This document shows, in pieces, positions 1 to 64,000 of a stretch of 64,000 nt of DNA (positions are counted from its first letter, which is position 1; the number at the start of each line of letters is the position of its first letter). The position numbers and the translations under genes were made by a program. The stretch comes from Candidatus Binatia bacterium (GTDB taxonomy: Bacteria; Desulfobacterota; Binatia; UBA9968; CAXXLF01): assembly GCA_963664015.2 (NCBI GenBank), contig CAXXLF010000002.1:512001-576000 (forward strand). Reading direction: 5' to 3'. Below the pieces are notes generated by a model. It was not told the origin of the DNA, did no database searches, and was given only the letters and a program-made list of their open reading frames with translations.

Positions 1-615
1 CAGAGCCCCTAAAGCCCGGCAGGGGGTTTTGTTCATATACTTCAGGTCCTGATCTCCTCGCGCTTTGATGAGCTGGCGCTCTTCGAATCGGATAAAAGCC
101 AGGAAGGAACCACTGATCATGACGGCAAACCGGCATGCCTAGCAGGCTGCGCGGGACCGAGAAGTTTGCGAATTCGAAAAAACGAATAACGATAGCAACA
201 CCGCACAGAGACCCACAAACTGGAGCCAAAAAGGAGAGGTCAGGCCAATGCCCGGCACCGGCCTGTGCAGAACATAGACGGCCAGCCAGGTTACGATAGA
301 GGTCGAAATATAAATTTGCCGTTCAAAGAGCCTCCCCTGCGGACTTCCAAATAGAACTCGTTTAAAAAAGGGCATGGTCATGAGGATATGGACCATGATA
401 AAGATTACGTAAAGGATCACATTGAACTTAACATTGCCGGAGGATGCCAGGACATCGAGCCGGGAGCCCATGATGAAAGCCGCAGTAACGGTCATGAGAC
501 CGAGATGTAAGAACAACCAGTATATCTTCACGAACATGAAACGCCTCCGGGAAAATAGGTTTCCAATTCCCCGACCAATATACCTGTTTTCCGCTAAACT
601 GTCGAGTCGCTTCAC
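1..615 (-). pseudogene. Disrupted ICMT/NnrU/MddA-like membrane methyltransferase (runs off the window edge)
   Basis: Hydrophobic N-terminal ORF 139..615 (likely start MFVKIYWL). Another frame near 1-130 reads FAVMISGSFLAFIRFEERQLIKARGDQDLKYMNKTP, matching the ICMT-family EExxLxxxxGxxYxxYxxxTP tail. The central RHP motif is absent. Confidence 0.5.
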
Positions 616-742
616 CCGGTCATCGACTGCAAGTTTTTCGCATTTATTTATAAAATGGTCTTTGACAATATATACTGAGCTTTAGTTGACATCCGGGGTC
701 ACGGCTGCAAATGCTTACAAGAAGAGTAAGAGGTAATAGATA

Positions 743-1066
743 ATGCAAAGGACCTCTTGTGTGTTTATTCCGTGCTTTATTGTTATGGGCTGCGCGGCTG
801 CGACTAGCGATCGGAGCGGCCACGGGCACATCGTCTCCTTGTCCTCACGACCTGGAGTCAAGCATCGAATCTTAATTCTACCCGCGATTAGGACCCCCAA
901 GGGAAGCGTTCTGCTATTTAAAGGAGGACGAGGTCAAAGCCCATTTATCATAGCGGTCGATACCTATACACTAAGCGGCAATTTTTTGATCCGAAGCGCC
1001 CCCCTATTCACCCGGCGCGGTTTAAACGCCGTAGTTATCGAAACCCAATCTGGACCTTTATGCTAG
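743..1066 (+). pseudogene. Truncated N-terminal fragment of a lipoprotein alpha/beta-hydrolase
   Basis: Signal/lipobox-like IVMGC, then SRPGVKHRILIL...VLLFKGGRG...GNFLIRSAPLFTRRGLNAVVI. Ends at 107 aa before any GxSxG and overlaps the tctA start. Confidence 0.5.
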
Positions 1067-2553
1067 AGGCGCTGGGGCATGCTTTTGTCAGTGTTTTCTC
1101 GCCAACACATCTTATGATGCTGGTGGCGGGGGTACTCATCGGCCTTTCTCTTGGGGTCATACCGGGAATCGGGGGAGTCACGGGAATGGCGCTGCTCCTA
1201 CCGTTCACCTTCGACATGGATCCGGTATCGTCTTTCTCCTTCCTTATCGGAATGCTCGCGGTAACGACAACGTCGGATACCATTCCCTCGGTTCTGTTTG
1301 CGGTTCCCGGGACAGTCGGATCTCAAGCCACGATAATCGACGGGCATGCTATGGCCAAGCGTGGTGAGGCCGGCCGTGCGTTAGGCGCCGCTTTCACCGT
1401 GTCCGCCCTGGGCGGTCTGTTCGGGGCCATTGTCCTCACTCTATTTATCCCTATTTTGAGATATCTCGTCCTGATCCTCGGAGCGCCCGAGTTCTTCATG
1501 ATGGCCGTCCTCGGGGTATCCATGGTGGCCACGCTGAGCGGGTCGGCCCCGATCAAGGGTATCATTGCCGGCGGTTTCGGGTTTCTCCTTGCGATGGTGG
1601 GAAGCGACCCGATCCTGGGCGTGGACCGATGGACCTTTGATCAGGTCTATCTGTGGGACGGCATCAACGTGGTGCCGTTGTCCCTGGGGCTTTTTGGCCT
1701 GACCGAGATGGCCGATCTCCTGGTGCGTGGAACGAGCATCGCAGACAAATCGGCGAGCTCTTTAAACGGCCAATGGGAAGGCGTGCGCGACGCCTTTCGC
1801 CACAAGTGGCTGGTCCTGCGGTCCAGCGCTCTGGGGGTGTTCATAGGGATCATTCCGGGTCTCGGCAGCCTCGTTGTCGACTGGTTTGCCTATGGACACG
1901 CCCTGCACACGGAAAAAAATACCGAGAAGTTTGGTCAGGGAGATGTCAGGGGTGTCATTGCACCGGAGAGCGCTAACAATGCCAAGGAAGGGGGCGGACT
2001 CATTCCAACCCTTGCCTTCGGCATTCCCGGGAGCACTACCATGGCCCTCTTTCTCGGAGCCATGATCATCCAGGGCCTGTCTCCGGGTCCCGATATGCTC
2101 ACCAAACATCTGGACGTAACCTTTACCATTGCCTGGAGTCTGGCCATAGCCAACGTCCTCGGTACGGGAACCTGCTTTCTACTGGCCGATCGACTGGCCA
2201 AGATCGCCACCATGCGGGCGGGCATCCTGTCCCCTGTTCTCGTGGTCATTATGTTCCTGGGGGCCTTCATGGCCAACCGGCACCGAGGTGATCTTCTGGT
2301 CCTGCTCGTATTCGGTATTGTGGGCTGGAGTATGAAGCGCTTCGGATGGCCCCGGCCGCCCATGCTCATCGGATTCGTTCTTGGCCGGGTTGTTGAAAAA
2401 TACCTCTACATCTCGATTCTGACCTATGGCATGTCCTGGCTGATTCGACCGGGAGTATTGATTTTAATCTTTCTCACGGTGGCGGCCATCGTAGTCCCCG
2501 TCATGAGAAACCGCCGCGCCCGTCGTTCAACTCAGAGAGGTGTGAGCACTTGA
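1060..2553 (+). CDS. tctA: Tripartite tricarboxylate transporter large permease TctA
   Basis: 497 aa, highly hydrophobic; GxxPGIGG, VPGT...ATIIDGH, APESANNA, GIPGS motifs. Confidence 0.93.
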   Translation: MLEALGHAFVSVFSPTHLMMLVAGVLIGLSLGVIPGIGGVTGMALLLPFTFDMDPVSSFSFLIGMLAVTTTSDTIPSVLFAVPGTVGSQATIIDGHAMAKRGEAGRALGAAFTVSALGGLFGAIVLTLFIPILRYLVLILGAPEFFMMAVLGVSMVATLSGSAPIKGIIAGGFGFLLAMVGSDPILGVDRWTFDQVYLWDGINVVPLSLGLFGLTEMADLLVRGTSIADKSASSLNGQWEGVRDAFRHKWLVLRSSALGVFIGIIPGLGSLVVDWFAYGHALHTEKNTEKFGQGDVRGVIAPESANNAKEGGGLIPTLAFGIPGSTTMALFLGAMIIQGLSPGPDMLTKHLDVTFTIAWSLAIANVLGTGTCFLLADRLAKIATMRAGILSPVLVVIMFLGAFMANRHRGDLLVLLVFGIVGWSMKRFGWPRPPMLIGFVLGRVVEKYLYISILTYGMSWLIRPGVLILIFLTVAAIVVPVMRNRRARRSTQRGVST

Positions 2554-3062
2554 AAAACCAAATCTCAAATCTGCTTTTCGATCTATTGGTCGTTGGGCTG
2601 CTGGGAGGCGCCGTTGTCTGGGCAACACGGTGGCCTTTCGAAACCGCCCTGTTCCCCCTCGCTATCGGGGTACCGGTTTTGGTCCTGGCGCTATTTCAGT
2701 TGGGAAAAGACGCTCTCGCCTTGAGCCTAGGGCAATCACAGGAGGGAAGCTTGGTTCAGGAAAGCATCCCTGATGTTCCGACGGACCGCTCGATACCATT
2801 TCACCTGGTCGCCAAGCGTGCGGGAGGCTTCTACGGTTCGGCCATCGGCCTATACCTCCTGGTGTTGATCGTAGGATTCCACGCTGCCGCAGTATTTTTT
2901 CTCGTCGGATTCCTGAGGTTTTACGGTCAAGCGAGTTGGAGTCTCGTCCTCTTGCTGACCGCCGGCGTCCTCCTTCTGATGGTCGGGCTCTTCGACCAGC
3001 TTCTACACGTTCCCTGGCCTGAACCTCTGATCCGGTCCCTGTTCGAACGGACAACCGGTTAG
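2550..3062 (+). CDS. tctB: Tripartite tricarboxylate transporter small permease TctB
   Basis: 170 aa, 4-5 TM helices, FP motif after TM1, C-terminal LFxxLLxVPWP; overlaps tctA stop by 4 nt. Confidence 0.8.
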   Translation: MKNQISNLLFDLLVVGLLGGAVVWATRWPFETALFPLAIGVPVLVLALFQLGKDALALSLGQSQEGSLVQESIPDVPTDRSIPFHLVAKRAGGFYGSAIGLYLLVLIVGFHAAAVFFLVGFLRFYGQASWSLVLLLTAGVLLLMVGLFDQLLHVPWPEPLIRSLFERTTG

Positions 3063-3074
3063 GGAACAACCGGC

Positions 3075-4097
3075 CTAATTTAACACGCCTACGTATTTTC
3101 TCTCGATGATCTGTTTGAGGTCTTTTACCTCTTTGTCTTTGAGCGTGGTGAAAACCTCTGCCTGTTTGCGAAGTGTTTCAGGAGGATCCCAACCTATTTT
3201 CAGATTCATACGCTCGGCTTCCTTAAGCGCCTCCTTGTCCTTGGTAAGATTGAGCAGTGCTTGTTGAAGAAACCGCCTCTTCTTCGGATCGATTTTTGGC
3301 GTGGAGAGAGTGGCCCGCATCAAGCCCGAGAACGAGATCAAGTAATCGACCCACGGTTGCCTGGCGTTGAGTTTCTTCAAGGAAGGCGCTTCCCGCATTC
3401 TCGAGTCCGGTTTGATCACCGCCAGGACCTTTACCACGTCCTTGAACTTGAGGGCGCCCGTAATGCTCCCCGCAGTGGCGTCCAGCTCCCCGCGCAGGAT
3501 TGCTGCGATACGCCCAGAGAACCCTCCGTATCCCGGTACAATCGTGATATTGGACAGTCCCAGCGCTTCGGCAAACAGCCCCTCGTAAAAGGGCGATGAG
3601 GCACCTACGCGGATTTTACCCATCTTGCGAAGCTTATCGAGATCAGTCGGCAGATCCTTTCTGATAAGGATGGCGGTGTCCGGCGCCATTGTGCGTCCGA
3701 GATAAGTGAAGTTGTTAAAATTATACCGAACGCCTTTGCGCTTGAAGAGATCGAAGGCAACTATCTTGGTATGGGCCGTAAGGAGCGTCAAACCATCAGC
3801 CCGGCTCTTATACAGCTTGTTGTAACCGATAACTCCACCGCCGCCGGGTATATTCTGCACGATGGTCTTGGCCCCGGTATGCTTGGGTAAATACCGAGCC
3901 ATCCAGCGAGCGTGAATATCGAATGATCCCCCGGGCGCGTACTGCACCAGGATGCGCATTCGCTTTCCCTGGTAGAACTCCCCTCCTGCCGCCTCGGCGG
4001 TTGCCGTAGTGAAGGATAACTCTTGTAGAGAAAATGAAACAGGAGCAGAAACAATAAAAAGGAACAGAATGGATACGAACAGCAAAGATCTTTTCAT
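3075..4097 (-). CDS. tctC: TTT substrate-binding protein (TctC/Bug family)
   Basis: Signal peptide; VQYAPGGSFD, VQNIPGGGG, ADGLTL, VPGYGG...AILRGELD motifs. Confidence 0.88.
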   Translation of the reverse strand: MKRSLLFVSILFLFIVSAPVSFSLQELSFTTATAEAAGGEFYQGKRMRILVQYAPGGSFDIHARWMARYLPKHTGAKTIVQNIPGGGGVIGYNKLYKSRADGLTLLTAHTKIVAFDLFKRKGVRYNFNNFTYLGRTMAPDTAILIRKDLPTDLDKLRKMGKIRVGASSPFYEGLFAEALGLSNITIVPGYGGFSGRIAAILRGELDATAGSITGALKFKDVVKVLAVIKPDSRMREAPSLKKLNARQPWVDYLISFSGLMRATLSTPKIDPKKRRFLQQALLNLTKDKEALKEAERMNLKIGWDPPETLRKQAEVFTTLKDKEVKDLKQIIERKYVGVLN

Positions 4098-4265
4098 AAC
4101 AGATCCTCCGACAAATAAGTTAGCTACTCTTATCCCTGATACAGCAATAAAATCAAGCCGGTCGACCAGAAAAAACCGGTATTAAATCAGGTCGAAGAAT
4201 TCAAGCCCTTCAAGTTGTTCCAATCGTAATTTCATTTATAACTTTTGGACCTGAGTGGGTAGTCA

Positions 4266-6290
4266 CTACTTTGCCCCCTGGCTGATCAGGCGCTGAGAGT
4301 TCTCCGTCGCAACCTTGCGAGCCACCTTGGGTTTCAAGGCAACTAGGGCTGTCCTAATGATGCGAATGCGGCGGTTATAATCCTCCAGTTGACTGGGGCC
4401 CGCCCCATTATTAACGGCAACCAAGAAACGCTCATGGAATTCTCCGATAATTTTACCCCAGGGGGTAAGAAATCGGTGATTTTCATCAATCAATGGGGCG
4501 GAAAACTCATTCTGCGCCTGCTTTTGGATCCAGGCCAGGTCGCACCGGAGATTCGGGAGTTGCCGGACTAATATACGGATCTCTTGCGGGGAGGAGAACC
4601 CGCACCAATGGGCCCAGATGACGGTCGCCTTTGGCTCACGGGTCAGATTATCGACCAGCTCTTTGAATTCATGCGTTCGGCTCCAGTGTTCCCCCTCTTT
4701 TTCATACGGATTGTGATGGATGGTTATCGGCAAGCCCATCTCTACGGACAGACCCAACAGTTCCTGTAAAACTTTCGTGTCCGGCGGTACATGAAGCCGG
4801 CCGCCAAGCTGCCCACGGATTGAAACCTCACCGAGCCATCCGAATCTGCCCGCGCGTGCTTTCTGTGTTACCTCCCGTAGAAAAGGATGCGTGAGCTGCC
4901 GCCAGCCCTTATTTTGGAAGCCGACGCCGGTGATGACCCGATTCGGATAACGTCCTTGAAAATCCTGGGTATTATCATCGGTCCAGCCACCGCGCGCTTT
5001 TACAAAGATAACCACCTTGTCAATGTTATTCCGGTGCATCGCTTTCACGAGGCCGTCGGGATTGGCCCTTTCCCCAGCGAGGTGGCGGTGACTGTCTGAG
5101 ATAACTCCTTTGTATTTATTAAGCACTTTACGCCGAGGTGAAGTACCAGCAACCTGCTGTTTTTCTTGCCTCCTGTTTACGGTCTGCCAGGTTCGTCCGG
5201 TAATGAGCTGCCAGGCATTGCGATACCCAATGTTGTGCTTGGCCTCATCCGGCAGATTCCTCAGGATCAAACCAACATTGCCGACTTTGTCGGGTTAATG
5301 TTCCGGCAAAGACCTTCGGCCGCCACCGTAATCGGTACCCACGACGAATCGGCCGATAAACTCGGCCAGGATCGCCTTGTATTCCGGCTTCAGCACGTCC
5401 TTCTGACTACCGAGGGAACCGTCCTGCCAGATCACTGTGTCCAACACGTTGCCCTCGCACCGGTACCGGCGACCGGGAGGACCGGTGGAAAGGTCGTAGT
5501 ATAGTTGCCGTAGGTCGCGAACAGCCGGCGAATCAGTTTGGGGCCGTAACGCCTTTGTTTTTCCGGATGACGAATCTGGCCGAAATATGCGATAATCACC
5601 TTTGCCTTTGAATACGCTTTCAGCATGAATTCCAATGCGTCAAGAGCATGATCTTCCGGCTCATGGTGGATGACAAGGAGGAGGCCGGTATTGGACGACA
5701 AGCGGAAGAGCCGGTGACCGTTGGCACCCTCGAGGGGAATGTTTGAGTCACGATCGGTTCGTCCCCTCTTGCACTGACGGTTGGACATGCAGTGACGAAA
5801 ATCAAATTCGCCCATGATCGCATAGGTGCCGCTACGGACATGCTTTTCGACCTGCTTGATGAAGCTACCCTTTTCCTCAAGCCAGTTCTTGCTTGTCCCT
5901 CGTTGGTCATCGGGATGAAGCGGTCAGGGTAGGCATTGACGACCTCGTTGGTGTAAGTACTCCAGCGGTAACCGCTCTGTTCCTCGCTCCGCCTCGGCGC
6001 CTGCTTTCCATCAAAGGCGATCAGAGACACCCCCAGCTCATCCATGACCGGGAGGGCGTTTTCGAGGTGACGTTCCCCATCTGGGCGTTTTAGGCTCGCC
6101 TGGAGGTCGATTTACGGGACAACGCCTTTATCGAGAAAGGACTGCACCCGGGCACTCGACTTCGCTTCAAGCTCTAGCGTGTGTAATTGATTTTGACCGG
6201 CTCCTGGGAACGAACCATTCCCGGTGAGCACGTGAGCGTAACGGAGAGTGAAAGGAAGCAATAGATTGGAAGGTATGGTTCCAAATTACG
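4266..6290 (-). pseudogene. Decayed secreted protein with two tandem amidohydrolase (TIM-barrel) domains
   Basis: Fragments 5620..6045, 5432..5815 and 4266..5270 in shifted frames; TAA at 6112-6114. Domain 1 ends LRNLPDEAKHNIGYRNAWQL and runs in frame into domain 2 (DSHRH, GEV, TIHH, WAHWC, KVATENSQRL). 5' boundary approximate. Confidence 0.65.
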
Positions 6291-6351
6291 ACGTCGGAAT
6301 GGAATATACTACCTCTTAATACTAGGATACGTCCGAATTTCTATAAGGCTA

Positions 6352-6939
6352 TCATCGCATGACCAGAGTCGCGGTCTCGCCTTTTTGGCCGTAGAAGTGG
6401 CGATGGACGCGGTCGAGCTTCTGAGCCTCGAGACGAATAATCTTGCTCCCCTCGTTCCCCGCGGTGCCCGTCATGTGGATCTCACCCGGTAGAAAAAACG
6501 CAGCCTGCCCCGTCGTCTGGGTAAAGCGGTCATAGATTTCCAACTTGGGCTTCATACGATCTCCGTTCTCGGGACAGGCCCAGCGAAACTTCAGCTGCTG
6601 TGTGGCACCCTTGTATACGCCGTAGACAACCCAGGAAGCTCCGTGATCATGGGGATAGCGCTCGCGCGAGCCACCTCCCCCCGTGGGGTCGGCAATCGTG
6701 GTCATCAAGCAGAAGCCCGGGTCCGGATGGCCGCGCTCTCCGTCCACATGCAGATCGATTCGGCCCGTACGCCCGTCGGCGCGCCGCTTGATTTCGTCCT
6801 CCAGGTCGGGAACAACCAGAAGGGTCTCCATATGCTTGGCTATGGCCCCAGCCTGTGCACGCGGATCCGTGTTTTCTGCGAAGACCTGCTGCGCCTCATG
6901 GATAAACCGATCGATACAATTATCGTTTGAATCTGCCAT
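6352..6939 (-). CDS. Cupin, cysteine-dioxygenase-like (predicted metal-dependent enzyme)
   Basis: PHDHGASWVVYGVYKG and PGEIH motifs; AGGAGG upstream of ATG 6939. Confidence 0.75.
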   Translation of the reverse strand: MADSNDNCIDRFIHEAQQVFAENTDPRAQAGAIAKHMETLLVVPDLEDEIKRRADGRTGRIDLHVDGERGHPDPGFCLMTTIADPTGGGGSRERYPHDHGASWVVYGVYKGATQQLKFRWACPENGDRMKPKLEIYDRFTQTTGQAAFFLPGEIHMTGTAGNEGSKIIRLEAQKLDRVHRHFYGQKGETATLVMR

Positions 6940-7177
6940 GGCACTACCTCCTATCAAGATTACGCCAATTCAAAATTGATTGATCAGATAGAAATGTTAA
7001 ACTATTTCAAATTTGACCCCTTTGCAACGGTTCAAGCAGATCAAACGTCTTAAACAACCTGGATCCATTGGCCTGCCATACGGAGGCCCGGGGATCAGGG
7101 CCCGGTTTCCCCTAACAAATTGCTAAAAAGCCCGGGCAGCAGCCTGCTAGTGAAATCCGGAGATTATGCTAAGCTCA

Positions 7178-7347
7178 TGAAGCCTTAACGGCTTACGCCC
7201 GTGTTATCTATCATTTCTTCGGCGGAAACCGCCGAAGCGCCCTCCTTCACTCCTTGAGCTTCGGCCGTTGCCGACGAAGGTCGGAGGGTCCGACCGGCGC
7301 ATTCATCCATGGGCTTACGCCTATCGACTTCTGCGAAGGCGGATAAA
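7178..7347 (+). repeat. Palindromic intergenic element, family 1, copy A (longest)
   Basis: tgaagcctt-aacggcttacgcccgtg hairpin, cttcggcgg-aaa-ccgccgaag hairpin, second cttacgcc hairpin, end ctgcgaaggcggataaa. Shared with 11990, 54423 and 56691. Confidence 0.75.
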
Positions 7348-7370
7348 CATCATCAACGTAAGAGACAGCG

Positions 7371-10300
7371 ATGAAAGACCCCGTAAAACAAATCCAAGAT
7401 CTTATCTCCAAGAGGATCCTACTCTTCGACGGCGCCATGGGGACCATGATCCAGGCCCTCAAATTCGAGGAGAAGGACTTTCGCGGCGAGCCGTTCGCCA
7501 AGCACGATTGGCCCCTCAAGGGATGCAACGATCTGCTCTCGGTAACCCAAGCCAAGGCTATCGAAAAGATTCACAAGGCCTACCTCGATGCGGGTGCCGA
7601 CATAATTTCAACCAACACCTTCAACTCCAATGCCATCTCGCTAGCGGACTACGGACTGGAAAAAGAGGTCTACAACATCAACCTGGAGGCGGCCCAGATC
7701 GCCCGCCTCACCGTTAAAGAAACCGTCAATAAGGATCCGGGGCGTCCCCGTTTCGTTGCCGGTGCTATAGGCCCGACGAACAGGACCGCGTCCCTCTCAC
7801 CGGACGTCAACAACCCTGCCTACCGGGCCGTAAACTTCGACGATCTGGTTCAGGTCTATTCGGAACAGGTCCGGGGCCTGCTCGATGGGGGGGTGGACAT
7901 CCTGATTGCAGAGACCACCTTCGACACACTGAATTTAAAGGCCTGCCTGTTCGCTATCGAAAGCCTGCTGAGGGAACGAAGCATCCGGATTCCGGTCTTT
8001 GCCTCTATGACCATCACGGACCGAAGCGGCCGCACCCTTTCGGGGCAAACCCTCGAGGCTTTTCTTACTTCCATATCCCAAGCAGACCTGACGGCCGTTG
8101 GAATCAACTGTGCCTTGGGACCCAATTTGATGGGGCCCCACGTGGAGGAACTCGCGCGTCTTGCTCCCATTCCCGTCTTCGCTTACCCCAACGCCGGCTT
8201 ACCCAACGAGTTCGGCGGTTACGACCTGGCCCCCAAGGATATGGCCAGCTCACTGTCCGAGTGGATCAAAGAGGGATGGGTTAACATACTGGGTGGATGC
8301 TGCGGAACGACACCGGAGCACATTGCGGCGATCGCCGCCGTTGCCAAGGGTGCCACCCCCCGCATACCACCGGAGCCCGATGGTTTTACCCACCTGAGCG
8401 GACTGGAGGTGCTAACTATCCGTCCCGAATCCAACTTCATCATGATCGGTGAGCGCACCAATGTCGCAGGGTCGCGCCGGTTCGCCCGGTTGATACGGGA
8501 GGAGCAATACGAAGAGGCCCTGACCGTTGCGCGAACTCAGGTCGAGGACGGAGCCAATATTATCGACATCAACATGGACGAGGGGATGTTAGACTCGGTC
8601 AAGGCCATGGGCGAGTTTCTCAACTACATTGCTGCCGAGCCCGAAATCTCCCGTGTCCCCATCATGATCGATAGTTCCAACTTCGAGGTTATCGAAGCTG
8701 GGCTCAAGTGTGTCCAGGGGAAGGCAGTCGTCAATTCCATCTCTCTCAAGGAGGGAGAGGAGGAATTCAGACGGCAAGCCCGCCTCGTCAAGCAGTACGG
8801 GGCAGCGGTGGTCGTCATGGCCTTCGACGAGAAAAAACAGGCGACTAGCGTCGAAGAGCGGGTCCAAGTGGTCAAACGTTGCCACCGGATCCTAACCGAG
8901 GAGATAGGCTTTGACGAAAGCGACGTCATTTTCGATACGAACATCCTCGTTGTGGCTACGGGAATTGAAGAGCACAATGACTACGCCGTGAGTTTCATCG
9001 AGGCGGCGCGCCAGATCAAGGCGCTCTTTCCCCGCTGTCACATCTCCGGAGGCGTGAGCAATCTCTCCTTTTCCTTTCGCGGTAACGACACCATCCGTGA
9101 GGCCATGCACTCGGCCTTTCTCTACCACGCGATCCAGGCCGGCATGGACATGGGCATCGTGAACGCTAGCCAGCTCATTGTGTACGAAGATATCCCCGAG
9201 GACCTTCTTAGGGTAGTAGAAGATGTTATTTTCAACCGCCACCCGGACACTACCGAGCGCCTGTTGGAATTTGCCGAGACGGTCAAGGGCGTCAAAAAAG
9301 AAGTCGAAGAAGAATCGATGCGAGAGCTAGAAGACGTCGATCACCGCCTCTCCCACGCCATCATCAAGGGCATCACCACTTACATCGAGCCCGACCTTGA
9401 AGAGGCACTCCAAAAATACGAGCGGCCGCTTCAGATCATCGAAGGCCCCATGATGGACGGGATGAACGTAGTGGGAGACCTCTTTGGGGAGGGAAAGATG
9501 TTTCTCCCCCAGGTGGTAAAAAGCGCACGTGTGATGAAAAAAGCGGTCGCCTATCTGACCCCCCTTATAGAGGCCGAAAAGAAAACGGGACAGGGCACCC
9601 GTACACGAAAGAAACTGGTTATGGCCACGGTCAAGGGCGACGTCCATGATATCGGCAAGAACATCGTCGGTGTAGTGCTCGGCTGCAACAACTATGAAGT
9701 TGTCGATCTGGGCGTGATGGTCCCATCGGACAAGATTATTCAAACGGCCATCGACGAAAAGGCCGACATTGTCGGGCTGAGCGGGTTGATTACACCTTCC
9801 CTGGATGAGATGGTCCACGTGGCTCGAGAGATGGAACGCCACGGCATGAAGGTCCCGCTTCTTATCGGCGGTGCAACAACAAGCAAACGTCACACGGCGG
9901 TCAAGATTGCTCCCGGCTATGGGCACGAGGTTATCCACGTTATCGACGCATCGCGGGCCGTACCCGTCGTGGGAAATCTCATAAAACCCGACACGCGCAA
10001 GGCACTTGATGCGAAAAATCGTGCGGAACAACGGGTGCTCCTGGAGCAGTTCGAGAAAAAGCAAGCGGCACCGTTGCTAACCTACGAAGAGGCAATCCGG
10101 CGAAAAAAACACATCGAATGGGACGACTCGGACATCTCGGTTCCCCAGTTCACCGGAACAAGGGTGCTCCCGGACCATCCGCTATCGGACCTTGTCCCTT
10201 ATATTGATTGGTCGCCGTTCTTTCACGCCTGGGAGATCCGTGGAAGGTTTCCGGGGCTTCTCGATGATCCGACAAGAGGCCAGGCTGCCCGTGAACTGTT

Positions 10301-11078
10301 CGACAATGCCCAGGAGTTGCTGCAGGAAATCGTTGACAAAAAGCTACTCACCGCGCACGGCGTCTACAGCTTTTACCCCGCCAACAGCAACGGCGACGAC
10401 ATCGTGCTCTATTCAGACATCTCCCGATCAAAAGAACTCAAACGATTCCATACTCTACGGCAGCAAAAGGAAAATCAGCGCAGCTCCTCCCAGCTAGCCC
10501 TGGCCGATTTTGTCGCCCCGCATCAGACGGGACTGGTGGATTACATCGGCGCTTTCGCCGTAACTGCGGGACATGGAACGGATGAGCTCGTCGCGCGTTT
10601 TGAGAAAGACAACGACCCGTACAACTCGATCATGGCCAAGGCCCTAGCGGACCGCCTGGCCGAAGCCTTCGCCGAATACCTTCACCAGAAGGTCCGCTTC
10701 GAATGGGGCTACGGAAAGGATGAGAACTTGAAACACGAGCATCTGATCGCCGAGCAGTACCGGGGCATCCGCCCCGCCCCCGGTTATCCCGCCTGTCCGG
10801 ACCATACTGAGAAATCGACCCTCTTCGAACTGCTTGGAGTGGAAAAGGCGACGGGTATCACCATGACGGAGCATTACGCCATGCTCCCCCATGCCACCAT
10901 CTGCGGCCTCTATTTCGCCCACAAAGAAGTGCGCTACTTTGCCGTGGGCTCTATCGACAGGGACCAGGTCAAATCTTACGCCGCGCGCAAAGGGATGACC
11001 GTTGCCGAAGTGGAGCGATGGCTCTCCCCCAATCTGGGATACGAGCCGAACCCCACAAAGCAAAAAGCTAAGATCTAG
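7371..11078 (+). CDS. metH: B12-dependent methionine synthase
   Basis: 1235 aa; [50 protein letters not shown]. Confidence 0.98.
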
Positions 11079-11128
11079 TTGGATCAGTTAAAGGGGAAGG
11101 ACCGCTTGATTGCACCGCAAGGCTTTCG

Positions 11129-12001
11129 TCAAGCTGAATCGTTATATTTTCGTTCGCCCGAATCCGGTGAAAGCAGATTCTTTACCGTTTCATTCATAGC
11201 ACCGCGCCGGTAGCCTTCCAGGTCGACGGCCACGAAAGCGAATCCAGCGGCACGAAATTTTCGGTTCACTTCCTGACGTATATCAGGAAGTAGCATGCGA
11301 GGCAGTTCCTCCGCCGCCACCTCGATACGGGCAATAGTATCGTGGTAACGTACCCGGTAAACCCGAAACCCGAGGCCCCTGAGTACCCGCTCGCATTGGG
11401 CTACCTGGGTCAGGCGTGAAGGGGTAATCTGGGTCCCGTAGGGAAACCGGCTCGACAAGCAGGCCAGGGCGGGCTTGTCCCACACGGGGAGATCAATCCT
11501 GCGCGCCGCCTCACGAACATCGGCCTTGGAAAATCCCAGCTCGTCCAGGGGAGAGCGCACACCATGCTCACGGGCGGCCTTTCGACCGGGACGATGGTCG
11601 CCCCGATCGTCCAAATTGAATCCGTCAACGACGTAGGGAAATTCGAGGCACAACGCCTGCTGGATGGCCGTGCTGTAAAGCTCCGTCTTGCAGAAGTAGC
11701 AGCGATTCACTGGATTGGCCGCGTAACGCGGGTCGTCCACTTCACTCGTCTCCACCAGTAAATGGCGTGCGCCAAGCTGCTTGGCCAACTCTTTTGCGTC
11801 GGCCCCCTCTTCCGGTGCGAGGCTTGGCGAGACGGCCGTCAGCCCGACAGCGTTCTGATCCAATACATGGACTGCTTCCGCGAGCAATAAGCTCGAATCC
11901 ACCCCTCCCGAAAAACAGACCACCACACGGCCCATTTCTCGAAGGAGATTTCTCAACCCGGTTATTTTCGTATCTAGATCGGATATCAATGATGCCTCCA
12001 C
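11129..12001 (-). CDS. larE: ATP-dependent sacrificial sulfur transferase LarE (PP-loop)
   Basis: SGGVDS, NRCYFCK, DDRGDHRPG, ACLSSRFPYG, RVRYH. The real start may be TTG at 11989. Confidence 0.92.
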   Translation of the reverse strand: MEASLISDLDTKITGLRNLLREMGRVVVCFSGGVDSSLLLAEAVHVLDQNAVGLTAVSPSLAPEEGADAKELAKQLGARHLLVETSEVDDPRYAANPVNRCYFCKTELYSTAIQQALCLEFPYVVDGFNLDDRGDHRPGRKAAREHGVRSPLDELGFSKADVREAARRIDLPVWDKPALACLSSRFPYGTQITPSRLTQVAQCERVLRGLGFRVYRVRYHDTIARIEVAAEELPRMLLPDIRQEVNRKFRAAGFAFVAVDLEGYRRGAMNETVKNLLSPDSGERKYNDSA

Positions 12002-12038
12002 GAGCTTACGCCCATGGCCCGCTGCGAAAGCGGATCAA
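11990..12038 (+). repeat. Palindromic element family 1, copy D (internally deleted)
   Basis: tgatgcctccacgagcttacgcccatgg joined directly to ctgcgaaagcggatcaa, i.e. left end plus right end of copies A-C. Confidence 0.6.
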
Positions 12039-12295
12039 TCAAAATTAATGGGTTCGCTCTGATTTCCAGATTTGCCATCTTACGTCAAAAAACCACGACG
12101 CCACTAAAAGTTCCCAAACTTTTTGACCAGATTATACTGGATTGGAATTGTAGCCTCTCCATCACCGTATTAAAAAGTTTTTTCTAAGCAAGAAGAGATA
12201 CTTACGGGAAGTTTTTTCAAGTCGATCATTAGTATAGTCACCACGGTCTGTCAATCAAATTATTCGAGAACTCTTCAGGAACAGGGATTTTCAAA

Positions 12296-13090
12296 TTATC
12301 TGCCGATGGGCCAGTGGCGTCCTTTTTTCTTAGTGATCTGAAGCGACACTTTATAGAGCTTTTGCAGAATACCTTGCCTGAGGAGCGCGCTGGTGCTTCC
12401 CGTCTGAAGGACCTTCCCCTCCTTCAGGATCAGCGTTTTTTTGAACATGGGAAGGATCTCTTCGATATGGTGCGTTACATAGATGAGTGACGGGACCTGT
12501 TTCTGTTTTGTCAGTGTTTGCAATGTGTCGAGAAAGTTCTCCCTGGCCCCGGGGTCCATCCCGGCGCATGGTTCGTCGAGAAAGATGAGGAAAGGCTTGG
12601 TCATGCGCGCCCTGGCGATGAGGACCTTTTGCTGCTCCCCTTGAGACAGAGTGCCGAATTCCTGCTCGATCAGGTATGAGCATCCCATTTGCGTCAGATA
12701 CTCTTCCGCCTGGTTGTAATCTTTCTTGATCGGCATTGCCCAGGGCCCCTCAAGGAGTCCGACCTGGGCAAATTTGCCCGAAACCACCGTTCTCACGATC
12801 TTCTCCCGTGGCGGCATGATGGGGGGAAGCACCGAACTCACCCATCCCATACTCTTTCTGAGATCGCGTAGATTGACGCGTTCCTTCCCGTTACGGAAGA
12901 TCTCGCCACCGTCGTTGGGCCAGAGAAAACCGCAGGCCATTCTGAGGAGGGTGGTCTTCCCCGAGCCGTTAGGACCGAGGACAGCCCAGTGCTCACCCTG
13001 CCCAACGGTCCAGTCGATGGCATCGAGAAGGCGTTTTCCATCGACCTTGTAGGATGCGCTTCGGATTTCGAGGGCTGGAGTTTTTTTCAT
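12296..13090 (-). CDS. ABC ATP-binding protein (ModF/YlmA-like)
   Basis: GEHWAVLGPNGSGKTT, LSQGEQQKVLIARA, LDEPCAGMD, VTHH. Confidence 0.9.
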   Translation of the reverse strand: MKKTPALEIRSASYKVDGKRLLDAIDWTVGQGEHWAVLGPNGSGKTTLLRMACGFLWPNDGGEIFRNGKERVNLRDLRKSMGWVSSVLPPIMPPREKIVRTVVSGKFAQVGLLEGPWAMPIKKDYNQAEEYLTQMGCSYLIEQEFGTLSQGEQQKVLIARARMTKPFLIFLDEPCAGMDPGARENFLDTLQTLTKQKQVPSLIYVTHHIEEILPMFKKTLILKEGKVLQTGSTSALLRQGILQKLYKVSLQITKKKGRHWPIGR

Positions 13091-13161
13091 TTATCAGACC
13101 AATCAATCTGTCTAGGGGCCAGATTGCATCGTAAGGAGGTAAGAAACCCTTTTTCTATTCT

Positions 13162-13189
13162 TCCGGACTTGGCGTGCTTTGCGTCTTTC
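13162..13189 (-). repeat. REP-like family 2, partial copy
   Basis: Reverse complement gaaagacgcaaagcacgccaagtccgga; matches 19499 and 63357. Confidence 0.55.
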
Positions 13190-13201
13190 CCCCGAATTCC
13201 G

Positions 13202-14746
13202 TCACTTCTGCGTGCGTTTGAGAGACTTACCCAAGGCTAACAAGAACATCACGCTCTTACCAGCCGCATGGGGTGAAAAGAAGTCGGTCACGTCGTCATC
13301 AAAAAAGGTTAGCCCGGAGGCGCCGAGCCGTTGGGCGTAGGCAGCTAGATAAAATTTCCCGGCGGTGATGGCCGATTCCAGCTGGACGGCGCGGTAGCCT
13401 CGATTGCCGAATCGTTCGAGAACCCTCTCGAGGTCGACGAGAAAAAAGAGATTGACGCTGGCGTCGGCGGGTATCTCCTGGCCCAATCCCAGATGACCCG
13501 CTTCACGACGAAAATCGCCTTCTTTAAGCAACTCGAGGGCCGACTCCTCTCGATGAAAGACATAGCTTCCGCTGGGAAGGCCATCGACGGCGTTAATAAT
13601 AAGGTAAAGGTCGTAGATCGGGATTCGGTCAAGGAAATCGGCAGGCACGCCCCGGGTGGCCCGGACCATCATAGTGGAAAGCTGTTCGAAGCCAATCGCC
13701 TCCTGGGCAAATTGACGGCTGGAACCGCGCCGCTTGATCACCGATTCTATTGTATCTTGCGCCATGCCCTCATCTGGTAGTGGACGTAAAGGGAAACGCC
13801 GACCTACGAACCGACCGGACGAACCCGCCTTGCCACAAGGGCCGCGCCAGGATACAACCTCTCCAAAACTCTCCAATGACGAAGCCCCATGCATGGCGCG
13901 AATAGCCGGATAGTCAACCTCCCTCTCTGAAAGTGGCAAGGTCGTTAACCGAAGGGGCTCCAGTATTACCGATGAGTGTAACAGATTCTTTTCATCTCGA
14001 CCGAGAGGAATAAGAGTCAATGCCGCCTCACGCTCTGTATCCAGCCCAAGCAGATTGTTAATAGGGCGGTCTTCAAAACCGGCAACGATCTTTACCGGAA
14101 GCCCGTAGACGCCCGTGGCCGCAAGGAGCCCAGCCAGGATCGTACCGCTGTCCCAGTAGCAGTGCCGATAGGCCCTAGCTTGATATTTCCAACTGTTCCG
14201 CCAAAAGGTCGTCGCGGTGACGAGGATAACAGGGGCCGCGGAGATAGCGGGTTCTCGTCCGCTGGCCTGAACCACGACATCCCGGTAGTCCCCAACGCGT
14301 AGCCTGCGCAAGGCAAAGTCGTCGGGTGCGAAGTGATAGACCCCGGCTTCCAGGTCGGCGAGATCACCGCAGACCAGATAGAGATCGATATGATATAGGG
14401 CGCCGGTGCATGCCGCCGCGCGGAAGAGGATTTGTCCACCGGCGTGGAACCTGCGTCGGGTTATGCCGGCGGACAGGAATAGAGTGTCGGCAAGAATCTG
14501 CTTGGTAACGGCCGGATGGCCAACCGATTTCGAGGCCGTAACCGCGATGGCGGATAATGCCGGGACTCCCATAGAGGCTGAGGGCTCGGGCAATGAAATG
14601 GGTTCCAGCTCGGTATAGACCTTGAAAGGTCGCGGTTGATTGTCCCAGTCCAGATAGTGCCGGCTGGTATGGACGCTTTGGTAGGTGTGTTTAGTCCGGT
14701 TATGATATTCCCATGCAGCTTGCTGATCTTGGTTATTTACGGACAC
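13202..14746 (-). CDS. SagB/ThcOx-family FMN dehydrogenase with two nitroreductase domains
   Basis: YHNRTKH, RAAACTGALY, GVYHF, WKYQARAYRH, RRGSSRQF, RGYRAVQLE, GLTFFDD. Confidence 0.85.
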   Translation of the reverse strand: MSVNNQDQQAAWEYHNRTKHTYQSVHTSRHYLDWDNQPRPFKVYTELEPISLPEPSASMGVPALSAIAVTASKSVGHPAVTKQILADTLFLSAGITRRRFHAGGQILFRAAACTGALYHIDLYLVCGDLADLEAGVYHFAPDDFALRRLRVGDYRDVVVQASGREPAISAAPVILVTATTFWRNSWKYQARAYRHCYWDSGTILAGLLAATGVYGLPVKIVAGFEDRPINNLLGLDTEREAALTLIPLGRDEKNLLHSSVILEPLRLTTLPLSEREVDYPAIRAMHGASSLESFGEVVSWRGPCGKAGSSGRFVGRRFPLRPLPDEGMAQDTIESVIKRRGSSRQFAQEAIGFEQLSTMMVRATRGVPADFLDRIPIYDLYLIINAVDGLPSGSYVFHREESALELLKEGDFRREAGHLGLGQEIPADASVNLFFLVDLERVLERFGNRGYRAVQLESAITAGKFYLAAYAQRLGASGLTFFDDDVTDFFSPHAAGKSVMFLLALGKSLKRTQK

Positions 14747-14758
14747 CCGATTTTGATC

Positions 14759-15913
14759 CTAGGCAATATCTCGGAGGTCTTCCAGGCGGTACCTGGCAAG
14801 TTGAAAAGAATCTGAGTCTCGATCTTCGCAAACGTTTATCGGGTCCTCGCCCCGCTCAACACGTTCGATCTGTTCCATCAGTAATTCACGGTATAGTGTG
14901 ATTCCAATATCAGAGACACAGAGACGCTCGTTGCTCCGCTGGGTTGTCTCCCCCTGTGACACCACCGCCATATGGTCTTGTCCATTGGCTGTGTCCAGGA
15001 TAAATTTTCCGGCCTTGTCGATGCCCGGCACATTGATAAACCGGGGGGTTTCCTGCCAGGGGATTGAGCCCCCTGTGCGCTCGGCCAGATAGATGACCAG
15101 CCACGTGTGCGTATCGTCTAACGGGACCACAAAGTAAACCACCTTGCTATTCTTGGGAGACCCAATCAACGTTGTCGTCGGGAAATAGGTGGGCGCTCCT
15201 TCTTTCCAGCAGCGTTCTTCTGCGTCGTGGTACATGTGTCGCTCTACGATACCATTCTCGAAACGGTCGAAGGCGATCTTCTTCATGGGCTTCGGAGCGA
15301 AGTGCCCGAGAAATTCTTCGAGTTGCCCTCCCCCTTTGCGCCGCAGTATATATTCAAAATATCGGCCATGCAGCGATTCAACGTGATAGGGATCCAGTAA
15401 ATTCTCCATGACCTGAAGCCAGTTGGAGTCAATGACGGTTCCGTCGGTTTCACGCATTGCATCATCCCACAACATGGCATCGTACCGGGGTATCAAGGGT
15501 GCCGGTTCGGGGCCGAGATACGCAAAGATCAGTCCGCCAAGTTCACGGACCGGATAGGATGTCGTTCGAACCGGCTCGTCAAAGCACCCTTCCCACGGCT
15601 CCAACGGTTGCTGGATACAGTGCCCCTCCGAATTATAAAGCCAACCGTGGTACGGGCAGCGCAGGCCTTCGTTCTCAATGATTCCGTAGGCTAGAGACGC
15701 ACCACGATGTGGGCACGCCTCAGTCAGAAGACCCAATCGACCCCTCTTGTCACGGTAAAGAACCAGTGACTCACCGAGAAGTTGAAACAGTTTGACCGGA
15801 TTTTCTTCCAGCTCCGCTTTGGCTGCAACCGGATGCCAATAGCGCCGCATCAGATTACCCATCCGCGTGCCGCTACCTACTCGAGTCAGGGCGTCATTTT
15901 CCTCTGAAGTCAT
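14759..15913 (-). CDS. Rieske non-heme iron oxygenase alpha subunit (phthalate 4,5-dioxygenase/LigXa-like)
   Basis: RRYWHPV, CPHRGA...CPYHGW, ENLLDPYHVESLH, QDHMAVVSQG. Confidence 0.9.
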   Translation of the reverse strand: MTSEENDALTRVGSGTRMGNLMRRYWHPVAAKAELEENPVKLFQLLGESLVLYRDKRGRLGLLTEACPHRGASLAYGIIENEGLRCPYHGWLYNSEGHCIQQPLEPWEGCFDEPVRTTSYPVRELGGLIFAYLGPEPAPLIPRYDAMLWDDAMRETDGTVIDSNWLQVMENLLDPYHVESLHGRYFEYILRRKGGGQLEEFLGHFAPKPMKKIAFDRFENGIVERHMYHDAEERCWKEGAPTYFPTTTLIGSPKNSKVVYFVVPLDDTHTWLVIYLAERTGGSIPWQETPRFINVPGIDKAGKFILDTANGQDHMAVVSQGETTQRSNERLCVSDIGITLYRELLMEQIERVERGEDPINVCEDRDSDSFQLARYRLEDLRDIA

Positions 15914-15957
15914 AAGGAAGTGTTGCCACTCCTGAGCGTTGGACGAAAAACCGAGAC

Positions 15958-16281
15958 CTATTTCGCCTGTGCTGATTCCAGCAACGGTGCGAGTTCACCC
16001 TTCTCGTGCAACTGGTTCAGGATATCGCAACCGCCGATGAACTTACCCTTGATATAGATCTGGGGTATGGTCGGCCAATTGGAGTACTCCTTGACGCCCT
16101 TGCGGACGGCCGGGTCAGCCAGCACGTCTACGGTATCGAAAGGGACTCCATAGGATTGCAGGATGCCCACCGTATTCGCGGAAAAACCGCATTGGGGAAA
16201 CTGGGGATTGCCCTTCATAAAGACCAGGATATTGCTCTTCTTGACCTGATCTTCGATCGTGGGATTCACGTCATCAGCCAT
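15958..16281 (-). CDS. grxD: Monothiol glutaredoxin Grx4
   Basis: FMKG, PQCGFS, WPTIPQ, GGCD. Confidence 0.95.
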   Translation of the reverse strand: MADDVNPTIEDQVKKSNILVFMKGNPQFPQCGFSANTVGILQSYGVPFDTVDVLADPAVRKGVKEYSNWPTIPQIYIKGKFIGGCDILNQLHEKGELAPLLESAQAK

Positions 16282-16463
16282 TTTGAACCTCCCATAGTTA
16301 TTAATTCAATTCTGTAAAATCTTACCGCTTCCATACCTGTCAACCAAAAAATATAGACCTAAAGGATCTGCTTTTCAAGCCCCCCCTTATCAAACACACG
16401 GGATTCTCACCTGCCCTTGCCCTCCACCTGGTAAAATAACCTTTTTTACGTTAACCCTCTAAT

Positions 16464-17387
16464 ATGCGTATCTGTTCTCTTTTACCCAGTGCAACCGAGA
16501 TTGTTTATGTGCTCGGCTTGGGCGATTCTATCGTCGGTGTGACCCACGAATGCGATTACCCGACGCAGACAAAACAGGCACCCGTCGTCGTGCACAGTCG
16601 AATCGATCCGCACCATACCTCCAGCAGCGAAATAAACCAAAGCGTCACACAACATCTAAAGAGCAACAAGGGCATTTACACCCTGGACATGCCCCGTTTC
16701 AATGAGGCCGATCCCGACATCATCCTAACTCAAGCCCTCTGCGATGTCTGCGCCCTGGATTACAATGAAGTCGTGGCCGCGGCCCGTTCGCTGCCGCGTC
16801 GGCCACAGATCCTCTCCCTCAATCCATCCAATCTCTCCGAGGTCTTTCAGGATATTGTCCGCGTCGGAGAAATTACCGGTCAGGGCGGAACTGCGGAGAA
16901 CGTTGTCAGGGGGCTGGAAGGGCGAGTCCAGATGATCAAGAACGCGCTGCCCCACGGCGCTCCCCGGCCGAAGGTCGCGTGCATAGAATGGCTCGACCCC
17001 TTGTATAGCGCTGGACACTGGATTCCCGAGATGGTCGAGATTGCAGGAGGCTGGGATCCGCTAGCCGATACGGGGCAGCCTTCACAGCAAATTCCATGGA
17101 GCAGGATTCGGGATTGCCAGCCGGACGTGGTGATCCTGATGCCCTGCGGCTTTGATATCGATCGAACAGTCGAGGAACTCGACCTGCTTGACCGCCTCCC
17201 GGGTTGGAATACGTTGCCTGCAATCAAGGAGGATCGTCTCTATCCGGTCAACGGTCATGCCTACTTCAACCGACCGGGACCGCGGCTGGTTGACGGCCTG
17301 GAAATCCTCGCCCAGATCATTCACCCCGAGATCTTCCCTTGGACAGCGACTTCCGATCAGGCTGTTAGACTGACCCAAGACAAATGA
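16464..17387 (+). CDS. Cobalamin/Fe-siderophore-type binding protein (BtuF-like, no signal peptide)
   Basis: MRICSLLPSATEI, VTHECDYP, QALCDVC, EWLDP, GHW, PCGF, RPGPRL. Confidence 0.8.
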   Translation: MRICSLLPSATEIVYVLGLGDSIVGVTHECDYPTQTKQAPVVVHSRIDPHHTSSSEINQSVTQHLKSNKGIYTLDMPRFNEADPDIILTQALCDVCALDYNEVVAAARSLPRRPQILSLNPSNLSEVFQDIVRVGEITGQGGTAENVVRGLEGRVQMIKNALPHGAPRPKVACIEWLDPLYSAGHWIPEMVEIAGGWDPLADTGQPSQQIPWSRIRDCQPDVVILMPCGFDIDRTVEELDLLDRLPGWNTLPAIKEDRLYPVNGHAYFNRPGPRLVDGLEILAQIIHPEIFPWTATSDQAVRLTQDK

Positions 17388-17800
17388 TTGCAAAGCTGTT
17401 CCTACTGTTCACGCTGGTACCCCTCACGGAACTGTACATTCTGTTGGAGATCGGTTCGGTCATGGGGGCGCTGAACACCATCCTGCTGATTATTTTCACC
17501 GGAGTCCTTGGAGCCTATCTGGCACGCATGCAAGGATACCGAACCTTGCAACAGATCAACGTAAGCCTGGCCCAAGGTGTCGTGCCCGCGGAGGAGCTGG
17601 TGGATGCAGTCTTGATCTTCTTCGCCGGGATTGTCCTGCTCACGCCGGGTGTCCTAACCGATATCGCGGGTTTCCTTTTGCTCATTCCTTATACCCGGAC
17701 CATCTTCAAACGCTGGCTGAGAAAAAAGTTTGATCACATGGCCGCCTCGGGTAATGTCCAGATCCGTTTCCCCGGAGGCGGCAACGACAACCCTTTTTGA
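17384..17800 (+). CDS. fxsA: FxsA family membrane protein
   Basis: PLTELYILL, TGVLGAYLARMQG, LLTPGVLTDIAGFLLLIP. Confidence 0.9.
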   Translation: MIAKLFLLFTLVPLTELYILLEIGSVMGALNTILLIIFTGVLGAYLARMQGYRTLQQINVSLAQGVVPAEELVDAVLIFFAGIVLLTPGVLTDIAGFLLLIPYTRTIFKRWLRKKFDHMAASGNVQIRFPGGGNDNPF

Positions 17801-17921
17801 TTGAATTTCCCCGCTTTGCACCATACTCTTTGCGCTTTGCTCTCCAGCTCAGTCCTTCCCTTGACAGCCCAAGGGGTGGTATGCGATTAAGATAAGATTC
17901 CAAAGAGCCCCTCAGGAGGAA

Positions 17922-19430
17922 ATGAACATGGCCAAGACAAGTCCCGATTTAACCAAGATTGACGCGAACGCAGCCTTTCCATTTGACGATCTACGCAGCT
18001 TTATCGAAGCCGCCAAGGAAGTCGACGAATACCGCGATATTGATGGGGCCGATTGGAACCGGGAGATTGGCGCCCTTACGGAGGCGGCGGCCGAGCTCAT
18101 CACCGATCCTCCCATGCTGATCTTCGACAATATCAAGGGATACCCGAAGGGATTTCGTCTCGTCAGTCTTTCCGTTGCCTCGATCAAACGTGCGGCCCTG
18201 GCCTGGGGACTCCCCATCGACAAACATAAACTGGAGCTAATACGGCTTGGCACGAGACGGCTAGCGGCAGCCCGGGCCAACCTAATTCCCCCTAAGACGG
18301 TGAAAACCGGACCGGTCATGGAGAACGTCCTAACGGGAGACAAGATCGACATGTGGAAGTTTCCCAGTCCTCTGTTTCATCTCCAGGATGGCGGCCGCTA
18401 TATCGGCACTGGCGATATTATAACCACCAGGGACCCGGACACGGGCTACCTCAACACGGGAACGTACCGGATGCAGGTGCACGAGAAAGACCTCTTGGGC
18501 TTGTGGATCAGCCCCGGTAAACATGGGCGCTTGATCCTGCAGCGCTACTGGGAACAGGGCAAGGCCGCTCCTATTACAGCGTCTTTTGGCCATGACCCCC
18601 TCACCTTTCTTGCCTCCACTGCGTTTCTTCCCTGGGGAAAATCCGAACTGGATCTTTTAGGAGCGGTCAGGGGCAAGCCCGTTGAAGTCATCGAAGGCCC
18701 GGTTACGGGTCTACCGATCCCCGCCCACTCGGAGATCACAATTGAAGGCGAAGTGCCGCCCCCGTCTGAACAGGCACGGGACGAGGGACCCTTTGGGGAA
18801 TGGCCGGGCTATTACTCAGGGGGCACTATCGGTACCGGTGAACAACAGCCGGTCGTGCGCATCAAGGCCGTTTACCATCGTAATAACCCCATTATCCTCG
18901 ACTCCACGCCGCTCTGGCCGGGCGCTTCCAAATACGCCATTCCGTTCATGGCTGGAGTCTTCTGGGACCAGCTGGAAAGCGCGGGAATCCAGGACATCCA
19001 GGGAGTTTGGCAGCACACCTCCTATTGGCTGGTGATCTCGATCCGCCAACGCTTCGCCGGTCACGCCAAACAAGCCGGCCATGCGGCCCTGGGGGCTCGC
19101 GGCGGGGCCTACAACGGCAGGTACATCATCATCGTGGACGAGGACATTGACCCCAGCGATATGAAGGAAGTGGAATGGGCCATGATGACCCGTGTGAACC
19201 CGGCCACCGATATCGAGTTGATCGACGGTACGTGGAGTACGCCGCTGGATCCGCGCATGACGCCTGCTCAGCGGGAGTCAGGGGACCATACCAACAGCCG
19301 CGCGATCATTTATGCGGTGCGCCCATGGACGTGGCGGGACAAGTTTCCCAAGGCAAGCCGAACGGAGAAGGACCTGCGGGCCGATATCGTAAAAAAATAT
19401 AAAACGATCTTGCCTTTTCCTAATCTGTAA
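17922..19430 (+). CDS. UbiD-family prFMN-dependent (de)carboxylase
   Basis: DGGRYIGT, NTGTYRMQ, EGPFGEWPGYY, VDEDID, PLDP. Confidence 0.92.
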   Translation: MNMAKTSPDLTKIDANAAFPFDDLRSFIEAAKEVDEYRDIDGADWNREIGALTEAAAELITDPPMLIFDNIKGYPKGFRLVSLSVASIKRAALAWGLPIDKHKLELIRLGTRRLAAARANLIPPKTVKTGPVMENVLTGDKIDMWKFPSPLFHLQDGGRYIGTGDIITTRDPDTGYLNTGTYRMQVHEKDLLGLWISPGKHGRLILQRYWEQGKAAPITASFGHDPLTFLASTAFLPWGKSELDLLGAVRGKPVEVIEGPVTGLPIPAHSEITIEGEVPPPSEQARDEGPFGEWPGYYSGGTIGTGEQQPVVRIKAVYHRNNPIILDSTPLWPGASKYAIPFMAGVFWDQLESAGIQDIQGVWQHTSYWLVISIRQRFAGHAKQAGHAALGARGGAYNGRYIIIVDEDIDPSDMKEVEWAMMTRVNPATDIELIDGTWSTPLDPRMTPAQRESGDHTNSRAIIYAVRPWTWRDKFPKASRTEKDLRADIVKKYKTILPFPNL

Positions 19431-19498
19431 GGCGAGATATAACTAATGGCATTTTGAAATTTTCATTGAAATTTTGACTACAGAATCAAAAAAACAAA

Positions 19499-19531
19499 TC
19501 GCGCAAAGACGCAAAGGACGCCAAGTTCGGA
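19499..19531 (+). repeat. REP-like family 2, 33-bp copy
   Basis: tcgcgcaaagacgcaaaggacgccaagttcgga; 32/33 identical to the reverse complement of 63357..63389. Confidence 0.75.
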
Positions 19532-19895
19532 AAAAGTTAGAAAATATTTTATTCGCTCATGGCTCAGCCAGAAGTTGATCCGTCCTATGGCTGAGTCTGG
19601 GCGCGAGATTCTCCTACGCTAAAGCTTCGGAGGACCCCCCAAAGCCTTCGCGAAGAGGAAACTTTGTTGCCGTTGTTCTATTGGAACTTCTAAAACTTCA
19701 AAGGTAAGATTCTAGTAACCCAGTTCCTTGTCGACCAGGTTTTTCAGAGGTTGACCGGACAGAAAGCGCTCCAGGTTGTCCCGAAAGATGGAAAAGACCT
19801 TTTCCCCTTTATTTCCCGAACTACCCAGCCACGGGCTTACCCCAATAATCTAACTAGCACAGCCAACTGTTTGAATGCGAATACAGGCAGGGCGT

Positions 19896-21077
19896 TTAAG
19901 ATGCGGCCTTGTGGAGTTCCTTTTCGAGTTCGGGCCCAGATGCGGTGACAGAGCCTTTTCCATTGGACTGCCTGGCAATCTTTTGGGCAAGACGGCGGTA
20001 TAGGTTCACGCCCACATCGGTGGAGCAGAGGTGCTCAGGTTCACGGTAGTTTTGCACCTCCATGTAACGCTTGTCCTGGTAGGTAAAAAAGAAACGGTGA
20101 ATGAAATTATAATAGGTTTTCCACCAGAGTTTATAAAACAGCTTGTGAAGAAAGGTCTTGGGATAGGTGACACTGACCTCCAATATGCGGGTTTTACTCG
20201 GCCCGACGTAGATGGGCCACTGCATGGTAGAATACGTAAACCCCAAATAGGGTTCCTTCCTTTTTGCCAGGACGATAAAACCGGGCATGCGTACTTCCGC
20301 TCCAACACCGCCGGAGGTCCTTCGTTTCAGGACTCGATACCAATTGCTACTGGGATACTTGCCCAACCCCGGGTAATCGGCCTGCATGGCCATGCCCGGT
20401 CCTTGGACAAAGAGTCCTTTACCGTCGTCTAGGAGTTTAACGATCATTTTTCCCCAGACAGGAACTTGCTGGAATAGGATTTCGGGCGAGTTTCGGTGAA
20501 CGAAGATGGCGTGTAGCATATCAGGATAGTTTTCAGTGACGTTACGCCAGTCGCAGTCCCAATACTCGAAGACAAACTGGACCAAGATATTCGGCTCCAA
20601 AAGCCTCGGCGGCAGATCCTCGTCCAAGGGCGGGGCCTCTCCCTCCCCAATGAAAGCCCACACAACACCGAAACGTTCTTCCGTGGGATAGGCCTTGACA
20701 CACACTTGACCTGGCAAACGGGATTCGGGGCCCTCAACAATGGCCGCAACGCAATCGCCTTTTTCATTGTAGGTCCAGCCATGATAACCGCAGCTAATGG
20801 TACCCGGAAAAAGGATGCGGCCGCGGGAGAGCATGGCCCCCCGATGGGGGCAGCGGTCTTCTAGGGCAGCGATTTTTCCGTCTTTCCCACGAAAGAGAAC
20901 GACGTCCTCGCCAAGGAGGGTTACTGAAACTGGCTGCCGCTTGGTGACCTTCTTTGCTTCGATAATGGGATACCAGTAGTTCCGGTGACCTAGGGGTGGC
21001 AAACTGGGGATCGAAAACGACTCGGTAATCCAAGTCCCATTCTCTTCTTTCCGCCCCTCGACCGGTTGATCCGTCAT
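19896..21077 (-). CDS. Rieske oxygenase alpha subunit (CarAa/2-oxoquinoline 8-monooxygenase-like N-terminus)
   Basis: LGHRNYWYP, DRCPHRG...TISCGYHGWTY, ENYPDMLHAIFVH, QDKRYME. Confidence 0.85.
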   Translation of the reverse strand: MTDQPVEGRKEENGTWITESFSIPSLPPLGHRNYWYPIIEAKKVTKRQPVSVTLLGEDVVLFRGKDGKIAALEDRCPHRGAMLSRGRILFPGTISCGYHGWTYNEKGDCVAAIVEGPESRLPGQVCVKAYPTEERFGVVWAFIGEGEAPPLDEDLPPRLLEPNILVQFVFEYWDCDWRNVTENYPDMLHAIFVHRNSPEILFQQVPVWGKMIVKLLDDGKGLFVQGPGMAMQADYPGLGKYPSSNWYRVLKRRTSGGVGAEVRMPGFIVLAKRKEPYLGFTYSTMQWPIYVGPSKTRILEVSVTYPKTFLHKLFYKLWWKTYYNFIHRFFFTYQDKRYMEVQNYREPEHLCSTDVGVNLYRRLAQKIARQSNGKGSVTASGPELEKELHKAAS

Positions 21078-21214
21078 TACGGTCTCCCTCCAAATTCCTT
21101 CAATAATTCAGATGCATCCAACGAAGCCTGAAACTATTAACGCACCCGACCCCGCGTATGTCAAGGCCCCCCGGCTCGGCCATGAGCTCACCGTCGAACA
21201 CCCGTGAGGTGCTG

Positions 21215-22444
21215 TTAGAATGTTTGCCTTTTATCGGTGTCAAGACTGATGAAGCCGAGTATAACCACACCTATAAAATAAGATATGGCCATGGTCACGA
21301 GCGCCGGCGCCAGCCCGAACCGATCCACAATCAATCCCGTGACCAGTATCCACACGGGTCCGGTGATTGCCGAAAGGGTATGAAACACGCTCAGCTGAGT
21401 GTCGACCCGGGTCTCCTTCGGTGCCACGTTGATCAGCAAGCTCTGAAGCAATGAGCTGCGACCGAAAATAAAACAACCGGCAAAAAAGGTAATCCCGAAC
21501 AGACCGACTCCCGCTGTTTTTGGGATCAGGATCAAGAGCGTAAAGACGGCGGATAGGACGAGATCGATACGGATGGCGAACCGGGGAGAGGTCCGGTCGG
21601 AGAGCCAACCCAAAACCATGGGGCCTATTACGCCCCCGAAGGTGTACATGGCAACAAAGAGGGCCGCATAAGAGGCACTGATACCGAACCGGTCCACCAG
21701 GATCACGGCAAGATAGGTATTCAGCGACCCGGTACCGCGACCGGCGGCACCCACCATCATGACACTAGCAAGGAGGAGGGCCCTACGGTCCTGGATCAGG
21801 ACTTTGTATTCATGGAGACCCAGCCTGGACCGTCGTTTCGAACCGCCTTCGGCAACTACTGAGGGAGACGGCTCCTCCAGGAAAAAGAAGGAAAAGCTCA
21901 TGATTATGAGGGGAAGACTCATCACCACGACGATCTGGCGCCAATCCAGGTAGTACAGCAAACCAGCCACAACTAGCGGGGCGATCCAGCCCCCCATGTT
22001 TCCGCTGGTATGATGAAAGGCCAAAGCCTTGGCCCGGTCCTTGGGAAAGCTGTATGCCATGACCGATCCGCCGACCGGATGGTTTGGGCTGGTCCCTAAC
22101 CCCCGCGTCGCCATAGCAACGGCCATATGGTTAAAGCTTTGAGCAAATCCCATGGCCGACATGCCCACAAAGGCCACCGCCGTGCCAATGCCCAGGATAT
22201 GGGTCCTACGAAGGAAGCGCGTCATCACACCAAAGGTAATCTGCATCGGCCCCTCGACCAGCATGGTGATCACGGACAAAAAAGCGATCCCCGTATAACC
22301 GAAGTTCAACTGATCCCGGATTATTGGATAAAGAACCGACAGCCCCTGGGAGCTCATGTGGCTAAGGCCGTGTGTCGTATTGACAATTGCGACGGTCAAC
22401 CAACGACGCTTGGCTGTTTCCATGCTCTGGGACGCTTCAATCAT
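21215..22444 (-). CDS. MFS transporter (Fsr-like)
   Basis: About 12 TM helices; GLGTSPNHP, RAKALAFH, GWLSDR. Confidence 0.9.
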   Translation of the reverse strand: MIEASQSMETAKRRWLTVAIVNTTHGLSHMSSQGLSVLYPIIRDQLNFGYTGIAFLSVITMLVEGPMQITFGVMTRFLRRTHILGIGTAVAFVGMSAMGFAQSFNHMAVAMATRGLGTSPNHPVGGSVMAYSFPKDRAKALAFHHTSGNMGGWIAPLVVAGLLYYLDWRQIVVVMSLPLIIMSFSFFFLEEPSPSVVAEGGSKRRSRLGLHEYKVLIQDRRALLLASVMMVGAAGRGTGSLNTYLAVILVDRFGISASYAALFVAMYTFGGVIGPMVLGWLSDRTSPRFAIRIDLVLSAVFTLLILIPKTAGVGLFGITFFAGCFIFGRSSLLQSLLINVAPKETRVDTQLSVFHTLSAITGPVWILVTGLIVDRFGLAPALVTMAISYFIGVVILGFISLDTDKRQTF

Positions 22445-22665
22445 AGGAACGCACCTCCTCTACCGGGGAAAACCATCTGATACGGATCCTAGCAGACCGA
22501 CAGAACATTTTCATTTGAAAACTCTAGGCAAAAACAAACCTATGGGTTACGCGAATGGAAACTGTCAACCAGAAGTTCCTTTTCAGGGGATAGCTAGTGT
22601 GTACTCGAATTAACCCCTTTCTCCTATTCCACTGTTCAACCTCCTGTGCTCGAGCCCAATGGGAC

Positions 22666-22694
22666 TTGACAGATCATAGAATTGCGACTATGGG
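22666..22694 (+). promoter_or_regulatory. Putative sigma70 promoter of the ABC operon
   Basis: TTGACA-N17-TATGGG, upstream of GGAGG and ATG 22742. Confidence 0.4.
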
Positions 22695-22741
22695 ATCATT
22701 ACTGATAGACATACGGGTTAACCACGATTGGAGGAGCCACA

Positions 22742-23833
22742 ATGAAAACGAACCGCATTACCGTGACCTTAGGTTTTTGGGCCCTATTATTCCTGCTACC
22801 GGGATTGGTCCCTTTAACATCGGCTGCCAGCCCCTGGAACATGGATAATGTCGAGGCGGCGGCGCGAAAAGAAGGCAGCCTTGTCATCTACTCGGCACCG
22901 GGTCATATTAACCGTAAAGCCCAGAGCGCTATCAACAAGATTTTTAAGGACAGATACGGTGTCAGCATAGAGTGGACGACGCTGAGTGCGAGGGATATCT
23001 CCCCTCGTGTATTCGCAGAGCAAAGGACCAAGAATTACACCGTGGATCTCACGATGTCAGGCATCGCCGGCCACTATGGACAGCTCAAACCCAAAGGATA
23101 CGTGCAGCCGATCGTCCCACCTTCTACTTTTCAAAAAGGGGGTTGGCGTTTGGACCCGACATCGGTCAAGCCCAAAGCGAGGGACTGGCTTTTTATCAAT
23201 ATGCCGCTCAGACCCAGCTTTCTGATCAATACCAATCTGATCCCCTCGGGCCAGGAACCGAAAAGCTACCAGGATCTCCTGGACCCCAAATGGAAAGGGA
23301 AGATCGTATTTCAAACCCCAGCGAGAGGGGGTACCGGCTCCGGCTGGTTCCGTGCCACTCACAGTCATCTCGGTTTGAAATACATGAGGGCGTTAGCCAA
23401 GCAGGTGGTGATCGTGGCCAAGGTCAACGATACTCCCCAGGGTGTCGTTCGGGGGCAGTATCCCATTGGGCTTGCAGCGTCAACGACGAGAGTCCGAAGG
23501 CTCATCGAACAAGGCGCTCCCGTCAAATTCATTCAGCCCAAGGAAGGTTCCCATATGGCCAGTCAGGGAACCTGCTTTATCGTGAATGCACCTCACCCCA
23601 ATGCAGCCAAACTCTTTTACCATTGGTTTTTCACTAAAGAGGGTCAAATCGTTTACGCGACCAACACCCAAGCCATCTCCGTAAGAAAGGATGTGCCACA
23701 GGATTTCATACCGGCCAATCAGCGTTACAAGGAAGGACAGCCCTATTTGATGGCCTTACTGGAAGACCAACAGGGGTCGAGGCCGAGAGAACTCTTAAAA
23801 CTGGGTAAAAAAATCTTCATAGAAGGCAAGTAA
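22742..23833 (+). CDS. ABC substrate-binding protein (AfuA/FbpA-like fold)
   Basis: Signal peptide; AARKEG, PKSYQDLLDPKWKGKI, APHPNAAKLF...SKEGQ-like motif. Confidence 0.88.
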   Translation: MKTNRITVTLGFWALLFLLPGLVPLTSAASPWNMDNVEAAARKEGSLVIYSAPGHINRKAQSAINKIFKDRYGVSIEWTTLSARDISPRVFAEQRTKNYTVDLTMSGIAGHYGQLKPKGYVQPIVPPSTFQKGGWRLDPTSVKPKARDWLFINMPLRPSFLINTNLIPSGQEPKSYQDLLDPKWKGKIVFQTPARGGTGSGWFRATHSHLGLKYMRALAKQVVIVAKVNDTPQGVVRGQYPIGLAASTTRVRRLIEQGAPVKFIQPKEGSHMASQGTCFIVNAPHPNAAKLFYHWFFTKEGQIVYATNTQAISVRKDVPQDFIPANQRYKEGQPYLMALLEDQQGSRPRELLKLGKKIFIEGK

Positions 23834-23876
23834 CGCAATACTCCAGACACTACTGACGCGGATCTGAGGCAGTTGA

Positions 23877-25613
23877 GTGGAGTCAGTTACCGGACTGTGG
23901 AGTGCGGCCCAAGATAAGGGGCGGTTCATCTGGACCGCAACCCTTGTAGCGATCCCCCAATGGGCGTTGCTAGCCCTAGTGAGCATCCTGGTCATCTACC
24001 CGATGGCCATGATCGTTTTCGGCGCCTTCTGGAGCTCGATGCCGGGAGAGCCGGGCCATCTTACCTTTGCAGGGTATACCGAGGCATTCTCCCAACCGGG
24101 CTTATTGAAGGCCCTGTGGACCACCTACTGGCTGACCATCCTGGTCAAGATCATCTCAATCACCCTCGCAATATTTTTTGCCTGGATCATCGCGCGAACC
24201 GATACCCCGGGTAGACAATGGCTGGAAGTAGGCTTCTGGCTCTATTTCTTTATGCCCTTCATGCCCCTGGCCATGGCATGGGTCCTCCTGCTGGCACCGG
24301 ACTTCGGGCTGATCAATCAGGCGCTGCAACGGCTGCCTTTTATTGATGGCTCGGTGTTCAACGTCTATTCCTACGGAGGGATCATCTGGGCCAGCACCCT
24401 CACCAGTACGTCCTTTATGGTGCTTCTCATCACCCCGGCCTTTCGCCGGATGGAGGCCAGCCTTGAGGAGGCGTCGACACTGGCAGGGGCCTCCAGGATG
24501 ACTACGATCAAACAGATCTTGATCCCGTTGATGGCCCCCACCATTCTTGGCGTCCTGTTCCTGACCTTTATCAGGGGGATCGAAGCCTTTGAGACACCGT
24601 TGATTCTAGGATATCCCGCGGGAATCCATGTCTACGGGACCAAATTATACGACCTTTTGCATGAAGAACCGCCGGCCTTTCCTCCGGCCATGGCCTTGAC
24701 CAACATTTTCTTGTTCACCCTCTTTGGTCTGATTTACCTTCAGAACAGATTCATCAAGGGGAAAACCTATACGACTATTGGAGGACGTGGATTCTCCGTA
24801 CGACCCATTTCCCTGGGACGCTGGCGATACGTCACAATGGGGATCTGTCTCGTTTGGCTCGCCATCAGCACCCTTCTTCCCGTCTTGACCCTCCTTTTCG
24901 GATCGTTCATGAAGATTTTTGGTGTTTTTTTACCAGGCGGCTCTTTTACGAGTAATAATTGGATCTATCTCTTCGAGGATCCCAGCTTCTGGTTCAGCCT
25001 GAAGAATACCCTTTTGATGGGAGCCGCCGCGGCCACCTTCGGGCTGATTCTCCACTCCATGATCAGCTACGTGATCGTCAAATCAACTTTTAAAGGCAAG
25101 AAAGCCCTCGAGTTTGTCAGCTGGTTGCCGTGGGCTGTGCCCGGAATCGTCTTAGGATTAGGGATCTTCTGGGCCTATGTGGGGGGTATCCGTTTGCCTT
25201 TCGTCCTCTATGGAACCCTTTGGATTCTGGTAATGGCAATGATCATTAAGGAAATGCCCATTGGCATCCGGGCCATGAGCGGCGGGCTGATGCAACTCAG
25301 TAACGAATTGGAAGAATCCTCCCGGGTTCACGGAGCCTCGTTCCCGCGCACCTTTCGTTCCATCGTCGTGCCCTTGTTGGCCCCTACCTTTATCGCCACG
25401 TGGATAATTATCTTCCTCGCAGCAGTAAGGGACTTGAGCACGGTGATACTTCTCTACTCGGCGAAATCCAAGGTTTTATCGGTCTTGAACTACGAGTTGT
25501 GGGCGTCTGGCCGCATGGAGTCCGCATTCGCCATCGGGCTCGTCACGACCCTTATCGTCATTGTCGCAGCGATAGCCGCCCGCCTCCTCGGAGGCAGACA
25601 AGAACTCAACTAG
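23877..25613 (+). CDS. ABC permease, fused two-domain FbpB-like
   Basis: Two EAA loops (SLEEASTLAGAS; ELEESSRVHGAS), ARTDTPGR, PWAVPGIV. Confidence 0.9.
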   Translation: MESVTGLWSAAQDKGRFIWTATLVAIPQWALLALVSILVIYPMAMIVFGAFWSSMPGEPGHLTFAGYTEAFSQPGLLKALWTTYWLTILVKIISITLAIFFAWIIARTDTPGRQWLEVGFWLYFFMPFMPLAMAWVLLLAPDFGLINQALQRLPFIDGSVFNVYSYGGIIWASTLTSTSFMVLLITPAFRRMEASLEEASTLAGASRMTTIKQILIPLMAPTILGVLFLTFIRGIEAFETPLILGYPAGIHVYGTKLYDLLHEEPPAFPPAMALTNIFLFTLFGLIYLQNRFIKGKTYTTIGGRGFSVRPISLGRWRYVTMGICLVWLAISTLLPVLTLLFGSFMKIFGVFLPGGSFTSNNWIYLFEDPSFWFSLKNTLLMGAAAATFGLILHSMISYVIVKSTFKGKKALEFVSWLPWAVPGIVLGLGIFWAYVGGIRLPFVLYGTLWILVMAMIIKEMPIGIRAMSGGLMQLSNELEESSRVHGASFPRTFRSIVVPLLAPTFIATWIIIFLAAVRDLSTVILLYSAKSKVLSVLNYELWASGRMESAFAIGLVTTLIVIVAAIAARLLGGRQELN

Positions 25614-25900
25614 AAATCCGACCAAAACTATTTCGAAAATTTTCTTTGAATTTGTAGCCGGGGAATCGGACAAACGACGACTTGCCCTGTGAGAATTAGG
25701 CTCAACCGAAGTCGAAATGTTCGCCCAAGCGCTATTCCACGGGGCGAACCCCAAAGGTGCAAAGCGAGAACAGCAAGCAGGTAGCAGCACGCGGTTAGGA
25801 GCCAGAACGAGGTAAATCGGCCGCTGATTTACTCAGATGGACGCAGAAAGAAATCCCTCTATGAATATTACCGCAGAAGCGCCCTTCCATCGCGACGATT

Positions 25901-26920
25901 CTAAGGACGATATGAATCCTGCGCCGCCTTCAGGGCATCGAGGCGAAGCGCGTTTTCCATTTGGAACCCCCGCGGCACGAGACCATCCCGCTGGCACTCC
26001 TCGAGAACTCCCAACAAGCCGTTCATCGGCAATGTAAAAGTAGGATCGATCCGGGAATAAAGGGAGTTCAGCAATTCCTCAAAACGATACCGATCCTCGG
26101 GCTCTTCCGTTGCAAATCCGCTAGCCTGTACCAGTTTGCGGATGGCCTCCCGTTCTCCAGGATCAATAACAACCTTGGCCGCATGCATCATCCCCCGAAA
26201 ACAGGAAACCACAGCGTCAAAATGTTCCCGCACTGCCAGATCAGAAACAACGGTAACCCGGTCTTGCCTGGGAGGGAAAAACTGTCCGCCATCCACCAGC
26301 TGAGGGTAACCCGCTTTGTCCATATGACGCGCGAAGGAGACACTCACCATCACCGCCTCGCCCCGACCCTCTTCGAGGAAGCGTAACGTCTGTGGCATGT
26401 CGTGCATGTTACCATGGTAAACGAATTCAACATCCTTATCCGGTTCGATCTCGAATCGACGAAATATTTCCCGGGCCTGGATATCCGTGGCACCGTTTCG
26501 GGCCCCGATAATAATCCGCTTCCCCATGAGATCTTCCATCTTCTTTATCTCTTTGGCGCCGTAGAGATGAAAGGTGTGCCCTTTGCGCCGTGCACCGCCG
26601 ATAAAAAGCGTCTTACCCTGAGCATTGGCCGCCAATACCATTGAAGTCAGGGGGTCGACTCCGAGATCAATCCATCCCTGCTCCAGTCCACGCACCTGTG
26701 CTTCCTCGTCCCCAGTGGCGATAAGCTCCACATGGCGGAGCCCCTCCTTTGCAAAGAATCCCCGCTCCATGGCCACCAGTGGTATCGCCAAGTGATTCCA
26801 TTCATCATGGGCAGCGGAAATTCGAAAAGGCCTCTCGCTGGATCCGGACTTGCCGTCAACGGCCAACCAACTACGGTACGGTCCTGCAATTAAAGTTTGT
26901 GATGAGAACGTAATGATCAA
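25901..26920 (-). CDS. NMT1/THI5/SsuA-like binding protein lacking a signal peptide
   Basis: VAMERGFFAKEGL, DLMGKRIIIGARNGATD, IEPDKDVEFV. Confidence 0.75.
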   Translation of the reverse strand: MIITFSSQTLIAGPYRSWLAVDGKSGSSERPFRISAAHDEWNHLAIPLVAMERGFFAKEGLRHVELIATGDEEAQVRGLEQGWIDLGVDPLTSMVLAANAQGKTLFIGGARRKGHTFHLYGAKEIKKMEDLMGKRIIIGARNGATDIQAREIFRRFEIEPDKDVEFVYHGNMHDMPQTLRFLEEGRGEAVMVSVSFARHMDKAGYPQLVDGGQFFPPRQDRVTVVSDLAVREHFDAVVSCFRGMMHAAKVVIDPGEREAIRKLVQASGFATEEPEDRYRFEELLNSLYSRIDPTFTLPMNGLLGVLEECQRDGLVPRGFQMENALRLDALKAAQDSYRP

Positions 26921-26943
26921 GCACCCCCTATTTTAGCTTGCCC

Positions 26944-28101
26944 CTATAGAAGCTTGTCCTCGAAAGGCATATCGGCCATTTTTACCGGGCCCTGATCCGT
27001 AATGAGGATCTGCTCTTCCAACTTGACAGCCACGTCATCTCCCTCGGCACCAAAGACGCAGTCCACGGAAAGGACCTGATCCTTCTTGATTGTGTCTTCC
27101 ACATCCTTTTGATATTTCATAATGCTCGGATATTCCCCGGGAGTCAGGCCATTGGAGTGGGCGATATGGAAAGAATAGAGATATTTATGAAACTCCTCGG
27201 GCACCGGGGGCAAGTTCGCCTTGACTTGCGCGATGGGGGTGCCGGGCTTGAACAATGAAATGACCCCATGGAGATATTCATGGGCACGCCGATAACGGTC
27301 CCGTTGTTTGTCCGATGCCTTGGTGCCACAGAGAAAGGTCCGGGAAGAGTCGAAGATATATCCGCAAGGCCCATAGACATGGAGGTCTAAACCCACAAGA
27401 TCTCCGTCCTGGAATTTGCGTTCCGTCGGCCAGCGCCGCCATGGATTCATGTTTTCCCCGGAGCATACATTAATTTGCAAAAGATCCTCCGCGCCCAATA
27501 GGATCACGCGGGAGAAGATAAGGCTAATCATCTCCTCTTCGCTCATTCCCGGAGCCATCTCGTCCCGAAAGGTCCGCATAATGCTGCTGTAGATCTTGGC
27601 GATTTCCTTGTAGATCAGTATCTCGTCCTGTGTCTTTACTGTCTTTGACAGCTCGAGTAAATTATCCGCAGTCATCAGGGGAATCTCTTGATGACTGAGA
27701 GCGCTAAATCCGATAGGATCGAGAGTGTCGATTCCAAGTTTTTGTCCAACAACGCCAAACTCCCTCATGAGGTCCTTAAGCTTATCGGCCCATTTCAAGG
27801 CCTTTTGATCCGCATCCGAATCCGAAGGATCCACACGATAAATGATTGGGCGGGTATCGGGATGGGAGAGCTTGACGAAACCTTCGTCCATGGACCGGAC
27901 AAAGGCAACCGGTTCGCCCTCTGCTGGAACAAATGCAGTCCCACCTGGAATACGCAGGTTCAGCACATACCTTACATTGATTCGGTTGGTCAGAAAAATC
28001 CCGCCGACGCCTTCTTCCTTCATGATTTTCTGAAGATTGCGCACACGGTCCCGTTTCAAACGCTGATCATCCCATGTCTTTTCAATAAGGCGCATATTCA
28101 C
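26944..28101 (-). CDS. M24 (pita-bread) family protein, DddP-like subgroup
   Basis: VKTQDEI, SGENMNPW, LDLHVYGPCGYIFDSSRTF, HSNGL, VKLEEQILIT. Confidence 0.8.
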   Translation of the reverse strand: MNMRLIEKTWDDQRLKRDRVRNLQKIMKEEGVGGIFLTNRINVRYVLNLRIPGGTAFVPAEGEPVAFVRSMDEGFVKLSHPDTRPIIYRVDPSDSDADQKALKWADKLKDLMREFGVVGQKLGIDTLDPIGFSALSHQEIPLMTADNLLELSKTVKTQDEILIYKEIAKIYSSIMRTFRDEMAPGMSEEEMISLIFSRVILLGAEDLLQINVCSGENMNPWRRWPTERKFQDGDLVGLDLHVYGPCGYIFDSSRTFLCGTKASDKQRDRYRRAHEYLHGVISLFKPGTPIAQVKANLPPVPEEFHKYLYSFHIAHSNGLTPGEYPSIMKYQKDVEDTIKKDQVLSVDCVFGAEGDDVAVKLEEQILITDQGPVKMADMPFEDKLL

Positions 28102-28364
28102 CTACCTTCCCTTCACTCATGATCTCGTTGAACTCCAGGGTGAGAAATCCTTTTTTTCGCCCTTTGCGGAGCCCACTATCACCAACAGTATCCGATCAAC
28201 AGTTTTTAATCCACCCTATGTAGGAGCAGACATCTCCCTGCCATAACACAACCCTGATAGCACATCAATGAATGACAGCGGCCTTGAACTTTCAAATCAA
28301 AATGACTATGGTTCGCACTAACCGGCAAAGCCGAGAAAACTGTGAACGGGTTGGGAGGGCAAGT

Positions 28365-29276
28365 ATGAAGGTTCTTAGATTCAACGATGACAGAATTGGA
28401 ATATCAAAAGACGGTAATACGCTCGTAGACGTCAGTGACACCATTACCCACAGGGCGGAGAAAGGCCCTAATCGAGCCATGGAAGAATTCATCGAGAGGC
28501 TCGGTTCGACACGCGGCGAAATCGACCAGGCCGTGGCGCAGGGAAAGTCGCTCCCATTGAGCAGCGTCAAGCTTCTAGCGCCAATCCCGCGGCCGAGCAA
28601 GGTGCTCGCCGCCTTTGTCAACTACCTGGACAGGATCGGAGCAGAGCCTGGAATGGTACCCATCGAATTTTTCTACAAGTGCCCCGAGTTGCTGGGACCG
28701 GAAGGGACGATCATCATCCCCGACATCCCCCCTGTCACTGTATTCCAGCCTGAGGCGGAACTTGGCTTTGTTATGGGCAAAGGGGGCAAGGATATCAGCG
28801 AATCCACCGCAATGGACTATGTCCTCGGCTACATGCCATTCATCGACGTGTCGTCCAGGGGTATGGTCCGTCGGACTCAGTTCCTGGGTAAAGGGCTGGA
28901 CACGTGGGGTCCTTGCGGCCCCTGGATTACCACTGCAGACGAAGTCGGCGACCCCTACACCCTCCAGGTCAAATCCTGGGTCAACGGAAAGCCGCGCCAG
29001 GACTACAACACCAGAGAAATGGCTCAAAAAATTCCGGCACTCATAGCCTGGGTGACCCGCTTCGTTACCCTCAATCCTGGGGATGTCATTACCACGGGCA
29101 CCTTTCATGAAGGACTGGGTCCACTCAACGACGGAGATATCGTCGAGATCGAGATAGAAAAGCTTGGACGAGCAAAGTTCTTTACCAAAGGGTATGGCGA
29201 ACGCAAGGAAGGAAACTGGGCACCCCCCATCCCCAAACCGGGTCAAAAGACCGGGCCGGGGATGAGCAAGGTTTGA
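28365..29276 (+). CDS. Fumarylacetoacetate hydrolase family protein
   Basis: LLAPIPRPSKV, PEAELGFVMGK, DVSSR, GKGLDTWGPCGPWI, LNPGDVITTGT; GGGAGG before ATG 28365. Confidence 0.9.
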   Translation: MKVLRFNDDRIGISKDGNTLVDVSDTITHRAEKGPNRAMEEFIERLGSTRGEIDQAVAQGKSLPLSSVKLLAPIPRPSKVLAAFVNYLDRIGAEPGMVPIEFFYKCPELLGPEGTIIIPDIPPVTVFQPEAELGFVMGKGGKDISESTAMDYVLGYMPFIDVSSRGMVRRTQFLGKGLDTWGPCGPWITTADEVGDPYTLQVKSWVNGKPRQDYNTREMAQKIPALIAWVTRFVTLNPGDVITTGTFHEGLGPLNDGDIVEIEIEKLGRAKFFTKGYGERKEGNWAPPIPKPGQKTGPGMSKV

Positions 29277-29345
29277 AAAACGACGATCCTGAGATCGCTT
29301 AAACTTTAAAACAGTCGATACCGATCGAGCGCTTGGACCCGATAC

Positions 29346-30437
29346 TCAAATGTCCAAGACCTTTCCCATCTGAACCGGGGTCCCGCGCTTGGCACACTCG
29401 TCGAGAAAGAGTTGCTTGACCTCCGCCATGGTCTCGGCGGGAATATCCTCGTAGTTCATCTGGTTACCGCCTCTTTTGGTGCTTCGCATGGTGTAAAAAG
29501 TACTTCGGTCCACCTTGTTTCGCTTGCTACTGAGCTTCAACGCCAGGTGCTCCGCCGGATCACTACTGATCACGCAGTGTTGGTGCCACCACCAGTTAGG
29601 CGGCACGATCATAGTTCCCGGCCCCCAGTATTCCTTGGTCTTGTTCTTCTCCGCCCCGTCGGGCCACATTAAGGAATAGCCCTCACCTTTAAGCCAGATC
29701 ACATGGGCCCCGGGCCCGTGGCGGTGTATCTTGCTGAAGGTCCCCCCGGGGAGCTCGACGAGATGGGCGCCGAGAACGCCGTTGGCCATCTCGAAGGAAT
29801 ATCCCCTCGAATTTACGCCCCGATTGGATTCTCGCAATTCAACGTTATAAACATCAGCGAAAAAATTACTGAAGCTTATCTCAGTTGGGATATCCCAGAG
29901 ACCAAACTTTTCGTTCTTTACCTTACCGGAAAAATAATTCTCTTCGCTATCGTACCGTTCGGGAAAGGGCGCATCGTTGTTGAAGATGAAATCGTCGTTT
30001 CGAATCAGATTCATCATGATCGGCGCCGTGGTCACCGCCAGGTACCGGGCCGTCTCCGTCCCCGAGCCATTGAAATGCTGATAGTGGCAGTTAAGCGGGA
30101 TGGCGAACAGGCTTCCCGCTTGCCACTCGAACGAGTTCTTTTTCTTCGGGTTCGTCCACACGCTGGTGCTCCCGCGACCGCTCAGCACAAAGATCATCTC
30201 CTCGTACATATGCCGTTGTGGCTTCAGCTCGCCACCCACCGGGATCTCGCAGATGTACGACGCATTCATCTCGCCGGTGCCGTCCAGTTGTATCTGCACC
30301 GCCTTACCGCCGGTGCGGTCCCAGGGCCTGAGGGACTGGGTATAGACATTGTCGATCTTGGCACCCCGAATCAGGTCCAGCCCTTCCCGCTCCACCCACT
30401 CGTCAAAATACAGGCAGTTCCACTTCATCTCAGCCAT
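29346..30437 (-). CDS. Bicupin, gentisate 1,2-dioxygenase-like, paralog A1
   Basis: Two cupin domains: QRHMYEE...HYQHFN and KIHRHGPGAH...WWHQH. Confidence 0.85.
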   Translation of the reverse strand: MAEMKWNCLYFDEWVEREGLDLIRGAKIDNVYTQSLRPWDRTGGKAVQIQLDGTGEMNASYICEIPVGGELKPQRHMYEEMIFVLSGRGSTSVWTNPKKKNSFEWQAGSLFAIPLNCHYQHFNGSGTETARYLAVTTAPIMMNLIRNDDFIFNNDAPFPERYDSEENYFSGKVKNEKFGLWDIPTEISFSNFFADVYNVELRESNRGVNSRGYSFEMANGVLGAHLVELPGGTFSKIHRHGPGAHVIWLKGEGYSLMWPDGAEKNKTKEYWGPGTMIVPPNWWWHQHCVISSDPAEHLALKLSSKRNKVDRSTFYTMRSTKRGGNQMNYEDIPAETMAEVKQLFLDECAKRGTPVQMGKVLDI

Positions 30438-30488
30438 TTAATTTCCTCCTATATCGATGGATTCATGATTGCCTATAACTACCAAACC

Positions 30489-30518
30489 TTGACAATCGAG
30501 GCAACGAATCAATAGTAT
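30489..30518 (+). promoter_or_regulatory. Putative sigma70 promoter of the Mo-hydroxylase gene
   Basis: TTGACA-N18-TAGTAT, about 210 nt before ATG 30728. Confidence 0.45.
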
Positions 30519-30727
30519 CCCTCCTGTGATTAACCACAAGGGCGGAAAGTCGTAGTACCTGCCAGGAAACGCACAGGGTAAAGGGATCTGAGGGGAAATG
30601 ACCTATCAATCGTATAAGACACAGGTTTCCTGCATATTCAGCTTATGATGACCGGGGACACCTAGCGCCTCCAGACCCTAAGCAACTGCACCTGGGCACG
30701 GGACAAATTCTATTCTAAGGAGGGCCA

Positions 30728-33060
30728 ATGAAGGAGACTTGGGCGACTGTCGGTCAAAGAACCGTCCCCGTGTACGCAAGGGAAAAGGTTATGGGAACGG
30801 CCAAGTTCGCGCCCGATATCAGCCTGCCCAATCTCTTGTGGATGAAAATCCTGAGGAGTCCCCATCCCCACGCCCGGATCCTCGAACTGGATACCTCCGA
30901 GGCCGAGCGTCTTGCTGGAGTAAACGCCGTTCTCACATACCGGGACGTCCCGCGGGTCCTATTCGGGCCGTTCGAGAACGAGCTCTATCCACTGGACCAG
31001 GAGGTTCGCTTTATCGGCGATGCCGTAGCAGCAATAGCGGCGGAAGATTGGAACATCGCAGAGGAGGCAACACGGGCAATCCAAGTAAAGTACGAAATTT
31101 TACCGGCAGTCTTCGACCCGGAGACTGCAGCGCAACCGGGTGCGCCCATCGCAGTTTTGGACCTTCCGGACCCCGATAGCACAATTCCTTGGTGGCAAGA
31201 CCACGCAAATCCCACCTTTCGGGACAATACGACCAATGTCTACAGCCGAGCCCCTGGTGAACCGACCTTATTTAACCGGAGGGGCGACGTAGAAAAGGAT
31301 TTTCAGGAAAGCGACTATCTGGTTGAGAGGGTTTTCCACCAGCCCCATGTGAGCGGGGTCGCCCACGAGCCACGAGCCTGTGTGGCAGTTTGGGAGAATG
31401 GGCAATGCACCCTCTGGTGTTCAGTACAGGAACCCTACAAGCTGGCCAACTCGGTCGCCCGCGTTCTGGATATTCCCGAAAAATCGGTCAGGGTCATTTC
31501 AACCATGATTGGGGGTGGCTTCGGCGTCAAAGTTACGGGAAGATTTGCTATCCTGTGCGCCCTCATGGCCCGGAAAACCGGGAGACCGGTCAAGGTCTGG
31601 CACACTAGAGAAGAGGAGAGTCTGGACTCCCACAACCGGCCCGCCCTGGTTCATTACGTAAAGGCAGGTGCTAAACGTGATGGATCTATCGTTTCCTTCA
31701 AGATTAAGACCTATTTGAATAACGGCTATTGGCTGGGCAAGAGCACAACCAGGCTTGCTCACGGAATGGTCAATCACATCATGGACCTCTACCATCCATG
31801 CCCCAATGTCCTGTGGGAAGTATTTGTCACCAGAACGAATCTGCCCTCCGCCGGTCCTTATCGGGGACGTTCCGATGCGGAGAGTCACTTCGCCATCGAT
31901 TCGGTGGTGGATGAGCTAGCTCACAAGGCTCAGATGGATCCCCTCGAGTTTCGCCTGAAGAACAGGATCCATACCGGCAACGACCTCTGCTCATCTCCGG
32001 GAAGGGTAGTCTCAACCGTGGGGGTCGAGGAGGCAGTACGCCAAGGGGCTGAGACCATAGGATGGCACCGTCGCAAGGCTCTCCCTGGATCGGATGCTGG
32101 GAACAGAAAACGAGGGATGGGAATGGCGATGGTCATCCACAGTGCTGGTAGCCAACCCTTTCGGCCCGCCGCGGCCCGACTCGAGATCGATGACCAGGGC
32201 CGGATCGCCCTGTTTTCGGGTACTACCGATCAGGGCTCGGAGCAACAAACCACACTCCGGCAAATGGTTGCGGAAGTTTTATCTATACCCGCACCCAACA
32301 TCGGCGGGACCAATGCCGACACCTCTACCTGTCCCCGTGATACGGGTCCTATTTCCAGCCGAACGGTTTATGCCACAGGGAGTGCAGCAGTCAGGGCGGC
32401 TTAGGAAATGAAAAACAAACTCCTCCTGCAAGCGTCCAAGGTCCTGGAGGTCTCGGTTGAAGACCTGGAACTCGGAAACCATCGGGTCTGGGTGACTGGC
32501 ACCCCAACCAAAGGAGTTTCATGGGCAGATCTTGTAAAGTCTACTGGGGACCTCATCGTTGCATCAGGCGAGTTTAACGCCAATGAAAAAAGCTCCGTTG
32601 CCTTCGGATTTGCCGCAACATTCGCTGAGGTTGAAGTCGATTTGGAATCAGGGGAGGTCAAAGTCTTACGGCTGATTTCGTCCCACGATGTCGGACGAGC
32701 CATCAACCCAACAATCGTGGAAGGCCAGATCATAGGCGGCGCAGCTCAGGGTCTCGGCTATGCCCTGACTGAGGGGTTCTGCTTCCCCCCAAAACGGGGA
32801 CCGCCCTCAACCAGTGGTTCCTGGACTTGAAGACGCCATCCATCCTGGATACCCCAAAGATCGAACCCATTATGGTTGAATTGGGTGAACCCACTCATCC
32901 CTTCGGGGCCAAAGGCTGCTCGGAAATCTCCACCGTCGGAGTCCCTCCCGCCATTGCCAATGCAATCTATAACGCCACGGGTTTACGTCTGGAAGAGCTT
33001 CCCTTAACTCCTGATCGGGTGCTTTCCGCCTGGCATGCCGCTCATGTATATGGGAATTGA
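30728..33060 (+). pseudogene. Xanthine dehydrogenase-family Mo-binding subunit, disrupted
   Basis: [39 protein letters not shown]. In-frame TAG at 32402-32404 and a frameshift at the C6 run 32785-32790. Confidence 0.88.
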
Positions 33061-33102
33061 AAAACTTCGTAGAAATCTGTGCGATCCATAGCTAAGCGCC
33101 GG

Positions 33103-34194
33103 TTACATGTTGACCACGGCACCCATATTAACCGGTGTGCCACGCTTCGCGCATTCCTCCATAAAGATCCGCTTGAGCTCAGCCATGGTATCGTCGGGAA
33201 CATCTTCGTAGTCCATCTGGTTACCGCCCTTTCGGGTGGTTCTCAAGGTGAAAAAGGTGCTCCGGTCGACTTTATTGGTCCGGCTACTGAGCTTCAGTGC
33301 CAGATGCTCCGCGGGGTCCTTGCCGATGACGCAGTGCTGGTGCCACCACCAGTTAGGTGGAACGATCATGGTACCGGGCCCCCAGTATTCCATGGTCTTG
33401 TTCTTTTCAGACCCATCGGGCCACATCAAGGTATAGCCGTCGCCCTTTAACCAGAGCACGTGAGCCCCGGGTCCGTGACGGTGCAGCTTGCTGAAGGTAC
33501 CGCCCGGTATCTCCAGGATGTGAGCACCTTGAACACCGTTGGCCATCTCGAAGGAATACCCTCTGGTGTCCACTCCGCGATTGGACTCTTCCAGTTCCAG
33601 ACTATTGATGTCGGCGAACAGGTTGCTGAAACTGATATCCATAGGGATATCCCAAAGGTCGAACTTCTCCTTCTTGATATTTCCGGAGAAGTAATTCTCC
33701 TCACCGTCGTAGCGCTCTGGAAAGACCATATCATTGTTGAAGATGAAATCATCGTTTCGCATCAGGTTCATCATGATCGGCGCCGTGTTCACCGCAAGAT
33801 ACCGGGCCGTCTCAGTCCCCGATCCGTTGAAATGCTGGTAGTGGCAGTTGAGCGGTATCGCAAACAGACTCCCCGCCTGCCATTCGAACGAGTTTTTTTT
33901 CTTCGGGTTCGTCCACACGCTAGTGCTCCCTCGCCCACTCAACACATAGATCATCTCCTCGTACATGTGCCGTTGGGGTTTTAGCTCTCCCCCCACCGGA
34001 ATCTCAGAAATGCTGGCCGCGTTCATCTCACCAGTACCGTCCAGCTGAATCTGCACCGCCTTGCCGCCGGTGCGGTCCCAGGGCTTGAGGGGGTGAGTAT
34101 AGACATTGTCAATCTTGGCGCCCCGAATCAGGTCCAGCCCTTCCCGCTCCACCCATTCGTCGAAGTAAAGACAGTTCCACTTCATCTCAGCCAT
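33103..34194 (-). CDS. Bicupin paralog A2
   Basis: Same length as A1 (363 aa), about 84% identical by manual count; KLHRHGPGAH, WWHQH. Confidence 0.85.
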   Translation of the reverse strand: MAEMKWNCLYFDEWVEREGLDLIRGAKIDNVYTHPLKPWDRTGGKAVQIQLDGTGEMNAASISEIPVGGELKPQRHMYEEMIYVLSGRGSTSVWTNPKKKNSFEWQAGSLFAIPLNCHYQHFNGSGTETARYLAVNTAPIMMNLMRNDDFIFNNDMVFPERYDGEENYFSGNIKKEKFDLWDIPMDISFSNLFADINSLELEESNRGVDTRGYSFEMANGVQGAHILEIPGGTFSKLHRHGPGAHVLWLKGDGYTLMWPDGSEKNKTMEYWGPGTMIVPPNWWWHQHCVIGKDPAEHLALKLSSRTNKVDRSTFFTLRTTRKGGNQMDYEDVPDDTMAELKRIFMEECAKRGTPVNMGAVVNM

Positions 34195-34254
34195 CGAATT
34201 CCTCCTTAACCATACTTTCCTGAATTTTCTGCAATAAGATTTTATCCGGGCCTC

Positions 34255-35340
34255 TCAAATGTCAATGACGGCATCCATATTCACCGGAGTGCCCCGTTGG
34301 GCGCACTCTTGAACAAAGATATTTTTCAACTCGGCAATCAACTCGGGAGGTGTATCCTCATAGTTCATCTGGTTGCCGCCGCGCTTGGTGCTCTTCAAGG
34401 TGTTCATACTGTTTTTGTTGACCTTGTTGGTCTTGCTGCTGAGCTTTAATGCCAGGTGCCGGGCGGGCTCGTTGCTGACGATGCAGTGCTGATGCCACCA
34501 CCAGTCGGGCGGAACTACCATCATACCCCGCTTCCAGTTCTCCTTGAGCTTCTCGCCACCGTCGGGCCACATCATCGTATAGCCCTCGCCCATGAGCCAG
34601 ATCACGTGGGCGCCGGGCCCGTGGCGATGCACCTTACTAAAGGTTCCGCCGGGGATCTCAAGCACATGGGCCCCCTGAACTCCATTGGCCAGCTCGAAGT
34701 TGTAACCCCGAGTATTGACCCCACGACTGGACTCCTCCAGCGGAACGTCGTAAACGTTGGCAAAAAAATTACTGAAGTTGACGCTCAGGGGAATATCCCA
34801 CAGGCCGAAGATTTCCGTCTTGATCTTTCCCGAGTAGTACTGATCCTGGCCCTGGTAGCGTTCCGGGAACACGGCGTCGTTATTGAATATGAAATCGTCG
34901 TTTCGAACCAGGTTCATCATAATCGGCGCCGTGGTCACCGCCACGTAGCGCGCCGGCTCGGTCCCGGAACCGTTAAAGTGCTGATAGCGCGCATTGAGCG
35001 GAACTGCGAAGAGGCTCCCGGCCTGCCATTCGAAACTGTTCTTGCGCTTCTCGTCATACCAGACCGTGGTGCTGCCCCGCCCGCTCAAGACAAACACCAA
35101 CTCCTCGTACATGTGTTTCTGTGGTGACAGTTGTTTTTTCGGCGCGATCTCACAGATATACGCGGCGTTCAGCTCACCGGTGCCCTGCAGCTGAATCTGC
35201 ACGGCCTGCCCGCCGGTCCGTGCCCACGGCTTGAGGGGTTGGGTAAAGACGTCATCGATCTTGTGGCCGCGGATGAGGTCCAGTCCCTCTCTCTCAACCC
35301 ATTCGTCGTAGTAAAGACAGTTCCATTTCATCTCGGCCAT
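34255..35340 (-). CDS. Bicupin paralog A3
   Basis: Starts MAEMKWNCLY like A1/A2; QKHMYEE, KVHRHGPGAH, WWHQH. Confidence 0.85.
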   Translation of the reverse strand: MAEMKWNCLYYDEWVEREGLDLIRGHKIDDVFTQPLKPWARTGGQAVQIQLQGTGELNAAYICEIAPKKQLSPQKHMYEELVFVLSGRGSTTVWYDEKRKNSFEWQAGSLFAVPLNARYQHFNGSGTEPARYVAVTTAPIMMNLVRNDDFIFNNDAVFPERYQGQDQYYSGKIKTEIFGLWDIPLSVNFSNFFANVYDVPLEESSRGVNTRGYNFELANGVQGAHVLEIPGGTFSKVHRHGPGAHVIWLMGEGYTMMWPDGGEKLKENWKRGMMVVPPDWWWHQHCIVSNEPARHLALKLSSKTNKVNKNSMNTLKSTKRGGNQMNYEDTPPELIAELKNIFVQECAQRGTPVNMDAVIDI

Positions 35341-35422
35341 TCAGGATCCTCCGTGCGACGGTTACGACCACCACCCGGCAACACTTGGTAGCCAGGTAGT
35401 GGTCGTATTGTTTTGCAGGGAA

Positions 35423-36553
35423 TTAGGCTGATTTCTTGAACTCAGGCATGTCGGAAGCGATGCCCTTCGCGGCCAATTTGGCCTCAAAGCGGCTACGCAC
35501 CTGCGGATCTTCATCCTCGTACTCGAGCAAGGTGCCGCCCTTCTTGACGGACGTCAATGTTCCGTCATCGAAACGTTTGCCCGCCTGGGCAAAGCCCATG
35601 GGAAAGACACGCCCGCCGTAACGGAGGGCCAGGTGCCGTGCGGGTCCCGCACCCGAGTTGAAATGCTGATGGAACCAGTTGGCCGGCGGACAGTAAACGC
35701 TTCCCGCCTTCCACTGCACCTCGATCACCTGGTCTTCGTGCCCATTGCTATAGGGATGCAACCCCAGCTCATTGGGCCAAAGGAGAACGTATCCCTCTGA
35801 CTGCAAGCCCAGCAGGATCGCCCCTGATCCGTGATAGTGGGCCTTGTGGTAGCGCCCCATGGGCCAATTGGAGATATGTCCGATGAGCGAGTTGCCACCG
35901 ATCTGGAACTGGGTAATCTTCACGTCCGCCCCTTTTAGCTCCTCGGACTCCAGTTTCGCCGTGCCCACATCAGGAATGAAGTTGGTCTCCCAGACCTTGG
36001 TGAGTCCCGTCTCGAATATTTTATTGGTGACATTGAAGTAGCCGTCCTGTCCCGAGAAGCGGTCGGCAAAGACATAAGGGGTGTTGAAGACGAAATCGGG
36101 ATTACGATAAAGGTCGATGACCAACGGCGCGTTGGTAACCGCCAGGAATTTGACCGGATCCCGGCCGCCGTTTACCAGCCGATGATTGCTGTTTAGAGGA
36201 TTGGCAAAGACGCTCAAGGGGCCCCACTCGAACAAGATTTTCTTTCCACCCTCCTGCCAGACCTCCGTTGCCCCGTGTCCATCGAGGATACAGATCACTT
36301 CTTCGTACATGTGTTTTTCTGGTTCCAGGGCTCCGCCCGGAGGAATTTCGGCCACGTACATACCGGTAATGCCTTCCTGGCCGTAGAGGTGGATGAAGGA
36401 ACCCTTTCCTCCCATACGCTTCCAGGGTTCGAGCTTGATGTCCCGAACATCCGAAAGCGCGTAACCTTCCACCATGGGAATCCCCTGGCTTTTGACCCAT
36501 TTGAAGTAGGCCGTCTTCTGCATTGACTCCATCAGTTTATCGAATACACCCAT
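35423..36553 (-). CDS. Bicupin paralog B (divergent subtype)
   Basis: EKHMYEE...SNHRLVN and KAHYHGSGA...WFHQHFN. Confidence 0.85.
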   Translation of the reverse strand: MGVFDKLMESMQKTAYFKWVKSQGIPMVEGYALSDVRDIKLEPWKRMGGKGSFIHLYGQEGITGMYVAEIPPGGALEPEKHMYEEVICILDGHGATEVWQEGGKKILFEWGPLSVFANPLNSNHRLVNGGRDPVKFLAVTNAPLVIDLYRNPDFVFNTPYVFADRFSGQDGYFNVTNKIFETGLTKVWETNFIPDVGTAKLESEELKGADVKITQFQIGGNSLIGHISNWPMGRYHKAHYHGSGAILLGLQSEGYVLLWPNELGLHPYSNGHEDQVIEVQWKAGSVYCPPANWFHQHFNSGAGPARHLALRYGGRVFPMGFAQAGKRFDDGTLTSVKKGGTLLEYEDEDPQVRSRFEAKLAAKGIASDMPEFKKSA

Positions 36554-36640
36554 ATTGTTGTTAACCTCCCTAACTTAGATTTTAATTAGACAACCATCCG
36601 TATCGAAATCTTCTTTTCCAGCACACGTTCTCAGCTCGTA

Positions 36641-37804
36641 TTACCTACCGCGCAGCTTGCCCCCTCCTTTGAGCCACAAAGAGTTCCAGTAATCAAACAA
36701 GGGCGGCATGACCTCGTCGATCCGAGTAGGATCTCTGAAGGCTAGCTTCTTTCCCAGGATTTTATCGGCGAACGGGAGGAACTCCTTGCGGTTGAGATCC
36801 TTATGGATCGGCCCCCAGAGCCCGCCACCGAAACGTGAGATCTGCCCTTCCTTACTGAGTAGCCAATTCAACATAACCTTGGCGGCGTTGGGATTGGGAG
36901 AATTATTCAGCAAGACCGCTTCTTCCGTAGAGGCAGGTACCGGCTCGGGGCAGTGGAAGCTCACCGGAGCACCCTGCTGTACCATCTGAAAGACCCGTCG
37001 ATAGTTGGACGGAGCCACTCCATGAAACTCACCGGCCGCAGCTAACTGGGTCAGTGCATTCATTCCCTCCTTGCGCAGCTGCGGCTTGACCTCGGAAAAC
37101 AGCTTGTTCATAAAATTCTTCGCCCACTTCTCCCCGTTCACCATCCACAGGTTTCCAATAAAAAGGTTGGGCCGGTTCCCCAGGGCGAAATTGCCGTTGT
37201 GCCAGATGGAGTTGGTCAGAAGGTCTTTCCAACCTTTTGGGAGATCCTTATCCTTGACCATTCGCGTATTGTACGAGATGCACCAGTAGAGCTTGGAGAT
37301 GCCGGTCCAGGTTCCATTGGTAGCTTTCAATCCATCGGGGACACTTGCCAGGGCTGGAAGGGGACGGAGATCGACCAGTCCTTTGGCCTTCTCAAATTCG
37401 TTTACGAACGCTCCAACCGAAAAAACCGCATCCGTAAGGACCCTGCCGCTTTTGTACGCCATCAGGGTCTTCACCGTACGTCCCTCCCGGTTGGCCCCCG
37501 TATAATCGAATTTGATAAATGGGTATCGCTCCTTGAAAGGGGCGAAGATATCGTTGATTTCCCTGCTCCGGGCAGGCGTACCACGAACCTTGACCGCACC
37601 TTCCTTTTTTGCGCCCTGGATCCATTCTTTGGGAACGTTCAGCTCTTTGTCGATACCGCTAAGTATGGAGGGATCGACCTTGAGTTTTTTCAATATCTTT
37701 TGCGTCGCTTCGGGTAACGATTCAGCCGATACGAAATACCATGGGACCAGCGTTAGGGCCACGACAACGCTGATAAATATTGACCCTCGAACTTTCTTTA
37801 TCAT
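36641..37804 (-). CDS. ABC substrate-binding protein (paralog of 43590..44747)
   Basis: Signal peptide from MIKKVRG; LDKELxVPKxWIxGAKKEG, LGNRPNLF, KPQLRKEGMNAL, SKEGQ. Confidence 0.88.
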   Translation of the reverse strand: MIKKVRGSIFISVVVALTLVPWYFVSAESLPEATQKILKKLKVDPSILSGIDKELNVPKEWIQGAKKEGAVKVRGTPARSREINDIFAPFKERYPFIKFDYTGANREGRTVKTLMAYKSGRVLTDAVFSVGAFVNEFEKAKGLVDLRPLPALASVPDGLKATNGTWTGISKLYWCISYNTRMVKDKDLPKGWKDLLTNSIWHNGNFALGNRPNLFIGNLWMVNGEKWAKNFMNKLFSEVKPQLRKEGMNALTQLAAAGEFHGVAPSNYRRVFQMVQQGAPVSFHCPEPVPASTEEAVLLNNSPNPNAAKVMLNWLLSKEGQISRFGGGLWGPIHKDLNRKEFLPFADKILGKKLAFRDPTRIDEVMPPLFDYWNSLWLKGGGKLRGR

Positions 37805-38080
37805 TCCTCTATTCCTTCTATTAAAGCTGTGTGTGAAGCGCAGTTCATTACGCAACGTTAGATATTAGTTCAAAATTGCCGGGTGCGCCTTTCGTCTGAC
37901 CTCTAATGCGTTAATATACTGTCCTTTTATTGTCAAGCTGTTAACAGAACCGATTGAATCCGGTTGAAATGCGATGGCTTCACGAGGCGTTGACAGTCAC
38001 GTCTGCATCGGATAATGAAGCAGAGAGTTGCTACAATATTTAGTGAATAATTTCAGCCAATATACGAAAAAGGCCCTTCC

Positions 38081-39283
38081 ATGCTGAACAGAGAACAGAA
38101 CGATCTGCTGTGTCGAACCGGTGCTGGAACACCCGGTGGTGAGATGCTCCGACGCTACTGGCAGCCAGTAGGGCTTTCCAGTGAATTAACCGCCGGCGGA
38201 CAACCCCGCCAGGTCCGGATCATGGCGGAAGATCTGGTCCTCTTCCGGGACGACCAGGGAAGACCGGGTCTGTTGGGTCTCCACTGCTCCCATCGACTCA
38301 CATCCCTCGTTTACGGCCGCGTAGAGGACGGTGGCATTCGCTGTCCCTTCCACGGTTGGCTGTACGACATCGAAGGCAAATGCCTGGCGCAGCCGGCTGA
38401 GCCCGAGCCTATCAGTAAAACATTTCGCCACCTGGCCTACCCGTGCCAGGAGTTGGGGAGCTTGATCTTTGCCTACATGGGACCGTTGGACAAGATGCCG
38501 TTGCTGCCCAGGTACGAGGTCCTGGTGCGCCAGGACGGAAACCGTAAGGTCGACTGTTACACGATCAACAGTAACTATCTTCAAAACGTGGAAGGAGCCC
38601 TGGATACCTCCCATGCCTCTTTCCTTCACATCGACAACTGGTCCAAGATGAAACACAAGCTCGCGGCCATGCCCAAACGCGAGATCAAATTCAAAGAGAC
38701 CGACTATGGCATCTGGCAAACAGCGATGTCCCATATTCAGGCGGCGACCAAAGGCGCCTTGATCCCCGTCTATGCCCACTTCTTCATGCCCGCCGGATTC
38801 ATGAGAATTCAGGAAACACGCCATGAGGCAGGTCTGATCCAGAAATACCAGTCCTGGTACGTCCCCATCGACGATACCCACACCGTCAGGTACCAGGTTA
38901 GCTTTTCACCGCCGATGAAAAACGGCAAACTCTTTCCATGGCCACCCCAGGAAGAATTCGCCCAACCGGGTCCCGAGAATGATTACTTCCGTAACTACGA
39001 TGAGGTGGACACGATCTCGGGAATACCTATGAAAACTACCGCATCCGCCGTCAAAGGGTTTCTGGTTCAAGACAGCATGGTCAATGAAAGCCAGGGCCCA
39101 ATCGTGGATCGCAGCCGGGAGCACCTGGGGGCGTTGGACACGGTGCTGACGGCAATGAGGGTTATGCTCCTGGTAGCCGTAGAGGATGTCCGGCAGGGCC
39201 GCGACCCCAAGCACATCATCCGGGACCCGCACAAAAATGAGATAGTGGGTATTCGTGGGGAAGATGAACAGGAACGGGTCTAA
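38081..39283 (+). CDS. Rieske oxygenase alpha subunit (phthalate 4,5-dioxygenase/LigXa-like)
   Basis: GTPGGEMLRRYWQP, CSHR...CPFHGW, EGALDTSHASFLH, QDSMVNESQGPI. Confidence 0.92.
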   Translation: MLNREQNDLLCRTGAGTPGGEMLRRYWQPVGLSSELTAGGQPRQVRIMAEDLVLFRDDQGRPGLLGLHCSHRLTSLVYGRVEDGGIRCPFHGWLYDIEGKCLAQPAEPEPISKTFRHLAYPCQELGSLIFAYMGPLDKMPLLPRYEVLVRQDGNRKVDCYTINSNYLQNVEGALDTSHASFLHIDNWSKMKHKLAAMPKREIKFKETDYGIWQTAMSHIQAATKGALIPVYAHFFMPAGFMRIQETRHEAGLIQKYQSWYVPIDDTHTVRYQVSFSPPMKNGKLFPWPPQEEFAQPGPENDYFRNYDEVDTISGIPMKTTASAVKGFLVQDSMVNESQGPIVDRSREHLGALDTVLTAMRVMLLVAVEDVRQGRDPKHIIRDPHKNEIVGIRGEDEQERV

Positions 39284-39322
39284 TCCTAGCGTTGGCCAAA
39301 GATCCGATTCAGGGGAAAATCG

Positions 39323-39706
39323 ATGACTCAGACCATCGAACCACTATCCCTGCAGACCGGAGGCGTATTATTCAAAATACAATTTCGTCATAGTCGGGGC
39401 GACGAAGGCCTCACCTTTGACGTGTTCCCGGCAGATGGAAAAAACAAGGACAGGCTCCTGCGTTTCGACTGCTTTAGAGACAAACCACATTTTCATCTTG
39501 GCCGAGTAAAGGTCATGGATATAGATAAATCCAGGAACCCGGATCCCCCCCGGTGGGCGCTCAGTCAATTCAAGACCCGGCTTTCATCTTTGATCGAAGA
39601 GGCTGGATATAAAGACGTCGCTCAGCAGGTCAACCAAGCGGCCGTAGCCAAGTCCCTTTCGAGAATTGAGAAAGAGATTTTCCGCTTAGAGGACGAATCA
39701 AAATGA
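39323..39706 (+). CDS. Conserved-looking hypothetical protein (LRFDCF...PHFH)
   Basis: 127 aa, RBS AGGGG, ATGA overlap with the next Rieske gene. Confidence 0.7.
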   Translation: MTQTIEPLSLQTGGVLFKIQFRHSRGDEGLTFDVFPADGKNKDRLLRFDCFRDKPHFHLGRVKVMDIDKSRNPDPPRWALSQFKTRLSSLIEEAGYKDVAQQVNQAAVAKSLSRIEKEIFRLEDESK

Positions 39707-40920
39707 TCAAGCCATCCGATCTTTCATGGGACGATGTGGTTCGAGTGGGATCGGGGACTCTGGGCGGAAACTACCTGCGCTCTTTCTGGTGGCCGGTGGC
39801 GCCGTCCGATGAGGTGAAGGACATTCCCGTTCCGGTCAGGCTTCTTGCCGAGGAGCTCGTCTTGTTTCGCGACCTCTCGGGTCACCTGGTTATGCTGGAC
39901 GCCCATTGTCCCCATCGCCGTGCCTCCCTGGAATACGGAAGGATCCAAGAAAACGGGATTCGCTGCGCCTATCATGGATGGCATATCGACCGAGAAGGGA
40001 AAATCATAGACCGGCCCGCAGAACCCATCAAGGCGACCGACCAGATTCGACAAACCTGCTATCCGGTCAAGGAACTGGGCGGTTTTGTCTTTGGCTACCT
40101 GGGACCTGATAAAAAGAGCCCGCCTCCCCTTCCCAGGTATGACATTCTAGTTGGAGATGGATATCGAGTTGCCGAGCGAGGAGACAATGAGCTTGGTAAG
40201 GCATACAATTGCAATTGGCTTCAGGGCGTAGAAAACACAACCGATACCTCTCATCTGGCCTATTTGCATGGGATATACGATCGGTGTCCAATATTCAAAT
40301 CGGTTGAAGGCGATTACGGTGTCAAAATCTATATCCTGGACCCGGGTAAGAAACCCAATACTTTAAAACTACGCAAGAGGACTACCGTGCTTCCGACCAT
40401 GAGTCGAAAGTCGAGACAGGAAACCGGGGTAAAGGCCCCAGGGAGGGCTAAAGGAAATATCCAGCAGGCCATATGGCTTATCCCCATTAACGACACGGAG
40501 TGCTCGGAGATGAGGCTGACGGTCTATCCTGAAGAACCACCGGATGAAAGGTATTATGGAGCTGCTATGGACAAGGCCAAAGGCAGGGAACTAAAACCGT
40601 ACGATCGGCGTAAATTTGGCGAGATCGAAGGCAACGTTCCGTTGGAAGACAAGGCAATGGTCGAGACTCAAGGGCCCATCGTGGACCGAACACTGGAGCA
40701 TACCGGATACGGTGACCGGGCCATCCTGATGCTGCGCAAGATGATCCGCGAGGGGATCGCGGATGTAGCCAACGGCCAAAAACCCCGCGGCGTCCTGGAT
40801 CGGGAACCGGAGATGATCGACCTTGACATAGGTTTCGACGAATTCCAGATTGATGAATGCCCCGCCGAGTTGAAGGACCTGGCGGATCAGCTGCAACAGG
40901 AACTTAAACAGGCGGGGTAG
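39703..40920 (+). CDS. Rieske oxygenase alpha subunit (phthalate 4,5-dioxygenase/LigXa-like)
   Basis: CPHRRA...CAYHGW, CNWLQGVENTTDTSHLAYLH, EDKAMVETQGPI. Confidence 0.92.
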   Translation: MIKPSDLSWDDVVRVGSGTLGGNYLRSFWWPVAPSDEVKDIPVPVRLLAEELVLFRDLSGHLVMLDAHCPHRRASLEYGRIQENGIRCAYHGWHIDREGKIIDRPAEPIKATDQIRQTCYPVKELGGFVFGYLGPDKKSPPPLPRYDILVGDGYRVAERGDNELGKAYNCNWLQGVENTTDTSHLAYLHGIYDRCPIFKSVEGDYGVKIYILDPGKKPNTLKLRKRTTVLPTMSRKSRQETGVKAPGRAKGNIQQAIWLIPINDTECSEMRLTVYPEEPPDERYYGAAMDKAKGRELKPYDRRKFGEIEGNVPLEDKAMVETQGPIVDRTLEHTGYGDRAILMLRKMIREGIADVANGQKPRGVLDREPEMIDLDIGFDEFQIDECPAELKDLADQLQQELKQAG

Positions 40921-41007
40921 TTCTCCCTTCCCGGTTAAGCGCGAGAACCCCACGAAAAGGGCTTATTAGATCGACCAACCGCCGGCGTTGCTCCCCAGCC
41001 CGTGGCC

Positions 41008-42054
41008 TTACGCGTTCTTCAGAAGAGGAAAAATCCTCTTTGCATTTTCCGTAAAGATCTTTTTCTTATCTTCGCCACTGAGAAATCCTATGCTGTCGAT
41101 GACCGGGATCAGGTCGTCCGATGGTTTGTTGGTTTCCGGATTCAAGATCGCCGTGCCCGAGCCAGGGGCCTCGGTTCCAAACAGCATCCGACTGACGCCC
41201 CGCTGCTTGATCGCCGTAGCCAGAAAGTCTTTGTCGTAGGCACAGGTGTCGGAAAAGAGATTGTTACTGACATCCATTCTACGCCCTGTTTCTCGCCTCT
41301 ATACCCCCGCCCCCACCGAGCCGCCGGATTCTTCACCGGACGGCTTGGCTCCTCGCGACACCAGTCGATTCAAGGCCCCACCGCAATGACAGATGATCAC
41401 CTTGAGCTCGGGAAAGCGCTGGAATACGTCGCTGTGCTCCAGCAACAGGGTGGCCAGAGTCTCTTCCGTCATATTGTTATACTAGTAGTTATGGGGAATA
41501 ATCTCGATGCGGGGATCCCGGCTGATGGCCGGGTGGACGATGAGAGGGGCTTTCAGCTCCTGTGCCTTTTCGTAAAGCGGGTACCAGTACTCCATGTCCA
41601 TGCCCGGTGTCTGTCGGTCAGCTCCGGGATCCGGATTGACCAGGGCGCCCACAAACCCCAATTCTTTGATGCATCGAACCAATTCGGGGACGCAGTTGCT
41701 CGTGTTCAACTTGGAGTTCTGCGGCAGCTGGGCAATCCCAACGAAACGGTCTGGATGCATTTGACACTGTTGATGAATGATATCGTTGGTGACCCGGGTC
41801 CATTTGTTTACTATAAACGGGGCCTCCCAGTGCATCATAGCCACCGGCCTTGGGGAAATCATTTGTAGATCAATATTCCTCTCGTCCATTATCCGGAAGT
41901 GCCGCGCCAATGCGCCATCCATGAGTTCTTTAGAGATTTCAAGGTCGGTTCCACCGGGGCTTCTAAGCGCAATGAGATTGTAGGCAAAGGCCCTGAAATG
42001 GGGCGGGGTCGACATATGACCGTGTACATCAATTACCTTTTGTCCGTTGTACAT
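41008..42054 (-). pseudogene. Amidohydrolase-2 family, LigY/LigJ-like meta-cleavage product hydrolase, with two in-frame TAG codons
   Basis: IDVHGH, ISPRPVAMMH, NPDP, YWYPLYEK, HCGGA, FGTEAPGSG. One frame throughout, interrupted by TAG at 41482-41484 and 41299-41301. Confidence 0.85.
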
Positions 42055-42336
42055 AGTTCCCCCAGCAGATTAGATTCGGGTATACTCTTCGGGTAACCCG
42101 CTACCCCCATTCGTTTCCCTCAAATAACCATCAATGCAAGCCCAGGCTTCGATGCCGGGGTCTCCCATTGATAAAAACAGCGGGGAGAAAAGAGCATGGA
42201 TCAGGGTTAGGACAGAATAAGTGGGATAGGGCTCATGTCCGGGGTTGGTCCGGAAACCGAACCGGCCCCGTCAATGAACTCACTGAATTCAGCTCGAGCG
42301 GCGGAGAGATTCCGTCGCAGTATAATATGCGGATGG

Positions 42337-43437
42337 CTAACCCTTGCGGATTCCCTTTAGGACCTCGTCCATGTGACTGGGAGCACCGATCTTGGCCAGC
42401 TCGCCTTCGAATATCCCACGAATTTTGGGATCCTCGTCCTGATACTCGATCTGGCCTCCGCCGTCCTTAACGTCTTCCGAGGTACCGAATTGTTTTTTCA
42501 GCCCCGGGTGCTTCCGGCTGGTAAAGGGCTTTAACGCCAGATACCGGGCGGACTCGGCACCTTTATTGAAATGCTGGTGGAACCACAATTCGGGAGGAAC
42601 AAACAAGCTCATCTCATGCCAGTCGTATCTCGTAAAGTCTTTTCCCTCGGGCCACATCATAGAATAGCCCTCGCCCTTGAGCACGATCACGTGGGCGCCG
42701 GCGCCATGGCGGTGGGCCTTCTTATAGGTGCCCACGGGAAATTCCGAGATGTGAGCGGACATCACGTTGTTGGCAATCTCGAGCATGATCCCGGTCCCAC
42801 CGGCACCACGGACGCTCTGGTCCTTCAATTGAAACGCCCTGACGTCCTGGATGAAGTTGCTTTCCCAGAACCTCTCGGCAAGGAACTTCCCCTTACCGCT
42901 GAAGAAATCGTCCTCCCCGCTGTAACGGTCTTTAAAAACGTGATCGCAATTGAAGATGAAATCCTGGCTATGGAATAGATTCATGACGGTAGGGGCATCG
43001 GTCATACCCAGCAGCCGTACCGGTTGATCCCCCTGGCCGTTGAAGTGCTGATACCAGGCGTTCAAGGGAGGCGAAAAGACGCTTCCCTCCTGCCATTCAA
43101 ACGTCTGCTTCTTCCCACCTTCGTTCCATACGCTGGTAGCTCCGCGGCCGCTAACCACGAAGAGGAGTTCTTCAAACATGTGTTTTTGAGGCTTGATGGA
43201 CTGCCCCGCCGGGATCTCCAGGATGTAGCTATCGTTGACCCCTTCGCTACCATCCAGGTTCAGATAACTCCCCATGGCCCCCATGCGCTTCCAGGGCGCG
43301 ACTTCCACCTTTCGCACATCCTGGATGAAGAACCCCCCGACGACTGGTATGTTTTCTTCCACCAGAAACTCGTCATAAGCGCTAATGCACCCCAGTTCGT
43401 TTCCCTTAAGTTTCACCGCTGTTGCCGGTTTTGCCAT
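42337..43437 (-). CDS. Bicupin paralog C
   Basis: QKHMFEE...WYQHFN and KAHRHGAGAH...WFHQHFN. Confidence 0.85.
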   Translation of the reverse strand: MAKPATAVKLKGNELGCISAYDEFLVEENIPVVGGFFIQDVRKVEVAPWKRMGAMGSYLNLDGSEGVNDSYILEIPAGQSIKPQKHMFEELLFVVSGRGATSVWNEGGKKQTFEWQEGSVFSPPLNAWYQHFNGQGDQPVRLLGMTDAPTVMNLFHSQDFIFNCDHVFKDRYSGEDDFFSGKGKFLAERFWESNFIQDVRAFQLKDQSVRGAGGTGIMLEIANNVMSAHISEFPVGTYKKAHRHGAGAHVIVLKGEGYSMMWPEGKDFTRYDWHEMSLFVPPELWFHQHFNKGAESARYLALKPFTSRKHPGLKKQFGTSEDVKDGGGQIEYQDEDPKIRGIFEGELAKIGAPSHMDEVLKGIRKG

Positions 43438-43589
43438 TCCAACCCTCCTAATTTTTAAATATGAGATACTACTGTTGCATTTTTTCTGACGATAGACAAA
43501 GGAAGGCCACAGCTTCGGAGCAGTGAATCCCCTGCCGGGCTCACCGGCAACTGGACGAGATCGAGTCTTCGGATAACCGATCTCGAACG

Positions 43590-44747
43590 CTACCGCTTCT
43601 TACCCCCGCCTTTGAGCCAGAGGTCGTTCCAGAAATTCATCATCTCGGGCAGAAAGGGCTGCATCTGGTTGGCATTGATGAATACCTGCCTCCGGCCCAG
43701 GATCTGATCGGCAAAGGGCAGGAATTCGGCCCTTATAAGGTCCTTGTGGCTCGGGGTCCAATAGGTCGCAGCGTACTGCGCAAGCTGGCCTTCCTTACTA
43801 AGCAACCAGTTCAGAAAGAGTTTGGCCGCATTCACGTTGGGAGCTCCCTTGAGAATGATCGCGGATCCGCCTACCGCCGCAGGAACCGGCTCGGGGCATG
43901 AGAACCCAAGCGGTGCCCCTTGCTTCATCAAACGGTAAGGGCTCTTATAATGGGATGGGATGACACCGTAAAACTCGCCGGCTGCGGCGAGCTGAGGGAG
44001 GGCATTCATGCCCTCTTTACGGAGCTGCGGCTTGAGCTCATTAAACAGTCTTGTCATGTACTCCTTGGTCCACTTTTCCCCCTTGTCCAGCCACAGGTTC
44101 GCTAAAAAAAGGTTAGGACGATTTCCAAGGGCAAGGTTACCGTTCCTCCAGATGGGGTTGGTCAGAAAGTCTTCCCACTTCTTGGGAAGGTCTTTCTGCT
44201 TCACCAACCTCGTGTTGTAGGCCAGGCACCAATAGATGCTGAAAGTACCTACCCATCCACCTTCGGGATCCTTAAGCCCCTCAGCCACGTTCTTGAACCC
44301 GGGGATCTCCTCCAGGGGCTCGACCCCACCAGCCTTTACGAACTCAAAGACAAAGGAGCCTACGTTGGCCACGATATCGGACAAGTACCTTCCGCCCGTA
44401 TAGGCCTCCAGGGTCTTAAAGGTCCGGCTAGCCCGGTTGGAACCAAAGTAGTCGACTTTAATCGACGGATACCGCTCCCGAAAGGGCGCAAGGAAGAGGT
44501 TTCTTTCCTTGGATTGGAGCGGCGTGCTCCGTATCTTGACCAAGCCTTCTTTTTTAGCCCCATCGATCCAAGCCTTCGGGACGCTCAGCTCCTTGTCCAA
44601 GCCAGACAAAATCGAAGCGTCCAGTTTCAGGCTCTTGAGTGCCTTCTGAGTCGATTTCGGAAAACCCGCTGAACGAACGTTGTGGGGAATGGTGAAACCC
44701 CAAGCCAGAGTCAAGATCATAATCCATGAAACGGATAGTCTTTTCAT
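43590..44747 (-). CDS. ABC substrate-binding protein (paralog of 36641..37804)
   Basis: Signal peptide; SILSGLDKELSVPKAWIDGAKKEG, LGNRPNLF, KPQLRKEGMNAL, CPEPVPA. Confidence 0.88.
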   Translation of the reverse strand: MKRLSVSWIMILTLAWGFTIPHNVRSAGFPKSTQKALKSLKLDASILSGLDKELSVPKAWIDGAKKEGLVKIRSTPLQSKERNLFLAPFRERYPSIKVDYFGSNRASRTFKTLEAYTGGRYLSDIVANVGSFVFEFVKAGGVEPLEEIPGFKNVAEGLKDPEGGWVGTFSIYWCLAYNTRLVKQKDLPKKWEDFLTNPIWRNGNLALGNRPNLFLANLWLDKGEKWTKEYMTRLFNELKPQLRKEGMNALPQLAAAGEFYGVIPSHYKSPYRLMKQGAPLGFSCPEPVPAAVGGSAIILKGAPNVNAAKLFLNWLLSKEGQLAQYAATYWTPSHKDLIRAEFLPFADQILGRRQVFINANQMQPFLPEMMNFWNDLWLKGGGKKR

Positions 44748-44959
44748 CGTCTATCTCCTCAATTCTCCGTGGCTGTTTCCAGGGGACTATTGCTTGGGTC
44801 GTTACATCACAATCAAAGTAGAGTTGTCAAGACTCGGTTGAACGGGGCGATTAGAAGGATATTGTCAAAAACCCAATAGTGGAAGATGACGAGAGTCCTT
44901 TGGCAAGTGCTGAAATGGATACCTCGGGCCTTTATCCTCGACAGGGAAAATGGCGGCAG

Positions 44960-45706
44960 CTAATAGGTCGGCAGCGATCTTCCGGCGTCCAAAGGCAAAA
45001 GGACTCCGGTGATATTCTTTGCATCATCCGAGGCGAGAAAAAGCACAGCCGCAGCCACATCTTCGGACGTGTGGAGTCTTTTCAAAGTTGCATCCTCTAC
45101 CAGCCGCGTCACCTGCTCCGGCCTTTTCTTCAACTCTGCGGTCAAGGTGGGGCCCACGAGAACCGCATTGACTCGAATATTCTGAGCCCCGTGATCTAGC
45201 GCCATAGCAACCGTGAGAGAATTCACCGCGGCCTTACTTGCCGATCGGAGGGCACGCCCTTTCACTCCGGAACCGGCAATCGATGACAGGTTGATGATCG
45301 CCCCTCCCCCACCCCGCGCTATCACAGGTATTGCGAGGCGAGAAAGTGTTATTAGACCCATCAGGTCGACGCGCATTTCCTCTTCGAAATCCTTTTCCGT
45401 GACATCCATCACGCTGCCCATGATCCGGCGGGCGGCACCATAATTGACAAGGACATCTATCCTTCCGAACTTCTCGACCGTGGCCTTAACAATGGATTCG
45501 GCAGTGGCGGTTCCGCTCACATCTCCCGTCACAACGATTCCCTCCCCACCCGCCTTTTCTATTTCACGCAAGGATTCCTGACCCTGCTCCATTGATTTGC
45601 AGCACCCGGCAATCCGCGACCCCTCGTGGGCAAGGGCCAAGGCAATGGCACGTCCAGTCTCAGAATCGAATCCGGCAACCACGGACACCTTATCTTTGAG
45701 CTTCAT
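44960..45706 (-). CDS. Short-chain dehydrogenase/reductase, atypical active site
   Basis: LKDKVSVV, FGRIDVLVN, IINLSS, NIRVNAV, ITGVLLPLDAG. YxxxK is replaced by RSASK. Confidence 0.82.
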   Translation of the reverse strand: MKLKDKVSVVAGFDSETGRAIALALAHEGSRIAGCCKSMEQGQESLREIEKAGGEGIVVTGDVSGTATAESIVKATVEKFGRIDVLVNYGAARRIMGSVMDVTEKDFEEEMRVDLMGLITLSRLAIPVIARGGGGAIINLSSIAGSGVKGRALRSASKAAVNSLTVAMALDHGAQNIRVNAVLVGPTLTAELKKRPEQVTRLVEDATLKRLHTSEDVAAAVLFLASDDAKNITGVLLPLDAGRSLPTY

Positions 45707-45740
45707 AGTGAACCTATCCTTTCCCGAATTGGGAGCGCAC

Positions 45741-47999
45741 TTAGAGTGGAGAGGCCGCTTTCAACTCCCCCAGTCCATTCAAGACTTTCTCAGGGGTAAT
45801 GGGAGCATCCATGATCCTGACCCCGGTCGCGGCATAAACAGCATTGGCGATCGCGGGAGCAATAACGCTGATGCCACACTCGGCAACCGCCTTGGTGCCA
45901 AAGGGGCCCGGTCCTTCCTTAGCCTGGACAAGCGTCGTCGTCAATCGGGGAATATCCCGTATGTTGGGAATCTTATAGTCACCCAGATTAAGCGTCATGA
46001 TCCGGCCTTCCTCAAGGATCAGATTCTCCATCAATGTAAAACCCACTCCTTGCATGATGCCACCTTCAATCTGTCCCTGATGGATAATCGGATTGATCAC
46101 GCGGGTCACATCGAGGGCGAAATGTATTCGTCGAACCGCCACCTGGCCCGTCTCTCCGTCAACCTCCACGTCGGCAACCGCCGCGAAAAAGCAAAACACG
46201 TCGGAAGCATTATCCTTGCAATGGCCGACCCCCTTGAATGGTCCATTGGTTGCAAGTCGCGCAAGAGCCTTTAAATCCAAATAACGTTTACGGGCAGATT
46301 TGAGACAGGCCCGTCCTTTTTCCCAGTGCACCTTGTGGGACGCTACCGCCCAGCAGAGTGCCGCCTGCTCCCGCAAAAGCGCCAGTAGAAATTCCGCTGC
46401 CCGGGCGACGGCCCGACCCTCGATGTGCACACCCCTTTGGGCCATAACACCGCCATCATAAGCTCCCGTATCCGTCCCCCTGAGATCAATCTGAACCGAG
46501 TCGGTGTCCACTCCCAGCACCTCGGCAACAACCTGCCGGTGCATCGTGTAGGCTCCCACGCCGACATCGCGCACGGACGTCACCAGACGAAGGGAACCTC
46601 CAGGATCCAATATCAACTCCGCCGTAGACTCTCCCGGCCCGATGTGATGATTCCCTAGACCTACCCCTCGCCCAAATTGCAATTGGGACTTGTCTTTGGC
46701 TGCCGGAGGCTTGGATTCCCCCCATCGGGATATCTTCCGAACCCGTTCCAACACCTCCGTCCCACAAGGGTCACGCAACGGTTTGGTGCTCGGTTGGCTG
46801 TCACCATCGCGCAGGACGTTTCTAAGGCGAAATTCGAGAGGGTCGATTCCCAACTTCTCCGCCATCATGTCCATGTGGCTCTCCACCGCATACAAGCACT
46901 GAACCTCGCCTGGTGCCCGGAAATAACCGCACGGGACCTGATTCGTGTAGACAATGAGTCCTTCCATGCGCACGTGGGGGGTCCGATAGGACCCGGCCAG
47001 CATGAAGGAGCCGGTCATGGCGTTTTGGGGGTTCCGCGACCCGTAGGCACCACCGTTGTAAACGATCCGTCCCTCCCAGGCCCACAGCCGTCCGTCTTTT
47101 TTCACACCCGTACGCACCGTAATCGCCGCCCCATGGCGGGGTTCACCGTCGTAGATTCCTTCGGCATATGTGTTCACAACCTTTACAGGCCGGCCCGATG
47201 CCCGCGCTAGGTGATAGACGTAGAGGATATCTTCATAACCCAGTTTCCCGCCGAAGGAGCCTCCCGTGGAGACCGGATGGAGCACAATCGCTTCCTCTGG
47301 AAGATCCGTGTGATTGGCTAACCATTCACGTACGTGAAACGGCGCTTGATGGCAGTCCCAAACGTCTACCCGGCCCTGTGGACTGATTTCCACAACGCCC
47401 GCTCGCGGCTCGATAAAACCCTGATGCACCATCTGGGTATGAAAGGTATTTTCGAAGATGTGATCCGACTGGCTAAAGCCTTCCTCAATGTTTCCCTTGT
47501 TTGAACGGTGCGCCGACCGGACATTTTTGAGCGATGCCTCTTTAAAGGACCCCCGATAGGACGCGTAATCCGGATGAAGGATAGGTGCCGTATCCATCAT
47601 AGCTTCAAGGGGGTCGAAGACAGCCGGCAATTCTTCATATTCGACGTCGATGCATTCCAACGCATCTTCAACAACATCCTTGTCGACCGCTGCAACACCC
47701 GCTACCTTTTCTCCAATGTAGCGCACCCGGTCCCTAGCAAAGATGGGTTGGTCCTGGAGGTTCAGACCTTCCAAGCGGGGGGGAACATCCTTACCCGTGA
47801 TAACCGCCTTCACACCGGGAAGTCTTTGTGCCCGGCTCGTGTCGATGTTTAAGATGCGCGCATGGGGAAAGGGGCTCCGCAAAAAACCGCCCCAAAGGGC
47901 GTCATCCCGGTTAATATCGGCCGCGTAAACACAGGTCCCCGTGACCTTACTCACCCCTTCAACCCGTGGGATATTTTTTCCAAGAACTGAGTTTTTCAT
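45741..47999 (-). CDS. Xanthine dehydrogenase-family Mo-binding large subunit (intact)
   Basis: RSPFPHA, GGSFGGK, YFRAPG, INPIIHQGQIEGG, GTKAVAE. Confidence 0.92.
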   Translation of the reverse strand: MKNSVLGKNIPRVEGVSKVTGTCVYAADINRDDALWGGFLRSPFPHARILNIDTSRAQRLPGVKAVITGKDVPPRLEGLNLQDQPIFARDRVRYIGEKVAGVAAVDKDVVEDALECIDVEYEELPAVFDPLEAMMDTAPILHPDYASYRGSFKEASLKNVRSAHRSNKGNIEEGFSQSDHIFENTFHTQMVHQGFIEPRAGVVEISPQGRVDVWDCHQAPFHVREWLANHTDLPEEAIVLHPVSTGGSFGGKLGYEDILYVYHLARASGRPVKVVNTYAEGIYDGEPRHGAAITVRTGVKKDGRLWAWEGRIVYNGGAYGSRNPQNAMTGSFMLAGSYRTPHVRMEGLIVYTNQVPCGYFRAPGEVQCLYAVESHMDMMAEKLGIDPLEFRLRNVLRDGDSQPSTKPLRDPCGTEVLERVRKISRWGESKPPAAKDKSQLQFGRGVGLGNHHIGPGESTAELILDPGGSLRLVTSVRDVGVGAYTMHRQVVAEVLGVDTDSVQIDLRGTDTGAYDGGVMAQRGVHIEGRAVARAAEFLLALLREQAALCWAVASHKVHWEKGRACLKSARKRYLDLKALARLATNGPFKGVGHCKDNASDVFCFFAAVADVEVDGETGQVAVRRIHFALDVTRVINPIIHQGQIEGGIMQGVGFTLMENLILEEGRIMTLNLGDYKIPNIRDIPRLTTTLVQAKEGPGPFGTKAVAECGISVIAPAIANAVYAATGVRIMDAPITPEKVLNGLGELKAASPL

Positions 48000-48129
48000 G
48001 ACTATTTGCTCGCGAGGAATGGTAGCAAACCCGTCGGTCGCAGGTCAACGGAATTATCCATCCGTACCCTTAAGGTTCATACCAAATGGCACCTGTGTTG
48101 TCGGTCAAACTTGCCGGGCAACGGGTTCC

Positions 48130-48158
48130 TTGACATCAACCAATACCCGGGATAGAAA
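48130..48158 (+). promoter_or_regulatory. Putative sigma70 promoter
   Basis: TTGACA-N17-TAGAAA upstream of AAGGAG and ATG 48199. Confidence 0.4.
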
Positions 48159-48198
48159 GAGCCGTATGTACCGCCAGGCAAAAGGAAGGAGATTATTT

Positions 48199-49284
48199 AT
48201 GAAACGTAAAAGTTTAGGCTCTTTAGCCGTCATCGGGGCTCTGTTGATGCTGGAAGCCTTTCCCGTATCCGACGTTTCTGCCTCTGAAGTCCAGCAGCTT
48301 ATCGCGGCTGCGAAAGAAAAGGGTGAGACTGTTCTCAACCTCTCCTGGGGCCAGCAATCCATGGGCGGTAGCAAGGGCGCAAAGAGATTCGAGGCCCTCT
48401 TCAACCGTATGTATGGCACTAACGTCAAGGTGAACTTTACTCCCGGACCTTCCATGCCACGAATCATCGGCAAGGTCACTCAGGAATTGGCGGCTGGGAC
48501 CAAGGCCTCCACGGACGTGCTACTGGGAACCGAAAGCCACTATGGGTCGCTCATGAAAAAGTCCGTGATGGAACCGTATAACTACAGGAAATTATCCGCG
48601 CGCATCACCGACGAGGTCATGGCCCCCAGGAACATCGGTGTGGAAGTGGCCACCTTCATTTCTGGCATCGTCTATAACACGCAGATTGTCTCACCGGCAG
48701 AGGCACCCAAGCACCTAAAGGATGTGCTGAACCCCAAGTGGAAGGGGAAGATTGCATCCACCCCTTACGCCGCTCAATTCGACCGGATCGCGCTGCTTCC
48801 CGGTTGGGGGAATGAAAAGATGAAGGGCTTCATCACCAAGCTCTCAAATAACGTCGGGGGTCTGATACGCTGCGGTGAGATTTCACGCATCACCAGCGGC
48901 GAGTTCGTGATGATGGCCATGGGCTGCGGCAGCTATGCGGTTCGTCTTGAGCAAGCCAAGGGCGCGCCCTTGGGACACGTCATTTTGCAGGACGGCGGCA
49001 CCATTTCTTTCTTTTACTGGGGAGTCCCCCAAAATGCGACCGCCCCGAATCTGGCTAAGCTCTTCATAAATATGGCCATGAGCGAGGAGGGACAGAAAGT
49101 CGTTTATAAAAATTATGCTACCGACCACCATGCCCTGCCCGGATCCCAATGGGCGGCCGAGTTGAAAGGATACAAGGACAGGAATATCCCCATCCTGGAG
49201 GTCGATGCCCAGTATGTCGCCGACCATCCCGAGCAGCGGAAGCTTGGCAGGGCGCTATCAAAGATCCTTAGAAAAAAGCGTTGA
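48199..49284 (+). CDS. ABC substrate-binding protein (AfuA-like fold)
   Basis: Signal peptide MKRKSLG..., YNTQIV, DVLNPKWKGKIAS, APNLAKLF...SEEGQ. Confidence 0.88.
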   Translation: MKRKSLGSLAVIGALLMLEAFPVSDVSASEVQQLIAAAKEKGETVLNLSWGQQSMGGSKGAKRFEALFNRMYGTNVKVNFTPGPSMPRIIGKVTQELAAGTKASTDVLLGTESHYGSLMKKSVMEPYNYRKLSARITDEVMAPRNIGVEVATFISGIVYNTQIVSPAEAPKHLKDVLNPKWKGKIASTPYAAQFDRIALLPGWGNEKMKGFITKLSNNVGGLIRCGEISRITSGEFVMMAMGCGSYAVRLEQAKGAPLGHVILQDGGTISFFYWGVPQNATAPNLAKLFINMAMSEEGQKVVYKNYATDHHALPGSQWAAELKGYKDRNIPILEVDAQYVADHPEQRKLGRALSKILRKKR

Positions 49285-49328
49285 GGCCAAGATAGAGATT
49301 CCGCCAGGAAAGAATTGGGCATGCAATT

Positions 49329-51098
49329 TTGAGATCCGGAGCGACTGTTCAAACTGCCGCCAATCAGAGACTCCGGGCAAAGGGCAAAGGGTTCGTAAAC
49401 GCCTTCCGGCGCCTTAGGATCAACCCCCTGTGGTTCGTGGTCGGTCCCATGGTGCTGATCATTGTCGGTCTTTTGCTGACCATATTCTGGATAAGCTTTA
49501 TTGCGGGCCTGCCCGGCACTCCCGAGGCACACTATTCCATCGCCAACTACCATAACCTGTATGCGGACTCGTTTGTCGTCACTGTACTGCTGAATACCCT
49601 GGGATTTGCAATTGCCACGACGGTGGTCGCACTCTTCTTTGGAGTCTCCATCGCCTGGTTTGTGGAACGAACCGACCTTCCGGGAAAATCCTCCATCTAT
49701 GCGATCATGAGCCTCGGCATCCTGATGCCCGGGTTTTTTACGGCCATGGGCTGGCTGTTCCTACTCCATCCGCGGATTGGAATCGTCAATCGCTGGATCA
49801 TGGACCTCACTGGACTCACCTCGGCACCGTTGAGTATTACGAACCTAATCGGAATGGGTTGGGTCCAGGGTCTTAATCTTACTGCCCTTGCCTTCATCAT
49901 GACCACAGCAAGCTTTCGCTCTATGGATCCCGCGCTCGAGGAAGCCGCGACCGTCCATGGAGCTAGTTTCGGGCAAATGCTGCGGTCGGTCTTTGGCCCC
50001 TTGATGCTTCCGGGACTTGTCGCTAGCGCCATCTATATCTTTACGATCAGCATCGGGGTCTTTGACACCCCTGCGATCATTGGCCTGAGTAATCGAATCT
50101 TTACCTTCAGCACGTATGTCTACACCCAGAGTATCACCGAGGATGCGTTGCCCGACTATGGCGTCGTTGCCGCCATGAGCTCGCTGATGACGGCCCTGGC
50201 GCTACTGTTGGCCTATTATTACAGCGGTGTGATCAAAAAAAGTTACCAGTATCAGATCGTCACAGGCAAAGGCTACCGGCCCCATCTGTACAGGCTGGGA
50301 AGATGGACGGGACCCGTATGGGGCTTCATCGGACTGTATTTTCTATTGAGCAAAGTGCTTCCTTTCTTATTGTTAGTCTGGGCATCTCTACTTCGTTACT
50401 TCCAGCCGCCATCTATGCAGGCCCTGGCCGGCATTTCGCTGCAAAATTTCCGTGATATGCCATTGGATTTACTCGCCCGAAGCGGACTGAATTCAGCCAT
50501 CCTCATGATCATCGTGCCCACACTAGCCGTGGCCATCAGCTTCGGTTTTTCCTGGATAGTAGTTCGCACAAACTTCCGTTTCCGGATGGTTCTGGACTTT
50601 TTCGCCTTTTTGCCCCATGCGGTCCCCAGTATCATATTCGGCGTTGGAGCCCTTTTTGTCGCTCTGTTTGTTCTCAAGGGTATACCCCTGTATGGATCGC
50701 TGACACTGTTGGGGATCGTCTATGTAGTGGACCGGTTGACCTTTGGAACACGCCTCCTGAACTCGGCGTTGATTCAAGTACACCACGATCTCGAAGAAGC
50801 TGCCACGGTTTGTGGCGCGACCGGCATGAAGGTCGCTCGCAGTGTCCTTGCGCCGCTAGTTTTACCCGCGATCCTGAGCGGTTGGTTGTGGATGGGCCTT
50901 CTCACCCTCCGCGAGCTTACGTTGGCAACAATCCTGTTCACCCCTAACAACGTCACCATGCCTGTGGTCATATGGAGCATTTGGAGCAGCGGCAACTATG
51001 GAATTGCCTCGTCGATTACTCTTGTTCTTTTGCTCTGTCTGGCACCGCTGGTCCTGGTCTACTGGATCATCGGCCGGCACAGTATGTTGCGGGACTGA
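49329..51098 (+). CDS. ABC permease, fused two-domain FbpB-like
   Basis: ERTDLPGK, DPALEEAATVHGAS, DLEEAATVCGA. Confidence 0.9.
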   Translation: MRSGATVQTAANQRLRAKGKGFVNAFRRLRINPLWFVVGPMVLIIVGLLLTIFWISFIAGLPGTPEAHYSIANYHNLYADSFVVTVLLNTLGFAIATTVVALFFGVSIAWFVERTDLPGKSSIYAIMSLGILMPGFFTAMGWLFLLHPRIGIVNRWIMDLTGLTSAPLSITNLIGMGWVQGLNLTALAFIMTTASFRSMDPALEEAATVHGASFGQMLRSVFGPLMLPGLVASAIYIFTISIGVFDTPAIIGLSNRIFTFSTYVYTQSITEDALPDYGVVAAMSSLMTALALLLAYYYSGVIKKSYQYQIVTGKGYRPHLYRLGRWTGPVWGFIGLYFLLSKVLPFLLLVWASLLRYFQPPSMQALAGISLQNFRDMPLDLLARSGLNSAILMIIVPTLAVAISFGFSWIVVRTNFRFRMVLDFFAFLPHAVPSIIFGVGALFVALFVLKGIPLYGSLTLLGIVYVVDRLTFGTRLLNSALIQVHHDLEEAATVCGATGMKVARSVLAPLVLPAILSGWLWMGLLTLRELTLATILFTPNNVTMPVVIWSIWSSGNYGIASSITLVLLLCLAPLVLVYWIIGRHSMLRD

Positions 51099-51140
51099 TC
51101 CGGACGATGCAGGGAGGCCGCAAATGAGTTGAGCTTGTGA

Positions 51141-51169
51141 TTGACACTGATCGATTGATCCCATAGTTT
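51141..51169 (+). promoter_or_regulatory. Putative sigma70 promoter of the second UbiD gene
   Basis: TTGACA-N17-TAGTTT. Confidence 0.5.
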
Positions 51170-51218
51170 GGCAGGTCGGATCCCCTGAACAATACTTCTT
51201 AGATGAAAGGAACATCAT

Positions 51219-52673
51219 ATGGGGTGGCATGATTTTCGTGAGCTATTAGCCGAGTATGAAAGACGTGGAGACGTGAAGGTCGTTGAGGGGGCGGACTGCC
51301 ATCTGGAGATCGGTACCTTGACCGAGTTAATGGCCGAACGGCATGGGCCCATGCTCCTCTTCGACAAGATCAAGGGCTATCCGCAAGGCTATCGCATCGC
51401 GGCCAAGCCGTACTCGACTGCGCCCCGTGGCGCCGTGGCCCTTGGCCTCCCGGAGGACGTTTCCCCTTTCGAAATGTTTTTGGCTTGGAGGGACAAATTC
51501 AAGAGCTACCAACCGGTCAAGCCCATCCCGGTCTCGACGGGCCCCGTGATGGAGAACGTGCTGGAAGGCAAGGACATCGATTTTCAGAGGTTTCCAGTTC
51601 CCAAATGGCATGAGGAGGACGGGGGCCTGTACATCGGCACCGGATGCGCACTGGTGACCAAGGATCCGGAGGAGGGGTGGGTCAATGTCGGCACCTATCG
51701 GGTTATGGTCCACGACAATCAGACCCTGGGATTTCAAATCGCCCCTTATCATCATGGTAACTTGATGATGAAGAAGTACTGGGCACAGGGAAAAAGCTGC
51801 CCTATCGCCCTCGTGATCACACCGGACCCTTATCTATTTTGGGCATCCTCCAGCGGTGCCCCCTGGGGGACCTCCGAGTACGAACTTGCCGGATTCCTTC
51901 GTGGAAAGGCCGAGGAAATCATTACGGGACCAAAAACGGGTCTACCCGTACCCGCCAATGCCGAAATGATCATCGAAGGCGAAGTGCCGCCTCTCACAGA
52001 AGAACAGAGAAAGGAAGGACCCTTCGGAGAATACACGGGCTACTACGCCGGAGGCGAAAGAATGAGGCCCGTGATTCGAGTCAAGGCCTTGTATCATCGT
52101 AACAACCCCATTTTTCACGGCGAGCCTCCAATGAAACCACCCGTCGAGAACTGGGCATGCCTCCCTTCAGGGAGCATCCTGGCGGTCTGGGAGGGCCTTG
52201 AGAGATCCGGAGTACCCGGTGTCAAGGGAGTCTACTCACTGAACGCCGGCGGTGGACTGATTACAGTCGTGTCGGTCAAGCAGCAGTACTCAGGGCATGC
52301 AAGGCAGGTAGGCCGAGTCGCTTCAGGATTGATGCACAGCATGTGCCGGATGATGATCGTTGTCGACGACGATATTGATATATCCAATTCGGGGGAGGTC
52401 CTCTGGGCCATCGCTACCCGGAGCGACCCCGAGTCGACCTTTGAGATTCAGCGGGACTGCCCGTCCACCTGGCTGGATCCCATGATGCCTCCGGAAAAGA
52501 AAAACCGGGGCGACCTGAAATCCAGCAGGGCGTTGATCGTCGCCTGCCGCCCGTGGGAATGGATGAAGGATTTCCCCAAGGTCAGCCGGGCTAGCGACAC
52601 ACTCAGAAACCAAGTTTATTCAAAGTGGCAGGAACTCTTCAAGCAGACCGCTCAACAACCCATCGGTTGGTGA
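51219..52673 (+). CDS. UbiD-family prFMN-dependent (de)carboxylase
   Basis: DGGLYIGTG, NVGTYRVM, EGPFGEYTGYY, VDDDID, WAIATR. Confidence 0.92.
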   Translation: MGWHDFRELLAEYERRGDVKVVEGADCHLEIGTLTELMAERHGPMLLFDKIKGYPQGYRIAAKPYSTAPRGAVALGLPEDVSPFEMFLAWRDKFKSYQPVKPIPVSTGPVMENVLEGKDIDFQRFPVPKWHEEDGGLYIGTGCALVTKDPEEGWVNVGTYRVMVHDNQTLGFQIAPYHHGNLMMKKYWAQGKSCPIALVITPDPYLFWASSSGAPWGTSEYELAGFLRGKAEEIITGPKTGLPVPANAEMIIEGEVPPLTEEQRKEGPFGEYTGYYAGGERMRPVIRVKALYHRNNPIFHGEPPMKPPVENWACLPSGSILAVWEGLERSGVPGVKGVYSLNAGGGLITVVSVKQQYSGHARQVGRVASGLMHSMCRMMIVVDDDIDISNSGEVLWAIATRSDPESTFEIQRDCPSTWLDPMMPPEKKNRGDLKSSRALIVACRPWEWMKDFPKVSRASDTLRNQVYSKWQELFKQTAQQPIGW

Positions 52674-52693
52674 TAGACCATGGCCGCACCGAG

Positions 52694-52720
52694 CTAGCGG
52701 CCACCGGTTGTCGCCGCTAG
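52694..52720. terminator. Hairpin between convergent UbiD and dioxygenase genes
   Basis: ctagcggc-N11-gccgctag, 8-bp perfect stem, no U-tract. Confidence 0.3.
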
Positions 52721-52724
52721 GGGG

Positions 52725-53681
52725 TCAGGCCCAGTAGGCAAAGGCCATGCCGCAGCCGGTCCCAGCCGGCGAGCGGTAGGTCGGAACATAGTCGATCAGT
52801 TTCATCGGACTCGGGTCCATCACTCCTGCCAGGGCAACCCAGTTGAGGATCTCGGAGGTTCCACCACGCATTTTCTCTCTAGGCAACCGGCAGAGTCCGT
52901 CTTTGTCACGAGTTGTCATCGCATCAATAACCACCCGATCCAGTTCTTCGTCAATGATAGTATGACTCAGCCCCCCCGAGGCGATCACGGCTACCCGGCT
53001 ATCTCCGTCCCAGGACTCGATGGTCTTACGAACGGCCTGGCCCAGCGCAAAGCACCGCCGGGGAGTCGGCTGGTTGGGCGGATAGTAAGTATTCACCATG
53101 ATGGGCACCATGGGTACCGTAGTCCCGGGCCAGAGGCGGCGGTAAAGGAAACTAAAAGCGTGCCCGATGCCGATCTCCTCGCGCAAACGGTTACAGCGAG
53201 TCACATCGAACTCTTCCTGTGTCAGTGATTGGATCAGGTGCTCCGCGAGCCCCTTACCGTTGGGATACTCACCTGCCGTTTCCGCCCAGCGTTGTTCTTC
53301 CGCCTCCTTCCAGGGCGATCTTTTGTTTCCCGTGTGCTTGACGACGGGGATCGACTGTCCGTGATAAACCGCAAAGGTTGGCATATTGTCGTCATGAAAC
53401 TGCTCGTGCTGGTCGTCACCGAAAATGACGACCACGTCGGGTTTGGCCTCTTCAAGCATACGTCCTAACTGGGCAATGGCGTTCTGGCACGCATCGTCGC
53501 GCTCTTGCCACTTTTCCTGCGTAAGTTCGTCGGCAATATCGGGCTTCGCTGTCTTTATCAACCCCTGATAATCCATGCGCGGATCGCGTTCGTCTTTTTC
53601 TCTCATCAAGTTCCAATGCTTAGCGCTAACGCTAAGCTGAGGGCTATGGGACGTGCCCAATCCGAGAACAATGTTAGCCAT
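52725..53681 (-). CDS. Class III extradiol ring-cleavage dioxygenase, LigZ/LigB-like
   Basis: GTSHSP, GDDQHE, GHAFSFLYRR, NTYYPPNQPTPRRC, ASGGLSH, GTSEILNW, YRSPAGTG. Confidence 0.9.
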   Translation of the reverse strand: MANIVLGLGTSHSPQLSVSAKHWNLMREKDERDPRMDYQGLIKTAKPDIADELTQEKWQERDDACQNAIAQLGRMLEEAKPDVVVIFGDDQHEQFHDDNMPTFAVYHGQSIPVVKHTGNKRSPWKEAEEQRWAETAGEYPNGKGLAEHLIQSLTQEEFDVTRCNRLREEIGIGHAFSFLYRRLWPGTTVPMVPIMVNTYYPPNQPTPRRCFALGQAVRKTIESWDGDSRVAVIASGGLSHTIIDEELDRVVIDAMTTRDKDGLCRLPREKMRGGTSEILNWVALAGVMDPSPMKLIDYVPTYRSPAGTGCGMAFAYWA

Positions 53682-53756
53682 AAGTGTAATCTCCCTGTTA
53701 CCGATACACGGAAGCGATACGACTATGAATTGACTTGGCCCGGTTAAAGATGGCCA

Positions 53757-53785
53757 ATCTTGTCGGAGATGGACTTGCTTGTCAA
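53757..53785 (-). promoter_or_regulatory. Putative sigma70 promoter of the dioxygenase gene
   Basis: TTGACA-N17-CAAGAT on the minus strand. Confidence 0.4.
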
Positions 53786-53826
53786 TACAATCCGAGGGTG
53801 AGAAGGGTGCTGGGTGGCCGGTAATT

Positions 53827-54423
53827 CTACCGCCGTGACCTGCCTAAACTGGGGAGCAGCAAACCGACACCCCTCAGCCTGCGCAGCAGGTAATGCAGCG
53901 CCACATAGTCGTACAAAGCATGGACAACCATGGCCACCAGGAGGTTGTCGGACACGATGACAAGTGCTCCAAGGTAGCAGCCCAGCAACCCGGCCAGGGC
54001 GGCGTAGGTCGGGGTGATGAAATGGCCCAATCCGAATAGGACACTACTCACGCCCAGAGCTACCCAACGGTCCATGTAAGCACCGAGCCACCCCTGGATG
54101 ACACCGCGGAACAGGGCCTCTTCACCGATCCCGGCAAGCAGGGAGATACCAACGAGTTGAAGCGGCGAGGCGGCAGCAAAAAGAGGGACAACGTTTTCCT
54201 CGACCTCCGCCATCAGGTGCCGGAAGGGCCTCCAGGGTAAGCGGGTACACACCCACATGGCCAGGAGCGCGGGCAGCGTGGCCATGCCCCCCCACCCAAG
54301 GGACTGCCAATTCAGGCGGACCCGTTCCCATGGTGGTACGGCCACTGCCCACCCCAAGACCCAGGCTAGAACGATGAGAGAAGCCTCGAAGGCAAGTGCA
54401 AATTTTATAATCTTTCCTCTCAT
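53827..54423 (-). CDS. CPBP (Abi/CAAX type II) intramembrane glutamic protease
   Basis: GEEALFRG, FGLGH, HALYD; start MRGKIIKF. Confidence 0.88.
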   Translation of the reverse strand: MRGKIIKFALAFEASLIVLAWVLGWAVAVPPWERVRLNWQSLGWGGMATLPALLAMWVCTRLPWRPFRHLMAEVEENVVPLFAAASPLQLVGISLLAGIGEEALFRGVIQGWLGAYMDRWVALGVSSVLFGLGHFITPTYAALAGLLGCYLGALVIVSDNLLVAMVVHALYDYVALHYLLRRLRGVGLLLPSLGRSRR

Positions 54424-54537
54424 GAAGCCTCCACGGGATACGCCCGTGCTATTGTTCCTTATCTTTGGCGGAGTCCGCCGAGACATCCTCATTGCCTACG
54501 CCGCCGAAGCAGCGCTTCGGCGGCGAATGCAGATAAA
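54423..54537 (+). repeat. Palindromic element family 1, copy B
   Basis: tgaagcctccacgggatacgcccgtg ... tttggcggagtccgccga ... cgccgccgaagc-a-gcgcttcggcggcg ... gcagataaa. Confidence 0.75.
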
Positions 54538-54753
54538 ACAGCTTAGCGAAAAATAGGCCTTTAGACTTACAAAAATTCAAACTTGGGATAAAAAGGACAG
54601 GGATATTGACTCTACCTCTTCTATGGAATATTAAGTCTTCCATTGATCATGCTCAAGCGTCGCGGGATTGGCTGGGGCGCGCAACGATCTGCATGGATCG
54701 CTTGAGATAAAACCCTTACATTACGAATGGTTAGATTGACTTTAACGGAGTCC

Positions 54754-55419
54754 ATGAATACTATTGATTTGGATTCATCCCTTTGGGATGACAGGATCGA
54801 ACACCCAGCGGGCACCATACCGACGAGGATAGCACAGGCTTCGAGCAAATTCTTTTTGTTTTTAGCCGTGTTTTTCGCGATTTTGGTACCGTCCCAACAC
54901 GATTCGGACCTTCTATCGCCAGGCTGAGGCCAGGAAAACGCACCGGCTAAAACGGGATTTCGCGAGGCCTATCTTCCCCAATCCGTAGAATCCGCCCTCC
55001 CCACCATTGACAGCCGGACGCTTCATGCCTTGACCGCCTCCCTTGAATCGAACCGCCGTTACCAAGGGATTATCCACTCGGCCGCCCGACAGAATGAAAT
55101 CTACCCTTATCTTGTCCTGGGCGTCATGAAGGCTGAATCAAACTTCAATACCGACGCCGTCTCTCGACGTGGTGCCGTTGGATTGATGCAACTCATGCCG
55201 CCCACAGCACGGATGCACAATATTGCCAACGTATATAACCCGTCGCAGAATATTCACGGAGGCGTACGCCACTTGAGGTTGCTGGTTGACCGCTTCGGCA
55301 GCGATCTCCAGCTCACCATCGCTGCTTACAACGCCGGGTCCAGAGCGGTCAAGAGATACAACGCCGTTCCGCCCTACTCGGAGACGCGAAAATACGTCAA
55401 GCGCGTCTTCACCTACTAA
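54754..55419 (+). pseudogene. Lytic transglycosylase (SLT domain), disrupted
   Basis: AESNFN, GAVGLMQLMP, AAYNAG, ETRKYV. The N-terminal TM segment is in the same frame but separated by TGA at 54925-54927; the 3' end looks frameshifted at TAA 55417. Confidence 0.7.
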
Positions 55420-55701
55420 AAATTTATCGTGAGAGTGAGTTGACTCTGCTGGGCGAGTTATCTTCCCGTTAAGAACGATCCGGGGCCGAGTTTTTCTAAG
55501 GAACCTTTTCTTCGATACCTTCCAGTATCACGGTCGGTTTCCTACGAGAGATAGGTGTCATAGGGGTCATCTTGGAGCAGCAAGGTGCAGTGATGAACTG
55601 GGTTTACCTATAGGGGGCACGGGTATCGTTTCTCGGAGTGAAAAGGAAATATCGATGGAACGAGGAGAGCTGAAAGAAGGCCACAACCACACCAAGGGGG
55701 T

Positions 55702-56397
55702 TCACAGTTTGATGGGCATACGGCCGGTTAGGATGATCCCCTGCGGGCTAACTCGCGCGACATAGGCCAGAACCTTGACACCTGCCTTGACTGCCTTTCT
55801 GAGCCAGACCCCGTACTCACTATCAATCTCGTCGGCAGGCCTCATGATCGAACAATCCGCCCTCTGGACCACGAAGACCAGGGCCGCCCCCTCACCCCGT
55901 TTGCGTAAACGGATCAACTCCTTCAGGTGTTTGGTCCCACGCACCGTTACCGCATCGGGAAACGCGGCAACCCCATCGTTGGCCAGGGTCACGCTTTTTA
56001 CCTCCACGTAGCAGCGCGCATTAGGCTTCTGGAGACAGAGGTCCAGTCGGCTGTGCTTGCTGACCCACACCTCCCTAAGAATCTGCGGGTAGCCCCTTAG
56101 CTCCCGAATGATCCCCGCCTGAATCGCTTCGGACACCAGCAGGTTGGGGTAGGCCGTATTGATTCCCACCCACGTCTTTCCTACCCGCACCAATTCCCAG
56201 GTGTAGCGAAGGCGCCGGTGGGGCTCCGAGCGGCGCGACAAATAGACCTCGCTCCCCGGTTCCATGCAGCCCGTCATCCTCCCCGAATTAACGCAGTGGG
56301 CCGTTACCACCCGTCCATTGCGGAGGCGAATATCCGAAAGAAAACGCTTGTAACGTTGGATGAGGGTTCCTTGAAGAAGGCGCGATGAAAAAATCAT
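55702..56397 (-). CDS. sfsA: Sugar fermentation stimulation protein / nuclease SfsA
   Basis: RYKRFLSD, AHCVNSGRM, SRLD, VEVKSVTL, FPDAVTVRGTKHL. Confidence 0.93.
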   Translation of the reverse strand: MIFSSRLLQGTLIQRYKRFLSDIRLRNGRVVTAHCVNSGRMTGCMEPGSEVYLSRRSEPHRRLRYTWELVRVGKTWVGINTAYPNLLVSEAIQAGIIRELRGYPQILREVWVSKHSRLDLCLQKPNARCYVEVKSVTLANDGVAAFPDAVTVRGTKHLKELIRLRKRGEGAALVFVVQRADCSIMRPADEIDSEYGVWLRKAVKAGVKVLAYVARVSPQGIILTGRMPIKL

Positions 56398-56483
56398 GAA
56401 GGATTGGCCGCCGGCGAACCCCTGGCGGGTCTTAACATCAGTGGTTGGGTTATGTGAAAAAACATGCCCGGTGGTATGCACCC

Positions 56484-56669
56484 ATGGAACAAAAAAATCA
56501 ACTGCGTAAGATTCGTAAGTCGAGGCTCCTGGGAAAAACGGAACTTGCTTGTATGGCCGGGCTCTCGCTTCTCACCATCGATCGGATCGAGAAAGGAAGG
56601 AACTGTCGGCTGGCAACGCAACGTAAGATCCTCCTTGCCCTGGGCCTCAAAACGAGTCAGAGAAACTAG
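56484..56669 (+). CDS. Small XRE-family HTH protein
   Basis: LRKIRKSRLLGKTELACMAGLSLLTIDRIEKG...TQRKILLALG. Confidence 0.75.
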   Translation: MEQKNQLRKIRKSRLLGKTELACMAGLSLLTIDRIEKGRNCRLATQRKILLALGLKTSQRN

Positions 56670-56690
56670 GTATTCAATCCGCCCCGGCAA

Positions 56691-56808
56691 TTAAGCCTCC
56701 ACGGACCTACGCCCGTGGTATCCTTCCTTTTTCTTCGGCGGAATCCACCGATGCACCCTCCTAGCCTACTCCGCCGAAGGAGCCGCTTCGGCTGCGAAGG
56801 CGGTCAAA
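56691..56808 (+). repeat. Palindromic element family 1, copy C
   Basis: ttaagcctccacggacctacgcccgtgg ... ttcttcggcggaatccaccga ... gccgaag-gagccg-cttcggc ... ctgcgaaggcggtcaaa. Confidence 0.75.
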
Positions 56809-56817
56809 GGCAGTAGG

Positions 56818-57237
56818 CTATCTTCCGGTCGGTTCCTTCAACTCCAGGAGCGCCTCGCCTTCCGGTATACCAAAAGTGAATTGGAATCGGTCACCGATTT
56901 GGTCTTTCCCGCTACCGCGTCCCTTGCCCCATCCGGTCACGACATAACGGGCCTTCACCGTCCTGCCGTCCTTACATTCCAGAGTAACGCCTCCCTCCTC
57001 TCCGGGAGGTGCAACCTTGCTTTTGGACCGCCCCACGCACCGGATGCCGCTCTTGACCCCCTTCAGCTCGATGCTCCCCAGTCCCGTCATGGTTTCGGAT
57101 AGGACGACACCCCGGAACAGCTCATCGCTCCGGTCGAAACGGCCGTAGACCGGGTAATGGGTCGCACACGAGGAGAGAACCCCACAACCGGCAGTCATCA
57201 AAAAACATATAAAGGTTTTTCTTGCGCTCATCATCAA
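56818..57237 (-). CDS. Hypothetical lipoprotein
   Basis: Lipobox LSSC; beta-rich, two Cys, GRGSGKDQIGDRFQFTFG. Confidence 0.65.
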   Translation of the reverse strand: MMMSARKTFICFLMTAGCGVLSSCATHYPVYGRFDRSDELFRGVVLSETMTGLGSIELKGVKSGIRCVGRSKSKVAPPGEEGGVTLECKDGRTVKARYVVTGWGKGRGSGKDQIGDRFQFTFGIPEGEALLELKEPTGR

Positions 57238-57400
57238 GAGAAGAGCCCCCCCATAACACGGGATGAACCGGCAGGGGAACGGCCTACCTCAACCATCCCC
57301 GTCGCCCCCCCTTAGCCCCCCTGAGTTTGACATCTCGACGGCAAAAGAAAAAGATAACCCACCGGCGGATACAGGATTTTCATCCGTGTGGCGGACCCCA

Positions 57401-58796
57401 ATGACCTTCTTAGAATCAGGAGCAGGAATCGCATACGGTCTTCGAGACCTGCCAAAGCATCTCAACCTTCTCACCGTGTCTCACGGGTTCGTCGGTTGGG
57501 TCTTCAGCATCACCGGCCCGATGCTGATCCTCCTGAGCGTGGCCGAACAGGGAAATCTACCGGAAGACATCACGGTTTCGTGGATCTTTATCGGACTACT
57601 GTCGGCGGAGTTACCAGCTGGATCCTTTCGCTCTACTATCGCCAACCGTTGACCGCCGCCATAACCATCCCGGGAATGGTGCTGTCGGCACGGCCCTTCG
57701 TCACATAACGTTCGCCGAGGCCACCGGCGCCTATTGAGTCACCGGTATCCTCCTTATCCTCATAGCCGTGAGCGGCAGGATCCGATCCGTTATGGAGTGG
57801 TTCCCGCACCCCATTATCATGGCCATGGTGGCCGGTGTCTTCTTACCTTTTGGTCTCAATATCATCGGGGCATGGGCATCGGCCCCGTGGATAGCGATAC
57901 CGGCGGCCCTGGTCTTCCTGGGCATCTCATTGTTCACAAATCTGGCCAGGTCCTTCTCCCCCATCCTCGGAGGAATCCTCGTTGCCATTGTCATGACGGC
58001 TTTGACCGGTCAGGTCCATTCCGAGTTCTTTCAAATCGAATTCGCCCAACTCCTATGGATCAGCCCCGCCTGGAGCATCCCGGCAATCACCGAATTAAGC
58101 GTCCCTCTCCTTCTGAGCGTGGTTGCCGTCCACAATGCGCAGGGGTACATGGTCCTCAGAATGGCAGACTATAAACCTCCCCTGACCGCCATGACCTGGG
58201 CATCCGGTCTGGGCACCATAGCAAATGCGCTGTTCCGCTGCGCTCCGGCCTGCATCACGGGTCCCATGACCGCAATCATCTCTCGCCCAATGGCCGGTCC
58301 CCCCGAGGGTCGCTATGCGGCGGGATTCGTCGTCGGCACCCTGTGGATAATCGCCGCCATCTTTGCTCCGTTCGTCGTCGCGGGCAGGGAGATTCTCCCG
58401 GCTATACTCATCAACCTGCTTACGGGCTTGGCTTTATTTTCCGTACTGTGCAACGCCTTTGTAAGCGCGTTCGAGGGCCCGTTTCGTTTCGGCGACCTCA
58501 CCTGCTTTTTGCTGACTATTTCAGAGGTAACGATCTTGAACGTGGGGGCCCCTTTTTAGGGGATGGTCGCCGGTCTGCTGATATCGGCCATCCTGGAACA
58601 GAGGGACTTTCAACGCCCGAGTGGTTCCAGGGCCAAGGAACTGATTACGGTCGAGAGATCAGGACGATTCCTCCAGCACCGATACCGGTCACGTCAGGGA
58701 GAAAACACCGTATTGACACCACTTCCCAAATGCATCATGTTTCCCAATCATCAAACTGCTTTCCCCGTCAACGTTTCGCTGTCCCTAGTCTATTAG
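57401..58796 (+). pseudogene. Benzoate/H+ symporter BenE family, disrupted
   Basis: YYRQP, AMVAGVFLPF, HNAQG, GRYAAG, GAPF*G. Frameshifts near 57595 and 57685, TGA 57735-57737, TAG 58557-58559. 3' end approximate. Confidence 0.8.
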
Positions 58797-58806
58797 GAGA
58801 ATACCC

Positions 58807-59676
58807 ATGCCATCAGCCAAGGAACGTCGGTTGAAACTCCGTGAATTGATAAGACCCGCTGGGCTCGTCGTCGCACCCAGCGCCTTCAATGCACTGAGCG
58901 CGCGGCTAGTCGAAGATGCGGGCTTCAACGCCATTCACGTATCGGGAAGCGCCATCAACCGCTTCCATGCCTACGCGGATCTCGGCCTGCTGGGCATCAC
59001 CGAGATGGTTGCGATCCACGAGCGCATCGTGGAGGCCACCTCGGTACCGGTTATCGGAGATGCCGAATCGGGTTTCGGGGCGGCGGTCCACACCGTTCGA
59101 ACCGTCCAGGCATACGAGCGCGCGGGGCTCGCGGCGATCCATATCGAGGACGATCCCTTTCCAAAGGAACTGGGGGGGCACAAGGCCCTCCCGTGCACGA
59201 AAATGATAGACAAATTAAAAGCAGCCCTCGATAGCCGCACCGACAATGACTTCATGATCGTCGCGCGCTCCAATGCCCGCGACTCGGAGTCCTTCACTCA
59301 GGTTATGGATCGTGTCTGCGCTTATGCGGAAACCGGTGCCGACGCCATATGGCCAGGGGTCCGCCTCCCAGAGGAACTGGCCGAGCTCAAGGACTTCGTC
59401 AGGCTTCCCATGGTCGGAGTACCCCCACGTCAGCAGATGTCACTCGACACCTACGCAGGCTACGGATTCAAGATCGGTTGCGTCCCGGGCATCCTCGGCC
59501 AAGCCGCCACCGCCGCTATGGCTGGGCTTTTAGAGATCTTTAAGAGAACCGGGTCGGAAGAAGGGTACTGGCGGGATCAGCCAGATTCCTCCCGATGGCG
59601 TCGATGGTTCAGCGATCTGGGCAAGAGAGAGGCAGAGGCCGTGTCCCGCCCGGCGAAACCAACACCGAAACAATAA
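58807..59676 (+). CDS. Isocitrate lyase/PEP mutase superfamily enzyme
   Basis: ALSARLVEDAGF, SGS, DLG, PVIGDAESGFG, IHIEDD, IVARSNAR, GADAIW. Confidence 0.88.
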   Translation: MPSAKERRLKLRELIRPAGLVVAPSAFNALSARLVEDAGFNAIHVSGSAINRFHAYADLGLLGITEMVAIHERIVEATSVPVIGDAESGFGAAVHTVRTVQAYERAGLAAIHIEDDPFPKELGGHKALPCTKMIDKLKAALDSRTDNDFMIVARSNARDSESFTQVMDRVCAYAETGADAIWPGVRLPEELAELKDFVRLPMVGVPPRQQMSLDTYAGYGFKIGCVPGILGQAATAAMAGLLEIFKRTGSEEGYWRDQPDSSRWRRWFSDLGKREAEAVSRPAKPTPKQ

Positions 59677-59808
59677 CCTCCCAACCAGGGTTTCAGCAGA
59701 TTCATCAGGAATCGAGCCTCATACTAGAAATACCCTTCATATTCATCTGCAACGACCTTAAATTATGGGCTATTATCTTTAGTCATCTTGCCGTTTAAAA
59801 ATTCGCAC

Positions 59809-59838
59809 TTGACGCCGAGGCCCCAGACGGTTTATAAA
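59809..59838 (+). promoter_or_regulatory. Putative sigma70 promoter
   Basis: TTGACG-N18-TATAAA. Confidence 0.35.
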
Positions 59839-60084
59839 GCGGGGCTATGTTTTGAGGCTAGGATAGCTCTGAGGTGTTCTGTGAAGACACGCCGCTTCGA
59901 ATAAAACACCTTTATGACAAGATCGCGACTATGCAAAAGTCGATGGACGAGCTAAAACCGGACAGCCTGACGAGCCTGAAACGAGGTCGGTACCAAAAGC
60001 CCGCGCCGGCAATCGGACACCCACCCAAAAAGCGAGAGGACGATCCTGACCGCAATTGATCAAGGGGACGGCTCCTGAACAGGA

Positions 60085-60783
60085 GTGAATCACAGCTTGA
60101 GAGTTATGTATAGTAGGCTATGGTCTATCGTTGGAACTATAATTCTTAGCGTCGTGATCCTCGGACAGTCGGTGGCGTCCGAGCAATTGAGAAAGTGGAA
60201 TTTTCCAGTTCAGGACATCCATGGTAAACCGATTACCATTGAGACTTTCCTTGACAGAGTGACAGTGATCTATTTCTCGACCCAACAAAGTAAAACCAAA
60301 GATATGGAGTTGGGACAGGAGATCGGCGCGAGGTTCGGCCTCAAACGCGGGTATCAGAGTATTGCTATCCCCAACACATCTGCTGTCCCCATGTGGGCGC
60401 GATTCGTCGCCACCATCAAGATCGCCTTGGCCGAGAAGCGCGCCGTAAGTGAGGCTATCGAGCGCCAACAGGCCAATGGCAACATGGAGATCACGGAAGA
60501 GGAAATCCGGAATAAAATCATCTTTATCAACGATAAGGATGGAAAGGTATGGAATCGCATGGGACTGAGCGCAGCACCCACCAATAGCTTTCTAGGGGTG
60601 ATCGACAGGACCGGGACCATGGTGTACCTCCAAGAGGCACCTATCAACATGGACAAGTTGTTCGGTGTGCTGGAGAAACAGTTCGACGGGGAGAACCCAC
60701 GCTGGTCAACCTGGTCAGTACCACGAACTCAGCCTACACCCACGAATATCAGCACCGGATCCACCCAAACACAGGATCAGTAA
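60085..60783 (+). CDS. Hypothetical exported protein, possibly a thioredoxin-like fold without CxxC
   Basis: N-terminal hydrophobic signal; FPVQDIHGKPITI, DKDGKVW, GVIDRTGTMVY. Confidence 0.55.
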   Translation: MNHSLRVMYSRLWSIVGTIILSVVILGQSVASEQLRKWNFPVQDIHGKPITIETFLDRVTVIYFSTQQSKTKDMELGQEIGARFGLKRGYQSIAIPNTSAVPMWARFVATIKIALAEKRAVSEAIERQQANGNMEITEEEIRNKIIFINDKDGKVWNRMGLSAAPTNSFLGVIDRTGTMVYLQEAPINMDKLFGVLEKQFDGENPRWSTWSVPRTQPTPTNISTGSTQTQDQ

Positions 60784-60807
60784 ATAACTCCAGCAGCTCA
60801 TCACCCC

Positions 60808-61598
60808 TTATTGAATAATTCTGATTAGGTTTTCCTCCCGTCCGCTAGCTTCAAAACACGCCCGGGCCAGTGTCAAGACTAGGACCTCCCGCGCCCCCGC
60901 GCGCAACAGAACACGACTACATTCATTGACCGTAGCGCCTGACGTGTAGACGTCGTCAACGAGCAGGACCCTTATGCCCCGGACCGACTTCTTTGGATCA
61001 ACGGCAAAGGCCCCGCGCACGTTCCTCCTCCGCTGCTCTTCCGTGAGTTCGGTCTGTGCCTCAGCCTCCCTTGTCCGCAACAGGATAAACGGGTTGACGG
61101 GGATTCCCCACGAGCGACCAACTTCGCGGGATAGAATGACAGACTGATTGAAACCGCGCCAGCGGAGCCTCTTCAGGTGAAGCGGGACAGGAATGATACA
61201 ATCCAGAGAGGCTTCCTGAAAATAAGGCCGGCAGCCCGTGGCGATGAGTCTTCCCAACGGCCGCCCGAGAGAAACCTTTTCCCTTTACTTGAACTGCTGC
61301 ACGACGGTGCGTAGCGGGTTCCGGTGGACTTCACCCCGGGGGTAGCATGCCCAGGCACGGGCAAGGGAAAAAACAGGCGGCGAATCAAACAGATTCCACA
61401 GGTGTGATCCTCTCCTGCCCCATGGGGAAACGGCGTGCCACAAGCGGGGCACAGGGGATGGGTTACCAGCAGGATCTTACGGTTGCATTCAAGGCAAAAA
61501 CAACGCTCATCGGACCCCACGATGGGTTCCCTGCAAAAACGGCACCGGGGTGGGTATACAATATCAAGAAGAGAATGGAGTATGGAGTCGTACTTCAC
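60808..61598 (-). pseudogene. comF: Competence protein ComF (double zinc ribbon + PRTase), disrupted
   Basis: YPPRCRFC, CPACG, CGIC; PVPLH, RGFNQS, LVDDVYTSGAT. Frameshift at the T-run near 61368-61373 and TAA at 61285-61287 in place of the FKY Tyr. Confidence 0.88.
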
Positions 61599-61729
61599 AA
61601 CTCAAGAAACCCCGTCATGGATAGCAACGGGCAACTCACGGGGCTCGTCATCCATCGCCTGACTCAACATCTCCACGATAGACAACAGGTTACTAGCCGT
61701 TTCTATTTTTTTCTATCCGTTATTCTCTT

Positions 61730-63277
61730 TCATTGTTGGTTACTGATCAGGCAGTGACCCGTCATTTCGACCGGTAAGGGGATGCCGAAGAGGTTGAGGA
61801 GCGTCGGAGCTATGTCGATGGCGGTTCCCGATTCCAATTTACGATTTTTAAACCTATCATCGACCAGAATCAATGGAACGTAATTCATCGTGTGGGCCGT
61901 ATGGACGGATCCCGTATCATAGTCTAGCATCTGCTCTGCATTGCCGTGGTCCGCAGTGATGACGACCCGTCCCCCAACCGCAAGCATGGCCTTCACCGCC
62001 TTGCCCACACACTGGTCAACCACCTCACAAGCGCGTTTGGTGGCCTGGAAGTTCCCCGAATGCCCGACCATATCCGTGTTGGCATAGTTGAGAAGGATGA
62101 GACCGTACTGGTCCGAGGCGATCTCCTTTAGCAACGCTCCGGTAATATCGTAGGCGCTCATTTCCGGCTTGAGATCATAGGTTGCAACATCTTTATTTGA
62201 AGGTATGAGGATCCGGTTCTCATTGGGGAAGTTCTTCTCCTCGCCTCCGTTGAAGAAATAGGTCACATGGGCGTATTTCTCCGTCTCCGCGATGCGGAGC
62301 TGCGACAGTCCCGCATCGGCGATAATCTCTCCTATGGTATGAACCAGTCGTCTGGACGGGAACGCCGCCGGAAGATTGAAGCTCGATTCGTATTCGGTCA
62401 TGGTAACAAAAGAGGAAAAGGCGATGCCACATGGGCGTGAGAACTCCTTGAAGTCTTTTTGGGTAAAGGCTCGGGTCAGCTGCCGGGCGCGGTCCGCCCT
62501 GAAGTTAAAAAAGATGACGCCATCTCCGTCCTTAACCGTCCCCTGAGACGCAGACCGGTTGATCACCGTGGGCAAAACAAACTCGTCGGTCTTTCCGTCC
62601 TGGTAGCTCTTGCGAATCGCCTCTTGAGCCGATGTGACCGTCTCCCCTGCCCCTTCGGTGAGGAGCCGATAGGCCCTTTCCGTACGGTCCCACCGCTTGT
62701 CCCGGTCCATAGCGTAGTACCGCCCGCATAGGGTTGCGATCTTGGCCTCTGGATAGGCCTTGAGCTTTTCTTCGAGGTCACGTACAAATCCCTCGCCGGC
62801 GGTAGGCGAGGTGTCGCGCCCGTCCAGAAAGAGGTGGAGGAAGATCTCGACCACCTTCTGCCGCCGCGCGAGTTCGATCAACGCCTCAAGATGACGCTGG
62901 TGGCTATGAACCCCGCCGTCGCCGAGAAGCCCCATGAGATGGAGCCGCCGACCGGAAGATTGCACGGCCTTCATGCCCGCGATTAATTGCTCATTGGAAA
63001 AGAAGCTGCCGTCATCGATGGCGCGGTGGATCAGGGTCAGGTCCTGAAAGACGACCCTTCCGCATCCCAGATGCATGTGGCCGACTTCCGAATTCCCCAT
63101 CTGCCCCTCGGGTAGACCGACATCGAGACCCGATACACCGATGGCGCTGGACGGATAACTGGTGAGCAGCGCATCCAGGTTCGGAGTCAATGCCTCGTAG
63201 ATGGCATTACCTTCGTGACGGGAATTGATTCCCCAACCATCAAGGATAATGAAGAGTAAGGATCGTTGGTCTTGCAC
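61730..63277 (-). CDS. gpmI: 2,3-bisphosphoglycerate-independent phosphoglycerate mutase
   Basis: LDGWG, GQMGNSEVGH, GGVHSH, GRYYAMDRD, AETEKYAHVTYFFNGG, DMVGHSG, TADHGNAE. Confidence 0.97.
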   Translation of the reverse strand: MQDQRSLLFIILDGWGINSRHEGNAIYEALTPNLDALLTSYPSSAIGVSGLDVGLPEGQMGNSEVGHMHLGCGRVVFQDLTLIHRAIDDGSFFSNEQLIAGMKAVQSSGRRLHLMGLLGDGGVHSHQRHLEALIELARRQKVVEIFLHLFLDGRDTSPTAGEGFVRDLEEKLKAYPEAKIATLCGRYYAMDRDKRWDRTERAYRLLTEGAGETVTSAQEAIRKSYQDGKTDEFVLPTVINRSASQGTVKDGDGVIFFNFRADRARQLTRAFTQKDFKEFSRPCGIAFSSFVTMTEYESSFNLPAAFPSRRLVHTIGEIIADAGLSQLRIAETEKYAHVTYFFNGGEEKNFPNENRILIPSNKDVATYDLKPEMSAYDITGALLKEIASDQYGLILLNYANTDMVGHSGNFQATKRACEVVDQCVGKAVKAMLAVGGRVVITADHGNAEQMLDYDTGSVHTAHTMNYVPLILVDDRFKNRKLESGTAIDIAPTLLNLFGIPLPVEMTGHCLISNQQ

Positions 63278-63356
63278 GAAATACTCCGCTGCTTCTTACC
63301 GATTAAATGTTCAACAGAGCGACGTCAAGAACCCCGAAAACAAATTTTCCAATTGC

Positions 63357-63389
63357 TCCGAACTTGGCGCCCTTTGCGTCTTTGCGCGA
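63357..63389 (-). repeat. REP-like family 2, 33-bp copy
   Basis: tccgaacttggcgccctttgcgtctttgcgcga, the reverse complement of 19499..19531 with one mismatch. Confidence 0.75.
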
Positions 63390-63506
63390 GTAGCTTTTTT
63401 TCCAAATCCCTAATTGCGAATTCAAGGGAACATTTCAAACATATCTGGGTAGTCTTTAGTTTATCTATTTCAATCTTGCGCAACGGACCCGAGATGCCCC
63501 AGCGCC

Positions 63507-63902
63507 TCAGGTCATGGAGTCGGTCTTGATCCGGAACTGATTAACCAGGGTCGAATAGGGCTCCGGCAACTCCACAACCGTTGCATGGAACCAGAGACCT
63601 TCGAGGTCGTAAAATTCCCGCACTGGTTGGTAGAAGACATGAACAATGATATCGTCAAAATCCATCAATACCCACTGGCCACCGGTCATGCCTTCCACGG
63701 ATATGGGGATCACCCCGTCTTTCTTGACATTTCCCTCGATACTCTGGGCGATGCTTTGCACCTGACGGTCCGAACGGCCGGAGCAGATAATAAAATAATC
63801 CGCTATGGAGGTGACCTCACTGACCTCTAACAGGACCAGATCATAGGCCTTCCTATCCAGCGCATGACTGCTGATGAGAAGGGCCTTCTCCAGGGAGTCC
63901 AT
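63507..63902 (-). CDS. rsfS: Ribosome silencing factor RsfS (iojap)
   Basis: DRKAYD, DYFIICSGRSDRQV, WVLMDFDDIIVHVF, REFYDLEGLW. Confidence 0.95.
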   Translation of the reverse strand: MDSLEKALLISSHALDRKAYDLVLLEVSEVTSIADYFIICSGRSDRQVQSIAQSIEGNVKKDGVIPISVEGMTGGQWVLMDFDDIIVHVFYQPVREFYDLEGLWFHATVVELPEPYSTLVNQFRIKTDSMT

Positions 63903-63907
63903 CGCGC

Positions 63908-64000
63908 TCAAACCTGGGACCAACCTCTCCGTTGCACACGGTAAAGCCCTTGCTTTTCCGTGTAGGCCTCGACCTCTCGAGGCACCAGGTATCGGATGGA
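63908..64000 (-). CDS. nadD: 3' end of nicotinate-nucleotide adenylyltransferase (partial)
   Basis: Reads SIRYLVPREVEAYTEKQGLY...*; the nadD-rsfS order is widely conserved. Confidence 0.75.
   Translation of the reverse strand, partial: SIRYLVPREVEAYTEKQGLYRVQRRGWSQV

Follow-up and report, generated by a model that had tools for sequence, protein, structure and literature searches.

The window, a stretch of 64,000 nucleotides from a Candidatus Binatia genome, raises the question of what five paralogous bicupin genes of three subtypes are doing within 14 kb of one another: whether they constitute a special local system for aromatic ring cleavage, and whether their products act alone or together. 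A sequence-only reading of this DNA had proposed either a heteromeric cupin dioxygenase made of bicupin B plus A or C, or a substrate-diversified cleavage library fed by the neighboring Rieske, UbiD, and Mo enzymes. The genes concerned are listed here by position in the window.

Five bicupin genes and their neighborhood

19896-21077: a third, more distant Rieske gene
28272-29276, plus strand: fumarylacetoacetate-hydrolase (FAH) family protein, convergent with A1
29346-30437, minus strand: bicupin A1, 363 aa; N-terminal site Q-H-E-Y, C-terminal site H-H-(Ala)-H-H
30728-32830, plus strand: Mo-hydroxylase large subunit, between A1 and A2; in-frame TAG at 32402-32404
33103-34194, minus strand: bicupin A2, 363 aa; final gene in the SBP-B-A3-A2 run
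34255-35340, minus strand: bicupin A3, 361 aa
35423-36553, minus strand: bicupin B, 376 aa; N-terminal site E-H-E-H, C-terminal site H-H-(Ala)-H-H
36641-37855, minus strand: solute-binding protein (SBP; SBP_bac_6/8/1), same strand as B and 87 nt upstream of it
38081-39283, plus strand: LigXa-type Rieske oxygenase, first gene of the divergent unit 38081-40920
39323-39706, plus strand: DUF7700, middle of the same divergent unit
39703-40920, plus strand: second LigXa-type Rieske oxygenase, end of the same divergent unit
42337-43437, minus strand: bicupin C, 366 aa
43590-44747, minus strand: solute-binding protein, same strand as C and 152 nt upstream of it
45741-47999: second Mo hydroxylase
51219-52673: UbiD

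All five bicupins are intact ORFs of 361-376 aa on the minus strand, and the three subtypes named in the sequence-only reading are borne out both by identity to A1 (84% for A2, 73% for A3, 36% for B, and 45% for C) and by a tree in which B falls within a deep 11-member clade, with the copy G000:C2:1090962 as its sister, and C forms a basal lineage within the family. The B-A3-A2 tandem, previously described as having gaps of less than 90 nt, indeed has gaps of 82 nt (B-A3) and 60 nt (A3-A2), and the SBP gene at 36641-37855 is likely to be the first gene of an SBP-B-A3-A2 operon. RNA-library contigs from 4 runs map to B; none over the array spans two genes, and uncovered stretches are uninformative. 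A scan of positions 29000-45000 found 8 promoter sites (9.8 in shuffled sequence) and 16 terminator sites (18.5 in shuffled sequence), and since neither count exceeds that in shuffled sequence, these numbers are operon evidence in neither direction. DNA repeats at A2 are restricted to the coding sequence. The Mo-hydroxylase gene between A1 and A2, its frame interrupted by the TAG, is a probable pseudogene, and the FAH family to which the neighbor of A1 belongs is an enzyme type that processes ring-cleavage products.

A remote relationship to gentisate and salicylate dioxygenases

The C-terminal domain of all five proteins carries H238-x-H240, Ala244 at the position of the motif-1 Glu, and W-H285-Q-H287, confirming the earlier claim of a C-terminal 3-His site devoid of that Glu; the 3-His cupin signature (His-x-His ... 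His, no carboxylate ligand) is thus present on sequence, and according to the part of PMC10306065 that was available, 3-His is the most typical coordination motif among cupin dioxygenases. The site is nearly invariant beyond the window: among the 34 intact copies in the genome, H238, H285, and H287 are found in all 34, H240 in 32, and Glu244 in none, and 88 of 89 members from other genomes have the same HH-A-HH pattern. The N domain of the family is strongly conserved too (H76, E79, E104, W105, N123), and may carry a second functional site that a stand-alone dioxygenase reading ignores. Here the candidate ligands read E-x-H-x3-E...H in B, and Q-x-H-x3-E...Y in A and C. At the motif-2 position (A1 residue 119), His occurs in B alone of the five and Tyr in A1-A3 and C, so that the supposed uniqueness of B holds among the five genes of the window but dissolves genome-wide, where 17 of 34 copies have His and 13 have Tyr, and both types are found as singletons.

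The structure model of A1 (pLDDT 95.8, pTM 0.93) consists of two strand-rich barrels, the N domain corresponding to the Pfam Cupin_2 match, and the bicupin architecture is evident from Z scores of 19-21 to many solved bicupins over ~250 residues. The best matches after re-ranking with VIA are salicylate 1,2-dioxygenase (SDO; 2phd, Z 21.0, rmsd 3.1 A, 253 residues) and gentisate 1,2-dioxygenase (GDO; 3bu7, Z 20.4), which rank first and show the lowest rmsd; next, at Z 19-20, come Mn oxalate decarboxylase, MncA, and seed globulins, within 1 Z unit of SDO and GDO and therefore tied with them. Because scores are tied across bicupins, the fold alone says only "bicupin". An initial Foldseek ranking, with oxalate decarboxylase, MncA, and vicilins first at TM ~0.5, was uninformative and was replaced by the VIA re-ranking, which is still tied.

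Aligned by hhalign to the GDO-like group encoded in the same genome, the family scores a probability of 98.2% (E 3.2e-14, 215 columns), and the alignment is colinear, N domain on N domain and C domain on C domain, with the family C-site (H-R/Y-H ... W-H-x-H, Ala at the Glu position) falling on the HRH...WHEH of the GDO-like proteins. Cross-wise NCBIfam matches had suggested that domain order might be swapped relative to GDO, an idea ruled out by this colinearity. When the family profile was searched against sequences of solved structures, the sole match below E 1e-3 was GDO 3bu7 (E 1.8e-6, 24.9 bits). The likeness to the 1,2-dioxygenases of gentisate and salicylate proposed earlier is therefore real, but remote: against the NCBIfam GDO model TIGR02272, A1-A3 score 16-17 bits and C 21 bits, with no match for B, compared with a curated whole-protein cut-off of 442.1 bits; the GDO and 5-aminosalicylate dioxygenase models together give 16-40 bits against cut-offs of 442 and 650; and the oxalate decarboxylase model TIGR03404 gives 14 bits, for A2 only, far under its cut-off of 254.2. 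Ten separate GDO-like genes in the same genome score 206-343 bits with TIGR02272, and the phylogeny, a check suggested with the earlier proposal, places the bicupin family in a single clade of its own with 100% support, outside that GDO-like group. On these alignments, we conclude that the family is a remote colinear homolog of the gentisate/salicylate 1,2-dioxygenases.

Comparison with solved bicupins brings out what is distinctive: i) like GDO and SDO (class III cupin ring-cleaving dioxygenases; TIGR02272; 2phd, 3bu7, 2d40), the family proteins are bicupins of ~350-380 aa with a 3-His site, no Glu, and a W-H-x-H motif, but in E. coli GDO and SDO the iron is described as lying in the N-terminal barrel and the C-terminal barrel as vestigial (PMC10306065, seen in part), so that the predicted 3-His site of the family, in the C-terminal barrel, is their mirror image, and the N-terminal 3-His iron site is replaced by Q/E-H-E-Y/H; ii) Silicibacter pomeroyi GDO (3bu7) has two cupin barrels, each holding an iron centre, and its C-terminal HRH...WHEH is the only solved sequence stretch matched by the family profile, whereas the family again has Q/E-H-E-Y/H rather than 3-His at its N-terminal site; and iii) the Mn bicupins OxdC and MncA share the whole fold at Z 19-20, but the family C-site lacks the Glu ligand in 34/34 copies, and the TIGR03404 score is likewise low. 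Searches of Pfam, NCBIfam, and PDB sequences returned nothing specific to the family and thus no characterized or solved member, in agreement with the earlier statement, and none of the literature listings and passages covered on SAR202, Binatia, and Binatota aromatic enzymes and on EutA plus cupin describes it.

A genome-wide family with occasional EutA-like partners

The five genes are a local sample of a genome-wide family, not a special local system. A family-profile search of the 3.5-Mb genome gave 68 matches, with 34 ORFs at 251-704 bits corresponding to 34 intact copies plus fragments, and 29 of the intact copies lie outside the window; the array is nonetheless dense, 5 of the 34 copies occupying 14 kb against ~0.14 expected under an even spread. 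The family was present in 41/41 genomes searched in the host's order, comprises 670 representatives at E<=1e-30, and extends to MAGs labelled Chloroflexota, Alphaproteobacteria, and other groups. Singletons prevail (68/78 genome loci and 49/71 metagenome loci). The same genome has ~50 UbiD and ~65 Rieske matches, and also encodes an OprB porin and ExbB/ExbD. A Rieske gene lies within 6 kb of 12/34 copies (5.4 expected, permutation P ~0.004), and a UbiD gene within 6 kb of 9/34 (4.6 expected, P ~0.04), modest enrichments given that tandem copies are non-independent and both gene types abound throughout the genome. LigB, Amidohydro_2, and FAH genes are also found near family copies, and SBP genes adjoin B, C, and several other copies, those beside B and C bearing a weak resemblance to aminoethylphosphonate, polyamine, or iron-type binding proteins. 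Of the two earlier proposals, the substrate-diversified library is the one that fares better, with 34 copies and presence in all 41 genomes, but the library is genome-wide rather than local, and Rieske and UbiD genes are only modestly linked to it. The family has probably multiplied for the breakdown of many different aromatic compounds.

In style the genome resembles those of SAR202 Chloroflexota and of deep and Arctic MAGs (Colatriano 2018, PMC6123686; Grevesse 2022, PMC9789639), where, in the available parts of both reports, one MAG was reported to hold dozens of ring-cleaving dioxygenases, demethylating Rieske oxygenases, and decarboxylases, GDO-annotated genes included. These parts count dioxygenase annotations of known type, and do not single out the bicupin family, its C-terminal site, EutA-like partners, or fusions.

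An unexpected adjacency recurs in subsets of several clades, with the bicupin directly upstream: in the host genome, 4 family copies are each followed directly downstream by a gene for a EutA-like ATPase, and a EutA-like gene is next to a family member at 5 further loci elsewhere. EutA (PF06277) is the reactivating factor of ethanolamine ammonia-lyase; the family-adjacent proteins match it over its full length (E 1e-117 to 1e-124) and keep the ASKHA phosphate motifs. No EutA-like neighbor was found beside any of the five window genes, and no EutB in the host genome (97% complete); because the genome has no EutB, the client of these EutA-like proteins would be something other than ethanolamine ammonia-lyase. 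An apparent fusion, P0280 (900 aa, incomplete in both its bicupin and its EutA-like portion), was set aside as what looks like a gene-calling artefact.

Proposed stand-alone dioxygenases and the alternatives

The explanation we favor, at a probability of about 0.55, is that the family consists of Fe(II)/O2 ring-cleaving enzymes acting alone, diversified in substrate and often paired with a solute-binding-protein gene. Each copy would bind Fe(II) through its C-terminal 3-His site, act with O2 on its own hydroxylated aromatic substrate, by opening the ring or by some other oxygenation, and work as a homo-oligomer by analogy with GDO and SDO; the N-terminal site, catalytic in E. coli GDO and SDO, is remodelled to Gln/Glu-His-Glu-Tyr/His; SBP-B-A3-A2 and SBP-C would be uptake-plus-cleavage modules; and the array would have been built from deep paralogs (B versus A, 36%) plus younger duplications (A1 versus A2, 84%). 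A plain stand-alone dioxygenase leaves the EutA-like partner and the fused double units unexplained.

The five proteins might instead cooperate, B assembling obligatorily with A3, A2, or both into a hetero-oligomer, and C perhaps pairing with another copy; one subunit type would then carry the cleavage site, and the other a further or regulatory metal site (E-H-E-H in B). There is precedent for heteromeric cupin ring cleavage in the two-subunit hydroquinone 1,2-dioxygenases, described in part of PMC10306065 as heterotetramers of two cupin subunits with a working metal site in one; compared by description only, these differ from the family, whose copies each keep a complete site of their own and are mostly singletons. 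B and A come from separate, deeply branching clades, yet lie in one co-directional run; B-A3 adjacency, a co-occurrence that the earlier proposal suggested checking, persists in all close relatives seen, that is, in both closest genomes and in 3/3 metagenome contigs with an A3 ortholog of at least 85% identity; six fused clusters of 706-830 aa join two complete but divergent family units (halves 31-56% identical), P0274 and P0275 having E-H-E-H followed by Q-H-E-Y in the order of B and then A3; and overlapping pairs of family genes recur in soil metagenome loci. However, i) the full C-terminal 3-His site in 5/5 proteins means that none looks like a dead partner; ii) host-genome singletons include both His-type copies (of which there are 17) and Tyr-type copies (13), and the two types are mixed in just 3/10 multi-copy genome loci; iii) B's sister paralog has no A-clade neighbor in the host genome or at the 14 sister-family loci examined, and A-clade relatives of 52-76% identity have a B-type neighbor in 0/7 loci with at least 2.8 kb on both sides; conserved B-A3 synteny was observed only among close kin of at least 80% identity; and iv) none of the fusion halves is orthologous to B or A, and every fusion cluster is represented by a single sequence. 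As most members stand alone, the heteromer is unsupported for most of the family; the part of the earlier proposal resting on a B-specific His falls away, while conserved B-A3 pairing and the six fusions still speak for it, and we regard it as improbable overall.

Nor need the chemistry be ring cleavage. Cupin 3-His sites are used in several chemistries, and the family site could serve an isomerase, a decarboxylase, a lyase, or a thiol or beta-diketone oxygenase acting on non-aromatic or already-cleaved substrates, or mere metal or ligand binding. This would fit the absence of family-specific models, dioxygenase scores far under cut-off, structural scores equal to those of decarboxylases and non-enzymatic bicupins, adjacent SBPs unlike known aromatic-acid binders, and the modest linkage to aromatic-pathway genes. 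Against it, the site signature aligns to that of GDO-like proteins, the only solved-structure sequence match below E 1e-3 is a GDO, SDO and GDO come first in the structural comparison and have the lowest rmsd, and aromatic-funnelling families (LigXa-type Rieske, UbiD, LigB, Amidohydro_2, FAH) dominate the context; we consider a different chemistry unlikely.

A bolder and, in our judgment, doubtful possibility would accommodate the partners and fusions: the family could be a new class of O2-using metalloenzyme for refractory aromatics, prone to inactivation and, in several clades, served by a dedicated EutA-like ASKHA ATPase as reactivase or metallochaperone outside B12 enzymology, with some lineages having fixed paralog pairs, as the fused double units suggest, and B-A3-A2 forming one multi-subunit enzyme.

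Whichever holds, the family makes up ~1% of the genes in an abundant kind of uncultured bacterium of sea and soil; it has no studied member and no dedicated database model, and its public name, "ethanolamine ammonia lyase-activating protein", is misleading. Concrete questions for bench work arise from three of its features: an active site placed as the mirror image of that in GDO and SDO, the double units joined by fusion, and the partners resembling EutA. If its members are ring-cleaving dioxygenases of many specificities, they would be candidates for the enzymes that turn over dissolved organic matter of humic and lignin origin, and a natural enzyme library ready for enzymology.

Five window genes and their predicted metal sites

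All five bicupin ORFs of the window are present as the sequence-only reading described them, on one strand and encoding proteins of 361-376 aa:

29346-30437, minus strand, bicupin A1, 363 aa
33103-34194, minus strand, bicupin A2, 363 aa, 84% identity to A1
34255-35340, minus strand, bicupin A3, 361 aa, 73% identity to A1
35423-36553, minus strand, bicupin B, 376 aa, 36% identity to A1
42337-43437, minus strand, bicupin C, 366 aa, 45% identity to A1

B, A3, and A2 form the tandem run it claimed, with gaps under 90 nt (82 nt for B-A3, 60 nt for A3-A2). When cupin motifs are taken from an alignment that uses the closing Gly of motif 1 as its anchor, the C-terminal barrel of all five reads H238-x-H240-x3-A244-x6-G251, then W-H285-Q-H287, a predicted 3-His site plus a fourth invariant His with Ala at the usual cupin Glu position; the HxH...W-H-Q-H site lacking a motif-1 Glu is thus confirmed. 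In the N-terminal barrel the pattern is residue 74-x-H76-x3-E80-x6-G87, residue 119 taking the place of the motif-2 His, and the four site positions are E-H-E-H in B and Q-H-E-Y in A1-A3 and C. An AlphaFold model of A1 built from 112 aligned sequences has two barrels (pLDDT 95.8, pTM 0.93).

The suggested likeness to the 1,2-dioxygenases of gentisate and of salicylate (GDO and SDO) stands as colinear homology, but not as membership of a named family. The generic Cupin_2 is the sole Pfam model to match the five proteins, in the N domain only; scores are 16-21 bits against the NCBIfam GDO model (TIGR02272, cut-off 442) and 28-40 bits against the 5-aminosalicylate dioxygenase model (cut-off 650), and B matches no NCBIfam model. 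Among solved structures the only sequence match below E 1e-3 is S. pomeroyi GDO (3bu7; E 1.8e-6, via the C-terminal barrel). The same genome carries 10 GDO-like bicupins separate from the family (206-343 bits against TIGR02272), and profile-profile comparison with this group (probability 98.2%, E 3.2e-14, 215 columns) shows, at the level of sequence, that the homology is real and colinear: i) in the N-terminal site, Q74 and H76 of A1 align to the first two GDO-like His, E80 to the Ala, and Y119 to the third His; and ii) the family HRH...WHQH aligns to the GDO-like C-terminal HRH...WHEH. Foldseek by itself places generic bicupins at the top; once the top 1000 chains are re-aligned for structural ranking, SDO 2phd (Z 21.0, rmsd 3.1 A, 253 residues) and GDO 3bu7 (Z 20.4) lead, tied within one Z unit by oxalate decarboxylase, MncA, and seed globulins.

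A maximum-likelihood tree of 34 family copies and 6 GDO-like genes (4 of the 10 left out; quick search, LG+G4) places the family, at the end of a long branch, in a single clade (SH-aLRT support 100%). Within it A1-A3 cluster with a tandem pair on contig C2 (C2:1164312/1165653), B falls in an 11-member clade as sister to the copy at C2:1090962, and C is basal. As described in a structural study (PMC10306065), iron occupies the N-terminal barrel of E. coli GDO and SDO, whose C-terminal barrel is vestigial, and both barrels of S. pomeroyi GDO. Compared with E. coli GDO and SDO, the site placement in our family is a mirror image, the C-terminal site being invariant and the N-terminal one remodelled. 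Motif, homology, and context point to Fe(II)- and O2-dependent ring fission as the predicted chemistry. Our literature search found no paper on the family, in keeping with the sequence-only reading, which knew of no characterised member, and proteins of the family go by public names as different as "cupin domain-containing protein" and "ethanolamine ammonia lyase-activating protein".

Expansion and spread of the family

Searched with a profile built from the five genes, the window's own genome (3.51 Mb in two contigs, C1 and C2; 97% complete) gives 68 matches, and ORF calling there yields 34 intact family members (251-704 bits) and broken copies, as fragments or with in-frame TAG or TGA stops, at four places:

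C2:421016-422192, broken bicupin copy
C2:1113069-1113933, broken bicupin copy
C2:1499533-1500318, broken bicupin copy
C1:65862-67035, broken bicupin copy

These lie beside intact copies, indicating that the family is still being gained and lost. Five in 14 kb is an ordinary pattern for this genome. H238, H285, and H287 are kept in 34/34 copies, H240 in 32, and H76 in 30; position 244 is never Glu (0/34) and is Ala in 25. Residue 119 is His in 17, Tyr in 13, Phe in 2, Cys in 1, and Arg in 1, such that the statement that only B keeps the N-domain His holds within the window but not genome-wide. The paralog load is extreme for 3.5 Mb, with about 50 UbiD matches, 65 Rieske matches, 34 family bicupins, 10 GDO-like bicupins, and 7 full-length EutA-like genes.

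Family members occur in 41/41 genomes searched of the same order, this one included, at 4 to 46 matches each, and 670 proteins match at E<=1e-30 among 1.84 billion 50%-identity representatives. Outside this genome, the closest loci are titled "uncultured Candidatus Binatia bacterium" in their records, and others are titled as Chloroflexota, Deltaproteobacteria, Alphaproteobacteria, Syntrophobacteraceae, Verrucomicrobiia, Burkholderiales, Gemmatimonas, and Modestobacter MAGs. Two metagenome loci (L165 and L166, 5-6083) have five consecutive members on the same strand, of which the first is truncated by the edge of the locus and all are nearest to the C2:1114265 type.

Gene neighbourhood and the heteromer question

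The Rieske, UbiD, and Mo-enzyme neighbours noted from sequence were all found near the five genes. Solute-binding protein (SBP) genes lie on the same strand 87 nt upstream of B and 152 nt upstream of C; two LigXa-type Rieske genes flank a DUF7700 gene whose product may be an accessory subunit; and a second, intact Mo hydroxylase, an SDR, a FAH-family hydrolase, UbiD, and LigB complete the set, none of these neighbours reaching an NCBIfam equivalog cut-off.

26944-28101, minus strand, M24/creatinase-fold protein; best NCBIfam match DMSP lyase DddP, 117 bits, far below the 600-bit cut-off
30728-32830, plus strand, Mo-hydroxylase large subunit between A1 and A2; single in-frame TAG at 32402-32404
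39323-39706, plus strand, DUF7700 gene wedged between the LigXa-type Rieske genes; 4-nt overlap with the start of the second

The interrupted Mo hydroxylase (pieces of 558 and 140 aa, both in one Pfam domain, MoCoBD_2) is probably a recent pseudogene. Among 233 ORFs scanned near the remaining 29 copies, UbiD, LigXa-type Rieske, LigB, Amidohydro_2, SBP, and NMT1-like genes recur. Enrichment within 6 kb is only modest by position permutation, both for Rieske (12/34 copies, 5.4 expected, P about 0.004) and for UbiD (9/34, 4.6 expected, P about 0.04), and these P values are generous because tandem copies are not independent. RNA-library contigs that are 95-99% alike, from four runs on seawater or marine samples in four studies, fall on B in 4/4 runs, on the SBP gene in 2, and on A3 and A2 in 1 each, with DNA carry-over possible; no contig in these libraries bridges two genes.

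Whether the tandem genes encode a heteromer or belong to a substrate-diversified library had been left as alternatives, and we regard a heteromeric B-A3-A2 enzyme as unlikely. B-A3 adjacency is preserved in both closest genomes (C nearby in both, a second B copy in one) and in 3/3 metagenome contigs with A3 orthologs of at least 85% identity, but these are all close kin, and B and A are not seen together in the more distant loci examined: across 14 sister-family loci the best B-like gene is nearer B's sister paralog in 13 and has an A-clade neighbour in none, and in seven metagenome loci with an A-clade gene (52-76% identity, 2.8 kb or more of flank on either side) that gene is alone in six, accompanied by a second A-type in one, and never by a B-type. 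The A clade (the A1-A3 lineage) itself reaches E<=1e-120 in only 3/41 genomes of the order; as its nearest named relatives (56-62% identity) are labelled Chloroflexota, this distribution suggests horizontal transfer between Chloroflexota and the Binatia-order group.

Multi-copy arrays do occur in 22/71 metagenome loci, where runs reach five genes and overlapping pairs recur, yet 68/78 loci in other genomes (a biased sample, fetched by A/C-like motifs) have no second member within about 3 kb, His and Tyr types at residue 119 are mixed in only 3/10 multi-copy loci of other genomes, and both types exist as singletons in the window's own genome. Six protein clusters (P0274-P0279, 706-830 aa, each a single member sequence, with P0274 on three contigs) carry two complete units fused head to tail, the halves 31-56% mutually identical: P0274 and P0275 have E-H-E-H then Q-H-E-Y order (halves 55-56% identical), and P0277-P0279 combine a C-like unit with an ortholog of one of the EutA-linked copies (31-34%). 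Judged from sequence, such fusions mean that a pair of distinct paralogs can be kept together; none of the halves is orthologous to B or A. The best reading is of a large, uncharacterised bicupin family that is related to GDO, carries its 3-His site in the C-terminal barrel, and is substrate-diversified genome-wide and mostly stand-alone; the original observation is confirmed and its interpretation supported in part, the library being the arm we prefer.

EutA-like partners

Four of the seven full-length EutA-like genes in this genome, none of them beside the window genes, come directly downstream of family copies, as do five elsewhere; two further ones adjoin an Amidohydro_2 gene and an MBL-fold gene, both metal enzymes.

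L011:3798-5273, minus strand, EutA-like ASKHA ATPase downstream of a bicupin
L019:11290-12801, minus strand, the same
L020:6568-8139, plus strand, the same
L022:6722-8194, plus strand, the same
L063, L097, L115, L138, L212, the same, outside this genome
L217:3333-4820, minus strand, EutA-like gene not beside a bicupin
L218:3696-5315, minus strand, EutA-like gene not beside a bicupin

A EutA-like gene lies within 2.5 kb of 4/34 copies against 0.33 expected (position permutation, P about 0.0004), and EutB has no match in this 97% complete genome. The same order recurs in 4/79 loci of other genomes (one titled Modestobacter) and 1/78 metagenome loci, where the bicupins are nearest first to C2:1779913 and then to C (40-51% identity), and the link therefore spans several clades. 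ASKHA phosphate motifs are kept in the EutA-like proteins. Modelling of one bicupin and EutA-like pair weakly suggests a complex: median ipSAE is 0.57 (0.62, 0.57, 0.53; best of 3 controls 0.00), in a range (passes at or below 0.60) that held 18 of 157 solved complexes and both mismatches that passed, with at least 93% of contacts shared between runs and partner pLDDT of at least 77. The association is probably behind the odd public name "ethanolamine ammonia lyase-activating protein" and hints that some family members need an ATP-driven helper. The bicupin family itself, its mirror-image site, its fusions, and its EutA-like partners all pose testable questions.
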